From the IMG/VR virus record IMGVR_UViG_3300025108_000233, positions 1 to 31,069 of that record: 31,069 nt of DNA. The stretch is one strand, 5' to 3'. Shown one piece after another: positions 1 through 31,069 of the stretch (its first letter is position 1; the number at the start of each line of letters is the position of its first letter). A program made the translations under genes and the position numbers. The DNA is from a virus. Lineage: Duplodnaviria; Caudoviricetes. The notes below the pieces were generated by a model. It had not been told where the DNA came from and made no database searches. It saw only the letters and a program-made list of their open reading frames with translations.

Positions 1-53
1 ATAAATACTTTTGATTACTCTATTTGAGTAATCATGAATATTTATATATTCAA

Positions 54-114
54 TAGGCTAGGGTAGTGCCTAGGTAAAAAGAAGCGAACCTTGTGTTCAA
101 ACCTAAAACTGCCC
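54..114 (+). ncRNA. Structured 5' leader of the first early gene (hairpin/pseudoknot, unknown class)
   Basis: GGGTAGT 61-67 pairs with ACTGCCC 108-114, TAGGT 71-75 with ACCTA 101-105, and GAAC 86-89 with GTTC 95-98. TAGGC 54-58 can alternatively pair with GCCTA 68-72. Confidence 0.4.
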
Positions 115-144
115 AAAAGAATAAACAAACAAAAGGAGCAAAAA

Positions 145-390
145 ATGACTACATTTTATTTAAATACGACTAAAAGCTTAAGAAAAGAGTCCTCATTCGG
201 ATTTAATACTTACTATTCCTATGCAACTCCAGTTGCATTCGAAAGATATGGGAAACTTTTCGTGAGCGAAAACGTTTGGTCCAGAACGACTGGCAAACAC
301 TTAACACAAATTGACGGAGGCGCTAAAAAATCAAGAATTCCTCATGATGAATTTGTTAAAATATACAACGAAGCGAGACAGGTTCTTTAA
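145..390 (+). CDS. Phage early hypothetical protein (81 aa)
   Basis: AAGGAG SD at 133-138 before ATG 145. The YSY.TPVA...WSRTTGKHL pattern is typical of small phage early proteins. The TTG start at 91 is unlikely. Confidence 0.8.
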   Translation: MTTFYLNTTKSLRKESSFGFNTYYSYATPVAFERYGKLFVSENVWSRTTGKHLTQIDGGAKKSRIPHDEFVKIYNEARQVL

Positions 391-494
391 TGTATAGAAA
401 ACCAAAAGCAGAAATTATAGTAGACCGATTTATTATCGGTCTATTTGTTGTAAAAGCAATTTATATTGCTTATTTAATATCAATTGGAGGCTAA
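390..494 (+). CDS. Small hydrophobic peptide (34 aa, MYRKPKAEIIVDRFIIGLFVVKAIYIAYLISIGG)
   Basis: TAATG stop/start overlap with the upstream gene; one predicted TM segment; fills the gap exactly. Confidence 0.55.
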   Translation: MYRKPKAEIIVDRFIIGLFVVKAIYIAYLISIGG

Positions 495-498
495 TAAA

Positions 499-696
499 AT
501 GAGAGTAATATCGAGTAAAAACCCTTTGACTAAGGAAACTTGGGCATTCGTTAAACTATTAAGAGAGGGTCATGATCATGTCAGTAATGGACACGATCAT
601 AAAGTATATCTACAAAAAGACGTTAATGGCGTTGAGCATTTAGTGACTCAAAACAAAGACGGAAAGATCGAGTCAATAGAAAGATTGGAGGACTAA
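499..696 (+). CDS. Hypothetical protein
   Basis: GGAGG 486-490 before ATG 499. Confidence 0.7.
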   Translation: MRVISSKNPLTKETWAFVKLLREGHDHVSNGHDHKVYLQKDVNGVEHLVTQNKDGKIESIERLED

Positions 697-803
697 TGAC
701 AAAAGAACAACAAGAGAAATTTGAGGAAATACAAAATATAATTAATCAACTTGTGTATGACCTTGAAGATTTAAAAAATGATTTAGAAGATAATAAAAAG
801 TAA
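696..803 (+). CDS. Small acidic coiled-coil peptide (35 aa, MTKEQQEKFEEIQ...)
   Basis: GGAGG SD and TAATG overlap; the stop lies immediately before the ribozyme. Confidence 0.65.
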   Translation: MTKEQQEKFEEIQNIINQLVYDLEDLKNDLEDNKK

Positions 804-806
804 TTC

Positions 807-878
807 ACGAAACACGGTCCACGATAAACGGTCCGTGTCTAGGCTCACGAGTTGAAAGAGCCTACTGACGAGTAACTC
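807..878 (+). ncRNA. Hammerhead ribozyme, type II, with pseudoknot
   Basis: GAAA 809-812; stem III ACACGG 812-817/CCGTGT 833-838; cleavage triplet GTC 837-839; stem I TAGGCTC 840-846/GAGCCTA 858-864; CTGACGA 865-871; stem II AC 807-808/GT 872-873; pseudoknot GAGTT 849-853/AACTC 874-878. Confidence 0.93.
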
Positions 879-895
879 AAACAAAGGAGAGCAAA

Positions 896-1102
896 ATGAA
901 TAACAATATATTACAAGTACAAAACAAGGTCGTTTACGGAAATGATCTCGTCTACCCTGTCTGTGACAAAGCAAAAAAGTTCGCTGATCTTTTATGTGTC
1001 AAAACATTTAATGATCATCACATTTGTAAAATCTTAGACTTAGGGTTTAAATTTGAGTTAGTGGTCGACTCAAAATTTCAAAAAATATTAAATAGGGGGT
1101 AA
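896..1102 (+). CDS. Hypothetical protein (paralog of 2824..3012)
   Basis: AAAGGAG SD; YPVC..A..FA.L...T motif shared with 2824..3012. Confidence 0.8.
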   Translation: MNNNILQVQNKVVYGNDLVYPVCDKAKKFADLLCVKTFNDHHICKILDLGFKFELVVDSKFQKILNRG

Positions 1103-1104
1103 CA

Positions 1105-1335
1105 ATGGCAGATCATATAACCAAGCTAACCGACATCTATAATCGTTGGTTAGACCAAGACGAAAATAAAAACGTTGATAAGGGTTCAGCAGACGATGTT
1201 TTATTATTTGATGAGTCCTTGACGACAGACCAAAAAAACTTTTTAGAGCGTTTTTGTGATTTGTGGGAAACTGCACAAGATCATGAATACGAATTAAAAC
1301 TAAACAGAGCATATAAAGAAGAAAGGAGGTTCTAA
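1105..1335 (+). CDS. Hypothetical protein
   Basis: GGGGG SD-like sequence; tight packing with neighbours. Confidence 0.75.
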   Translation: MADHITKLTDIYNRWLDQDENKNVDKGSADDVLLFDESLTTDQKNFLERFCDLWETAQDHEYELKLNRAYKEERRF

Positions 1336-1796
1336 TGGAAATTAGAATTATCGACAAAAATCAAAAGTTGTTACCTAATAAATTGGGTACACATTTTGGA
1401 AGCGTGATTAATTGGTCACGTTCTCGCTCATGGTTTAAGCTTGACGCTTTAACTATTGGTAATGGTGCTACGGTCTATTATTGGTCCGATCGCCATAGTG
1501 GTACGTTAATTGACGTTATCACTAAAAAAAACGGTAGACGCTTTATTGTGGTTCAAATGGACTATGCTAAGCGTACCGATAGTAATGGCTTTTCAGAAAG
1601 CCAGACCTATGAATTTACGCCTAACCCTGAGGGGCGTAAACATTACGCTGAGGTTATCGACATTGAAACCTCAGAAGGTGAAAGAGGGTTTATTCTCGAA
1701 CCTAGAGAATTTAATCCTAAGACGAACCGTTTTTCAAAAGACGGTAATCGTATCACCTTGGGACATCGGTCCGAGTATTGGGACCCTTCGTTCTAA
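1335..1796 (+). CDS. Phage hypothetical protein with C-terminal G.R.EYWDPSF
   Basis: AAAGGAGG SD and TAATG overlap; 153-aa ORF. Confidence 0.85.
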   Translation: MEIRIIDKNQKLLPNKLGTHFGSVINWSRSRSWFKLDALTIGNGATVYYWSDRHSGTLIDVITKKNGRRFIVVQMDYAKRTDSNGFSESQTYEFTPNPEGRKHYAEVIDIETSEGERGFILEPREFNPKTNRFSKDGNRITLGHRSEYWDPSF

Positions 1797-1798
1797 TA

Positions 1799-2105
1799 TA
1801 CATTTTCTAAGACTCCGATTTGGGGTCTTGGACAATGTGTAAATACTAAGCACGATTGAGATTGAATTTGATCCCTCAATCAATAGACGTGTCTATGGTC
1901 CCTTTCATTGTAGTGGATTAGTTTCAGAGGTAGCCTCTAAGTTTTTCATAACCACTTTAAAAAAAACAAACTTAACTAGCAAGGCACGTGGGACTGTCTA
2001 AAGTGAACCAAAAGGATTTCCTAAGTTACAAGGATCATCACCTTGGCTTTCGTTATCAATCTTCACAAGTCCCACTGACCAAAACTTTTTAAAATAGTTG
2101 GTTGA
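1799..2105. ncRNA. Candidate multi-hairpin non-coding RNA (unassigned)
   Basis: No credible ORF. Stems at 1806-1816/1822-1832, 1854-1860/1875-1881, 1883-1888/1891-1896, 1912-1916/1952-1956, 1926-1930/1934-1938, 1988-1995/2068-2075 and 2029-2033/2041-2045. Confidence 0.5.
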
Positions 2106-2154
2106 AAAAAAAATAAAACTAACAATAAAGAGTATAAGAGATTGAAAAAAAAAC

Positions 2155-2184
2155 TTGAATTTTTTTACGATGTCTCGATATAGT
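2155..2184 (+). promoter_or_regulatory. Sigma70-like promoter for the manA-like RNA
   Basis: TTGAAT 2155-2160, 18-nt spacer, TATAGT 2179-2184, with A-tracts upstream. The predicted +1 (~2191) coincides with the first base of the closing stem. Confidence 0.65.
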
Positions 2185-2190
2185 AAGTAA

Positions 2191-2419
2191 GAAATATAGA
2201 AGGACCTGAAACCAAACAAATTGCAATTTGTTTGGAGGCACTCTGACTGAATAACGATTTTAAAACAGAGTCGTAAGGTATAGGGCTCAAGAAGTATGGC
2301 CAAATGGCTGAGGTCTTGAGAAGTAAGTGCGAGTAGAGAGAGATAAACTATCTGTTCCGTCCGAAAGTTGTGGGTAACAGTTCAAACCCCACGAGTACCC
2401 TCAGGTCCTTCTACGTTTC
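2191..2419 (+). ncRNA. Large structured ncRNA, manA-RNA-motif-like
   Basis: Perfect 13-bp closing stem 2197-2209/2401-2413, extendable to 2191/2419. Internal stems 2212-2235, 2241-2245/2266-2270, 2286-2292/2314-2320 and 2370-2374/2388-2392. GACTGAATAA 2245-2254, TAAGG 2274-2278 and TTGTGGGTAA-CAG...CCCAC resemble conserved manA blocks as I recall them. Confidence 0.7.
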
Positions 2420-2436
2420 AAACAAAGGAGGCTATA

Positions 2437-2466
2437 ATGCTGATTATAGTTCTAGACCCATGGTAG
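2437..2466 (+). CDS. Possible 9-aa micro-peptide MLIIVLDPW
   Basis: Strong SD AAAGGAGG 2424-2431 at canonical spacing; the stop lies inside a terminator hairpin. Confidence 0.35.
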   Translation: MLIIVLDPW

Positions 2467-2484
2467 CCCTTAGGGGCTACTTTT
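2463..2484 (+). terminator. Rho-independent terminator
   Basis: GTAGCCC/GGGCTAC stem followed by TTTT. Confidence 0.65.
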
Positions 2485-2493
2485 CATTAAAAT

Positions 2494-2830
2494 AAAAGGA
2501 GAGCAAATGACTAAACAAGACATACATGAACTCGTGTGGAATTATCTTTTTGATAAAGCATACGATGAAGACAAGCTATTTGAAGAGATTGAGTATCTTC
2601 TCAAATCTTTTGATCAATGGTGTGGTTATACTTCTCAAGAAATTTGGGAATATTGGAATGATAATAAAAAAAGATATGAATTCGGAGACGAGTTTATTCC
2701 TTTTTTGATCAATCACATTACGCTTGATAATAAAACTTATGACGTTGACGGTATCAAAATTACACCGACACTCAAAAAACAATTATTTGTTTTTAAAAAT
2801 AAACTAGAAGAAAAGGAGAGCAAATGACTA
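2494..2830 (+). repeat. 20-bp direct repeat AAAAGGAGAGCAAATGACTA (2494-2513, 2811-2830)
   Basis: Two exact copies, each spanning an RBS and start codon, flanking the 2507..2827 gene. Confidence 0.85.
2507..2827 (+). CDS. Hypothetical protein
   Basis: AAGGAG SD; 106 aa. Confidence 0.8.
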   Translation: MTKQDIHELVWNYLFDKAYDEDKLFEEIEYLLKSFDQWCGYTSQEIWEYWNDNKKRYEFGDEFIPFLINHITLDNKTYDVDGIKITPTLKKQLFVFKNKLEEKESK

Positions 2831-3012
2831 GAGAAAAACAAGACCTACTTGTTAAACGCAATTCAGTCGACTCAAAAAGATTTCACCCTTACTGTGCTAG
2901 GGCTGAAACTTTTGCTTTATTAACAAGAAAACTAACCTTAAATGAAGATGAATTAAATTGGATTGGACTTTTAGGTTATAATATTATAATACTAGATAAG
3001 GAGGTAAAATGA
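2824..3012 (+). CDS. Hypothetical protein (paralog of 896..1102)
   Basis: AAGGAG SD; ATGA overlap. Confidence 0.75.
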   Translation: MTREKQDLLVKRNSVDSKRFHPYCARAETFALLTRKLTLNEDELNWIGLLGYNIIILDKEVK

Positions 3013-3155
3013 GTAAACTAAAACTGCTATATAGAAAAGTAATGTTTTTATTTTCTAAACAAGATCTAGACGCAATTTTAAAGTATGACCCTTTAAACAT
3101 ACTTACAGATAAAAAAATTAAAGGTATATGGTTAGAACAGGAGGAACAAGAATGA
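3009..3155 (+). CDS. Hypothetical protein (48 aa, MSKLKLLYRKV...)
   Basis: AAGGAGG SD; ATGA overlaps at both ends. Confidence 0.7.
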   Translation: MSKLKLLYRKVMFLFSKQDLDAILKYDPLNILTDKKIKGIWLEQEEQE

Positions 3156-3391
3156 CATCAGGCGTACAAGAAAAAAGAAGAATGATTGTCGGTCGAAATC
3201 TTAAATACAAGACCAACGATCCACGAGTCACGCTCCAAAGACTACGAGAGCAACAAGGCTATTTACTTTTAGATTTCACTCACTCAAAGTATTTGGGTAA
3301 AGAAACGCTAAGAGTGAAGATAGACGGAATGGATAGACGTTTTTATGAGCGATATCTATCAGAAAGAAAACTTAATCAGAAAGGAGAATAA
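3152..3391 (+). CDS. Hypothetical protein
   Basis: AGGAGG SD supports a start at 3152 rather than 3128. Confidence 0.7.
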   Translation: MTSGVQEKRRMIVGRNLKYKTNDPRVTLQRLREQQGYLLLDFTHSKYLGKETLRVKIDGMDRRFYERYLSERKLNQKGE

Positions 3392-3709
3392 ATGACGTGG
3401 ACTATACATCAAGGTTATTTGGGAGACCCTAAAGGTCTTCCCATAGCTGACACGTTAATCTTTGTAAAGCACAAAGAAAGAAGTTACGAGGCAATCGCTT
3501 TATATAGTGGAGAACATCGTAACGTTTATAAGAAAGATAAGGACAAGCTTTTCGATTATTTATCGAGTCCAAAATCTTTGAGTAAACAACAATTTGAAAA
3601 TTTTCTAAATCCGAACGATAATTTTATGGACAGAATTTTCAATAAAAGCACGAGAACTTTAGAAATCAAAAAGTTTCTGGAGTCACAATTAGAAAAGGAG
3701 AAAGAATGA
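3392..3709 (+). CDS. Hypothetical protein
   Basis: AAGGAG SD; abuts the upstream stop. Confidence 0.8.
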   Translation: MTWTIHQGYLGDPKGLPIADTLIFVKHKERSYEAIALYSGEHRNVYKKDKDKLFDYLSSPKSLSKQQFENFLNPNDNFMDRIFNKSTRTLEIKKFLESQLEKEKE

Positions 3710-3822
3710 AAATAGACGTAAGATCGAAAGATTGTGTTTATATCACAATAAAGGGAGTTGTTTATTATATTGATGACTCAACAGGAGAACAAATAATAGA
3801 TAAATGGAAGGAGACTAAATAA
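3706..3822 (+). CDS. Hypothetical protein (38 aa, MKIDVRSKDCVYITIKG...)
   Basis: SD plus ATGA overlap. Confidence 0.65.
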   Translation: MKIDVRSKDCVYITIKGVVYYIDDSTGEQIIDKWKETK

Positions 3823-3932
3823 TGGCTATTGTATTTGGAGGCGTTCGCTATGACGAAAAATCTACAGGTGTGGCTAGGTTAAAGAGAAAAGCTAAAAAGA
3901 AAAAAAGTAAAAAGAAAGGAAGAAAAAAATGA
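3822..3932 (+). CDS. Lysine-rich basic peptide (36 aa)
   Basis: AAGGAG SD and TAATG overlap; MAIVFGGVRYDEKSTGVARLKRKAKKKKSKKKGRKK. Confidence 0.6.
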   Translation: MAIVFGGVRYDEKSTGVARLKRKAKKKKSKKKGRKK

Positions 3933-4144
3933 ACGATCAATTAAAAACAGTGGGCATGGTATCAGCTATGTTTGGTATTATGTCTGGAGACGACAGAGAA
4001 GGTAAAGTAAAATATCAAAAAAGATTTTTTGAAACAGTCAATGGAATAAGTTTTCCTGACGATTGGGATAGTTTACCTTTAGAAGAAAAAGAACGTAGAT
4101 TAGAAGAAGTGCAAAAGTTAGCGCTAGAAAAGGAGAAAGAATGA
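3929..4144 (+). CDS. Hypothetical protein
   Basis: ATGA overlap; FPDDWDSLPLEEKERRL motif. Confidence 0.75.
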   Translation: MNDQLKTVGMVSAMFGIMSGDDREGKVKYQKRFFETVNGISFPDDWDSLPLEEKERRLEEVQKLALEKEKE

Positions 4145-4317
4145 AATATAAGTTTGATCATATAATCGATATACTTCTTCATAGAGACGGTTGGTTAAGA
4201 GTGCCATGGTGGGTACCACAAGACCAAGAAAGAGAACAAGAAAGGAGCAATAACTATGAAACACGAGCACGCGTTCAACAATACAATCAATCACGGTCAT
4301 ATCGAAGGACCGTTTGA
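4141..4317 (+). CDS. Hypothetical protein (58 aa, MKYKFDHIIDILLHRDGW...)
   Basis: SD plus ATGA overlap; the 3' end overlaps the next gene. Confidence 0.5.
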   Translation: MKYKFDHIIDILLHRDGWLRVPWWVPQDQEREQERSNNYETRARVQQYNQSRSYRRTV

Positions 4318-4504
4318 TTTTCATTTAGTACAAGTAAACAAACAAGAGGTTTACGTTTACGATCACGGAAATTATTTGTTTAAAACAAAAATTCCTCGTG
4401 TTGATCCTAAATATGTCAATGATGTGAAAGAACTCAAAAACGCAAGAATAAAAGAGATCATTCGCATAGCAAAAAACAAAGTTAGCGATGTCTATTTATA
4501 TTAG
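4256..4504 (+). CDS. Hypothetical protein
   Basis: AAGGAG SD. Confidence 0.7.
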   Translation: MKHEHAFNNTINHGHIEGPFDFHLVQVNKQEVYVYDHGNYLFKTKIPRVDPKYVNDVKELKNARIKEIIRIAKNKVSDVYLY

Positions 4505-4688
4505 AGGCTTTGTTGATTATCCGTTGAGCCAATATTCTAATGAAGAGCTATTGGCTCGACTCAATAAAATAAAGAACATTATTAAAAATTCAGCACATTG
4601 TGATTTAGATGTAAAATTAAAATTAATAATGGAACAAGAAATAAAAGAAAGGGAAGTAAATGACTGTAAAAATAATAAATTGGTCTGA
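4488..4688 (+). CDS. Hypothetical protein
   Basis: Overlapping ORF in the same-strand run; weak SD. Confidence 0.55.
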   Translation: MSIYIRGFVDYPLSQYSNEELLARLNKIKNIIKNSAHCDLDVKLKLIMEQEIKEREVNDCKNNKLV

Positions 4689-5190
4689 AGCTAAAAAACA
4701 GAAGCTTACAAGATATTACAATGGAGTACCCTGTAAGTGGGGACATATTGCTCAACGAGCCACGAGCAATCGTCAATGCATTCGGTGTAAACAAGACGCA
4801 GATAGTTTTCGAAAGAAATCAAAAGAATGGAAAGAAACTCTTTGGAACTTATTAGGTATCCGATTAAGAAGTATGAGAAAAAAAGATTTAAAGAAATTTA
4901 AACATAAACTAAAGTTAACAAGAGAGGATTTATTAGAAATCTATAATCGAACATATAACAAAAGAAAAAAACAACACATTTGCGAAGCTATAAAAACAAT
5001 AGCACTTACTACTGTTTCAGGCCCAAATGTAGTTTCTTTTGATCGTATTGATAACACAAAACCACATACAAAAGAAAATTTAAAATGTGTTTGTTGGTCA
5101 GTTAATAAAGCTAGATCCGACAACAATTCTAAATTTCTTTTTAAAGTGGCCAAATATACAAGAAGATTGGAGTTGGAACATGCCTTGTAA
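4660..5190 (+). CDS. Putative HNH/His-Me-finger (homing-type) endonuclease with N-terminal Zn-binding domain
   Basis: N-terminal RYYNG.PCKWGH..QR..SN.QCIRC; C-terminal C...SFDRIDN.K..TKENL..VCWSVNKAR. Confidence 0.7.
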   Translation: MTVKIINWSEAKKQKLTRYYNGVPCKWGHIAQRATSNRQCIRCKQDADSFRKKSKEWKETLWNLLGIRLRSMRKKDLKKFKHKLKLTREDLLEIYNRTYNKRKKQHICEAIKTIALTTVSGPNVVSFDRIDNTKPHTKENLKCVCWSVNKARSDNNSKFLFKVAKYTRRLELEHAL

Positions 5191-5377
5191 GAATACAGAA
5201 AAATCAGCGATAGACCGTCACGCAAAAAGAAAACGTGATATTTTATCACTGTTAGAAAAATATATCAAAGTACGAAATCAATCTAAAGTTGATATAGTAA
5301 ACAAGAAGTTTGAATATGAAATAGAGAAACTTCGAAACGAATTAACTAACATCAATAAGTTACTTGATGTCATCTAA
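5180..5377 (+). CDS. Hypothetical coiled-coil protein
   Basis: ATG 5180 after GGAG; ends before the terminator. Confidence 0.55.
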   Translation: MPCKNTEKSAIDRHAKRKRDILSLLEKYIKVRNQSKVDIVNKKFEYEIEKLRNELTNINKLLDVI

Positions 5378-5381
5378 TTCA

Positions 5382-5408
5382 TAATGAGGGGGAAACACCC
5401 CCTCATTA
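5382..5408. terminator. Terminator-like hairpin ending the early operon
   Basis: TAATGAGGGG...CCCCTCATTA inverted repeat directly after the stop codon. Confidence 0.65.
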
Positions 5409-5473
5409 AATCTATTTTACTATCTGTTTAAATATTATATAAATAAATAATTCATTTTATGAAAGGATGAACA

Positions 5474-5629
5474 ATGTCTAAAAAAGAAGAACAAAAATGG
5501 GTGTCTCAAATAATTTCTAAAGACACACAAAAGTTATTAGAAAGAATTTGTAAAGATACAATGAGAACAAAACCGACTCAATTACATATAATTGTCAAAG
5601 AATATTACGAAAAATTAGAAAAAGTTTAG
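5474..5629 (+). CDS. Small ribbon-helix-helix-like DNA-binding protein (51 aa)
   Basis: AAAGGA SD; KWVSQIISKDTQKLLERICKDTMRTKPTQLHIIVKEY fits a beta-alpha-alpha Arc/CopG pattern. Confidence 0.55.
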   Translation: MSKKEEQKWVSQIISKDTQKLLERICKDTMRTKPTQLHIIVKEYYEKLEKV

Positions 5630-5664
5630 TATAATTTATGGATAAATTATGATATTTTTTAAGA

Positions 5665-5871
5665 ATGTTGGAGATATTAAAAGATAATCCACACTTCTTT
5701 CAGAAGACTGTCTATAAAGTCGAATACGTTGACGTACCTGACGAAGAAGAAAATACTGTTCAAAAGGTATTAGTTGAATTTACAGACGGTTCAGAGAAGC
5801 TTTATGATTTTACTTTTTGGAAAAAAGTAGTTGAAAGAGGAAAAGAAATTTTAGAGAGAAGAAGAACTTAA
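5665..5871 (+). CDS. Hypothetical protein
   Basis: 68-aa ORF. Confidence 0.6.
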   Translation: MLEILKDNPHFFQKTVYKVEYVDVPDEEENTVQKVLVEFTDGSEKLYDFTFWKKVVERGKEILERRRT

Positions 5872-5993
5872 ATAGTTCTTGCTCTCTCTTCTGTTTGACT
5901 GTCTTCTGGTTTATATTCCTTATATGCAGTCATTTGGGCTATTACGTCCTGTAAGTAGGCTATAACTAGCTTGTTTTCTTGTTCTTCGGTCAT
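5868..5993 (-). CDS. Hypothetical protein (41 aa, MTEEQENKLVIAYLQD...)
   Basis: AAGGAG SD on the minus strand at 5999-6004; converges on the 5665..5871 stop. Confidence 0.55.
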   Translation of the reverse strand: MTEEQENKLVIAYLQDVIAQMTAYKEYKPEDSQTEERARTI

Positions 5994-6111
5994 TAAATCT
6001 CCTTTTTTTTAGCGTGAAAGATCATCATATCAAACTTGGTGTATAAAAAGCCACACATTTATTTTTCATTTTATTAAATAAATGATTTGACTTTTATGAT
6101 AGCATTGTTCC

Positions 6112-6327
6112 ATGCTTAAATTTTTCTTAATTGGTTGGGCCTGTGTCTACTCTAGCACTGAAACAAGTTGTGTTAGAATGGGATCTGAGGTTATTCATAA
6201 TTCTTTAGAAAGTTGTCAACAACATTATAATCTTGTTTTGAAAGAATTATCAAAAGTTGAAGACGTAGAAATAAAATTAACTTGTGTTAATTCAGTTATT
6301 TTAGAAGACTATCTTTTAAACTCTTAA
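6112..6327 (+). CDS. Small Cys-containing, possibly exported protein
   Basis: Hydrophobic N-terminus and four Cys; no SD. Confidence 0.5.
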   Translation: MLKFFLIGWACVYSSTETSCVRMGSEVIHNSLESCQQHYNLVLKELSKVEDVEIKLTCVNSVILEDYLLNS

Positions 6328-6657
6328 CCACTTTGACAACTTAGAACGAATTGGATGAATTTTAAATTCATCACGGTCCACGATCATCAACACAACATCA
6401 TATTTTTTTTGCTCACTTGTGGGGGTCCTATAAATTCGGTCCCCCTCTTCTCTATAATTTGTTTTCTTGGTTCTTCTAGAAATTGTTTTAACATCAATGC
6501 GAAAAGTTTCATCATCTGGAGAGATCGCAATTAAATCAATCATACCATGAGGCGCTACGTTTTTAAAAACTAAAAATCCTAACTGTAAAAGTTTATTAAC
6601 TGCTGAATATTCGGAGACCGTTCCTGATATATGTTTTTTGTTTAGGAACTCTTTCAC
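6316..6657 (-). CDS. PD-(D/E)XK nuclease (resolvase-like)
   Basis: G.VSE.......L...GF.V....P...IDLIAI......RIDVKT. Confidence 0.75.
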   Translation of the reverse strand: MKEFLNKKHISGTVSEYSAVNKLLQLGFLVFKNVAPHGMIDLIAISPDDETFRIDVKTISRRTKKTNYREEGDRIYRTPTSEQKKYDVVLMIVDRDEFKIHPIRSKLSKWLRV

Positions 6658-6902
6658 AGTAAATTTATTTTTTTAATCCACGGTTTTGGAATAACTTGGA
6701 CACGACCACAATCAGAGTCTCCCTTACGACCTTTGTCAGCAGAAAGGATGATGAATTCTTTCGTGTCTTTAACCACGTACCCCAAACTAAAGACCGTGGG
6801 AGGCGTGATCTTTTCAGCGTCTTCCAAGTCATGCCAACCACTTTCCATTTCATAAGCGTCTATCCACTCTACTTCAACCTTATCCTTTAAAGATTTTTTC
6901 AT
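6654..6902 (-). CDS. Phage hypothetical protein
   Basis: V.W.DA....GW ... S.GY...D ... IP...I pattern; ATG at 6902 preferred over the TTG at 6938. Confidence 0.7.
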   Translation of the reverse strand: MKKSLKDKVEVEWIDAYEMESGWHDLEDAEKITPPTVFSLGYVVKDTKEFIILSADKGRKGDSDCGRVQVIPKPWIKKINLL

Positions 6903-6938
6903 ATTTAGAATATTATTTCTAAACGAGAAATACTTCAA

Positions 6939-7571
6939 TTATTTAAAATGATCTTCAGGAATTACTTTATGGTATTTTTTAGCTTTTGATTGATCTTCAC
7001 TGTTATAAGCGATGCCATAGGCCTCTCGTCCTTGCATGACAGAATAAGTGGAAACCCTATCTTTTAAGCCTTTATCTACTGCTTCAGAAACTGAGTTCAT
7101 GTACATATCGTCAAAAAGCATAATTCCGTCTTTTTTAAGTTTAGGCCACCAATTCTCAATATCCTCTAAAACAGCGTCATATTCATGAGCTCCGTCTATA
7201 ATAATTACGTCAAAGTATTTATCTTCAAATCTATTGATAACTTCTGGATTATCAGAGCGACTCTCAATAAGCTCCAATATACCTGAGTCAATAAACATCT
7301 TTAAATTAGACTCTGTGTACTCTTTAAACGTTCCGTCCTTACCTATAGCAGAACGAATAAAACTATGTTCTGAGGAGCCTCTAAACGTGTCTAAAGCGTA
7401 TACTTTGAGGTCAGTTCTCCATGTGTCTATAATATTCGTACACATATAATTAGTTGATCTTCCGTAAAAACAACCAATTTCTAAAATTTTTCCATTAGTA
7501 GGGCAATAATCAACAGCCTTGTCGTATTCTTCATGGCCATTAAACCACCCAGGAATTTCATGATATTTCAT
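6939..7571 (-). CDS. Class I SAM-dependent methyltransferase (Methyltransf_24-like)
   Basis: ILEIGCFYGRST; FDVIIIDGAHEY; LKKDGIMLFDD. Confidence 0.88.
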   Translation of the reverse strand: MKYHEIPGWFNGHEEYDKAVDYCPTNGKILEIGCFYGRSTNYMCTNIIDTWRTDLKVYALDTFRGSSEHSFIRSAIGKDGTFKEYTESNLKMFIDSGILELIESRSDNPEVINRFEDKYFDVIIIDGAHEYDAVLEDIENWWPKLKKDGIMLFDDMYMNSVSEAVDKGLKDRVSTYSVMQGREAYGIAYNSEDQSKAKKYHKVIPEDHFK

Positions 7572-7716
7572 TTTTATTCTCCTTTGAATTTGTAAAATAA
7601 TTTTTGGTCAAAATTTTATCAGCCTTTAATCTATTTATTTTTCTTTTTTCTTGTTCTAATGCATATTGAACAGACATTCTCTTGTCGGTATATTCATAAA
7701 TAGGTTTGTGTTTCAT
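7558..7716 (-). CDS. Hypothetical protein (52 aa, MKHKPIYEYTDKR...)
   Basis: Fills the gap in the minus-strand operon. Confidence 0.5.
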   Translation of the reverse strand: MKHKPIYEYTDKRMSVQYALEQEKRKINRLKADKILTKNYFTNSKENKNEIS

Positions 7717-7908
7717 TTAAAACCCCACATAATATTTATAATTTTTATTAATTAAAAATTTCACAGATTTAATTCTGCTCTCTGTCATTTTCAAATTTCT
7801 ATCATCCCAATTGTCGATATCATTTCTCCATTTTTTTAATTGTCTTTGATAAAGACTTAATAACTTTTGATGATATCTATCTATTGAAAAAACTTTTCTG
7901 TTTCTCAT
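7717..7908 (-). CDS. Hypothetical protein
   Basis: ATGA overlap with the upstream gene. Confidence 0.6.
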   Translation of the reverse strand: MRNRKVFSIDRYHQKLLSLYQRQLKKWRNDIDNWDDRNLKMTESRIKSVKFLINKNYKYYVGF

Positions 7909-8099
7909 TCTTTTAGTTTCTCCGTTATTGTTTTAGCTAACTCTAAAGCAGTCTCATGTACAATATTAGCCATAGCCCACTTTTCGTATTTATCTAAACT
8001 CTCTTGCATTTTAATTAATTCATTAAAACATTCACAAGCTTCTTTTAATTTCCTGTGATCTATTTTTTCACGGTTAGGACTTAATATCATATTAACCAC
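7905..8099 (-). CDS. Hypothetical protein
   Basis: Coupled to the 3' end of the helicase. Confidence 0.6.
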   Translation of the reverse strand: MVNMILSPNREKIDHRKLKEACECFNELIKMQESLDKYEKWAMANIVHETALELAKTITEKLKE

Positions 8100-9547
8100 T
8101 CCTTAAATTCTTCACCCATTATTTCAGAGGCAATATTAATTTTAGAACGAAGACTTTTAATAATGTTTTCATCTACCGTTCCCTCACAGATAAGATCAAC
8201 GTATGTTACTTTCTTCTCTGTACCAATCCTATGATTTCTAGCTTCGGCTTGTTCTCGTATTTCAAGATCATAGTCGTTAGAATAAAATATCATAGTGTTG
8301 GCTATATTTAAAGTTAGTCCGTAACCACCTGTTCGTGGGTGCCCAACTAAAAATCTCATGTGATGATTAGGGTCCTTAAACCTATCTAAAATTTTAGGTC
8401 TTTCTATTGAAGGTGTTTCACCATAAAAACCTTCTGCTGACCCTTTTCCATATTTTTTATCAAGAGCATCAATAACAGTTTTAATGTTATGCCTATAAGA
8501 ACACCAAATAATTATTTTTCCACCACTCTCTTCAACTGTGTCAATCAACTCTTTGACTCTATTTTCTGAAAAATCAATTAAATTTCCTTCATCTGTTGTC
8601 ATATAACCACAGGCTATTTGATGAAGTCTTTTTAATTGAGCAATCAATGTAGCTGTTGTTAATTGCTCTCCTTCTATTTCAGCTAATGCCAATTTTTTCA
8701 TCATTACGTAAGCCTTTAATTGATTATCGGTCATCGGTACACGTCTCTTTAAATAAATTTTATCAGGCAAATCTAACGCTTCGTCTTTCGTGACTCGATA
8801 AGAAAAATTTCTAATCTTCTCTGTCAGTTCATCTAGGCGTTTGTATCCAGTTACTTTATTAAAACTTCTTCCACCAAAACTCATTTTCATTTGATCGCAA
8901 TACCTAGCTTTAAAAGTATAAATAGAACTAAAACCTAATAGATCCTCGTTTAAAAAAGCACACTGAGAATACAAATCTTCAGGAGATTTAGTAATCGGAG
9001 AACCTGTTAAGATGACTCTATACTTGGCATATGTTCCAATTTTAATACACCTTTTTGTTCTTTTAGCTGAACCGTTTTTAATAATAGTAGACTCATCAAC
9101 ACACATTAAAGTTTTGTCAGTGTAAGTAAATTTTTCAGCGATAGAACTTCCGTTCTTTGTAATGATAGAATCTATATTCATAATTAAAACTTTTAATTTA
9201 TTATCGGTAGCAAATAATTTTGATTTAATTTCAGTTTGTTCTTTTTTTGTTTTTGCGCCTTCCCAAACATGAACATCGTATTCAATATGATCAGCTAAAT
9301 GTTTTCCTAATTCTTCTTTCCAATTATATTTAATTCCATTAGGACAGATGACTAAAAGATTATTTATTCTTCCGTTATCAAATAATATAGAAACACCGTC
9401 TATTAAAACTTTTGTTTTTCCACAACCCATTTCCATGAACAAAGCATACTCAGGTGTATCTTTGTCAAAAGAATTCATCATCCCAGCAAGACCAACCAAT
9501 TGATGTTCCATAGGCTTTGTTTTAAACTTGTATTTTTCTACTAACAT
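8087..9547 (-). CDS. SNF2-family (SF2) helicase
   Basis: EMGCGKT (motif I), VDEST (II), LTGSP (III), GGYGLTL (V), QAEARNHRIG (VI). Confidence 0.93.
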   Translation of the reverse strand: MLVEKYKFKTKPMEHQLVGLAGMMNSFDKDTPEYALFMEMGCGKTKVLIDGVSILFDNGRINNLLVICPNGIKYNWKEELGKHLADHIEYDVHVWEGAKTKKEQTEIKSKLFATDNKLKVLIMNIDSIITKNGSSIAEKFTYTDKTLMCVDESTIIKNGSAKRTKRCIKIGTYAKYRVILTGSPITKSPEDLYSQCAFLNEDLLGFSSIYTFKARYCDQMKMSFGGRSFNKVTGYKRLDELTEKIRNFSYRVTKDEALDLPDKIYLKRRVPMTDNQLKAYVMMKKLALAEIEGEQLTTATLIAQLKRLHQIACGYMTTDEGNLIDFSENRVKELIDTVEESGGKIIIWCSYRHNIKTVIDALDKKYGKGSAEGFYGETPSIERPKILDRFKDPNHHMRFLVGHPRTGGYGLTLNIANTMIFYSNDYDLEIREQAEARNHRIGTEKKVTYVDLICEGTVDENIIKSLRSKINIASEIMGEEFKEWLI

Positions 9548-9584
9548 ATATAATATTTTATTCTATATAAGAGAATATAATAAA
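9528..9584. promoter_or_regulatory. Compact divergent promoter region
   Basis: 37-bp AT-rich gap between divergent ATGs; TTGTAT 9528-9533 with TAATAT 9551-9556; TATAAT 9576-9581. Confidence 0.45.
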
Positions 9585-9932
9585 ATGACACAAAAAAGTA
9601 AAGTATATATTGTACAAAACGTAATGAGAAAATATCCTGACGGAACTTTAAGATCGTTAGACTACACTCAAGCTGAAAGATTTGGAGAAGTTATAATTTT
9701 ATTTGACGGAAATAAACAAGTTGTAATGTCTCCACAACCTACTATTCGAAAACTCAGAACTCTTCTAAAAGACTTTAAAGACAACGATTATTTACTTTTA
9801 GTTGGAGATCCAGCATTGATAGGGTTGACTTGTTCGGTAGTAAGTAATATATCTAATGGTAGATATAATATGTTAAAATACGATAGAATAGAAAAAGATT
9901 ATTTTCCTATTCGAGTTGACATTTATAATTAG
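9585..9932 (+). CDS. Phage hypothetical protein at the head of the replication operon
   Basis: KVYIVQ...A..FGE...DF..NDYLLLVGDP; ATG 9585. Confidence 0.8.
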   Translation: MTQKSKVYIVQNVMRKYPDGTLRSLDYTQAERFGEVIILFDGNKQVVMSPQPTIRKLRTLLKDFKDNDYLLLVGDPALIGLTCSVVSNISNGRYNMLKYDRIEKDYFPIRVDIYN

Positions 9933-9950
9933 AATAAAAAGGAGTAATAC

Positions 9951-10493
9951 ATGGCTATTAATTTAAGACGTGAGGAAAAAGATTTCCAAGTAACGGAAGT
10001 TGATCCTATATCGAAAGGCTCTCAAGATTATTTGAAAGCTGAAAAAGAAGTAGAAGATTTAGAAGCTCTTATAAAAGTAAAAAAAGAAGTTCTTCGAAAA
10101 GCAAATGAAAATTTAGTTCAGTTGTTTGAAGAGCGTGGAGTCACTTCTATAAAAATGAAAGACGGTTCTAACGTAGAAATAAAACCGTTTTATACAGGAA
10201 CTATTTCAAAAGAAAAACAAGAAGAAGCTTTTGAATGGTTGCGTGATAATGGGTATGAAGACTTGATAAAAAATCAAGTCATAGTAAAATTTGGTAGAGC
10301 TGAAGATGATAAAGCAAAAAATCTTTTTTCTGATTTAGCTAACCAAGGGTTGGACACTGACAGAAATGTTAAGGTCGAACCGTCTACTCTCAGAGGTTTT
10401 ATTCGTGAAATGGTCGAGGGTGGAAAAGAACTTCCTATGGATACTTTTGGAGTATTTGTAGGACACAAAGTCAATATCAAGAAAGGTAAATAA
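9951..10493 (+). CDS. Phage replication-module protein (coiled coil plus AFEWLR.NG..DLIK motif)
   Basis: AAGGAG SD; V.P.TL..F..E motif; position next to SNF2 and SSB genes. Confidence 0.8.
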   Translation: MAINLRREEKDFQVTEVDPISKGSQDYLKAEKEVEDLEALIKVKKEVLRKANENLVQLFEERGVTSIKMKDGSNVEIKPFYTGTISKEKQEEAFEWLRDNGYEDLIKNQVIVKFGRAEDDKAKNLFSDLANQGLDTDRNVKVEPSTLRGFIREMVEGGKELPMDTFGVFVGHKVNIKKGK

Positions 10494-11336
10494 ATGACAG
10501 AGACAGTAAAAAAGCAAGTAGCGAAACAAGAAAAGGGAACAGACGTAGCGACACTAAGTGGTCTATTAAAGGCGGGTCCCTCACTCTCAAAGAGAGATGC
10601 TGAAGACTATCAAATTCCTTATTTTAATATTTTAAGTAAGGGTGCTCCTCAGCTAGAAGAAGATGACGGTAAGTATATCGAAGGCGCAAAGTTAGGACAG
10701 ATTTTCAATACTGTTACTAACAGAGTTTATGACTCCATAACCGTTTTACCAGTCTACTATCGCAGAAGATTTGTAGAATGGGCAGAGCGTGGAGAAGGAT
10801 CAGGAGCTCCAGTTAACATATATACTCCAGAGCAATTTCAAAAATTCCAAATGGAAGGTAAAGTTGTTCGAGGTGATGATAACAAAGAACGCTTTGTAGG
10901 AAAATCCGATACCTACATCGAAAATACTGCTGAACATTATGTGATCGTACTTGAAGAAGGTGGTTCTTGGAGTAAAGCGATCATTAAAATGAAATCAACA
11001 CAATTAAAAAAATCAAGGACATGGAATTCATTAATGTCCAATCAGAGACGTGTTGAAGGTGATGAAATTTATCAACCAAAAGACTTTGCTCGTGCATACA
11101 CATTATCCACGGTCAAAGAAAAGAACTCAAAGGGTTCTTGGCATGGTTGGGTCATCATTGAAAATAAATGGATTGATGAATTAGGGCTGAAGAGTGTTCA
11201 GACAATAATTGAAGATGCGACACAATTCGAAAAATCAATTCATAGTGGTGATATTGAAATCACTCCGACACAGGATGATGCTAAAAGTTCCCCTCAAGGG
11301 GATGCCTCACAGAATGGTGACGACATACCGTTCTGA
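10494..11336 (+). CDS. Putative ssDNA-binding/annealing protein
   Basis: Acidic tail ending DDIPF; position immediately before the primase. Confidence 0.65.
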   Translation: MTETVKKQVAKQEKGTDVATLSGLLKAGPSLSKRDAEDYQIPYFNILSKGAPQLEEDDGKYIEGAKLGQIFNTVTNRVYDSITVLPVYYRRRFVEWAERGEGSGAPVNIYTPEQFQKFQMEGKVVRGDDNKERFVGKSDTYIENTAEHYVIVLEEGGSWSKAIIKMKSTQLKKSRTWNSLMSNQRRVEGDEIYQPKDFARAYTLSTVKEKNSKGSWHGWVIIENKWIDELGLKSVQTIIEDATQFEKSIHSGDIEITPTQDDAKSSPQGDASQNGDDIPF

Positions 11337-11463
11337 TTAATAGCCCGCGTAAAATTAAGAGTGGTCTTGTCCTCCTATTCCCACTCTTAATCGGTTGGGG
11401 TGTGGTTTTTTCGAGCCTCCTTTCGGACCATGCCCCAACTTAATTAAGGGAGAGGCTATTAAT
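11336..11463 (+). ncRNA. Three-way-junction RNA with two CCUCCU (anti-SD) loops
   Basis: Closing stem 11336-11345/11454-11463; hairpins 11354-11364/11381-11391 and 11393-11407/11426-11440; CCTCCT at 11371-11376 and 11416-11421. Confidence 0.65.
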
Positions 11464-11476
11464 TTGAGAGGTTAAT

Positions 11477-13033
11477 ATGGAATTAGAATTAATTAAAAAG
11501 TTTAAAGAGGTCTTTACAGGTCTTGAGAGAGCTCATGGTGTCTTTTATAAAAAGAATGAGCCACAAGAAGGGCTAAAGGTAGAGGCTAAAATGACCACGG
11601 TCCACGAAGCACCGACCTTGGAAAAATTTGAGCAACACCTAAAAGGAGAATATCCTGCTATGGGTATTGTTCCTATTAATGACGAAGACAAATGTAAGTT
11701 TGGCGTAATTGATATCGATGTTTATCCTCTTGATCACAAAGCTTTACTAAAAATAGTAAAACAAAAAAAGTTTCCTTTAATTATGTGTCTATCAAAAAGT
11801 GGTGGAGCACATTTATACTTATTTACAAAAACATATGTCACAGCAAAAGATATACAAACCAAGTTAAGCGAAATGGCAACAGCTTTAGGTTATCCAAAAG
11901 CTGAGGTATTTCCAAAACAAATTGAACTGTATCAAAGAGAGGGAGAAGAAAAAAGAGATACAGGCAGTTGGATTAATTTGCCTTACCATGGAAGAAGTCG
12001 ATATGGATTAGATCAAAATGGTAACGCGTTAAGTTTAGAAGAATTTCTTTCTCACTACGATAGTCTCGTTGTTGGTGCTCTCAAGTCGATTAAAACCGAT
12101 TTCAAGAACGAGGTTATTAAAGACGGACCTCCATGCCTACAAATACTAACTGAACAGGGTGTTTCTGACGGATCACGTAATAACGCTCTGTTCAATGTAG
12201 GCGTATACTATCGTAAGGCTGATCCTGATAATTACAAGGAATTAGTTGAAGAGTATAACAGAAACTATATTTCACCTCCTCTTAAATCTGATGAAGTTTT
12301 AGTCGTGATAAAACAGGTAAGTCAAAGTGACGGTAATGGTGCGCCTAAGTATATGTATCGTTGTTCTCAACCACCGATTGAGTCTTTATGTAATAAGAGA
12401 CTTTGTAAAAAAAGAAAATTTGGTATTGGAAGTGAAGGTGATAGAGATCATCCAGTTTATTCCGATTTAAAAGTATATAAGTCTGATCCTCCTCGTTATT
12501 TTTTAAATGTTGATGACAGAAGAATAGAGATAGCTAATACAGAAGACTTGATGACACATAAAAAAATTATTCAAGCTTGTTTAGAACAACTTAATAAAGG
12601 TATTATGAACATGAGTTCAGCAGAATGGAATCAAACATATAGTGATTTATTTGAGTCTATTTCTATTGATCACCCACCTGAGGAAGTCACAAAGAAGGGT
12701 GAATTTAAAGAATTGTTAGAAGAGTTTTGCTTACATCAAGGTGAGGCTCTAACAATAGCAGATATATTTTTAGGTAAATCTTATACTGAAGAAGGATTTA
12801 CTTATTTTGCTCTCAAAGACCTAATGGATCATTTAAAAAGAAATGATTTTAAGGAGTCAAGACCTTGGGTAACAATGAGATTAAAAGAAGAATATGATGC
12901 TGAAGACACTATTAGGAGTGTTAAGAACACAAGAATGAGACTATGGAAAATAAAACAGTTGAACATAGAAGATGTGGAGCTAGATATTCCTGATATGAAA
13001 AAAGAAAATAACGAGGAGGAAATACCGTTTTGA
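11477..13033 (+). CDS. Archaeo-eukaryotic-type primase with PriCT-like domain
   Basis: IDID, SKSGGAHLY and NLPY motifs; PPCL...G.RNNALF; ends EEEIPF. Confidence 0.8.
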   Translation: MELELIKKFKEVFTGLERAHGVFYKKNEPQEGLKVEAKMTTVHEAPTLEKFEQHLKGEYPAMGIVPINDEDKCKFGVIDIDVYPLDHKALLKIVKQKKFPLIMCLSKSGGAHLYLFTKTYVTAKDIQTKLSEMATALGYPKAEVFPKQIELYQREGEEKRDTGSWINLPYHGRSRYGLDQNGNALSLEEFLSHYDSLVVGALKSIKTDFKNEVIKDGPPCLQILTEQGVSDGSRNNALFNVGVYYRKADPDNYKELVEEYNRNYISPPLKSDEVLVVIKQVSQSDGNGAPKYMYRCSQPPIESLCNKRLCKKRKFGIGSEGDRDHPVYSDLKVYKSDPPRYFLNVDDRRIEIANTEDLMTHKKIIQACLEQLNKGIMNMSSAEWNQTYSDLFESISIDHPPEEVTKKGEFKELLEEFCLHQGEALTIADIFLGKSYTEEGFTYFALKDLMDHLKRNDFKESRPWVTMRLKEEYDAEDTIRSVKNTRMRLWKIKQLNIEDVELDIPDMKKENNEEEIPF

Positions 13034-14124
13034 AAAAACTTAGATCACAAGTACAAACTGATAACATTACTAATGAGATCAGTAGAATGTTTGACTATCA
13101 ATTTGACGGTCAAACAGAGTTTACTCTACCAGAGTTTCAAAAACCAAAAGAAGGATTTAATATTGGTTTAATTGTTGGAGCTTCAGGAAGTGGTAAATCA
13201 AGTTTATTAAAAGAATATGGAGAAGAAGAAAATATTCAGTGGGACTCAAACAAAGCTGTTTGTTCTCACTTTGATACACCAGAAGAAGCACAAGATAGAT
13301 TATCTTCTGTTGGATTTAATTCTATTCCTTCTTGGATGAGACCTTATCACGTTTTAAGTACAGGAGAAAGATTTCGATCTGATTTAGCTAGGAGAGTAAA
13401 AGATAATGCAGTTATTGATGAATTCACTAGTGTGGTGGACCGTAATGTAGCGAAGTCTTGTTCTAATGCTTTGCAAAAATTTATTCGAAATAAAGATATT
13501 AAAAATGTTGTCTTTGCGTCATGTCACTATGATATCATTGACTGGTTACAACCTGACTGGGTGTTTGATACAAACTCTAGTAAGGTGGTATCACGGGGGT
13601 CTCTTAGGCGACCCAAGATTGTTTTGGAAGTCGTTCCTTGTTCCCACAAAATTTGGTCATACTTCGCTGAGCATCACTATCTCACAGGAAACATCAGTAC
13701 AGCTACACGATGTTGGGTTGCCACATGGAACGGAACCCCAGTCGGATTTTCATCAGTTATCTTTTTTCCCTCAGGAACAATCAAAGAAAAAGCGTGGAGG
13801 GAACACAGGACAGTGATACTTCCTGATTTTCAAGGATTAGGCTTAGGCGTTCGTTTGTCTGAGGCAGTGGCAAAACAATTCACGGTCCTCGGTCATCGTT
13901 TCTTTTCTAAAACAGCTCATCCTCGTTTCGGTGAATATCGAGAAGCTCATCCTGAAAAATGGAGACCAACAACTCATAATAAACAAAATAGAAAAGACGA
14001 TTATGAAAAGGAATTAAATAGAATAGCTACAGGGAAAAAGACTTCCAATTTTGGTGGCTATAGTCAAGAGTTAAGAGAAAAACATAAAGAAAGGGTTTGC
14101 TACGCACATGAGTTTATTGGATAA
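13030..14124 (+). CDS. ABC-type ATPase fused to a GNAT (Mom-like) acyltransferase
   Basis: GASGSGKS, LSTGE, VIDE and SCH; then HHYL...RTVILPDFQGLGLG. TTG start with GAGGAGG SD. Confidence 0.85.
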   Translation: MKKLRSQVQTDNITNEISRMFDYQFDGQTEFTLPEFQKPKEGFNIGLIVGASGSGKSSLLKEYGEEENIQWDSNKAVCSHFDTPEEAQDRLSSVGFNSIPSWMRPYHVLSTGERFRSDLARRVKDNAVIDEFTSVVDRNVAKSCSNALQKFIRNKDIKNVVFASCHYDIIDWLQPDWVFDTNSSKVVSRGSLRRPKIVLEVVPCSHKIWSYFAEHHYLTGNISTATRCWVATWNGTPVGFSSVIFFPSGTIKEKAWREHRTVILPDFQGLGLGVRLSEAVAKQFTVLGHRFFSKTAHPRFGEYREAHPEKWRPTTHNKQNRKDDYEKELNRIATGKKTSNFGGYSQELREKHKERVCYAHEFIG

Positions 14125-15712
14125 GAAAACTCCTACAGTTGTTATTGGTCCCCCAGGGACAGGTAAGACAACTTTCATTTTAAATAAAATAGAAGAATAT
14201 TTATCTAATGAAATAAACATAGATGAGATAGCTTTTTTTTCTTTTTCTAATAAAGCAGTTGATGAGGCTAAACAAAGAGCTTCTCAAAAATTTAAAGTAC
14301 CGTTAAATCAGTTAGAAAATTTTAGTACCTTACACTCTTTCGCATTAAGGCAAATGGGTCTTACGAGAGAGCACATACTAAGTAATAATGATTGGAGGAA
14401 TATATCAAATGAACTTAGGATTAATATTAACGTTAATAATGATGATGACATATTTTTCAACAACTATGACGACAAATATGTTGATCTTATAGAAAAAGCA
14501 AAAAGAAGAGACATACCTTTACGTGATTGTTGGGCCATGTTTGCAAAAGATATTATTTGGCACAAACTAGAGTACATAGATAAGGGATTAAGAGACTACA
14601 AAAACTTTGGTTATGAAAAATTTACAAATGGAACTAATGGGTATTTAGTTAAGGACCAAGGACCAAAAGTAGATTTTACTGACTTAATTACTAACTATGT
14701 TAGTGGAAGCTTTTATAAAGCTTTTAAAGTTGTTTTCTTTGATGAGTCTCAAGACATGTCTACGATACAGTGGAAAATGGCAGAAAAAATATGGAGAAAC
14801 TCAGAAAAAAGTTACCTCGCTATGGACCCTAATCAGGCTATTTATACTTGGGCAGATGCAGATGTATCAAAAGCAATACAAGTTAAAGATGAAGCTAAAA
14901 ATATAATTGTTTTGGATCAATCAAAGAGAGTTCCAAGAAAAGTTTGGGAAATTGTTAATCGTGTTGAAGAACAGATTATAGGCTATGATGATATTAAATG
15001 GTCTCCTGCTAACAGAGATGGATCTGTTGAGTTTATTAGAGGCATGTATCACTTAGATATGAACCAAGGTTCATGGTTGATAATGGGTAGAACAAGAACT
15101 ATTCGTGATGACATGGAAGAAGTCATGAGAAAGAAAAATATATTTTTTAGAGTTAAATTAAAAGACAGTAAATACAGATATTCTATTGGAAGTAAGGAAA
15201 GAAATGCTATTCTTACTTGGAAAGATTTGATGAGAAATGAAAGCAATCAAGTTCCTATAAGGTTGATAGAAAATCTATACAAGTGTTTAGGAAAAGAATA
15301 CGTAGTTCGTGGTAATAAAAAACTTATCGCAGAACAAAGAAAAGCTTTTCCTGATAAGAAATTATCTTTCAAAGATCTGAAAGATGATTTTGGACTAACA
15401 GTTGACTTTGACACGCCTTGGACAGAAGTAATGACAACAATTAATACAGAAACAAAAGCGTACTTAGAAAACTTAGAAACAAGAGGCGAAGACTTAGCCT
15501 TAGAACCAAGAGTAACATTATCTACTATTCATCAACAAAAAGGTGGTGAAGCAGACAATGTTATTGTTTCATTAGATATAGGAAAAATGGCATACGAAGA
15601 ATATCGTATTAATCCGATTAGCGAACATAGATTATTTTATGTTGCTTTTTCTAGAGCTAAAGAAAACTTATTTATAATAACGCCACAATCGCGGGAGGCA
15701 TATAGAATATGA
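14108..15712 (+). CDS. UvrD/Rep-like SF1 helicase
   Basis: GPPGTGKT, TLHSF, DESQD, DPNQAIY, TIHQQKGGEAD and YVAFSRAK. Confidence 0.92.
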   Translation: MSLLDKKTPTVVIGPPGTGKTTFILNKIEEYLSNEINIDEIAFFSFSNKAVDEAKQRASQKFKVPLNQLENFSTLHSFALRQMGLTREHILSNNDWRNISNELRININVNNDDDIFFNNYDDKYVDLIEKAKRRDIPLRDCWAMFAKDIIWHKLEYIDKGLRDYKNFGYEKFTNGTNGYLVKDQGPKVDFTDLITNYVSGSFYKAFKVVFFDESQDMSTIQWKMAEKIWRNSEKSYLAMDPNQAIYTWADADVSKAIQVKDEAKNIIVLDQSKRVPRKVWEIVNRVEEQIIGYDDIKWSPANRDGSVEFIRGMYHLDMNQGSWLIMGRTRTIRDDMEEVMRKKNIFFRVKLKDSKYRYSIGSKERNAILTWKDLMRNESNQVPIRLIENLYKCLGKEYVVRGNKKLIAEQRKAFPDKKLSFKDLKDDFGLTVDFDTPWTEVMTTINTETKAYLENLETRGEDLALEPRVTLSTIHQQKGGEADNVIVSLDIGKMAYEEYRINPISEHRLFYVAFSRAKENLFIITPQSREAYRI

Positions 15713-17589
15713 GTAAACAAATAGGAATGTTTAAACCAAAATCCGAGTGGGTTCCACCTATGGATTTTCCAAATATCAAAGACGCAGATAAAATAGCAAT
15801 AGATTTAGAGACTAAGGATCCAAACATTATGGCGAAAGGCCCAGGTTGGGCTACTAATGACGGAGAAATAATTGGTGTTGCCATAGCTGTAGACGGTTGG
15901 AAGGGGTATTATCCTATCCGACATGAGACAGGATTTAATCACGATCCACGAGTCGTGTTTGACTGGCTAAATGAAATGCTTTCAGGCGAAGGAGAAAAGA
16001 TAGCTCATAACGCTACCTATGACTTTGGTTGGTTAGAAGCTGAAGGAGTCAAATGGAACGGTCGTATCATTGATACAATGATTGCTGCTCCGTTAATTAA
16101 TGAAAACAAATTTAGTTATTCTTTGAATGCAGTATCAAAAGAGTATTTAGCTGAAAGTAAAAACGAATTTCTTTTAAATGAAACAGCAGCACAATGGGGT
16201 GTTAATCCTAAAAGCGAAATGTTTAAAATACCTTCTCAATATGTAGGAGAATATGCTGAACAAGATGCAGTGCTATCTTTAAAACTTTGGGATAGATTAA
16301 AACCTGAAATAGTTAAACAAGATCTTGAAACAGTTTTTGATTTAGAAACTGACCTTATACCTATTCTTATGAAGATGAGAAAAAAAGGCGTAAGAGTTGA
16401 TTTAGAACAATTAAAGAAAGCTGAAAAAACGTTTATTAAAAAAGAAAACGAGTTAATGAAATTTATTTTCGACAAGACAGAACTCAAATGTGATATATGG
16501 GCTGCTCGTTCTATTGCCACTGTTTTTGATCAATGTAAGATTGAATACCCTAAAACAGATAAAGGTAATCCTAGTTTTACAAAAAGCTTTTTAGAGTTTC
16601 ACCCTCATCCTGTACCCAAGGCAATTGTTCAGGCCAGAAATTTCAACAAGGCACGGACCACGTTCCTTCATACGATAGAAAAATATCAACATAATGGAAG
16701 AATACATGCAAATATTAATCAACTACGAACAGAAAATGGTGGTACGTTGACAGGTCGATTTAGTTATTCTAACCCTAATCTTCAACAAATTCCTGCGAAA
16801 GACGATGCTCAATCAGATATTAAAATCGGTTCCTTAGTTCGAGGATTATTTTTGCCTGAAGAAGGAGAGAAGTGGGGTTCTTTTGACTACTCTCAACAAG
16901 AGCCACGACTCGTGAGCCACTATGCGAATATCGTGAAACTAGAGGGTGCTGAAAAAATTGTGAAAGCTTATAACGAAAATAAAGAAACAGATTTTCATAC
17001 AATCATGGCTGAAATAGGAAATATACCTCGTAAGAGCGCTAAAACCATAAATTTAGGACTATTTTATGGTATGGGTGTAGGAAAATTATCTGATCAATTA
17101 GGTATTGATCCTGAGGAAGGTAAGTCTTTGATTAAACAATATAATGAGAGAGTTCCTTTTGTTCGACAGTTAGCTAATGCAGTCTCTGATCATGCGAATA
17201 AAAGAGGTGCAGTGAAGACTTTCTTAGGTCGAAGATGTCGTTTTGAATTATGGGAGCCAAAAGCATTTGGTTCTTACAAAGCGTATCCTTTGGATAGAGC
17301 TAAAGAAGAGTATGGTGAATATACTCCTTTGAAAAGATCAGGGACATATAAAGCTTTAAATAGGTTGATACAAGGATCAGCGGCTGATCAAACAAAAAAA
17401 GCCATGATTGATTTAGATAAAGAAGGTATCAATCCTATGATTCAAATTCACGATGAACTAGCCATTAGTCTTAATGGTGATCCTGAAGTGGAGAAAAAAG
17501 TTATCGATATTATGGAAAACACGATTGAAATGAGTGTTCCTTCCAAGGTCGATGTAGCAATAGGAAACAATTGGGGAGAAGCAAAATGA
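15709..17589 (+). CDS. polA: Family A DNA polymerase with 3'-5' exonuclease
   Basis: IDLET, HNATYD, YAEQD; TGRFS.SNPNLQQIP; DYSQQEPR (A); RKSAKTINLGLFYG (B); IHDEL (C). Confidence 0.96.
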   Translation: MSKQIGMFKPKSEWVPPMDFPNIKDADKIAIDLETKDPNIMAKGPGWATNDGEIIGVAIAVDGWKGYYPIRHETGFNHDPRVVFDWLNEMLSGEGEKIAHNATYDFGWLEAEGVKWNGRIIDTMIAAPLINENKFSYSLNAVSKEYLAESKNEFLLNETAAQWGVNPKSEMFKIPSQYVGEYAEQDAVLSLKLWDRLKPEIVKQDLETVFDLETDLIPILMKMRKKGVRVDLEQLKKAEKTFIKKENELMKFIFDKTELKCDIWAARSIATVFDQCKIEYPKTDKGNPSFTKSFLEFHPHPVPKAIVQARNFNKARTTFLHTIEKYQHNGRIHANINQLRTENGGTLTGRFSYSNPNLQQIPAKDDAQSDIKIGSLVRGLFLPEEGEKWGSFDYSQQEPRLVSHYANIVKLEGAEKIVKAYNENKETDFHTIMAEIGNIPRKSAKTINLGLFYGMGVGKLSDQLGIDPEEGKSLIKQYNERVPFVRQLANAVSDHANKRGAVKTFLGRRCRFELWEPKAFGSYKAYPLDRAKEEYGEYTPLKRSGTYKALNRLIQGSAADQTKKAMIDLDKEGINPMIQIHDELAISLNGDPEVEKKVIDIMENTIEMSVPSKVDVAIGNNWGEAK

Positions 17590-17816
17590 GAATAATGTAT
17601 CAAAACGGAGAACTTAAACTTAGCTTAACAAAACAAGAAATAAAACACATTGTAGATAACACAGGTAGTCCAGTGACTATGGATATTAAAATGTTGAAAG
17701 TGTTACATGAGGATATATCTGATTGTGTCAAAGCACACTGGTCTAATATAGAAGTGTGGGAAGCTATAGAAGAACACCTAGCGTCTCAAAAAAGCATAAG
17801 TAAAAAAGAAAAATAA
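17586..17816 (+). CDS. Hypothetical protein
   Basis: GGGGAG SD; ATGA overlap with the polymerase. Confidence 0.65.
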   Translation: MRIMYQNGELKLSLTKQEIKHIVDNTGSPVTMDIKMLKVLHEDISDCVKAHWSNIEVWEAIEEHLASQKSISKKEK

Positions 17817-17854
17817 GTATTATATTCTCCTCGAAATAAACCAAGGAGATAATA

Positions 17855-18031
17855 ATGTTTAACCTAACTAATAAAGCCAAGAATCATTTTTTAAACTTCT
17901 TTAAGCAAGAAGATAAAGATGAATCCATCAAAGAATTTTGTCAATCAGAGTACAAAAAAGATTGGTACGCAGCTTACAGATTTTATAAAGAAGAAGGTCA
18001 GTTCCCTAATTTTATTAGAAGAACTCTTTAA
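17855..18031 (+). CDS. Hypothetical protein (58 aa, MFNLTNKAKNHF...)
   Basis: AAGGAG SD; converges on the lysozyme stop. Confidence 0.65.
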   Translation: MFNLTNKAKNHFLNFFKQEDKDESIKEFCQSEYKKDWYAAYRFYKEEGQFPNFIRRTL

Positions 18032-18477
18032 GTATTAGCTACTATTTCAGCTAGATGCTCACATCTGTTGGTGGTTTGCTTATGCCACCTAGAATTTTTC
18101 ATTTCATCCGAAGCTTCTTTCCACTTCTTGTTTCTCATGTTTTTCCACATCTTGGAGAAATTTCGGACACCTTGAGTTCCTAGCTGAAAAACCATTTCCA
18201 CAATAACGTGTTCTATATGAACAGGTAAATCGTGACCAATACATTCCTCAATTAAAGCATCAGCTCCCGCTGCTGCTCTGTTTAAATCTAAATCAAATAG
18301 TTCATCTATTTCTTCTCTAGAAATTTTTTTTCCTTCAGGAAATCTTTCTCTTTCATGTGGTTTAATAAGGTGGCCTATGCCAATCGTGGCTTTTCCTAAA
18401 CTGTCCAAATATACGTGGTCAACAATTCCTTCCGCAGAAGTGACTCTAGCTCTTAATTCATCTGTAATTTCAATCAT
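18028..18477 (-). CDS. Lysozyme (GH24, T4-lysozyme-like endolysin)
   Basis: E-x8-D-x5-T triad (EGIVDHVYLDSLGKAT); MVFQLG; SRW..QT..R. Confidence 0.92.
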   Translation of the reverse strand: MIEITDELRARVTSAEGIVDHVYLDSLGKATIGIGHLIKPHERERFPEGKKISREEIDELFDLDLNRAAAGADALIEECIGHDLPVHIEHVIVEMVFQLGTQGVRNFSKMWKNMRNKKWKEASDEMKNSRWHKQTTNRCEHLAEIVANT

Positions 18478-18563
18478 GATGCACCTATACCCCAATGTTC
18501 TTCATGAGGATCTTTTTCTACCTTTCGTTTAAATATATTTATAATAAATTGAATTAATTTCAT
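18474..18563 (-). CDS. Small peptide (29 aa, MKLIQFIINIFKRKVEKDPHEEHWGIGAS)
   Basis: Abuts the upstream stop and overlaps the lysozyme start (ATGA). Confidence 0.45.
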   Translation of the reverse strand: MKLIQFIINIFKRKVEKDPHEEHWGIGAS

Positions 18564-19601
18564 TTATTTAAGTTTATAACCTAAACCAGAGTATTTGTCT
18601 ACACTTCCTCCATCTTTAAATGTGAAATTTAGTCCACCCTGTACTCCTTCAGGTGTAGCAGAAAGATTGTAATTAACAGGAGTTTGGTTAAACATAAATT
18701 GATCCGAGTAGCCTATTCTATTTGGATTTAATGGATCAAATTGAATTTTGTTTAAGTTATATTTGTTAGCTAGATTTTGTAAATTTTGTAAATTACCAAT
18801 CACATTCTGACCCATGTTACTTGCCATAACACCTGACATATCCATATCACTTACTCTTATGGGATCATAGACTTGTTGATTAAATAAAGGATTATCTAAA
18901 TTAGAATCTCTATCAGGCAAAAAAGGAAAAGCATTATCAAATTCTTCATTTGACATTTGACTAGGGAGAGTTTCCAAAGGTTCTACTAAAATATCATTTC
19001 TAGGAGTTAAGTCTTTAAAAGGTTCTTCTGTGGTAGTAAAAATTGTACTACCACCACCTGTTGTTACGGTAGGCTCTCCTGAGAGATTTTTTCTTAAATT
19101 ATCATACACACCTTTCACAGATTCTATTCCTTGTGTAGTTCCACTTTTAACTCTACTAAAAAGATCAGATAAAACAGACCCAATAGCTCCACCTCTTCCT
19201 ATAAAATCGCTTATACCTCTTCCAATATTACCAAGTCCATATCCAATATCCCCCATAACTTCTCTTGTTGTAGGACCATATTGTTGAACTAGTCTTTGTC
19301 TTTCTTCAGTTAAACTTCTTGGAGCGTCTAGCTTCATTTGAGTAACACCTGAAACACGACTTCCTGTATCTGTATAAACAGGTTTTGTGTATAGGTTTTT
19401 GAATCGCTGAAGTTCATCAGCTTGCTTCATTCTTCTAGTTGCTCTGTCGTCAGAGACATCTGGTCTGTTGGAAAAGAATTCTTTACGACCTCTAGCAGCG
19501 TCTAAATCTCTAGCAATATCTGCTCTACTTGTTCTAGCTCTACTAGCCTTAGCTTTTAGTTGTGCAGTTTTACTAGTTGGTGTTCTTCCTGGAGGAGCCA
19601 T
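18564..19601 (-). CDS. Putative internal virion protein
   Basis: Late operon position; basic N-terminus; FKDGGSV tail. Confidence 0.55.
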   Translation of the reverse strand: MAPPGRTPTSKTAQLKAKASRARTSRADIARDLDAARGRKEFFSNRPDVSDDRATRRMKQADELQRFKNLYTKPVYTDTGSRVSGVTQMKLDAPRSLTEERQRLVQQYGPTTREVMGDIGYGLGNIGRGISDFIGRGGAIGSVLSDLFSRVKSGTTQGIESVKGVYDNLRKNLSGEPTVTTGGGSTIFTTTEEPFKDLTPRNDILVEPLETLPSQMSNEEFDNAFPFLPDRDSNLDNPLFNQQVYDPIRVSDMDMSGVMASNMGQNVIGNLQNLQNLANKYNLNKIQFDPLNPNRIGYSDQFMFNQTPVNYNLSATPEGVQGGLNFTFKDGGSVDKYSGLGYKLK

Positions 19602-22168
19602 TATGCTACCACCTGTGGTTTTTTAAATTTTTTAGAATCATAGAGATCCACGATACCACCCTCTGCTGCATTGAACAAAGGTAATCCAACAGATTCTAAG
19701 CCAGCCATAGTTTGTGGATTTATTCCATCAATAGAAGCTACATCCATTTGAGGCATTTCAATAGGATCAATAACATCAACACCTGTATCTCCTCTGCTAA
19801 CCTGAGGTTCTGAAAAGGTGACTGTGCCTCCACTTGGTGGAGCAGTGCTTGGTAAAGTATCTTCTTTGCTTTCTTCTATATTGTTAAGTTCATCTAAGAA
19901 TATGTTTGAGTCTCCTTGAAAGATATCGACTTCTTTAATTATTTGATCTAATTGATCAGTCTTACTTGGATCTTTTTCGAATAACTGAATATTGTCTAAT
20001 AAAGTATCTATTTTGTTTTGTGCATCTTCTAATACATCTGGATTAAAACTAGGATCTAAAGCTTGTAATTCCGTGTTAATAGCAGAGTCCCTCCCTCTTT
20101 GTTCTAAATCTGCTGATAATGCCCTAAAAAATTGTACATATGCGGTCTTTCTTTGTATAGCAGGTAAAGTTGAGTCAAACCCTTGAATAGCAAATTTTAA
20201 TGTTTCAGGACTTGTTAAAAAGTTAGAAAAGCTTCTAACACCTATAAGAGATCCTACAACTCCTAAAGGACCACCAAGAACTACTTTAGCAATTCTAGCA
20301 AATGGGTTGTTAGTAATGGCTCTTGCTCCACCCATACCACCAATAGCGATACTTCTTCTCAAGAAAGTTCCTGTTGCTGGTATATTAATATTTTGTTGTC
20401 TCGTTAACATCTCAATTAAATCACCAACATAATTACTAGGTAATCTTTGAGATTTAGGAAGGGACTCGTTTACCAAATCTACCAATTGATTAAAAGCCTT
20501 ACCTTTTACCTTACCTCCTGAGCCATCCAATCCTAGTTTCTTTAACAATGTTCCTGTGTCTAAGACATCCATTCCTGATTCTTTAATGTTTTTTGTTGAA
20601 GCAGCAAAAGCGTCATCAAACCAAGTTCTTACTAATTCGCCTGCTAATTTTCTATCACCACCAGTTATTCGAACTAAATCATCAACTGCTGAAGGAGACA
20701 TTCTTCGAAGTAAAGGAGCAACTAAATCATCAACATATTTTTTTGACTCTCCTTTAAATTTACCACTCAAAGCAGTAAAAATATCATCTACTTTTTCAAT
20801 TTCTCCAGCCACCACTCTTTCAAAAGGTTCTCTAGCTGTCGTGTATATTTGTCTGAAATCTTGAATTTGTTGTATGTAATTTTTGACTATAACTTGATCT
20901 TCTTTTGAAAACTTAGCTAAAAAATCATCAGCATTAGCGTTATCTAACAATTTTCTCATTTCATCAAATGATGCACCTAATTTTTGTTTTGAAGTTCCTG
21001 GTTTTCCTTTAGAATTTTTCACTGCATTTTCTAACTGTTCCATTACAGCTTTCCAACCTGTGTAATTTATTCTAGCGTTTTCAGGATATAGTTTTACAAA
21101 TCTTTTAGCAAAATTATAAAATTCACTGTAGCCTGGATCAGTCGTTTTAGATACATTTTTACCATATGTTTTTTCAAAATCATCAATATACTCTGTTAAA
21201 AAATTTCTCATGTTATTAACAGGAATTACCTTCCCTTTGTTAGGAACTAATTTTTCTGTTTTGACTATTTCATCACTAATTCTACCCATGGTTTTTTTAA
21301 AAGTACCGTAGGCTTTGTTTGATTGTTCAAAAATATTTCTTGCAAGGGTATCGTCATCCAATCCTTTACCCATTTTATTAGAAAAGTCTCCTAATAAATC
21401 AAATAGTTTTGCTGATCGCTCTGCTGTTGCACCTTTTAACTTAGTTCCTAAAAATGGAATCTGAGCAAAACCCATTCTAGCAACATTTATGAATTTACCT
21501 GTTAAGGTTTTATTATCCAAATCTCCTATAGTAAAAGCTAGTTTATCTCCTAAATATTCTTTTGATTTTTGAAAAGCTTCTTTAAGATTTTTATCTTTTA
21601 ATACACCACTAGATAAGGAAACTCTAAAAGCTTGAATAGCAGCCTCAGCCATAGGACCTACTGCAGCCCAAGTTAAACCTGTTTTAATGTCTTCAGGCAA
21701 CACTTCTAATTGCTCCCAAAGACTCATTTCTTCCCCTGTAGATTGACTTTGTATTATATCAAAAGCTTGAGCACCTGCCGTGGATCCTAAAGCATCATAC
21801 AGAATTAAAGATAGTACTTTACCTGGGACACTAGGAACATAAGGAAGAGCTTTTAATGTTAAGGCTTTTGTTCCTACTGCTAAACCTGAGATACCACCTA
21901 CAGCTTCAAATGTTTCTCTATTTAGTCCATACTTTTCCATACCTTCTCTTTGTGAAAAAATCTTCTCTAAGCTCTTAGGATCTAATAATCCTCCTTCATA
22001 GGCTTCAGGATCTTGAAGAGCTATATTTGGTTTTGTTAATGATCTTAATAATTCTGAAAAAATATTAGGAGTCTTTGTTGTTTCAAACTCTTGTAACTCT
22101 TCTATTCTTTCATCTTTTTTCTTTTGAAGATCGTCTAGCTCTTCTAAAAAAACATTTTTATCGACCAT
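19601..22168 (-). CDS. Large putative internal virion (DNA ejection) protein
   Basis: 855 aa, predicted helical, with Gly/Ala-rich hydrophobic segments; position in the late module. Confidence 0.65.
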   Translation of the reverse strand: MVDKNVFLEELDDLQKKKDERIEELQEFETTKTPNIFSELLRSLTKPNIALQDPEAYEGGLLDPKSLEKIFSQREGMEKYGLNRETFEAVGGISGLAVGTKALTLKALPYVPSVPGKVLSLILYDALGSTAGAQAFDIIQSQSTGEEMSLWEQLEVLPEDIKTGLTWAAVGPMAEAAIQAFRVSLSSGVLKDKNLKEAFQKSKEYLGDKLAFTIGDLDNKTLTGKFINVARMGFAQIPFLGTKLKGATAERSAKLFDLLGDFSNKMGKGLDDDTLARNIFEQSNKAYGTFKKTMGRISDEIVKTEKLVPNKGKVIPVNNMRNFLTEYIDDFEKTYGKNVSKTTDPGYSEFYNFAKRFVKLYPENARINYTGWKAVMEQLENAVKNSKGKPGTSKQKLGASFDEMRKLLDNANADDFLAKFSKEDQVIVKNYIQQIQDFRQIYTTAREPFERVVAGEIEKVDDIFTALSGKFKGESKKYVDDLVAPLLRRMSPSAVDDLVRITGGDRKLAGELVRTWFDDAFAASTKNIKESGMDVLDTGTLLKKLGLDGSGGKVKGKAFNQLVDLVNESLPKSQRLPSNYVGDLIEMLTRQQNINIPATGTFLRRSIAIGGMGGARAITNNPFARIAKVVLGGPLGVVGSLIGVRSFSNFLTSPETLKFAIQGFDSTLPAIQRKTAYVQFFRALSADLEQRGRDSAINTELQALDPSFNPDVLEDAQNKIDTLLDNIQLFEKDPSKTDQLDQIIKEVDIFQGDSNIFLDELNNIEESKEDTLPSTAPPSGGTVTFSEPQVSRGDTGVDVIDPIEMPQMDVASIDGINPQTMAGLESVGLPLFNAAEGGIVDLYDSKKFKKPQVVA

Positions 22169-22169
22169 T

Positions 22170-24545
22170 TTATCGACCTGACTGTTGTTTAAGTTTTTCT
22201 AATAAAGAATCTAATATTTGTGACTCAGACTCAGGCACTTGCTCTATTGCACTTAAAGCTTGTTTTACTAAATCATCATCTTTTGTTAAATTAAATTGTT
22301 GTAAAATTTGATCTATTTTAGATCCATAAGGAATTTTTCCTCTTCCAATGGCTTCTCTCATCATATTAGCTCCGTCTCTTACATCTGATAAAATACCTTT
22401 TAAGGTATTAATTGCTCTGGTAGCATCACTAAATCCTGAAATGTTTAACTTACCTCTTTGATCAGCAATTCTATTCATCGCTGGAATACGAGTGGAAGAA
22501 ATATCTTTTTGAAAGTTTATAAGTTTTTCAGGTATCAATTGTTCTAGAGTTGATAATCTTTGAATAGATGGATCAGATAAAAATTCAGTAACACGTGAGG
22601 GAATAGGAGTTGTTCCACCAAATACCTCAAACAATTGATTTATAGGTAAAACTCCTTTTTGTGCTACCTGTATCGCATCACCCACTAAACCTGCTAGTTT
22701 AGGATTGGTTTCAATCAATCCAATAGACTCTTCTAATAAATCTTCTAGTTCTTGACTTAAAATAATTCTGTTTTGATATTTGGTAATTGTGTTCTTGTCT
22801 TTAATAAGCTCCATACCACCTTGACCAGATTGTTGTTCAAAAGGAACGCCCATATCTCCACTTTCAATACCTTCCATGGCTTCCTCATAAGTTAAACTTC
22901 CACCACTTTTTTCACCACTTTGAGTGCTTCCTGTTGATCTTTTTACTATTTCACCACCGTCTTTATTTCCCTCTACAGATGTGGTTGTAAAAGTTTGTTC
23001 AACTAAAGGCTGTTGCGCTGTAGCTGAAACAGGGACAAATCCACCATCTAATAAGTCTGCTATTTTTCTAGCATCTCTTACTTGGTCTAAAACGATGACC
23101 CTACCTGAGTTTGGGTCTCTAAGATACGTTGGTTTTTCCATGCCCTTTGACTGTTCAAAAAGCATTTTTAATTGATTCTCTAACCCTAGTTTAGCTAGAT
23201 TAAATTCTCTCTCTGACATTGAAGCTTTTTTGGATAATAAAGATTTATAAGCTTGCATTGCAATTGCCTTATCTTGAGCTTTCACTGCTCCTGTTATTTT
23301 ATAAATATCTCCTGCTGTTTGTTTTAAAACTTCATTGATATCTGCTCCAGTGGCAATATCTAAGCCTCTTTGAATTCCTGTCAAAGCTAAAGCTCTTTTT
23401 GCCTCTTCTTTACCGTCTCCTGTAACTTGTCTTAATAGATTAATTTCACTTTGAAGAGTTTCTGCATCCATTTTTACTGGAGTCACATATTCTTTCATAA
23501 AATCAGAAATTAAAGCACTAGACATATCAGTGTAACTAGGAGTAGGAGCAGAAGTAGTATTCATTGTTCTTGGAAGAAAACTAGGATCACCTTGAAGGCT
23601 AGTAGAAGGTATGTTTCTATAATTAAAAGGTGCATCAACAATTAACCCTGTGTTAGCTCTTACAATTCCCATATTTTGTGGATTAGCTAATTGATCAGAA
23701 GCCATTGGCATCGGTCCTTGGGCCATCATTTCTTGTCCTTGAGGAGCGTTAGCAATACCTTGCTGTTTTTGTTCTTGTAATTCAAACACTGGTTGCACTA
23801 AAGCTAATACAGATAAAGGAGTATCAGTAGCATCTTTTTCACCAACAACGCCTGCTAGTTCTTGAACTCTACCATCCATAGGAACTTCATCACCACGAAT
23901 CTCATTCATTAATTCAACATATTGATCAGGAGAAACCTTAGCGATACCTTCTTGAGACGGATCACGATCCGCGATCATCGGTTCTTCTTGATCTAATCCA
24001 TCAGCAATGCCAACAGCATCAGATTTCATTTCACCACCCTCAGCTTTGCCAAATATAATTCTTCCTTTAATAGTTTTTAAATAGTCGTCTTGTTGATCAC
24101 TACCCATATTCATAAATGCACCAAGGTCAAAATCAGTAGACCCTGTTATCATTTCAAAAACTGTGTTTAATAATTGAGGATTAGTCATCGCATCATCAAG
24201 ATTAATTTTATAAGACTTGTCAGGAACTTCTCTATTTAAACTTGAATTATCAATAACTCCTAATTTATCTAAAATATTAAATTGTAAAAAAGAAGGAACA
24301 GACATTTCACCTGTATCAGGAGACCCTGTTTGTCTCATTGCTATAGGACTAGATTGAACTTGTTGTTCAGACATAAATTTTTGATATAGCTGACCTATAA
24401 TCTGATCTCTATTAGGGTCTTGCATTAAGGCTTGTAATTGTTCAGGAGACAAGGCTGTTTGTAAATATTGCATAAAAGCCTGTTCACCACCCATAGGGCT
24501 TCCCTGTTGCCTAAACAAAGGTCGTTGCATAACTTGATTCATCAT
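22170..24545 (-). CDS. Putative internal virion protein
   Basis: 791 aa, Q/M-rich, with repeated R..GS and .EGGE motifs. Confidence 0.6.
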   Translation of the reverse strand: MMNQVMQRPLFRQQGSPMGGEQAFMQYLQTALSPEQLQALMQDPNRDQIIGQLYQKFMSEQQVQSSPIAMRQTGSPDTGEMSVPSFLQFNILDKLGVIDNSSLNREVPDKSYKINLDDAMTNPQLLNTVFEMITGSTDFDLGAFMNMGSDQQDDYLKTIKGRIIFGKAEGGEMKSDAVGIADGLDQEEPMIADRDPSQEGIAKVSPDQYVELMNEIRGDEVPMDGRVQELAGVVGEKDATDTPLSVLALVQPVFELQEQKQQGIANAPQGQEMMAQGPMPMASDQLANPQNMGIVRANTGLIVDAPFNYRNIPSTSLQGDPSFLPRTMNTTSAPTPSYTDMSSALISDFMKEYVTPVKMDAETLQSEINLLRQVTGDGKEEAKRALALTGIQRGLDIATGADINEVLKQTAGDIYKITGAVKAQDKAIAMQAYKSLLSKKASMSEREFNLAKLGLENQLKMLFEQSKGMEKPTYLRDPNSGRVIVLDQVRDARKIADLLDGGFVPVSATAQQPLVEQTFTTTSVEGNKDGGEIVKRSTGSTQSGEKSGGSLTYEEAMEGIESGDMGVPFEQQSGQGGMELIKDKNTITKYQNRIILSQELEDLLEESIGLIETNPKLAGLVGDAIQVAQKGVLPINQLFEVFGGTTPIPSRVTEFLSDPSIQRLSTLEQLIPEKLINFQKDISSTRIPAMNRIADQRGKLNISGFSDATRAINTLKGILSDVRDGANMMREAIGRGKIPYGSKIDQILQQFNLTKDDDLVKQALSAIEQVPESESQILDSLLEKLKQQSGR

Positions 24546-25444
24546 TAAAACAATCCTCCACTTTGCATTCCACCTAAAGCGCTAAGACCTGCAATACCAT
24601 AACCTGCAATTTGTTGAAGAGGAGAGACTGAAGAACCTGTGGGAGCAGTCGATGTTTGAATTGTTTGTTGTGATGTTGGTGCTCCCTGATAAATATCAGA
24701 TAAGAAACCTACTCTTTTATACGGTTCATACATTTGTTGTAATTGATTTTGTCTTTGAGCCTCTAACTCTGATTGAGTTTGTTGTTGCCCTAAAGAACCC
24801 AACCCTAATAAAGTGTTAATATCTTGGCCACCTAATTGTTGTCCTGTTGCTCCTAATTGAGCTTGTTGTCCTGCAAATGTTCCATACTGAGGAGCGAGTG
24901 CACCAAGACCTGCTGCTGAGCTTTGTTGTCTTTGACCTAATTGTTGTTGTGCATTTAAAAATGCTTGAGCTTGAGATTGAGCTAACGCTGACGCACGATT
25001 ACGCTCTAATTCTGCTTGTGCAACTCCTTCTCTTCCACCTCCAAAAGCACCTGCTTGAATTGCTTGTGCTGCTTGACCTTGTTGAGCTATGTTATATGCA
25101 CGATTAATTTCATCTTGAATTGATTGTTGATAAGGATTCATAAAAGGTTGAATCTGTTCCATAGTTGGAGCTGTACCAATATCTGTGTAAGCTTGTGCTG
25201 CTTGACCTAATGTTCCAAGGCCCGCGGCCTGTGATTGAAGAGCAGAGGTCAAAAAAGGTTGATAACTACCTATACCTTGTTGACCTAATTGAATAGCTTG
25301 TAATTGTTCAGGAGTTAATCCTGCTATTTGTTGCTCAGGTAATGTTAAAGGCTTGTCTGCTAAAGATTTTGCAGTGTCTAAAAGACCCAGTTTCCTAGCT
25401 TCTATTTCAGGTGCTTCTCTTACTATTTGTTCTGTTGTTTCCAT
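24545..25444 (-). CDS. Gln/Gly/Ala-rich DNA ejection (pilot-type) protein
   Basis: FMNPYQQ, GAFGGGR, Q-rich helices and a Gly-rich hydrophobic C-terminus. Confidence 0.65.
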   Translation of the reverse strand: METTEQIVREAPEIEARKLGLLDTAKSLADKPLTLPEQQIAGLTPEQLQAIQLGQQGIGSYQPFLTSALQSQAAGLGTLGQAAQAYTDIGTAPTMEQIQPFMNPYQQSIQDEINRAYNIAQQGQAAQAIQAGAFGGGREGVAQAELERNRASALAQSQAQAFLNAQQQLGQRQQSSAAGLGALAPQYGTFAGQQAQLGATGQQLGGQDINTLLGLGSLGQQQTQSELEAQRQNQLQQMYEPYKRVGFLSDIYQGAPTSQQTIQTSTAPTGSSVSPLQQIAGYGIAGLSALGGMQSGGLF

Positions 25445-26595
25445 TATACCATACCTATACTTTGCTGTGATAGACTACCACCGTTTTCTAAACTTTTCAT
25501 CATTTTATACATGTTTTTTGCTCCCGCTTTTCGCGATCCACCACCCGCGTTTCTCACAGCTTTAGCTGTCATAACAAACTCACCATCACTTAACATCGCA
25601 GGAATATCATCAGAAGTTCCTGTCCCAGGGCCTGCAATTTCACCGATACGCTTTGGATGCTCTTTTACTTTACCATCAGGATGTTTTATTTGTTGACCAC
25701 TTCCAGATGCAAAACCTGTTATTTCACCACCCATGGCAGCATATACGGTTGGATCATATCCTTGAGGACCTGTTATATCTTTCAATTGATATTGAGCATA
25801 ATTAGGAGTGTATAAATCCTCTCGAACATATCCTTCCTCTTCTTCTTCTTGTTGTTTTGGACCTAATAATTGTTCAGCTAGAGGTAATGCAGATAGTCCA
25901 GCATATGCTGCAGGACCATATTGATACATGAAACTTGATTCTTTAGGTATTCCCATTGCAGTTATCATTTCATCTGATATAGGGTTTCCTGTTGCCTCTC
26001 CTAATAATTTCATTTTTTGAAATTGAGGATTTATTGCTCTTTGTCTTGGATCAAATGAAGTCATGAGCTTGTCACCTGCTTTTTTAAAAAAACCTTTTTC
26101 AGGTGTAGCGTTAGCACTAGCAAAAGCCTCTGTTACTGTACTAGGAGTCATGTTCCCTACAGCGATGTCTCTGTTAATTGCATCTGCAAATTGTTCGTTT
26201 ACAGGTATGTTTGTCACTTGTGGTATTTTTCTTCCTGTAACACCCTTCATGAATCTTTGACTCGCAGTTCCCTCTCCACCTTTTAAAAGACCTGAAATAC
26301 CTGAAGTGGCTGCTTGAATTGCTACATCTTTTGCGATGTCTACTGGTTTTTTTCCTGCTAAAGCTCCTATACCTGCTCCTACAACCGATTGACCTAACCT
26401 ACTTGCCAAAAAACTTCCAAGTTTACCTCCTACCAATCCACCAACACCTGGCATGACGAAAGGTAAAACATAAGGTGCAATAGGAGCTACAGCTTTAGCA
26501 ACACCTGTAACTGTATCTTTAACATTTTGAAAAAAATCACCAACAAGAGAACCAAGACCTAGTTCATAAACCTGTGCATACTCTTTTTGATCCAT
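25444..26595 (-). CDS. Putative internal virion protein
   Basis: Gly-rich hydrophobic N-terminus; C-terminal GPGTGTSDDIPAMLSDGEFVMTAKAV. Confidence 0.65.
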   Translation of the reverse strand: MDQKEYAQVYELGLGSLVGDFFQNVKDTVTGVAKAVAPIAPYVLPFVMPGVGGLVGGKLGSFLASRLGQSVVGAGIGALAGKKPVDIAKDVAIQAATSGISGLLKGGEGTASQRFMKGVTGRKIPQVTNIPVNEQFADAINRDIAVGNMTPSTVTEAFASANATPEKGFFKKAGDKLMTSFDPRQRAINPQFQKMKLLGEATGNPISDEMITAMGIPKESSFMYQYGPAAYAGLSALPLAEQLLGPKQQEEEEEGYVREDLYTPNYAQYQLKDITGPQGYDPTVYAAMGGEITGFASGSGQQIKHPDGKVKEHPKRIGEIAGPGTGTSDDIPAMLSDGEFVMTAKAVRNAGGGSRKAGAKNMYKMMKSLENGGSLSQQSIGMV

Positions 26596-26604
26596 TTTTC
26601 ACCT

Positions 26605-26856
26605 TTATTTTTTATTTGATGCACCCAAACTAGCAAGTCGTGGTGCGAAAATTGTTACATCTCTTTGAATATGCTCTTCTGCGGTATCTGTATCTGGATT
26701 TTCAATGTCCGCGGTGCACGCTTCTTCTGATTCGTATGTTTCATTGGTATTTTTATTTGTAAGTACTGTTTCTGTTTTACAACTGTAAACAGGAACCTGT
26801 TGACCATCAACTTCTTTGTGTCCTAAAAGCTTTGGTTCTTCTACTATTTTATTCAT
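26605..26856 (-). CDS. Hypothetical protein
   Basis: AAAGG SD; late operon. Confidence 0.7.
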   Translation of the reverse strand: MNKIVEEPKLLGHKEVDGQQVPVYSCKTETVLTNKNTNETYESEEACTADIENPDTDTAEEHIQRDVTIFAPRLASLGASNKK

Positions 26857-26873
26857 ATTAACCTTTATTTGTA

Positions 26874-27230
26874 CTATTGTTGATCCTTCATTTCAAGTAC
26901 AGAAACCTTAATAACAAGGTCATTTGCATCACTTGATGTTACTTTTAAACTATCACCCCCTTCAAATACAAAGGTGCCGTTGATGATTTTTGTTGCTTGA
27001 TGTGCCACTTGAACATTGTTAATCTCAAAATCAGTAGTTCCATTATTATAAGTCAATATTGCATTAAGTGTTCCAGAACCTGCTTGATTATGCAAAACAA
27101 TAGTTTTTACCATAAATGTAGTCACAGGAACGGGTGGTGTTGCTGCCACATTGGCATTAGGAACTGTAAATAAAGTATTCGCTGCTGTATCTGCAGGACT
27201 TAAAACAAAGGTTCTAAAACGATCAGGCAT
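26874..27230 (-). CDS. Small beta-rich putative virion protein
   Basis: LFTVP...VKTI...N ... EGGDSLKV pattern. Confidence 0.65.
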   Translation of the reverse strand: MPDRFRTFVLSPADTAANTLFTVPNANVAATPPVPVTTFMVKTIVLHNQAGSGTLNAILTYNNGTTDFEINNVQVAHQATKIINGTFVFEGGDSLKVTSSDANDLVIKVSVLEMKDQQ

Positions 27231-27411
27231 CGGTGGTACCTCCTGTTGCGAAGAATGTAGTTCTTCTATTCACTTCGTCTTTATTGTCTTGTTGATAGGA
27301 TGAGTTTAATTGTAGAACAATCTGTTCTAGTTGTCGTACCATTTCAGCAAAAGCTCTAGGATCATAATCTTGTGGTGGATCAGGAAATCTAGTTTGAGGT
27401 ATTTTAGCCAT
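27223..27411 (-). CDS. Hypothetical tail-associated protein
   Basis: GGAGG SD; P.PP.DYD...F...VRQLE. Confidence 0.7.
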   Translation of the reverse strand: MAKIPQTRFPDPPQDYDPRAFAEMVRQLEQIVLQLNSSYQQDNKDEVNRRTTFFATGGTTDA

Positions 27412-29279
27412 TATCGTCCTCCATCAGGTTCCGCATCTATATGATACGTTCCTACTTTAAAGTTACCACCTGCAGTATTACTTTCTATTCTAAAATTAGC
27501 TTGTCTACCTCTACCTCTCATATCTTTTTTTGTATCTGTTGCAGCTACTGTTAAAGCTGTTTGACTAACAACATTTCCATAAGGATAATCTTTAAAACTA
27601 AATGTTACAGTTAGATTGCCTGATTGATCTCTAAAGTCAGGAACAAATCTAGAAATTCTCATAGGGTTTTCTCCAGACTGATCAATGGTAAAATCTCCTG
27701 TTTGAATAAAAGACTGCATAGCAGATCCATCATCATCTGTACCAAACTCTTGTTGATAATAATTAGAAACACCGTTCGATAAACCAATCACGGTGGGTGT
27801 TGTATTGGTAGCAGTATTTGTTAAATATTCTGTTGCTAAAGGAAACTGAAAGACACCTCGGTCAACCCATGATGTTCGATTCAGCGTGCCTACGGACCAA
27901 GTTTGTTCTAAGTAGTTATAGACAACACAACGATTAACTTGTGGCTGTGCAATATTATCAGGATTAGTTACATAGAACCAAATAATTTCTGCAAACTCTG
28001 TATTCACACCAGCAAAGATTTGATCGGATTGTGTTAAATCAATATTTTCAAATACGAAGTCATCAACACTACAAGGTAGTTTTTTCACAGTACCATCAAA
28101 GACAAAGAAAGCATTCTGACCCATCCAATACGCTACGTCTCTAACAACAACAGCAGAGTGTTGTCCTAATAGTCCACAGTTACGACCTAATTGACTTAAT
28201 CCAAATGTAAAGGGTGGACCAATAAATTGTAAGCCATGCAGTGATGTATCTGTCCATACTAATATTTGACCACGAGCTTTGTCTGCTCCCACAATACTAG
28301 AACCATCTTGTATTCGCAGTGATCCTGCAGTGTTTTCTGCAGCAGGTTGATATGTATTAATATCTTCTTGTGATGAGAAACGCAGTAACAAAGGATCTTG
28401 TGAAGAGCCTGTGCCTACAGTTTTTTCTGTACCAAATAAAATTAAATGTCTGTCGGGTGTAGAAACTAAAGAAAACTTTGAAGTTGTTGGTGCGTTTGTA
28501 ACTAAACTTGCTTTACCTGTTAAACCGTCCGTGGTTGGCGACCATTGAAACGTTGATCCATTTAATGCAGTTGCAATTAATAATTCACCGAAATTATCTA
28601 AGGACCAATCTCGACCATCTAATGTCACAGAAGAAGTTGTACGAGCTGTGCCCCATGTTTCTGTATTCCAAGTTGATGTACCCCAACCATAACCAAAAGT
28701 AGAAAAGGCAGGTGCAATAGCAATGTCAAAAACAGCAGTTGCTGTTCCATTGTTTGTAGTGCTTCCTGTAGATTCTGTTGCGTCTTGTTGGATAACAAAA
28801 GCATTGGTACTTGTTACTGATTTTATTTCAAAACTTCGATCAAATTGTTCTGCTGTAAAACTTGTGCCTGATAATCCTGTAGTTCCTGAGAAAGTAACAA
28901 TATCTCCTACATTGGCCCCATGACCTGTGATATTAACAGTCACATTGGCTGAACCGTTTGTTGTATTAAAAATACTACCTACAGAAGAATTAGTTTGTCT
29001 TACAGGGGTGATGTCATACAAAACATCATTAGCATATATGTATAATTTTTTATCTGTACCGAGAGCCGCTAATCGTGTTCCATCTAGTGCAACCCAATGG
29101 TGAGCATCACGAGCCACACCAATTAACTTATTGTCTGTGGTCTTTTGCCAACCCCCTATTTTTTCAGGAAGTCCGTAACGAAAACGAATATTATCGCAAT
29201 CCGTGTAACCATTAGCTACACCTAGACTACTTGTTTGTTTCTGTATTCCCGGTTTGAGTTGTATTTTTGTTAATGTCAT
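27411..29279 (-). CDS. Tail tubular/nozzle (head-closure) type protein
   Basis: 622 aa, beta-propeller-like; DNIRFR.G.PEKIGGW; inserted HG...GD.VTF beta domain; RGRGRQ near the C-terminus. Confidence 0.7.
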   Translation of the reverse strand: MTLTKIQLKPGIQKQTSSLGVANGYTDCDNIRFRYGLPEKIGGWQKTTDNKLIGVARDAHHWVALDGTRLAALGTDKKLYIYANDVLYDITPVRQTNSSVGSIFNTTNGSANVTVNITGHGANVGDIVTFSGTTGLSGTSFTAEQFDRSFEIKSVTSTNAFVIQQDATESTGSTTNNGTATAVFDIAIAPAFSTFGYGWGTSTWNTETWGTARTTSSVTLDGRDWSLDNFGELLIATALNGSTFQWSPTTDGLTGKASLVTNAPTTSKFSLVSTPDRHLILFGTEKTVGTGSSQDPLLLRFSSQEDINTYQPAAENTAGSLRIQDGSSIVGADKARGQILVWTDTSLHGLQFIGPPFTFGLSQLGRNCGLLGQHSAVVVRDVAYWMGQNAFFVFDGTVKKLPCSVDDFVFENIDLTQSDQIFAGVNTEFAEIIWFYVTNPDNIAQPQVNRCVVYNYLEQTWSVGTLNRTSWVDRGVFQFPLATEYLTNTATNTTPTVIGLSNGVSNYYQQEFGTDDDGSAMQSFIQTGDFTIDQSGENPMRISRFVPDFRDQSGNLTVTFSFKDYPYGNVVSQTALTVAATDTKKDMRGRGRQANFRIESNTAGGNFKVGTYHIDAEPDGGR

Positions 29280-30072
29280 CAGCTAAACTAAACATGGATC
29301 CAACATGACCTTGAAAATGCATACTTCCCATATGCGTTAAAGGTGATGCTATATCAGCCCATATCTTACCACCGATCTTAGACCATAGTCTAGAAAAATA
29401 ATAGTCCTCGCTGAGGTATCTCTCACTTTCATCCCATGGTAATTTACCGACACCAAAGAGATCATAGCAGTTATCAGAAAAATAACTTTTACCATTAACA
29501 ATTTGATCAGTTTTATATTTGCGATCAGGATAGGCTTTTTTCATCTTTTTAAATACATCTCGTTTTATCAACATCATACCTGTTGCAGCTTCCATAACTT
29601 CACAAAATCCACCTTGTAATTTAATGCTTTGTGTATTTTCAAAGTTTAAATTGTACCCTAAGGCTTTATATTGCAAATGTTCTTCTGAAATATCAGGGTT
29701 TTTTATCAGGGCATCTTTGACTTGATTCCAATGAATACACTTACGAGGGTAGATACCACAAGCAATATCTTTGTCTGCTCTAATTAATCGTTCAATATTC
29801 ATCGGTTGAAAACCGATATCAGAATCTACAAATAAAAGATGTGTTCCTATATAATCTTTATCATCTAAAAACATAGAGACAATCGTATTTCTTGCTCTAG
29901 TGATTAATGATTCATTACCCATCGTTTGTAGTCTCATATCGACACCTGATTGTGATGCCCAGTTTTGTAGTCCTAATACACCATGTAGTGTATTTTCACT
30001 TAGCATTCCACCATACATGGGCATCCCCAAATATAGTTTTATATTATGATCTTTAAGATCGCCTTCTATCAT
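29227..30072 (-). CDS. GT-A fold glycosyltransferase-like protein
   Basis: SLITRARN, FVDSDI (DxD), TGMMLIKRDVF, SEDYYF and L.H.G. Confidence 0.75.
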   Translation of the reverse strand: MIEGDLKDHNIKLYLGMPMYGGMLSENTLHGVLGLQNWASQSGVDMRLQTMGNESLITRARNTIVSMFLDDKDYIGTHLLFVDSDIGFQPMNIERLIRADKDIACGIYPRKCIHWNQVKDALIKNPDISEEHLQYKALGYNLNFENTQSIKLQGGFCEVMEAATGMMLIKRDVFKKMKKAYPDRKYKTDQIVNGKSYFSDNCYDLFGVGKLPWDESERYLSEDYYFSRLWSKIGGKIWADIASPLTHMGSMHFQGHVGSMFSLADDINKNTTQTGNTETNK

Positions 30073-30091
30073 TATTATTTACCTTTCTTGT

Positions 30092-30727
30092 TTAAGCACT
30101 TGTGCCGTAAAAATCTTCGAGAGTTACTACACCAGAAGTGGGTACTCCTGTGTTTGTATTTACAGTAATATATCGTTGACCAGCATCACCATTTAATGTT
30201 TGTTGGCCTGCTGCATGTCCTCGACTACCCCAAGTACATGAGGTGGTGATTGTTTGTCCAGCAGAAGCAGAAAATGATAAAACTTGACTAGGGGTTTGTG
30301 GTTGACTTCCGTTTTGACTAAAGCTCGCAGTGCCTACTACCGAACCATTAACACTCACTGAATGAGAACAAGTCAAACCCGGATCTCCAGTAGATAAATA
30401 TGTTGAACAAGTCAGTCTATATGTACCAGTTACATTAATTACTTGTGTCGTTGTAAAATTACCTGTGCTTCCATTGTCTGCCCATATGTAAGCAAACATA
30501 ATATTATTACCTGAATTAAAAATAGGAGGATTTTGTTCAAAAGATACACCTCTAAAGTTTGTGCCTGATTGAGTAGAACCAGTGCTAGATGCAGTGACTG
30601 TTGATTGTTTTGTGGAAGGAACTAAACTACCACCTCTATAATATTCTGATAAAGAGTGTGGAGCAGATCCACCAAACTCTGAGGCTAGATTTCCTATACT
30701 TATTGCTCCACTACTAGGTAGTGTCAT
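30092..30727 (-). CDS. Putative tail-tip adhesin/receptor-binding protein
   Basis: MTLPSSGAIS...EFGG..PHSLSEYYRGG N-terminus and VPTSG...L.DFYG C-terminus around a Ser/Thr/Gly-rich core. Confidence 0.6.
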   Translation of the reverse strand: MTLPSSGAISIGNLASEFGGSAPHSLSEYYRGGSLVPSTKQSTVTASSTGSTQSGTNFRGVSFEQNPPIFNSGNNIMFAYIWADNGSTGNFTTTQVINVTGTYRLTCSTYLSTGDPGLTCSHSVSVNGSVVGTASFSQNGSQPQTPSQVLSFSASAGQTITTSCTWGSRGHAAGQQTLNGDAGQRYITVNTNTGVPTSGVVTLEDFYGTSA

Positions 30728-31068
30728 TAGATTGTACCTGAAGCAGTGACATCACCAACACAAGTAAGATTTCCATTCTCGTCTAATTTCATTTTACCAG
30801 TGCCATCATAATTAAATTGTAAATTATTTCCTGATTGCACAACGGTCCAATTAGCACCGATTGCAAAAGTTGTTGATGCTGTAATAGTTGTTGAAGTAAC
30901 GCTAGTCATTCCAACAGCCGTGCCACCTGTGAAAGCAACAGCACCTGAAGCTTGTGTTGCAATACTACCTAAACCTAAAGAAGTACGGGCCGTGGCCCCT
31001 GTTTCAAGAACAAAGTTTGATCCATCACCAACAATAAAATTACTATCTGTTGGACTTAAACTAGCAAT
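30727..31068 (-). CDS. Tail fibre protein, C-terminal part (truncated by the window edge)
   Basis: Frame open to the window end; ARTSLGLGSIAT fibre motif; G.LT..GDVTA terminus. Confidence 0.7.
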   Translation of the reverse strand: MASLSPTDSNFIVGDGSNFVLETGATARTSLGLGSIATQASGAVAFTGGTAVGMTSVTSTTITASTTFAIGANWTVVQSGNNLQFNYDGTGKMKLDENGNLTCVGDVTASGTI

Positions 31069-31069
31069 G

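Follow-up and report, generated by a model that had tools for sequence, protein, structure and literature searches.

Interchangeable folded RNAs occupy slots between the small early genes of an HTVC023P-type marine phage

Introduction

RNase III processing sites typically take the form of a long RNA stem between genes, with about two helical turns, and Dunn and Studier reportedly described the RNase III processing of T7 early RNA in 1973. A dependable consensus for RNase III sites is lacking (PMC5371410). Type II hammerhead ribozymes flank phage and prophage genes, and Perreault et al. (2011, PMC3088659) propose that they break up long transcripts into gene units. The PeSL cassettes of T4-type phages are described as a promoter plus a terminator, forming short repeats between shuffled early ORFs (PMC2839356, PMC4122927). 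For the manA RNA family (RF01745), pentamer or cage assembly has been reported for other members (PMC2864571; 10.64898/2026.07.01.735769). We found no array of RNA slots like the one described below in the published literature.

Here we analyze the early region of an uncultured marine phage of the HTVC023P type, using the IMG/VR record IMGVR_UViG_3300025108_000233 (the window, all 31,069 nt that were analyzed; every feature given below lies on its + strand) together with its relatives. We consider it on balance probable that this region consists of gene cassettes and RNA cargo slots, in which constant elements likely cut a long early transcript and the swappable RNAs are likely accessory products rather than switches of the next gene.

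Results

Slot layout of the early region

The early region contains three "slots", each holding zero to four interchangeable folded RNAs (modules) and each opened by a constant head, namely a long hairpin, E0 (2-52), in slot 1, a type II hammerhead in slot 2 and hairpin a (1797-1841) in slot 3. Slot contents vary between relatives, modules are chained or nested, and the same modules recur in unrelated marine phages and in further marine phage lineages, in other orders and also 5' of terminators. We regard as established how the slots are built, that modules are exchanged, chained and nested, that they are structured, and that the micro-ORF described below exists. The slot counts, from which the unrelated phage L283 was excluded, do not represent independent events because the relatives share ancestry and exchange DNA.

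The three linker copies named in the original prediction are present (CAAACAAAAGGAG at 126-138, TCAAACAAAGGAG at 877-889 and 2418-2430), and all four of its blocks are structured: a pseudoknot at 54-114, a full hammerhead core at 807-878, a manA-like RNA at 2191-2419 (z -5.4) and the stretch 1799-2105, which is divided into four sub-elements and is not the single block that had been proposed. Two features had been overlooked, a repeat at 2-52 and an ORF of nine codons at 2437-2466. Comparing the early regions of relatives, as had been suggested, showed the modules to be interchangeable. Rfam returned no match for E0, E1, a-d or the modules of other lineages, a weak result because Rfam also missed the hammerhead. 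Among cultured phages, blastn of 1-3000 and of the manA-like RNA gave no useful match, and manA and module b were not found in HTVC023P, HTVC027P or DSL-LC04, in searches of which one had a control that also matched nowhere. The early proteins obtained no name from Pfam, PHROGs or PADLOC and no match in a defence-system library.

Constant heads of the slots

E0 is a repeated 50-nt gene-boundary hairpin (2-52) with an 18-pair stem and an alternative short 3' hairpin, and is a candidate RNase III-type processing site. We collected 48 distinct copies, one to nine per locus, including four in L266, a longer contig of the same phage. In the long stem, 98% of cells are paired and 10 of the 18 pairs show double changes (0/500 shuffles), the alternative 3' hairpin can form in 46 of the 48 copies, and 13 carry a three-way G/C/G change; E0 covaries in both alternative folds. 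Across the 19 loci, slot 1 begins with E0 alone (4), E0 followed by one to three modules (8), a second hammerhead replacing E0 (5), no element (1) or another module with E1 (1), and therefore the ribozyme substitutes for E0, not for E1. With 18 pairs in E0 and about 20 in hairpin a, both stems have the length of RNase III sites, although E0 could bind another protein, since such sites lack a reliable consensus.

E0 might instead act as DNA, either as an operator palindrome or as a PeSL-like promoter/terminator and recombination site, with the modules as shuffling passengers. Up to nine repeats per locus around shuffled small genes do resemble the PeSL arrangement as it is described (PMC2839356, PMC4122927). 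However, sense-strand G-U pairs, loops of variable length and the three-way covariation speak against this, the gene-boundary copies have no sigma-70 match, no U tract and no terminator call, and a hammerhead takes the place of E0 in 5/19 loci, so that we judge an action as DNA to be very unlikely. A palindromic TTGATA/TATCAT match occurs only in the first, variant copy of E0.

In slot 2, the type II hammerhead (807-878) has its GAAA at 809-812, GUC at 837-839 and CUGACGA at 865-871. A descriptor scan recovered the core (CUGANGA, GAAA, NUH) with 5 pairs in stem III, 7 in stem I and 2 in stem II; stem II has 1-2 bp, and the hammerhead occurs in 14 distinct variants. At least four pairs form the pseudoknot between loop I and the 3' tail (849-853/874-878), as GAGUU/AACUC or, in a second variant, GGGU/ACCC. 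The cut is predicted after 839. Rfam hammerhead models gave no match at E <= 10 in 1-2600, and one relative reaches 22 bits to RF00008. A looser pattern scan was set aside, as 4/120 of its loci passed the descriptor. In the studied phage slot 2 is empty, and the hammerhead is followed by the leader, SD and start of gene 896-1102 (879-898). Among 10 distinct fills of this slot, 2 are empty and 8 carry modules, with 107-253 nt between hammerhead tail and start codon.

Slot 3 is headed by hairpin a (1797-1841), a stem of about 20 pairs directly 3' of a stop codon (z -8.3), which by the scan's own definition heads all 27 distinct slot-3 fills; a compensatory variant occurs in L294 and L318.

Modules as optional passengers

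E1 (54-114) is an H-type pseudoknot, pairing 54-58 with 68-72 and 61-66 with 109-114, with a variable inserted hairpin and UAAAA. It is optional cargo and has no Rfam family. The E1 pattern gave 57 matches (23 distinct sequences) against 0, 0 and 0 in three shuffles and is found in 26 IMG/VR stretches. The inserts of the 23 distinct sequences measure 15-75 nt, and one of them, in L461, is module b itself; the nested-fold z of E1 is only -1.8. Module b (1845-1900), an optional and mobile irregular hairpin with invariant bulges and no Rfam family, is 93% paired with 19 double-change cells (0/500 shuffles); it occurs in 26 stretches, 17 of them distinct. Module c (1913-1980, optional) has a predicted pseudoknot or triple-helix-like fold with two GUUU strands and an A-rich tail. 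It is near-invariant across 10 sequences, with an outer helix 100% paired and one double change, invariant third-helix columns that are uninformative on covariation, and an unstable nested fold (z +0.5). The multi-stem module d (1983-2080, optional) is the least supported (5 sequences aligned, z -1.0), and covariation is low in both c and d. E1, b and c may look like pistol, twister-sister, HDV, SAM-II or ENE folds; we do not claim such a likeness, and Rfam returned no match.

Eight module combinations occur among the 27 distinct slot-3 fills, and 23 of these fills run up to the promoter region of manA and contain no ribosome site. E1 and the modules within 1845-2080 are optional passengers. 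Of the originally proposed design, in which a structured 5' end, a linker and an SD generate separate early mRNAs, processing into units is likely, with E0, the hammerhead and hairpin a as the constant, cut-like elements in place of the RNAs at 54-114 and 1845-2080.

A corrected form of that design, in which each module works in cis for the gene behind the linker, as a 5' shield or an aid to translation, can point to E1 and other modules that often stand directly before an SD, to module b in L447/L451, which comes first behind a promoter and then precedes an SD, and to cultured HTVC115P, where one module of the pool lies 5' of a similar leader. We nevertheless hold it to be unlikely. In a chain of up to four modules a 5' end can be shielded by the first one alone, the 23/27 slot-3 fills just mentioned have no ribosome site behind them, gene 145-390 does without a module in 10/19 loci, and ORF-less module segments lie between two candidate cut sites in three sister-clade loci (127, 242 and 287 nt). 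As a separate observation that counts against the cargo reading, many modules are located in 5' leaders and could simply stabilise the message.

The sister clade bears on the studied phage by analogy. In place of the hairpin it carries repeated candidate cleavage triplets that match the arms of a single hammerhead at the operon head, its cassettes have GUGU-C/U/A (never G) before the SD in 87 of 91 distinct cases, and in 17 loci the candidate sites are distributed as 115 sense-downstream, 0 antisense and 0 upstream.

The A/C-rich linker travels with its gene

The pattern CAAACAAA(A)GGAG occurs three times on the + strand and never on the - strand of the window, and three copies arose in 0/1500 Markov simulations of 1-4500. 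At 115-147, the A/C-rich leader, the SD and the start of gene 145-390 are unpaired in the fold. The exact linker is kept in 16/19 loci whatever its upstream neighbour. It persists in three loci with no module and in L280 with no structure at all, contrary to the proposal that it is tied to structure upstream. The linker, an A/C-rich leader, stays linked to its gene rather than to a module. The 13-mer takes its first two letters from the folds 5' of it (the hammerhead pseudoknot and the manA closing stem), and of 19 aligned sequences only 3 have the exact 13-mer behind the manA-like RNA. A census found the linker in 12/48 cases after modules (a class that includes mis-called starts), 2/46 directly behind E0, 0/5 after a terminator and 1/94 coupled genes; because starts are mis-called and a free linker is impossible at coupled genes, the 19-locus comparison is the better test.

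The manA-like RNA and its micro-ORF form a separate unit

Behind A-tracts at 2155-2184 lies a sigma-70-like promoter (TTGAAT, 18 nt, TATAGT; 9/12 matches), from a scan that overall was not above chance; the site is retained 5' of the relatives' manA-like RNAs. The divergent manA-like RNA that follows (2191-2419) has an extra 17-pair closing stem and scores 24 bits to RF01745, and relatives score 19.8-44.7, all below the gathering cut-off of 55.2. Double changes occur at 29/62 consensus pairs in 19 sequences, and the hallmarks are present, namely the UGACUGAAUAA...GUAAGGU core, the closing helix and the 3' GUGGG/CCCAC hairpin. Rather than the sugar, nucleotide or photosynthesis gene whose 5' leader manA would form, a micro-ORF, other modules or unrelated genes follow. 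Contigs from four RNA runs, which show no ends or strand and may contain DNA, cover 2205-2462 and 2221-2400. Two tRNAs flank a full-score manA in L102, and the manA-core pattern gave 3 chance matches in GTDB genomes.

The micro-ORF (MLIIVLDPW, 2437-2466) is conserved, unannotated and nine codons long. In its leader and ribosome site (2420-2436), the SD pairs, together with the AUG, with codons 3-6 in a conserved weak hairpin that shows compensatory pairs among 30 distinct units and falls in the lowest 5% of synonymous shuffles in 13/30. The ORF is present in 41 of 60 distinct manA-like units of the studied phage's subfamily and in 0/30 others, with 22 distinct ORF sequences. All 106 codons that precede the first acidic residue encode I, V, L or F, and 102 of the 106 encode I, V or L; these are unbiased counts, and a pattern search presupposing hydrophobic codons was not counted. 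The stop codon lies within the 5' arm of an intrinsic terminator (2462-2485), as it does in all units. A promoter behind this terminator (GTGTCT/16/TATAAT) is doubtful and overlaps the sister clade's candidate cut site. Having its own promoter-like site and terminator and leading a micro-ORF instead of an early protein gene, the manA-like RNA is not the early-gene 5' module originally envisaged; it is a separate promoter-to-terminator unit carrying the gene of a 9-residue peptide.

The anti-SD RNA of the original prediction, a three-way RNA with CCUCC loops at 11337-11466 between gene 10494-11336 and the primase gene (z -4.1), is real and occurs in 15/21 loci, with a plain hairpin in the six most distant. 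Together with the micro-ORF it could serve early-to-middle control, the micro-ORF as an MsrDL-like attenuator, for which a leader-peptide precedent has been described (bioRxiv 10.1101/2021.11.29.470318), and the anti-SD RNA by shutting early ribosome sites in trans. The position of the stop codon and the I, V or L codons fit this reading, as does the ranking of 175 GGAG sites against loop 2, in which the SD of gene 1335-1796 comes first and that of the micro-ORF third. Moreover, in 26 of 50 distinct tails a gene lies 23-32 nt downstream behind only 4-5 U, with a candidate cut site in 12, which implies read-through of the terminator. A gene follows within 75 nt in 45 of the 50 tails, and the remaining 5 lack a same-strand gene start up to 260 nt. 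There are relatives that retain manA and the micro-ORF yet lack the anti-SD RNA, and this RNA is unaltered in L303, which lost the manA unit and the best target sites; loop 1 of the anti-SD RNA changes together with its own 3' strand (one event), pointing to pairing in cis. We therefore find such control quite unlikely. The linker SDs at 134 and 885 are not among the best 9 of the 175 sites, and the anti-SD RNA, which does not single out the linker, is only a putative partner of the early slots.

Discussion

In the cargo-slot reading, the hammerhead would cleave itself after 839, a nuclease of double-stranded RNA, for example host RNase III, would cut E0 and hairpin a, and the 3' arm of E0 may then refold into a 5' hairpin. 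The repeats could act as crossover points for shuffling, the A/C-rich linker would offer an unpaired ribosome landing pad behind a fold, and the manA-like RNA would be a separate transcript with its 9-residue peptide gene. The least certain step is that the modules may act on host factors, as decoys or antagonists, like the neighbouring small accessory proteins.

A bolder and tentative proposal, which we think possible but doubtful, is that marine phages share and recombine a pool of small folded RNAs, maintained as accessory genes, which enter slots behind processing sites and are freed from them to disarm host factors, that the single sister-clade hammerhead at the operon head cuts its own message in trans at up to a dozen sites, and that the manA-like transcript doubles as a 9-residue peptide gene. 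If true, such a pool would match, at the level of RNA, the arsenal of early anti-defence proteins. The window contains at least four uncatalogued RNA folds and a conserved 9-residue peptide gene, manA is recast as a predicted product and not a riboswitch candidate, and natural swaps among relatives tell which elements are equivalent. The hammerhead, E0 and the sister clade's arrangement of one enzyme and many sites are all accessible with in vitro transcripts alone.

The long intergenic stems between podovirus early genes recall what is said of T7 early RNA, whereas E0 recurs at each cassette in nearly identical form and has a second, 3' hairpin that covaries, and its cutting is a candidate process. 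Like the PeSL repeats, as far as these are described, E0 flanks shuffled small ORFs and could serve as a crossover point; unlike them it has no sigma-70 promoter and no terminator stem-loop, and the cargo here includes non-coding RNAs (PMC2839356, PMC4122927). As a purely functional analogy, pseudo-ToxI of phage PhiTE is a small phage non-coding RNA that is an accessory counter-defence product (PMC3475682); the modules differ from that description in being many, different and single, with no tandem repeats like those of a type III antitoxin and no Rfam antitoxin match. Like the MsrDL leader ORF, as reported, the micro-ORF is very short and hydrophobic, and a ribosome on it would cover the first terminator half, but it has no known ligand or resistance gene and is retained where no gene follows (bioRxiv 10.1101/2021.11.29.470318). 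With the described manA RNAs (RF01745; PMC2864571; 10.64898/2026.07.01.735769) the studied RNA has in common the conserved core, the closing helix, the 3' hairpin and the marine phage setting, and it departs from them in its score below the cut-off, its added closing stem, its own promoter-like site and terminator, and the 9-codon ORF that follows in place of a metabolic gene. Finally, the hammerhead agrees with those presented in PMC3088659 in its core, its stem II of 1-2 bp, its pseudoknot between loop I and the 3' tail and its location between small early genes; in contrast to that account, it is here one of several slot heads that can replace each other and stand before unnamed RNA cargo, and in the sister clade many sites face one hammerhead.

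Organization of the early region

The window, a 31-kb virus sequence that is 53% complete, encodes a DNA polymerase 47-51% identical to those of 023Pt_psg01, DSL-LC04, HTVC023P and HTVC027P, and its helicase, primase and virion genes match this assignment to the HTVC023P-type group. Positions 1-5900 hold small genes, none with an assigned function; loci L027/L266 represent the same phage, extending further upstream. The three near-identical leaders of the original prediction (126-138, 877-889 and 2418-2430) sit where they had been placed, and pattern counts against simulation indicate that they are not due to chance. All the blocks proposed are structured, but 1799-2105 is not a single block: it comprises a constant hairpin a (1797-1841) and modules b (1845-1900), c (1913-1980) and d (1983-2080), which are lost or reordered independently among relatives. 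Separately, a hairpin of 9 pairs at 421-443, inside a 34-codon gene (390-494), shows compensatory changes in relatives and is terminator-like on the minus strand.

These elements form slots with exchangeable structured fills. Slot 1 precedes the 145-390 gene family. Of the 19 loci compared there, 4 have only the long hairpin E0 and 8 have E0 with 1-3 modules; 5 lack E0 and carry a second type II hammerhead, one has another module with the pseudoknot E1, and one has no element. Since a ribozyme can stand in the place of E0, E0 is best read as a cut-like element and E1 (54-114) as cargo. One metatranscriptome contains forms in which position 45 or 52 is joined to 124, so that E1 is skipped; L271 and L054 DNA skips E1 as well. 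Slot 2, behind the hammerhead at 807-878, has 10 distinct fills, two of them empty and eight with modules, while slot 3, behind hairpin a, shows 8 combinations in 27 fills, 23 of which end without a ribosome site. The slot anatomy, the exchange of modules, their structure and the micro-ORF described below are demonstrated by these comparisons; cutting, protection and release of the modules are predicted, and a decoy function for them is speculative.

The E0 repeat

E0, overlooked in the original prediction, has one copy in the window (2-52) and 1-9 copies per locus, lying between early genes and starting, in the loci inspected, at the stop codon of the upstream gene. Its 18-pair stem is paired in 98% of 323 cells, with 10 pairs doubly changed (0 of 500 shuffles). 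The 3' arm can alternatively fold with the tail, forming at least 6 pairs in 46 of 48 copies; all 13 copies with C as the middle base have G as both partners. G-U pairs and loops of variable length argue that E0 acts as RNA, and our scans called no promoter or terminator at its gene-boundary copies. We infer that E0 is an RNase III-type site whose product would refold into a 5' hairpin.

The early operon begins, upstream of the window and immediately ahead of the first copy of E0, with a folded RNA of ~250 nt (L266:3450-3625). Double changes affect 13 of 73 consensus pairs among its 14 distinct versions; it has an invariant unpaired 3' stretch and matches no Rfam family. An unrelated GC-rich phage (L283:3390-6360) also repeats long hairpins of an analogous kind, each early SD there being preceded by a second, short hairpin.

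Modules and hammerhead

E1 is represented by 23 distinct sequences, which retain two short helices and UAAAA but differ in the insert that these surround (15-75 nt); its descriptor, which itself requires pairing, had no matches in three shuffles. Module b covaries (26 stretches, in one case as an insert of E1), c is close to invariant, and few sequences of d were sampled; no module reached an Rfam family. E1, b and manA-like RNAs reappear in other marine phage lineages in 300-900-nt chains, behind promoters or before terminators. In one such lineage (L140, L122, L124, L019, L063) an AAGUUU spacer, which looks like a single-strand nuclease site, separates chained modules; it occurs immediately upstream of 31 of the 36 manA-like RNAs of that lineage's type and of none of the 46 of the window's type. 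The window hammerhead shares its core, its short stem II and its pseudoknot with those described by Perreault et al. (PMC3088659), who found versions with a one-pair stem II to be active and located hammerhead clusters beside prophage genes.

The shared linker and the anti-SD RNA

The linker, A/C-rich RNA predicted to be unpaired plus an SD, accompanies the 145-390 family in 16 of 19 loci; three of these have E0 alone and another, L280, lacks any structure. Behind the manA-like RNA, 3 of 19 sequences preserve the 13-mer exactly. The linker seldom follows E0 directly (2/46) or precedes coupled genes (1/94); it is therefore enriched after non-coding RNA but is not a module-specific device, remaining with its gene when the module is absent. 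In the cultured Pelagibacter phage HTVC115P, one unannotated module of the shared pool (L469:2735-2870) precedes a similar leader, and another such leader directly follows a promoter-like site.

A link between the early slots and the anti-SD RNA (11337-11466) found no support: the three best partners of its loop 2 are two SDs, those of gene 1335-1796 (first) and of the micro-ORF (third), and a non-SD site, and linker sites 134 and 885 lie outside the best 9 of 175. Of 21 loci, 15 conserve this RNA and the six most distant have a plain hairpin instead; several of these six retain manA and the micro-ORF.

The manA-like unit and its micro-ORF

The 229-nt manA-like fold (2191-2419) lies between a conserved promoter-like site (2155-2184) and a terminator (2462-2485); upstream, an A-tract block (GTTGAAAAAA..., 2100-2150) is conserved in both clades. 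The RNA scores under the Rfam cut-off, with relatives' scores bridging up to 44.7 bits. In L102:1-546 a full-score manA, flanked by two tRNAs, follows a cyanobacterial-type tmRNA. Contigs from 2 of 4 RNA runs, in two studies, cover the unit (2205-2462, without difference, and 2221-2400); being contigs, they reveal no strand or transcript ends and may derive from DNA.

The unit's SD would drive a predicted peptide ORF, MLIIVLDPW (2437-2466). With loci picked by the manA core alone, this micro-ORF is present in 41 of 60 distinct units of the window's subfamily versus 0 of 30 others. Its frame is kept in 22 distinct DNA versions, and all 106 of 106 codons preceding the first acidic residue encode I, V, L or F. 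A covarying hairpin in which codons 3-6 pair with the SD and AUG accounts for part of the U bias and counts against a pure peptide reading. The unit is absent from L271, and L294 has a different manA variant without the micro-ORF. Window-subfamily RNAs in L345, L352, L354, L368, L379 and L385 also lack it, often being followed by a repeated GGGCCCACCCACCC motif.

A candidate multi-site hammerhead in the sister clade

The sister clade (63-66% identity in gene 10494-11336) lacks E0; at each of its boundaries a stop codon is followed by a GC hairpin, GUGUH, six bases and the SD. Of 91 cassettes collected through their 3' half alone, 87 have GUGU, followed in 82 by C, in 3 by U and in 2 by A, but in none by G, and the six bases covary with post-SD sequence to form a 5' hairpin. 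A single type I hammerhead, located at the operon head (as in L298:250-4100), has two arms that both match these sites. Across 17 loci, 115 matching sites lie sense-downstream (62,001 nt), 101 of them before an SD, with none antisense and none upstream (77,002 nt); hammerheads with different arms have 0-2 sites of their own in the same scan. Alternatively, the repeats could be uncut descendants of the first cis site. On these matches, the operon-head ribozyme is a candidate natural multi-site or trans-acting hammerhead.

Three loci hold ORF-less module segments between two sites, one module being common to L145. The nine longest loci (L477, L495, L506, L507, L475, L481, L485, L496, L514) each have 7-12 matching GUH sites before early genes. 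The clade's 3' cassette half lies behind E0 in L270:3920-3965 and L275:3150-3190, which suggests that gene cassettes move between the two clades.

Comparison with known systems

A literature search that covered few subscription journals returned nothing on swappable RNA cargo slots, on the micro-ORF or on a multi-site phage hammerhead, and a survey of 80 HTVC023P-type genomes (PMC9599517) makes no mention of ribozyme, non-coding or RNase III. The micro-ORF stop codon lies inside the terminator arm, which would suit an attenuator such as that outlined for MsrDL (bioRxiv 10.1101/2021.11.29.470318); however, no gene lies behind 5 of 50 tails of manA-like units. The parts themselves have precedents in clustered hammerheads, PeSLs, manA and a wcaG-manA-abiF cluster described for S-CREM1 (PMC9964418).

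Follow-up and report, generated by a model that had tools for sequence, protein, structure and literature searches.

A type II hammerhead ribozyme and a conserved hairpin as putative interchangeable gene separators in one phage group

Comparison of related viral contigs makes it fairly probable that a type II hammerhead ribozyme and a second conserved structure, hairpin A, are two interchangeable gene separators in one phage group, and that the ribozyme, cutting after C839, would split the putative early polycistron into units that each carry a protective end structure. The ribozyme was found in a 31,069-nt stretch of DNA from an uncultured marine phage (the whole stretch analysed, hereafter the window; IMG/VR record IMGVR_UViG_3300025108_000233), where the genes on either side of it are small and without functional annotation (Table 1).

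Table 1. Features of the window discussed in the text, with positions counted from its first nucleotide.
Feature	Position	Strand	Remark
Type II hammerhead ribozyme with loop I/3'-tail pseudoknot	807..878	+	predicted cut between C839 and U840
G12-A15.1, stem III (812-817/833-838) and C17	809..839	+	predicted 3'-terminal hairpin of upstream product
Stem I (7 bp) and 11-nt loop	840..864	+	predicted fully paired 5' end of downstream product
CUGANGA core, G10.1 (pairs C808) and pseudoknot strand 874-878 (pairs 849-853)	865..878	+	covariation
Upstream 35-aa ORF	696..803	+	no family; gene in this slot differs among relatives
Shine-Dalgarno (SD, 884-889) and 68-aa ORF (896-1102)	884..1102	+	no PHROG/Pfam family; widespread in viral contigs
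81-aa ORF 145 (phrog_5643, unknown function)	145..390	+	protein anchor for RNA-unbiased junction sampling
Hairpin A, alternative gene separator, candidate RNase III site	2..52	+	covariation, two folds
Element B, a predicted small RNA module with a pseudoknot, lying between hairpin A and the ORF 145 SD	54..116	+	4 distinct variants

Direct reading and a script both recovered every core nucleotide of an intact hammerhead, as a preliminary description of this DNA had claimed (GAAA at 809-812, CUGACGA at 865-871 and C17 at C839; G867 is G5 in standard hammerhead numbering and an apt core-mutant position, as G867A). Both likewise returned the helices of that description, a stem I of 7 bp (840-846/858-864), a stem III of 6 bp with A15.1-U16.1 included (beyond which lie a U-U mismatch and two further pairs) and a 5-bp pseudoknot between loop I and the 3' tail. 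Its 2-bp stem II holds for the window copy, where G872-C808 and U873-A807 both form, but only the first pair is conserved: among 19 distinct copies from related phages G10.1-C11.1 is G-C in all 19, whereas the second pair forms in only 5, so stem II is functionally 1 bp. Stems I and III of the window copy are loop-closed and stem II is open. Core and pairing are retained in the related phages, with the core invariant in 19/19 copies except at N7, all six stem III and all seven stem I positions paired in every copy (five of the seven in stem I vary), and many compensatory changes across the two stems; pseudoknot positions 1-4 are paired in 19/19 copies and position 5 in 18/19, with one compensatory A-U/G-C swap (9 versus 10 copies).

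A three-way-junction descriptor gave a single type II match in the 31-kb window; 100 dinucleotide shuffles of that entire sequence, searched on both strands, gave none. A covariance model trained on 10 sister copies only, all of them with another loop I, found the window copy at 48.7 bits (E about 3e-13) as its sole match in the window, and no other match at E<0.9 was returned across 191 kb of sequence (the window, HTVC023P, HTVC027P, the early region of T7 and four further loci). On every structural feature examined the element is, by its sequence, a type II pseudoknotted hammerhead; active self-cleavage is predicted with high confidence, and the proposed cut after C839 fits both the structure and the covariation. 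A match to a minimal type III descriptor near 4030-4135 (stems 4/2/4-5) lay inside an ORF, was not recovered by the covariance model and was rejected as chance. CACGA was seen three times inside the ribozyme (805-810, 819-824 and 845-850) and occurs 27 and 20 times on the two strands genome-wide; in both hammerhead sub-types the 5' flank recurs within the stem III loop, and these repeats are probably an old local duplication.

The Rfam search suggested in the preliminary description failed to match the window copy, no hammerhead being reported for the window at the gathering score or at E<=10. The gathering score of RF02276 (Hammerhead_II) is 37, which the window copy did not reach and which two of the six reported sister copies exceeded (39.5 and 38.9 bits). 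Since the sister-copy model recovers the window copy, this miss is a gap in the model, not a missing defining feature; the window sub-type has a longer stem III loop and a longer loop I, and Rfam is missing a common marine hammerhead sub-type. Weak Hammerhead_3 matches in relatives spanned the wrong permutation and were discarded.

Both the ribozyme class and the idea that it processes polycistrons are already published. In excerpts, Perreault et al. 2011 (PMC3088659) describe the same architecture, including a 1-bp stem II, report tandem phage hammerheads that cleave in vitro and a pseudoknotted example with a 1-bp stem II at kobs > 1.2/min, and propose phage polycistron processing. The copies studied here share with that class the core, an open stem II of 1-2 bp, hairpin-closed stems I and III, a 4-6-bp pseudoknot and clustering around single phage genes. 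Processing of polycistrons by phage-linked hammerheads is given in an excerpted 2019 review as a suggestion needing more work (PMC6765202). The Pistol-like 'PK hammerhead' of Zhan et al. 2024 has a hammerhead core, chemistry and a pseudoknot tertiary contact in common with the window ribozyme, but its pseudoknot, in the excerpted account, is supplied by an additional stem-loop IV and stands in for helix II (PMC11300833), whereas here G10.1-C11.1 is retained; the pairing of loop I with the 3' tail rules out identity with that form. The ribozyme by itself will not surprise a specialist, and what sets it apart is an unusually clean comparative setting.

The IMG/VR record is a viral fragment, 53% complete. 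The PolA it encodes shares 47-51% identity with the PolA of HTVC023P-type podophages and at most 38% with the other rows listed, its helicase-primase-PolA block has the layout found in those podophages, and by these comparisons the phage is a distant HTVC023P-type relative. HTVC023P and HTVC027P had no shared early protein and no hammerhead by protein comparison and by descriptor or model, and blastn of window 1-3000 and 790-900 against cultured phages gave nothing relevant. A SAR11-like host is plausible; the hosts of some clades are unclear in the excerpted text of PMC9599517, and a host search of genome contigs gave a single 29% match, in an alphaproteobacterial MAG, which was not usable. 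The ribozyme begins 3 nt after a stop codon (801-803) and ends 5 nt before the SD of the gene with its ATG at 896, in agreement with the preliminary description. We call the genes of this region early from position and layout alone; a consensus scan found no early promoter (best 8-9/12), and the polycistron is therefore inferred from gene packing.

Other non-coding structures were seen in the same region. A manA-like RNA at 2198-2413 (+) scored 24 bits against RF01745 (E 0.0014, below the gathering score of 55), lies inside an inverted repeat with sigma70-like matches at 2142-2184, and is kept in relatives at 20-34 bits; from its sequence it looks like a divergent sub-family. According to excerpts, manA was described from marine metagenomes and cyanophages (PMC2864571), and assembly into RNA cages in vitro is described for some manA RNAs (bioRxiv 10.64898/2026.07.01.735769). 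A long non-coding stretch at 1797-2100 (+) holds conserved, reshuffled hairpin blocks with 23 distinct matches in relatives, and terminator-like sites lie at 1926-1938, 2029-2045 and 2462-2481. Contig L227 is identical to the window across 4.4 kb and reaches 3.8 kb further upstream, where a structured leader of ~310 nt (L227:about 2320-2630, about -81 kcal/mol) precedes the first hairpin A; this leader is conserved in L232, L238 and L255 and had no credible Rfam match.

Type II hammerheads are common among viral contigs: a search with the stem III pattern alone, covering a third of the collection, yielded 122 loci, 36 of them with a full type II descriptor match. A hammerhead was present in 17/20 loci picked by protein for an ORF 145 homologue, and in 15/80 loci with an ORF 896 homologue (12 of the 15 being close relatives). 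Five hammerheads occur in each of contigs L153 and L154 and three in L245, and every one of them follows immediately on a stop codon. In L153/L154 one gene or a pair of genes lies between copies, and every gene behind a hammerhead retains a strong SD. None of 25 distinct hammerhead contexts falls within an ORF. An ORF lies upstream in 24 of them, and in 23 of these the hammerhead begins 0-9 nt after the stop; an ATG lies downstream in 21, at a distance of 14-29 nt in 13 and behind 117-281 nt of non-coding sequence in 8. No hammerhead was found within 1.5 kb 3' of the ORF 145 homologue in 5/26 loci, and on this comparison the hammerhead is dispensable. A broken copy was seen at L245:5232-5290, which retains stem III and the 5' half of stem I but has lost the core and the 3' half, and in a distant relative (L317) two descriptor matches, 380 and 940 nt downstream from the ORF 145 homologue, belong to an unrelated type II form with C17 changed to A and no evident pseudoknot.

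Relatives that have no hammerhead at a junction carry hairpin A there instead. Hairpin A is an AU-rich structure of ~20 bp, present up to nine times per contig, which in the window is predicted to adopt two states within about 0.2 kcal/mol of each other: a long stem (2-20/26-44), which contains a U-U mismatch (U11-U35) and a wobble pair (U10-G36), or the upper stem plus a second hairpin (35-41/46-52). In 18 copies hand-picked from 63 distinct ones, 98.8% of cells were paired and 9/18 pairs were compensated, a level reached in 0/500 shuffles; the helix amounts to about two turns, and its G-U wobbles are valid on the + strand. In 31/35 distinct tails the 3' strand folds by itself into a hairpin of 6-8 bp, against 7% in shuffles, and 6 C-G substitutions were seen. 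Hairpin A overlaps the upstream stop codon, and about 70 of 84 copies, counted with a loose pattern that admitted a few false ones, lie 23-38 nt before the next ATG.

Like the intergenic hairpins of T7, hairpin A stands between genes just before an SD and has a 9-bp upper stem. The T7 hairpins before genes 0.3, 0.5, 1, 1.1 and 1.3 have upper stems of about 9-10 bp over an internal loop (NC_001604), and the weak E. coli RNase III consensus, as quoted in the excerpted PMC4357697, was scored along T7 and along hairpin A. On T7 the score peaked at 890, 1468 and 5887, at 13-14/16. These three positions, which the T7 record leaves unannotated, we take to be R0.3, R0.5 and R1.1 among the RNase III processing signals of T7 early mRNA (R0.3-R1.3). 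Against this E. coli consensus, hairpin A reached its highest score in the register of the T7 sites, 13 nt from the loop: the window copy reached 11/16, and the mean over 43 copies was 9.4 against 6.8 in shuffles and 8.4-8.7/16 in three other registers. Hairpin A may share part of the consensus with the T7 sites, in the same register; it differs in its weaker match (9.4 versus 13-14 of 16), in a symmetric U-U mismatch where the T7 sites have a larger internal loop, and in its second conserved fold. A cut in the T7 register (38/39) would destroy the conserved second hairpin, and one at or near the U-U mismatch would leave it at the new 5' end, much as the hammerhead would leave stem I at a 5' end. 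The assignment of hairpin A as an RNase III site is, on these sequence comparisons, suggestive only.

Element B, behind hairpin A, has a hairpin loop that can pair over 7 bp with 108-114 around an inner helix, a pairing kept in four variants. Its stem base is common to the hammerhead stem I, and its loop start and 3' flank are common to the sister hammerheads. It had no Rfam match, and in a by-eye comparison of layouts it fits none of twister, pistol or HDV. There is a very slight chance that hairpin A or element B is an undescribed self-cleaving class.

The exchange of the two separators was sampled at the junctions before the ORF 145 family. Among 41 distinct junctions drawn from 58 loci chosen by protein, 13 hold a hammerhead, 23 hairpin A and 4 neither, 1 was too short, and none (0/41) holds both. 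On a DNA tree of 34 ORF 145-family genes, which excluded duplicates, junctions with neither separator or too short, and two partial genes, the label changes 8 times, close to the mean of 10 obtained on shuffling, and at least 5 of the changes are forced by strong branches; the tree is weak, as the gene has 81 codons and lies in a recombining region. The swap between hammerhead and hairpin A is, on this phylogeny, recurrent. The separators on either side of a 174-aa gene are hammerheads in L154 and hairpin A in L229/L241, and three downstream and two upstream gene families occur with both separators. In 26/26 distinct arrays that contain both, all hairpins precede all hammerheads. The parallel with RNase III processing of T7 early RNA, drawn in the preliminary description, gains from the finding that hammerheads and an RNase III-like hairpin share junctions in relatives. 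The excerpted text of Perreault et al. 2011 (PMC3088659) reports no swap with a non-catalytic hairpin such as is seen here, and exchange between a phage hammerhead and an RNase III hairpin appeared in no title or abstract among the open-access papers listed, which does not imply its absence from print.

In the processing that we propose, self-cleavage after C839 would split the early polycistron so that the upstream piece ends in the stem III hairpin and the downstream piece, already paired at its first base, opens with stem I and the pseudoknot 44 nt before its SD. Because stems III and I are both loop-closed and a single stem II pair joins the two sides, the products should part at once, and their separation would make the cut effectively one-way. 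The ends produced by hammerhead cleavage are a 2',3'-cyclic phosphate and a 5'-OH (PMC6765202, in excerpt), and the hammerhead would differ from T7 RNase III processing in these ends and in needing no protein. Hairpin A would serve the same end by way of an enzyme of the host, RNase III being the likeliest by analogy with T7, and the hammerhead would then be the host-independent version. The likely purpose would be separate ends and a separate half-life for every swappable accessory gene or, in some relatives, for a small structured RNA.

Contigs from RNA libraries are the only expression-related evidence, and they do not support the cleavage reading. An 81-nt contig over 806-881 bridges the predicted site in library X1 at a depth of 373.5, against 290 for the flanking gene, and in library X3 a contig over 806-909 bridges it at a depth of 7.4. 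Uncut sequence is therefore abundant in X1, ambiguously as precursor, opposite strand or carried-over DNA; X1 was made by random PCR and may hold DNA, and contigs lack strand and ends, so that bridging neither shows nor excludes cutting. No contig end fell at 839/840 in six RNA runs and one run of unknown kind, contigs being blind to RNA ends; runs X6 and X7 had no contig over 770-930, and in all 15 RNA-labelled datasets with the sequence its share was small.

The first bases of the 3' product have predicted unpaired probabilities of 0.34, 0.15, 0.07 and 0, and a product paired from its first bases speaks against the unlikely alternative that the cut is a decay signal, in which the 5'-OH would feed RNase J, as in glmS, or the cut would uncouple the upstream genes and shorten their life, damping distal or proximal early genes. 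RNase J1 degrades glmS mRNA from its ribozyme-made 5'-OH end, in the excerpted account of PMC3997798, and since such an end can admit RNase J the cut here could also speed decay; the order of hairpins first and hammerheads last could then be an expression gradient. Conserved helices at the ends of both products, and the strong SD kept after each hammerhead, speak against the decay reading as well.

The repeats could alternatively be mainly DNA recombination anchors for accessory cassettes, with cleavage in cells slow or incidental, a reading that we regard as improbable. It draws on the wide differences in flanking genes among close relatives, on the block order of the arrays, which fits recombination between like repeats, on the contigs that bridge the predicted cut site, and on the precedent of the PeSL cassettes of T4-type phages, which are also intergenic repeats set among exchangeable genes in a hypervariable region (PMC4122927, in excerpt). 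Recombination needs identity and not catalysis, yet the core is invariant and the stems compensate in 19/19 copies; PeSLs are, in the same excerpts (PMC4122927), promoter/terminator cassettes, whereas the hammerhead has no terminator or promoter match. Only 1/24 hammerhead contexts reached 9/12 in a promoter-like match, and 10/12 matches were found in 16/89 hairpin A copies, namely 15 array-first hairpins and one other. Recombination and cleavage are compatible roles.

What follows the ribozyme bears on the rather remote prospect that its main job is the maturation of small non-coding RNAs, in which it would set the 5' end of the structured modules behind it. Window-type copies supply 13 distinct 3' flanks; in 7 of these the first AAGGAGAG is 112-276 nt away, with the gap filled by conserved modules, and 1 has no AAGGAGAG within 324 nt; one module shows compensatory changes in a predicted pseudoknot. 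In the window and four other flanks, however, the SD lies 12-13 nt after the ribozyme with no module, and sister copies almost always lead straight into an SD. A ~105-nt module follows the hammerhead in L129, L133, L154 and L245 (e.g. L154:3880-3985), with a predicted loop/3'-tail pseudoknot, compensatory changes among 7 variants and no Rfam match, and at least five further structured modules occupy the same post-hammerhead slots in other relatives.

Nested folding predicts that SD bases 887-889 are weakly masked by 876-878 to the same degree before and after the cut, a masking that the pseudoknot is predicted to relieve, so that cleavage is no obvious translation switch. A translation-coupled switch, in which a ribosome at the stop 801-803 covers C808 and GAAA and blocks folding so that cutting occurs only if the upstream gene is untranslated, is very improbable: the 0-9 nt stop spacing (23/24), the stop overlap of hairpin A and its two near-equal folds would suit it, but predicted SD access does not change on cutting, genome compaction would be expected to place the ribozyme close to the stop in any case, and ribosomes do not linger after termination.

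Tentatively, and with less confidence than in the protected units themselves, one early transcript may carry a code of two chemistries, in which proximal hairpins are cut by the host to leave a 5'-phosphate, distal hammerheads cut themselves to leave a 5'-OH, the boundary between the two is moved by recombination, and the last hammerhead also frees uncatalogued pseudoknot RNAs. On the purpose of the many hammerheads near phage genes, this clade offers natural matched pairs in which the same gene stands behind either a ribozyme or a candidate RNase III hairpin, repeatedly switched, so that the question of their role can be put to plain swap experiments. If the two-chemistry code is true, it would tune the life of the mRNA for each accessory gene and the dependence of the phage on host RNase III.

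Follow-up and report, generated by a model that had tools for sequence, protein, structure and literature searches.

The window, the whole 31,069-nt stretch of DNA that was analysed, belongs to an uncultured marine phage of the HTVC023P type and covers part of its podophage-like genome. Its PolA is 47-51% and its primase 30-38% identical to those of HTVC023P, HTVC027P, 023Pt_psg01 and DSL-LC04, and gene order is shared with all four; on these protein comparisons the replication module is related to that of HTVC023P/HTVC027P. Phages of this type are described as widespread (PMC9599517). No tRNA was found in the 16 stretches examined. Bacteriovoracaceae were considered as host and set aside; a single 1.8-kb contig in a Bacteriovoracaceae bin is too short for trust.

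Two genes on the + strand flank the element described here. The upstream gene (10494..11336, 280 aa; PHROG 2402 / Pam3 gp34-like) encodes a protein with an acidic tail ending in DIPF. The fold of its structural model (pLDDT 78.7) was closest to a phiC31 integrase-RDF fusion chain (Z 8.5, rmsd 4.5 over 153), followed by the BRCA2 OB fold (Z 6.3), T4 gp32 (Z 5.5) and then mostly OB-fold SSBs; Foldseek with the same model returned no match at E<=0.001. Because of these fold matches and the DIPF tail, the name SSB-like, and with it the first-pass annotation of the gene as an SSB, is reasonable though not proven. The downstream gene (11477..13033, 518 aa; PHROG 21866, AEP-TOTE + PriCT-1) encodes an AEP-type primase preceded by the Shine-Dalgarno (SD) sequence GAGAGG at 11466..11471. 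The slot 3' of the primase is swappable, being occupied in the window by an ATPase-GNAT fusion (13030-14124, +) and in clades B and C, defined below, by genes with methyltransferase-like N-termini; in the window and relatives alike the gene in this slot always starts with a TTG that overlaps the primase stop.

The 128-nt spacer between the SSB-like gene and the primase gene (11336..11463, + strand) folds as a three-way junction with an MFE of -48.3 kcal/mol (z -5.09; 0/200 shuffles as good); the minus strand reaches -42.6 kcal/mol (z -4.07). The closing stem, P1, has 10 bp (11336-11345/11454-11463), and its first base is the last base of the SSB stop codon. Its 5' strand (11336..11345) holds the nearly invariant core TAATAGC (identity 0.89) and its 3' strand (11454..11463) the nearly invariant GCTATTA, with no U-tract after it. 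The linker J1/2 (11346..11353, often GCGTAA) leads into hairpin 1 (P2, 11354..11391), in which 11 bp (11354-11364/11381-11391) carry a 16-nt pyrimidine loop with CCTCCT at 11371-11376. Hairpin 2 (P3, 11393..11440) has a stem of 14-15 bp (11393-11407/11426-11440) with tandem U-G/G-U pairs, a TTTT bulge and an apical stem of 4 bp (11412-11415/11422-11425) that closes a 6-nt loop, CCTCCT at 11416-11421. A variable linker, J3/1 (11441..11453; 2-17 nt among elements, with SD-like purines in the 12 closest), returns to P1, and the primase SD, which lies outside the fold, follows the 3' end of P1 after 2-5 nt.

The first-pass annotation had described two hairpins with CCTCCT in each loop, enclosed by a 10-bp stem that ends just before the primase SD, and all of its coordinates are correct for the window (P1 ends at 11463, the SD begins at 11466). 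Its picture of two long anti-SD hairpins overlooked the TTTT bulge and the 4-bp apical stem of hairpin 2. Owing to these two features, the exposed loop consists of CCUCCU exactly, with AG and UU on either side in weak pairs. The alphaproteobacterial 16S tail is CCUCCUUUC. The 16S end of G018 reads CCTCCTT, preceded by GATCA. CCUCC is described as the anti-SD core (PMC4117421).

Relatives were collected by primase searches in IMG/VR and in metagenome contigs. Both genes were present in 195 loci, which gave 107 distinct spacers; an additional locus whose two genes overlap was left out. Type A comprises 23 distinct spacers with primases at least 84% identical, all of which form the three-way junction. 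Type B (6 distinct spacers, primase 78-80%) has a single long hairpin of ~15 bp with a large loop containing TTCTCC in 6/6, with CTCCTC in five and CTCCAC in one. Type C (12 distinct spacers, primase 75-77%) has a short, terminator-like hairpin followed by T's (TTTT/TTT). Plain hairpins were present in the 7 distinct spacers with primases of 44-50%, and most distant relatives carry some hairpin at this junction; CCTCC was found in one of 59 distant spacers, within a stem. In a quick primase tree A (99) and B (99) formed clades, and A+B grouped against C (SH-aLRT 87). The simplest history is that a plain intercistronic hairpin gained an anti-SD loop once, in the A+B ancestor, and the P1 core TAGC/GCTA seems to resemble the clade C stem. 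TAGC/GCTA is not special as a genome-wide hairpin code (rank 31 of 256 4-mers). In one clade B lineage (L030/L087) a further hairpin, of 13 bp, is inserted after the SSB stop and ahead of the anti-SD hairpin.

A covariance model built from 10 close sequences picked up every one of the 23 type A elements. Run over 64 sources (1.04 Mb), it hit each of 8 clade A genomes once and nothing else; across this set the element is single-copy and confined to clade A. A blastn search of the element against 50,697 phage records gave no match. No clear counterpart emerged from a generic scan for long hairpins with an anti-SD sequence in the loop, either in clade C or in ~50 kb each of HTVC023P, HTVC027P and DSL-LC04. 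Two loose pattern scans produced no new type: among 240 matches listed 8 were kin, all from clade B, and L063 was discarded as a chance pattern match.

The comparison of SSB-primase spacers from relatives, proposed with the first-pass annotation, revealed a selected + strand structure with a conserved exposed anti-SD tip. In the covariance-model alignment of the 23 elements 95.3% of 758 cells are paired and 21/34 pairs change on both sides, figures that lean high, the sequences being related and their alignment having been fitted to the model; 0/500 shuffles scored as high, and slid controls gave 37-46%. An independent, model-free MAFFT/RNAalifold alignment, in which P2 was misaligned, gave both-side changes in 11/26 pairs, in P1 and P3. 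P1 is conserved in sequence (7/9 pairs never vary), and P2 and P3 are conserved in structure only, with both-side changes in 9/11 and 10/14 pairs respectively. The apical stem of hairpin 2 varies compensatorily among relatives (CGA/UCG vs CCG/CGG); the L010/L017 lineage has one large open loop in its place. Non-Watson-Crick cells were G-U in 58 cases and A-C in 5, and the + strand folded better in 23/23 elements, in agreement with the earlier remark that the G-U pairs of hairpin 2 favour this strand. The spacer fold likely acts as an RNA made from the SSB-primase transcript, and the mRNA of the SSB-like gene is likely to carry it as its 3' UTR.

The most conserved part is the tip of hairpin 2. 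The motif CCTCCTTT (11416..11423, +; as RNA CCUCCUUU) is present in 23/23 distinct elements with an unpaired probability of 0.77-1.00. Loop 1 is 85% pyrimidine; it contains CCTCC in 15/23 elements and CCTCCT in 9/23 and is U-rich where CCTCC is lacking, so that of the two anti-SD loops of the first-pass annotation one is obligatory. Identity among 10 lineage representatives was 0.48-0.62 for the P2/P3 strands, 0.36 for loop 1, 0.32 for J3/1 and 0.59 for fourfold primase sites. The invariance of the loop-2 motif while stems, loop 1, J3/1 and fourfold sites vary indicates that it is under strong selection as an exposed sequence. A CCTCCT loop that varied over conserved stems had been named as evidence against the anti-SD reading; loop 2 behaves in the opposite way, being more conserved than its stems. 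The structured element in the spacer is thus real and undescribed; it is restricted to one clade, and its anti-SD tip is invariant.

Rfam contained no match at gathering across the window, none related at E<=10 within 11250-11520, and none at E<=1 for the loci of 8 relatives. The first-pass annotation had pointed to the cuckoo/alpha-r14 RNAs of Alphaproteobacteria (RSs0680/CcsR, alpha-r14/ar14 RF02344, NfeR1; PMC4615179, PMC8034643), and PMC4615179 defines the cuckoo family by 2-4 adjacent hairpins that each carry CCUCCUCCC and form no multiloop. The size criteria of that family (hairpins 24-50 nt, helix at least 6 bp, linker up to 10 nt) are satisfied in the window, where the hairpins measure 38 and 48 nt with 11 and 15 bp and a 1-nt linker. 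The exact motif CCTCCTCCC occurs in 0/23 elements (variants allowed by Fig. 3C of the cuckoo paper left out), and the element carries CCUCCUUU instead; loop 1 is without even CCTCC in 8/23. P1 closes a multiloop in 23/23 elements, whereas the cuckoo family model removes multiloops, and an RNA trimmed of P1 may be conceivable. Here there is also a single obligatory loop, and the location is a phage replication operon with the SSB-like gene and the primase as neighbours, the adjacent DUF1127 gene of the cuckoo/CIN1 criterion being absent. Since both the CCUCCUCCC motif and the lack of a multiloop fail, the element is not a cuckoo/ar14/CcsR member, though it shares their design principle and, by analogy, likely works as they do.

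Other systems resemble the element in part. The P1/P7 c4 (RF01695) and P4 CI antisense RNAs are cut from a longer transcript, consist of stem-closed hairpins whose loops pair with targets, and act on specific complementary boxes in their own transcript. The plan is the same here, a phage RNA of stem-closed hairpins with pairing loops, with processing proposed only; Rfam gave no c4 (RF01695) match, and no covarying complementary box was found in the element's operon. The 6C sRNA of Actinobacteria is likewise a hairpin RNA with C-rich loops, reported to pair with many mRNAs without Hfq/ProQ (PMC6486639), but it is chromosomal, its loops are runs of C and not an anti-SD copy, and it has no sequence or model match to the element. 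An intrinsic terminator was rejected: 0 terminator-like sites were found in 9400-11700, and no U-tract follows P1. Promoter-like sites beside the element were at chance level (8 vs 7.4 expected). The RNA family was not found in Rfam 15, in the literature searched or in 6 supplement files of PMC10690425, 3 others of which may list it, and no description of a phage anti-SD-loop RNA was found in the literature searched.

Candidate targets were sought among RBSs. The best predicted pairing site in the window is the RBS of a 153-aa early gene (1321..1332, +), where the 9-nt complement noted earlier at 1321-1329 extends to 12 bp with one G-U; it is kept in 3 close relatives and lost in the clade A orthologue in G004, and was rejected as a specific target. 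The other complement noted earlier, that of loop 2 (11414-11423) to the RBS at 2424..2433 (+) of a conserved 8-9 codon ORF behind a manA-like RNA, is exact over 10 nt as claimed. Four of these 10 nt are paired in the apical stem and therefore 6 are exposed. A complement of at least 10 nt among the 14 AGGAG sites of bases 1-6100 arose in 3543/5000 flank shuffles (71%), so the match is without specificity. The RBS core AAGGAGG is kept in 12/12 aligned loci, 5 of them clade C loci without the element, and its flanks do not track the loop type. The 2424 RBS was accordingly dropped as a specific target. No RBS was found to change together with the loop, flanks not following the AGCC/GGCC/GTCC loop types, and among the matches listed no gene ranked first for loop pairing across genomes.

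In clade B a hairpin with a UUCUCCUC loop (L089 8985-9060, L101 8460-8540 and other clade B loci) is complementary to the RBS of an early DUF932 gene over 11 nt in L089 and 14/15 nt including the AUG in L101. Among the loci studied this early gene occurs only in clade B, and its RBS is present in 2 loci only; by inspection the L101 loop fits the L089 site equally well, and the pair was rejected as a covarying target and kept as a lead only. A direct copy of the loop motif inside the SSB CDS (L089 near 8280, L092 near 4160) changes in parallel with the clade B loop, reading TTCTCCTC in one sublineage and TTCTCCAC in another and being absent at 8 nt in others. It is probably a chance match.

At the level of gene classes, clade A RBSs pair with loop 2 at -9.9 kcal/mol for early (n=164), -8.2 for replication (n=72) and -7.0 for late/other genes (n=156). 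Clade C, compared with G002 left out, shows the same order without the element (-11.7, -10.1 and -6.4), and the gradient is therefore a property of early genes; it says what an anti-SD RNA would target, not that targeting occurs. GGAGG is scarcer in clades A and B: in clade A it precedes 4% of replication-operon starts vs 32% in clade C and 0% vs 100% of primase genes, and in 43 orthologous groups it was rarer in A in 12, commoner in 2 and tied in 29. AGGAGG made up 42/210 AGGAG-type sites in A, 3/35 in B and 89/191 in C. In mean RBS pairing to the 9-nt core, clade A orthologues were no different from those of clade C (p 0.46), since AAAGGAG takes the place of GGAGG in A. Gene starts for these comparisons came from a home-made caller and were chosen partly by SD score, which favours SD-bearing starts. 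The scarcity of GGAGG in clade A fits escape from the exposed 6-nt loop on a single branch of the tree; as one evolutionary contrast it could also reflect drift or host change.

The best reading, slightly more likely than not, is that the element is a generic trans-acting anti-SD RNA that damps strong-SD translation as a class, with no one dedicated target. The earlier proposal of an sRNA blocking AGGAGG-type RBSs is retained for its exposed, conserved anti-SD tip and given up for the single named target at 2424. The RNA would be made in quantity, since the element follows the SSB gene and there is no above-chance promoter beside it. P1 would close it into a stable unit that is cut out or survives decay, much as CcsR RNAs are described as processed from a 3' UTR (PMC8034643). 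The invariant CCUCCU(UU) tip would pair in trans with accessible GGAGG/AGGAG RBSs and lower their translation, the 6-nt loop nucleating pairing and the short apical stem with its U bulge opening so that it grows to 8-12 bp. Repression would fall most heavily on mRNAs of the phage's own early genes and on strong-SD host mRNAs, with replication and late genes of weak SDs spared, and ribosomes would shift from early and host mRNAs to replication and late ones.

Such an outcome would make the element an RNA counterpart of T4 RegB, an endoribonuclease reported to cut GGAG and inactivate the SDs of early mRNAs as the phage moves to later stages (PMC9409239). The likeness lies in the proposed inactivation of SDs on early mRNAs toward later stages; RegB is a protein nuclease, whereas the RNA here is predicted to occlude the SD site. 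The trans-acting reading draws support from the fold, the covariation, the strand, the invariant exposed loop, the single copy per genome and the clade distribution, and from sister clade B, which keeps another pyrimidine motif in a different long hairpin at the same place. Against it, no target covaries with the loop, and clade C phages manage without the element. Regulatory RNAs of lytic marine phages are almost uncharted; if the reading is true, phages can switch translation from early to late or from host to phage by means of a 130-nt RNA and not a protein like RegB. The three clades, which carry in turn a plain hairpin, a single anti-SD hairpin and the three-way junction, form a natural series for the origin of such an RNA.

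In clade C a unit is repeated 5' of each early gene (G001 12500-16500, G002 51300-55300, G008 and G011), consisting of a GC-rich hairpin, GTGTCT and a small covarying stem with the SD in its loop. The stems (ATAGC/GCTAT, ATGGC/GCCAT, GTAGC/GCTAC; 5-6 bp) present AATAGGAG, and the unit looks like a shared translational operator or processing site. The AATAGGAGGC(T/C) of this unit has an exact complement in loop 1 of the window (CCTCCTATT) and in both common variants of loop 2 ((A/G)GCCTCCT). One metagenome contains members of all three clades (L026, L032, L037). A decidedly unlikely extension of the trans-acting reading is that the lineage made an ordinary intercistronic hairpin into an RNA competing with the ribosome for AGGAGG, rewired its own replication RBSs to evade it and gained a weapon against co-occurring clade C phages through loop-loop kissing. 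Any strong SD matches an anti-SD, and the clade C unit may simply be the ancestral early RBS.

Among the rival explanations, a cis element is possible though unlikely. P1 would bring the SSB stop beside the primase SD and set the SSB:primase ratio by coupling, processing or stabilisation, with the loops pairing to the J3/1 purines or the primase SD. Its position is fixed, and the placement of P1, from the SSB stop to 2-5 nt short of the SD, makes a role in coupling or processing plausible; such a role for P1 can coexist with one in trans. The resemblance of the P1 core to the plain-hairpin stem of clade C and the presence of some hairpin in most distant relatives agree with it. Pairing of 4-7 bp between loop 1 and J3/1 is possible in 15/23 elements, and one lineage switches the two from CCUCC/GGAGG to UUUGUU/AACAAA, an apparently compensatory change, but matching loop 1 with its own J3/1 gives no gain in pairing over mismatched combinations (50 vs mean 47, p 0.25) and J3/1 is just 2-5 nt long in 7/23 elements, and the loop 1-J3/1 pseudoknot was rejected on that p value. 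The cis switch on primase translation offered in the first-pass annotation fares poorly: loop 2 pairs with the primase SD over 4-6 bp at most, its tip likely cannot reach the SD where J3/1 has 2 nt, and the primase SD varies while loop 2 is invariant, the sister-clade SD (AAGGGA or GGAG) being mismatched in most members.

That the tip mimics the 16S 3' tail as a decoy for a protein (an anti-SD-cleaving toxin, a defence nuclease, a ribosomal protein or a pyrimidine-binding factor), with no mRNA pairing, is very unlikely. It would explain why CCUCCUUU is invariant without a covarying mRNA target, and the invariant P1 sequence suggests protein recognition; yet the element lacks the bases that precede the core in the 16S tail (in G018, GATCA), the base before CCUCC being G or U, clade B uses another register (UUCUCCUC), and the long pyrimidine flanks suit pairing with purine-rich RBSs. 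A structure in ssDNA, serving as origin or as priming site for the adjacent AEP primase with the pyrimidine loop as template, is highly improbable. The location between SSB and primase, the folding of the + strand as DNA (z -6.1) and the preference of G-T for one strand in ssDNA as well would be accounted for, but a cruciform would be broken by the conserved tandem wobbles and the 58 G-T cells, the loops of clades B and C are unrelated beside primases 75-80% identical, GC skew follows the coding strand with no switch here, and the motif equals the anti-SD. Scarcely credible is a minus-strand RNA showing GGA loops in the manner of a CsrA/RsmA sponge, or a relic left by inverted RBS units. In favour, the minus strand likewise has a fold (z -4.1), in which both loops show AGGAGG, and P1 with J3/1 resembles the early-gene RBS unit of clade C, but the 58:5 ratio of G-U to A-C and the better + strand fold in 23/23 point the other way, no start codon follows either minus-strand AGGAGG in the window, and the heavy compensatory change argues against a relic.

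Coverage in RNA libraries was inspected for the region. Of 14 sequencing runs listed, 9 are recorded as RNA, with small shares (0.05-0.19) of the region. Short contigs over the element occurred in 2/4 RNA runs, from different studies (161 and 233 nt, depth 2-3), one of them reaching from the SSB end into the primase; in runs X1 and X2 only the SSB end is covered. These contigs place the sequence in RNA libraries and no more, as ends, strand and DNA carry-over are not readable from them.

Further features were observed elsewhere in the window. At 6085-6115 (+) a promoter-like TTGACT-17-TAGCAT stands directly 5' of the ATG of a 71-aa gene without an SD, an arrangement found again in clades A and B and one by which the mRNA is likely leaderless. 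More strong hairpins lie at 1800-1845 and 1855-1885, 3' of the 153-aa early gene, and are conserved in several relatives. Within 2150-2480 (+) a 230-nt structured RNA (about 2190-2418) shows strong covariation, at 26/63 pairs in 11 loci, and matches manA RF01745 below the gathering threshold (24 bits vs 55.2, E 5e-4). It has a conserved sigma70-like promoter (TTGAAT-17-TATAGT) on its 5' side and, on its 3' side, a strong SD, the conserved 8-9 codon ORF and a terminator. This ORF shows synonymous changes among loci; the peptides encoded are MLIIVLDPW, MFIVLDPW and MIVIVIDDW. The RNA, present in clades A and C, is a candidate divergent manA variant with a mini-peptide; manA RNAs are described as forming cages by kissing loops (bioRxiv 10.64898/2026.07.01.735769).
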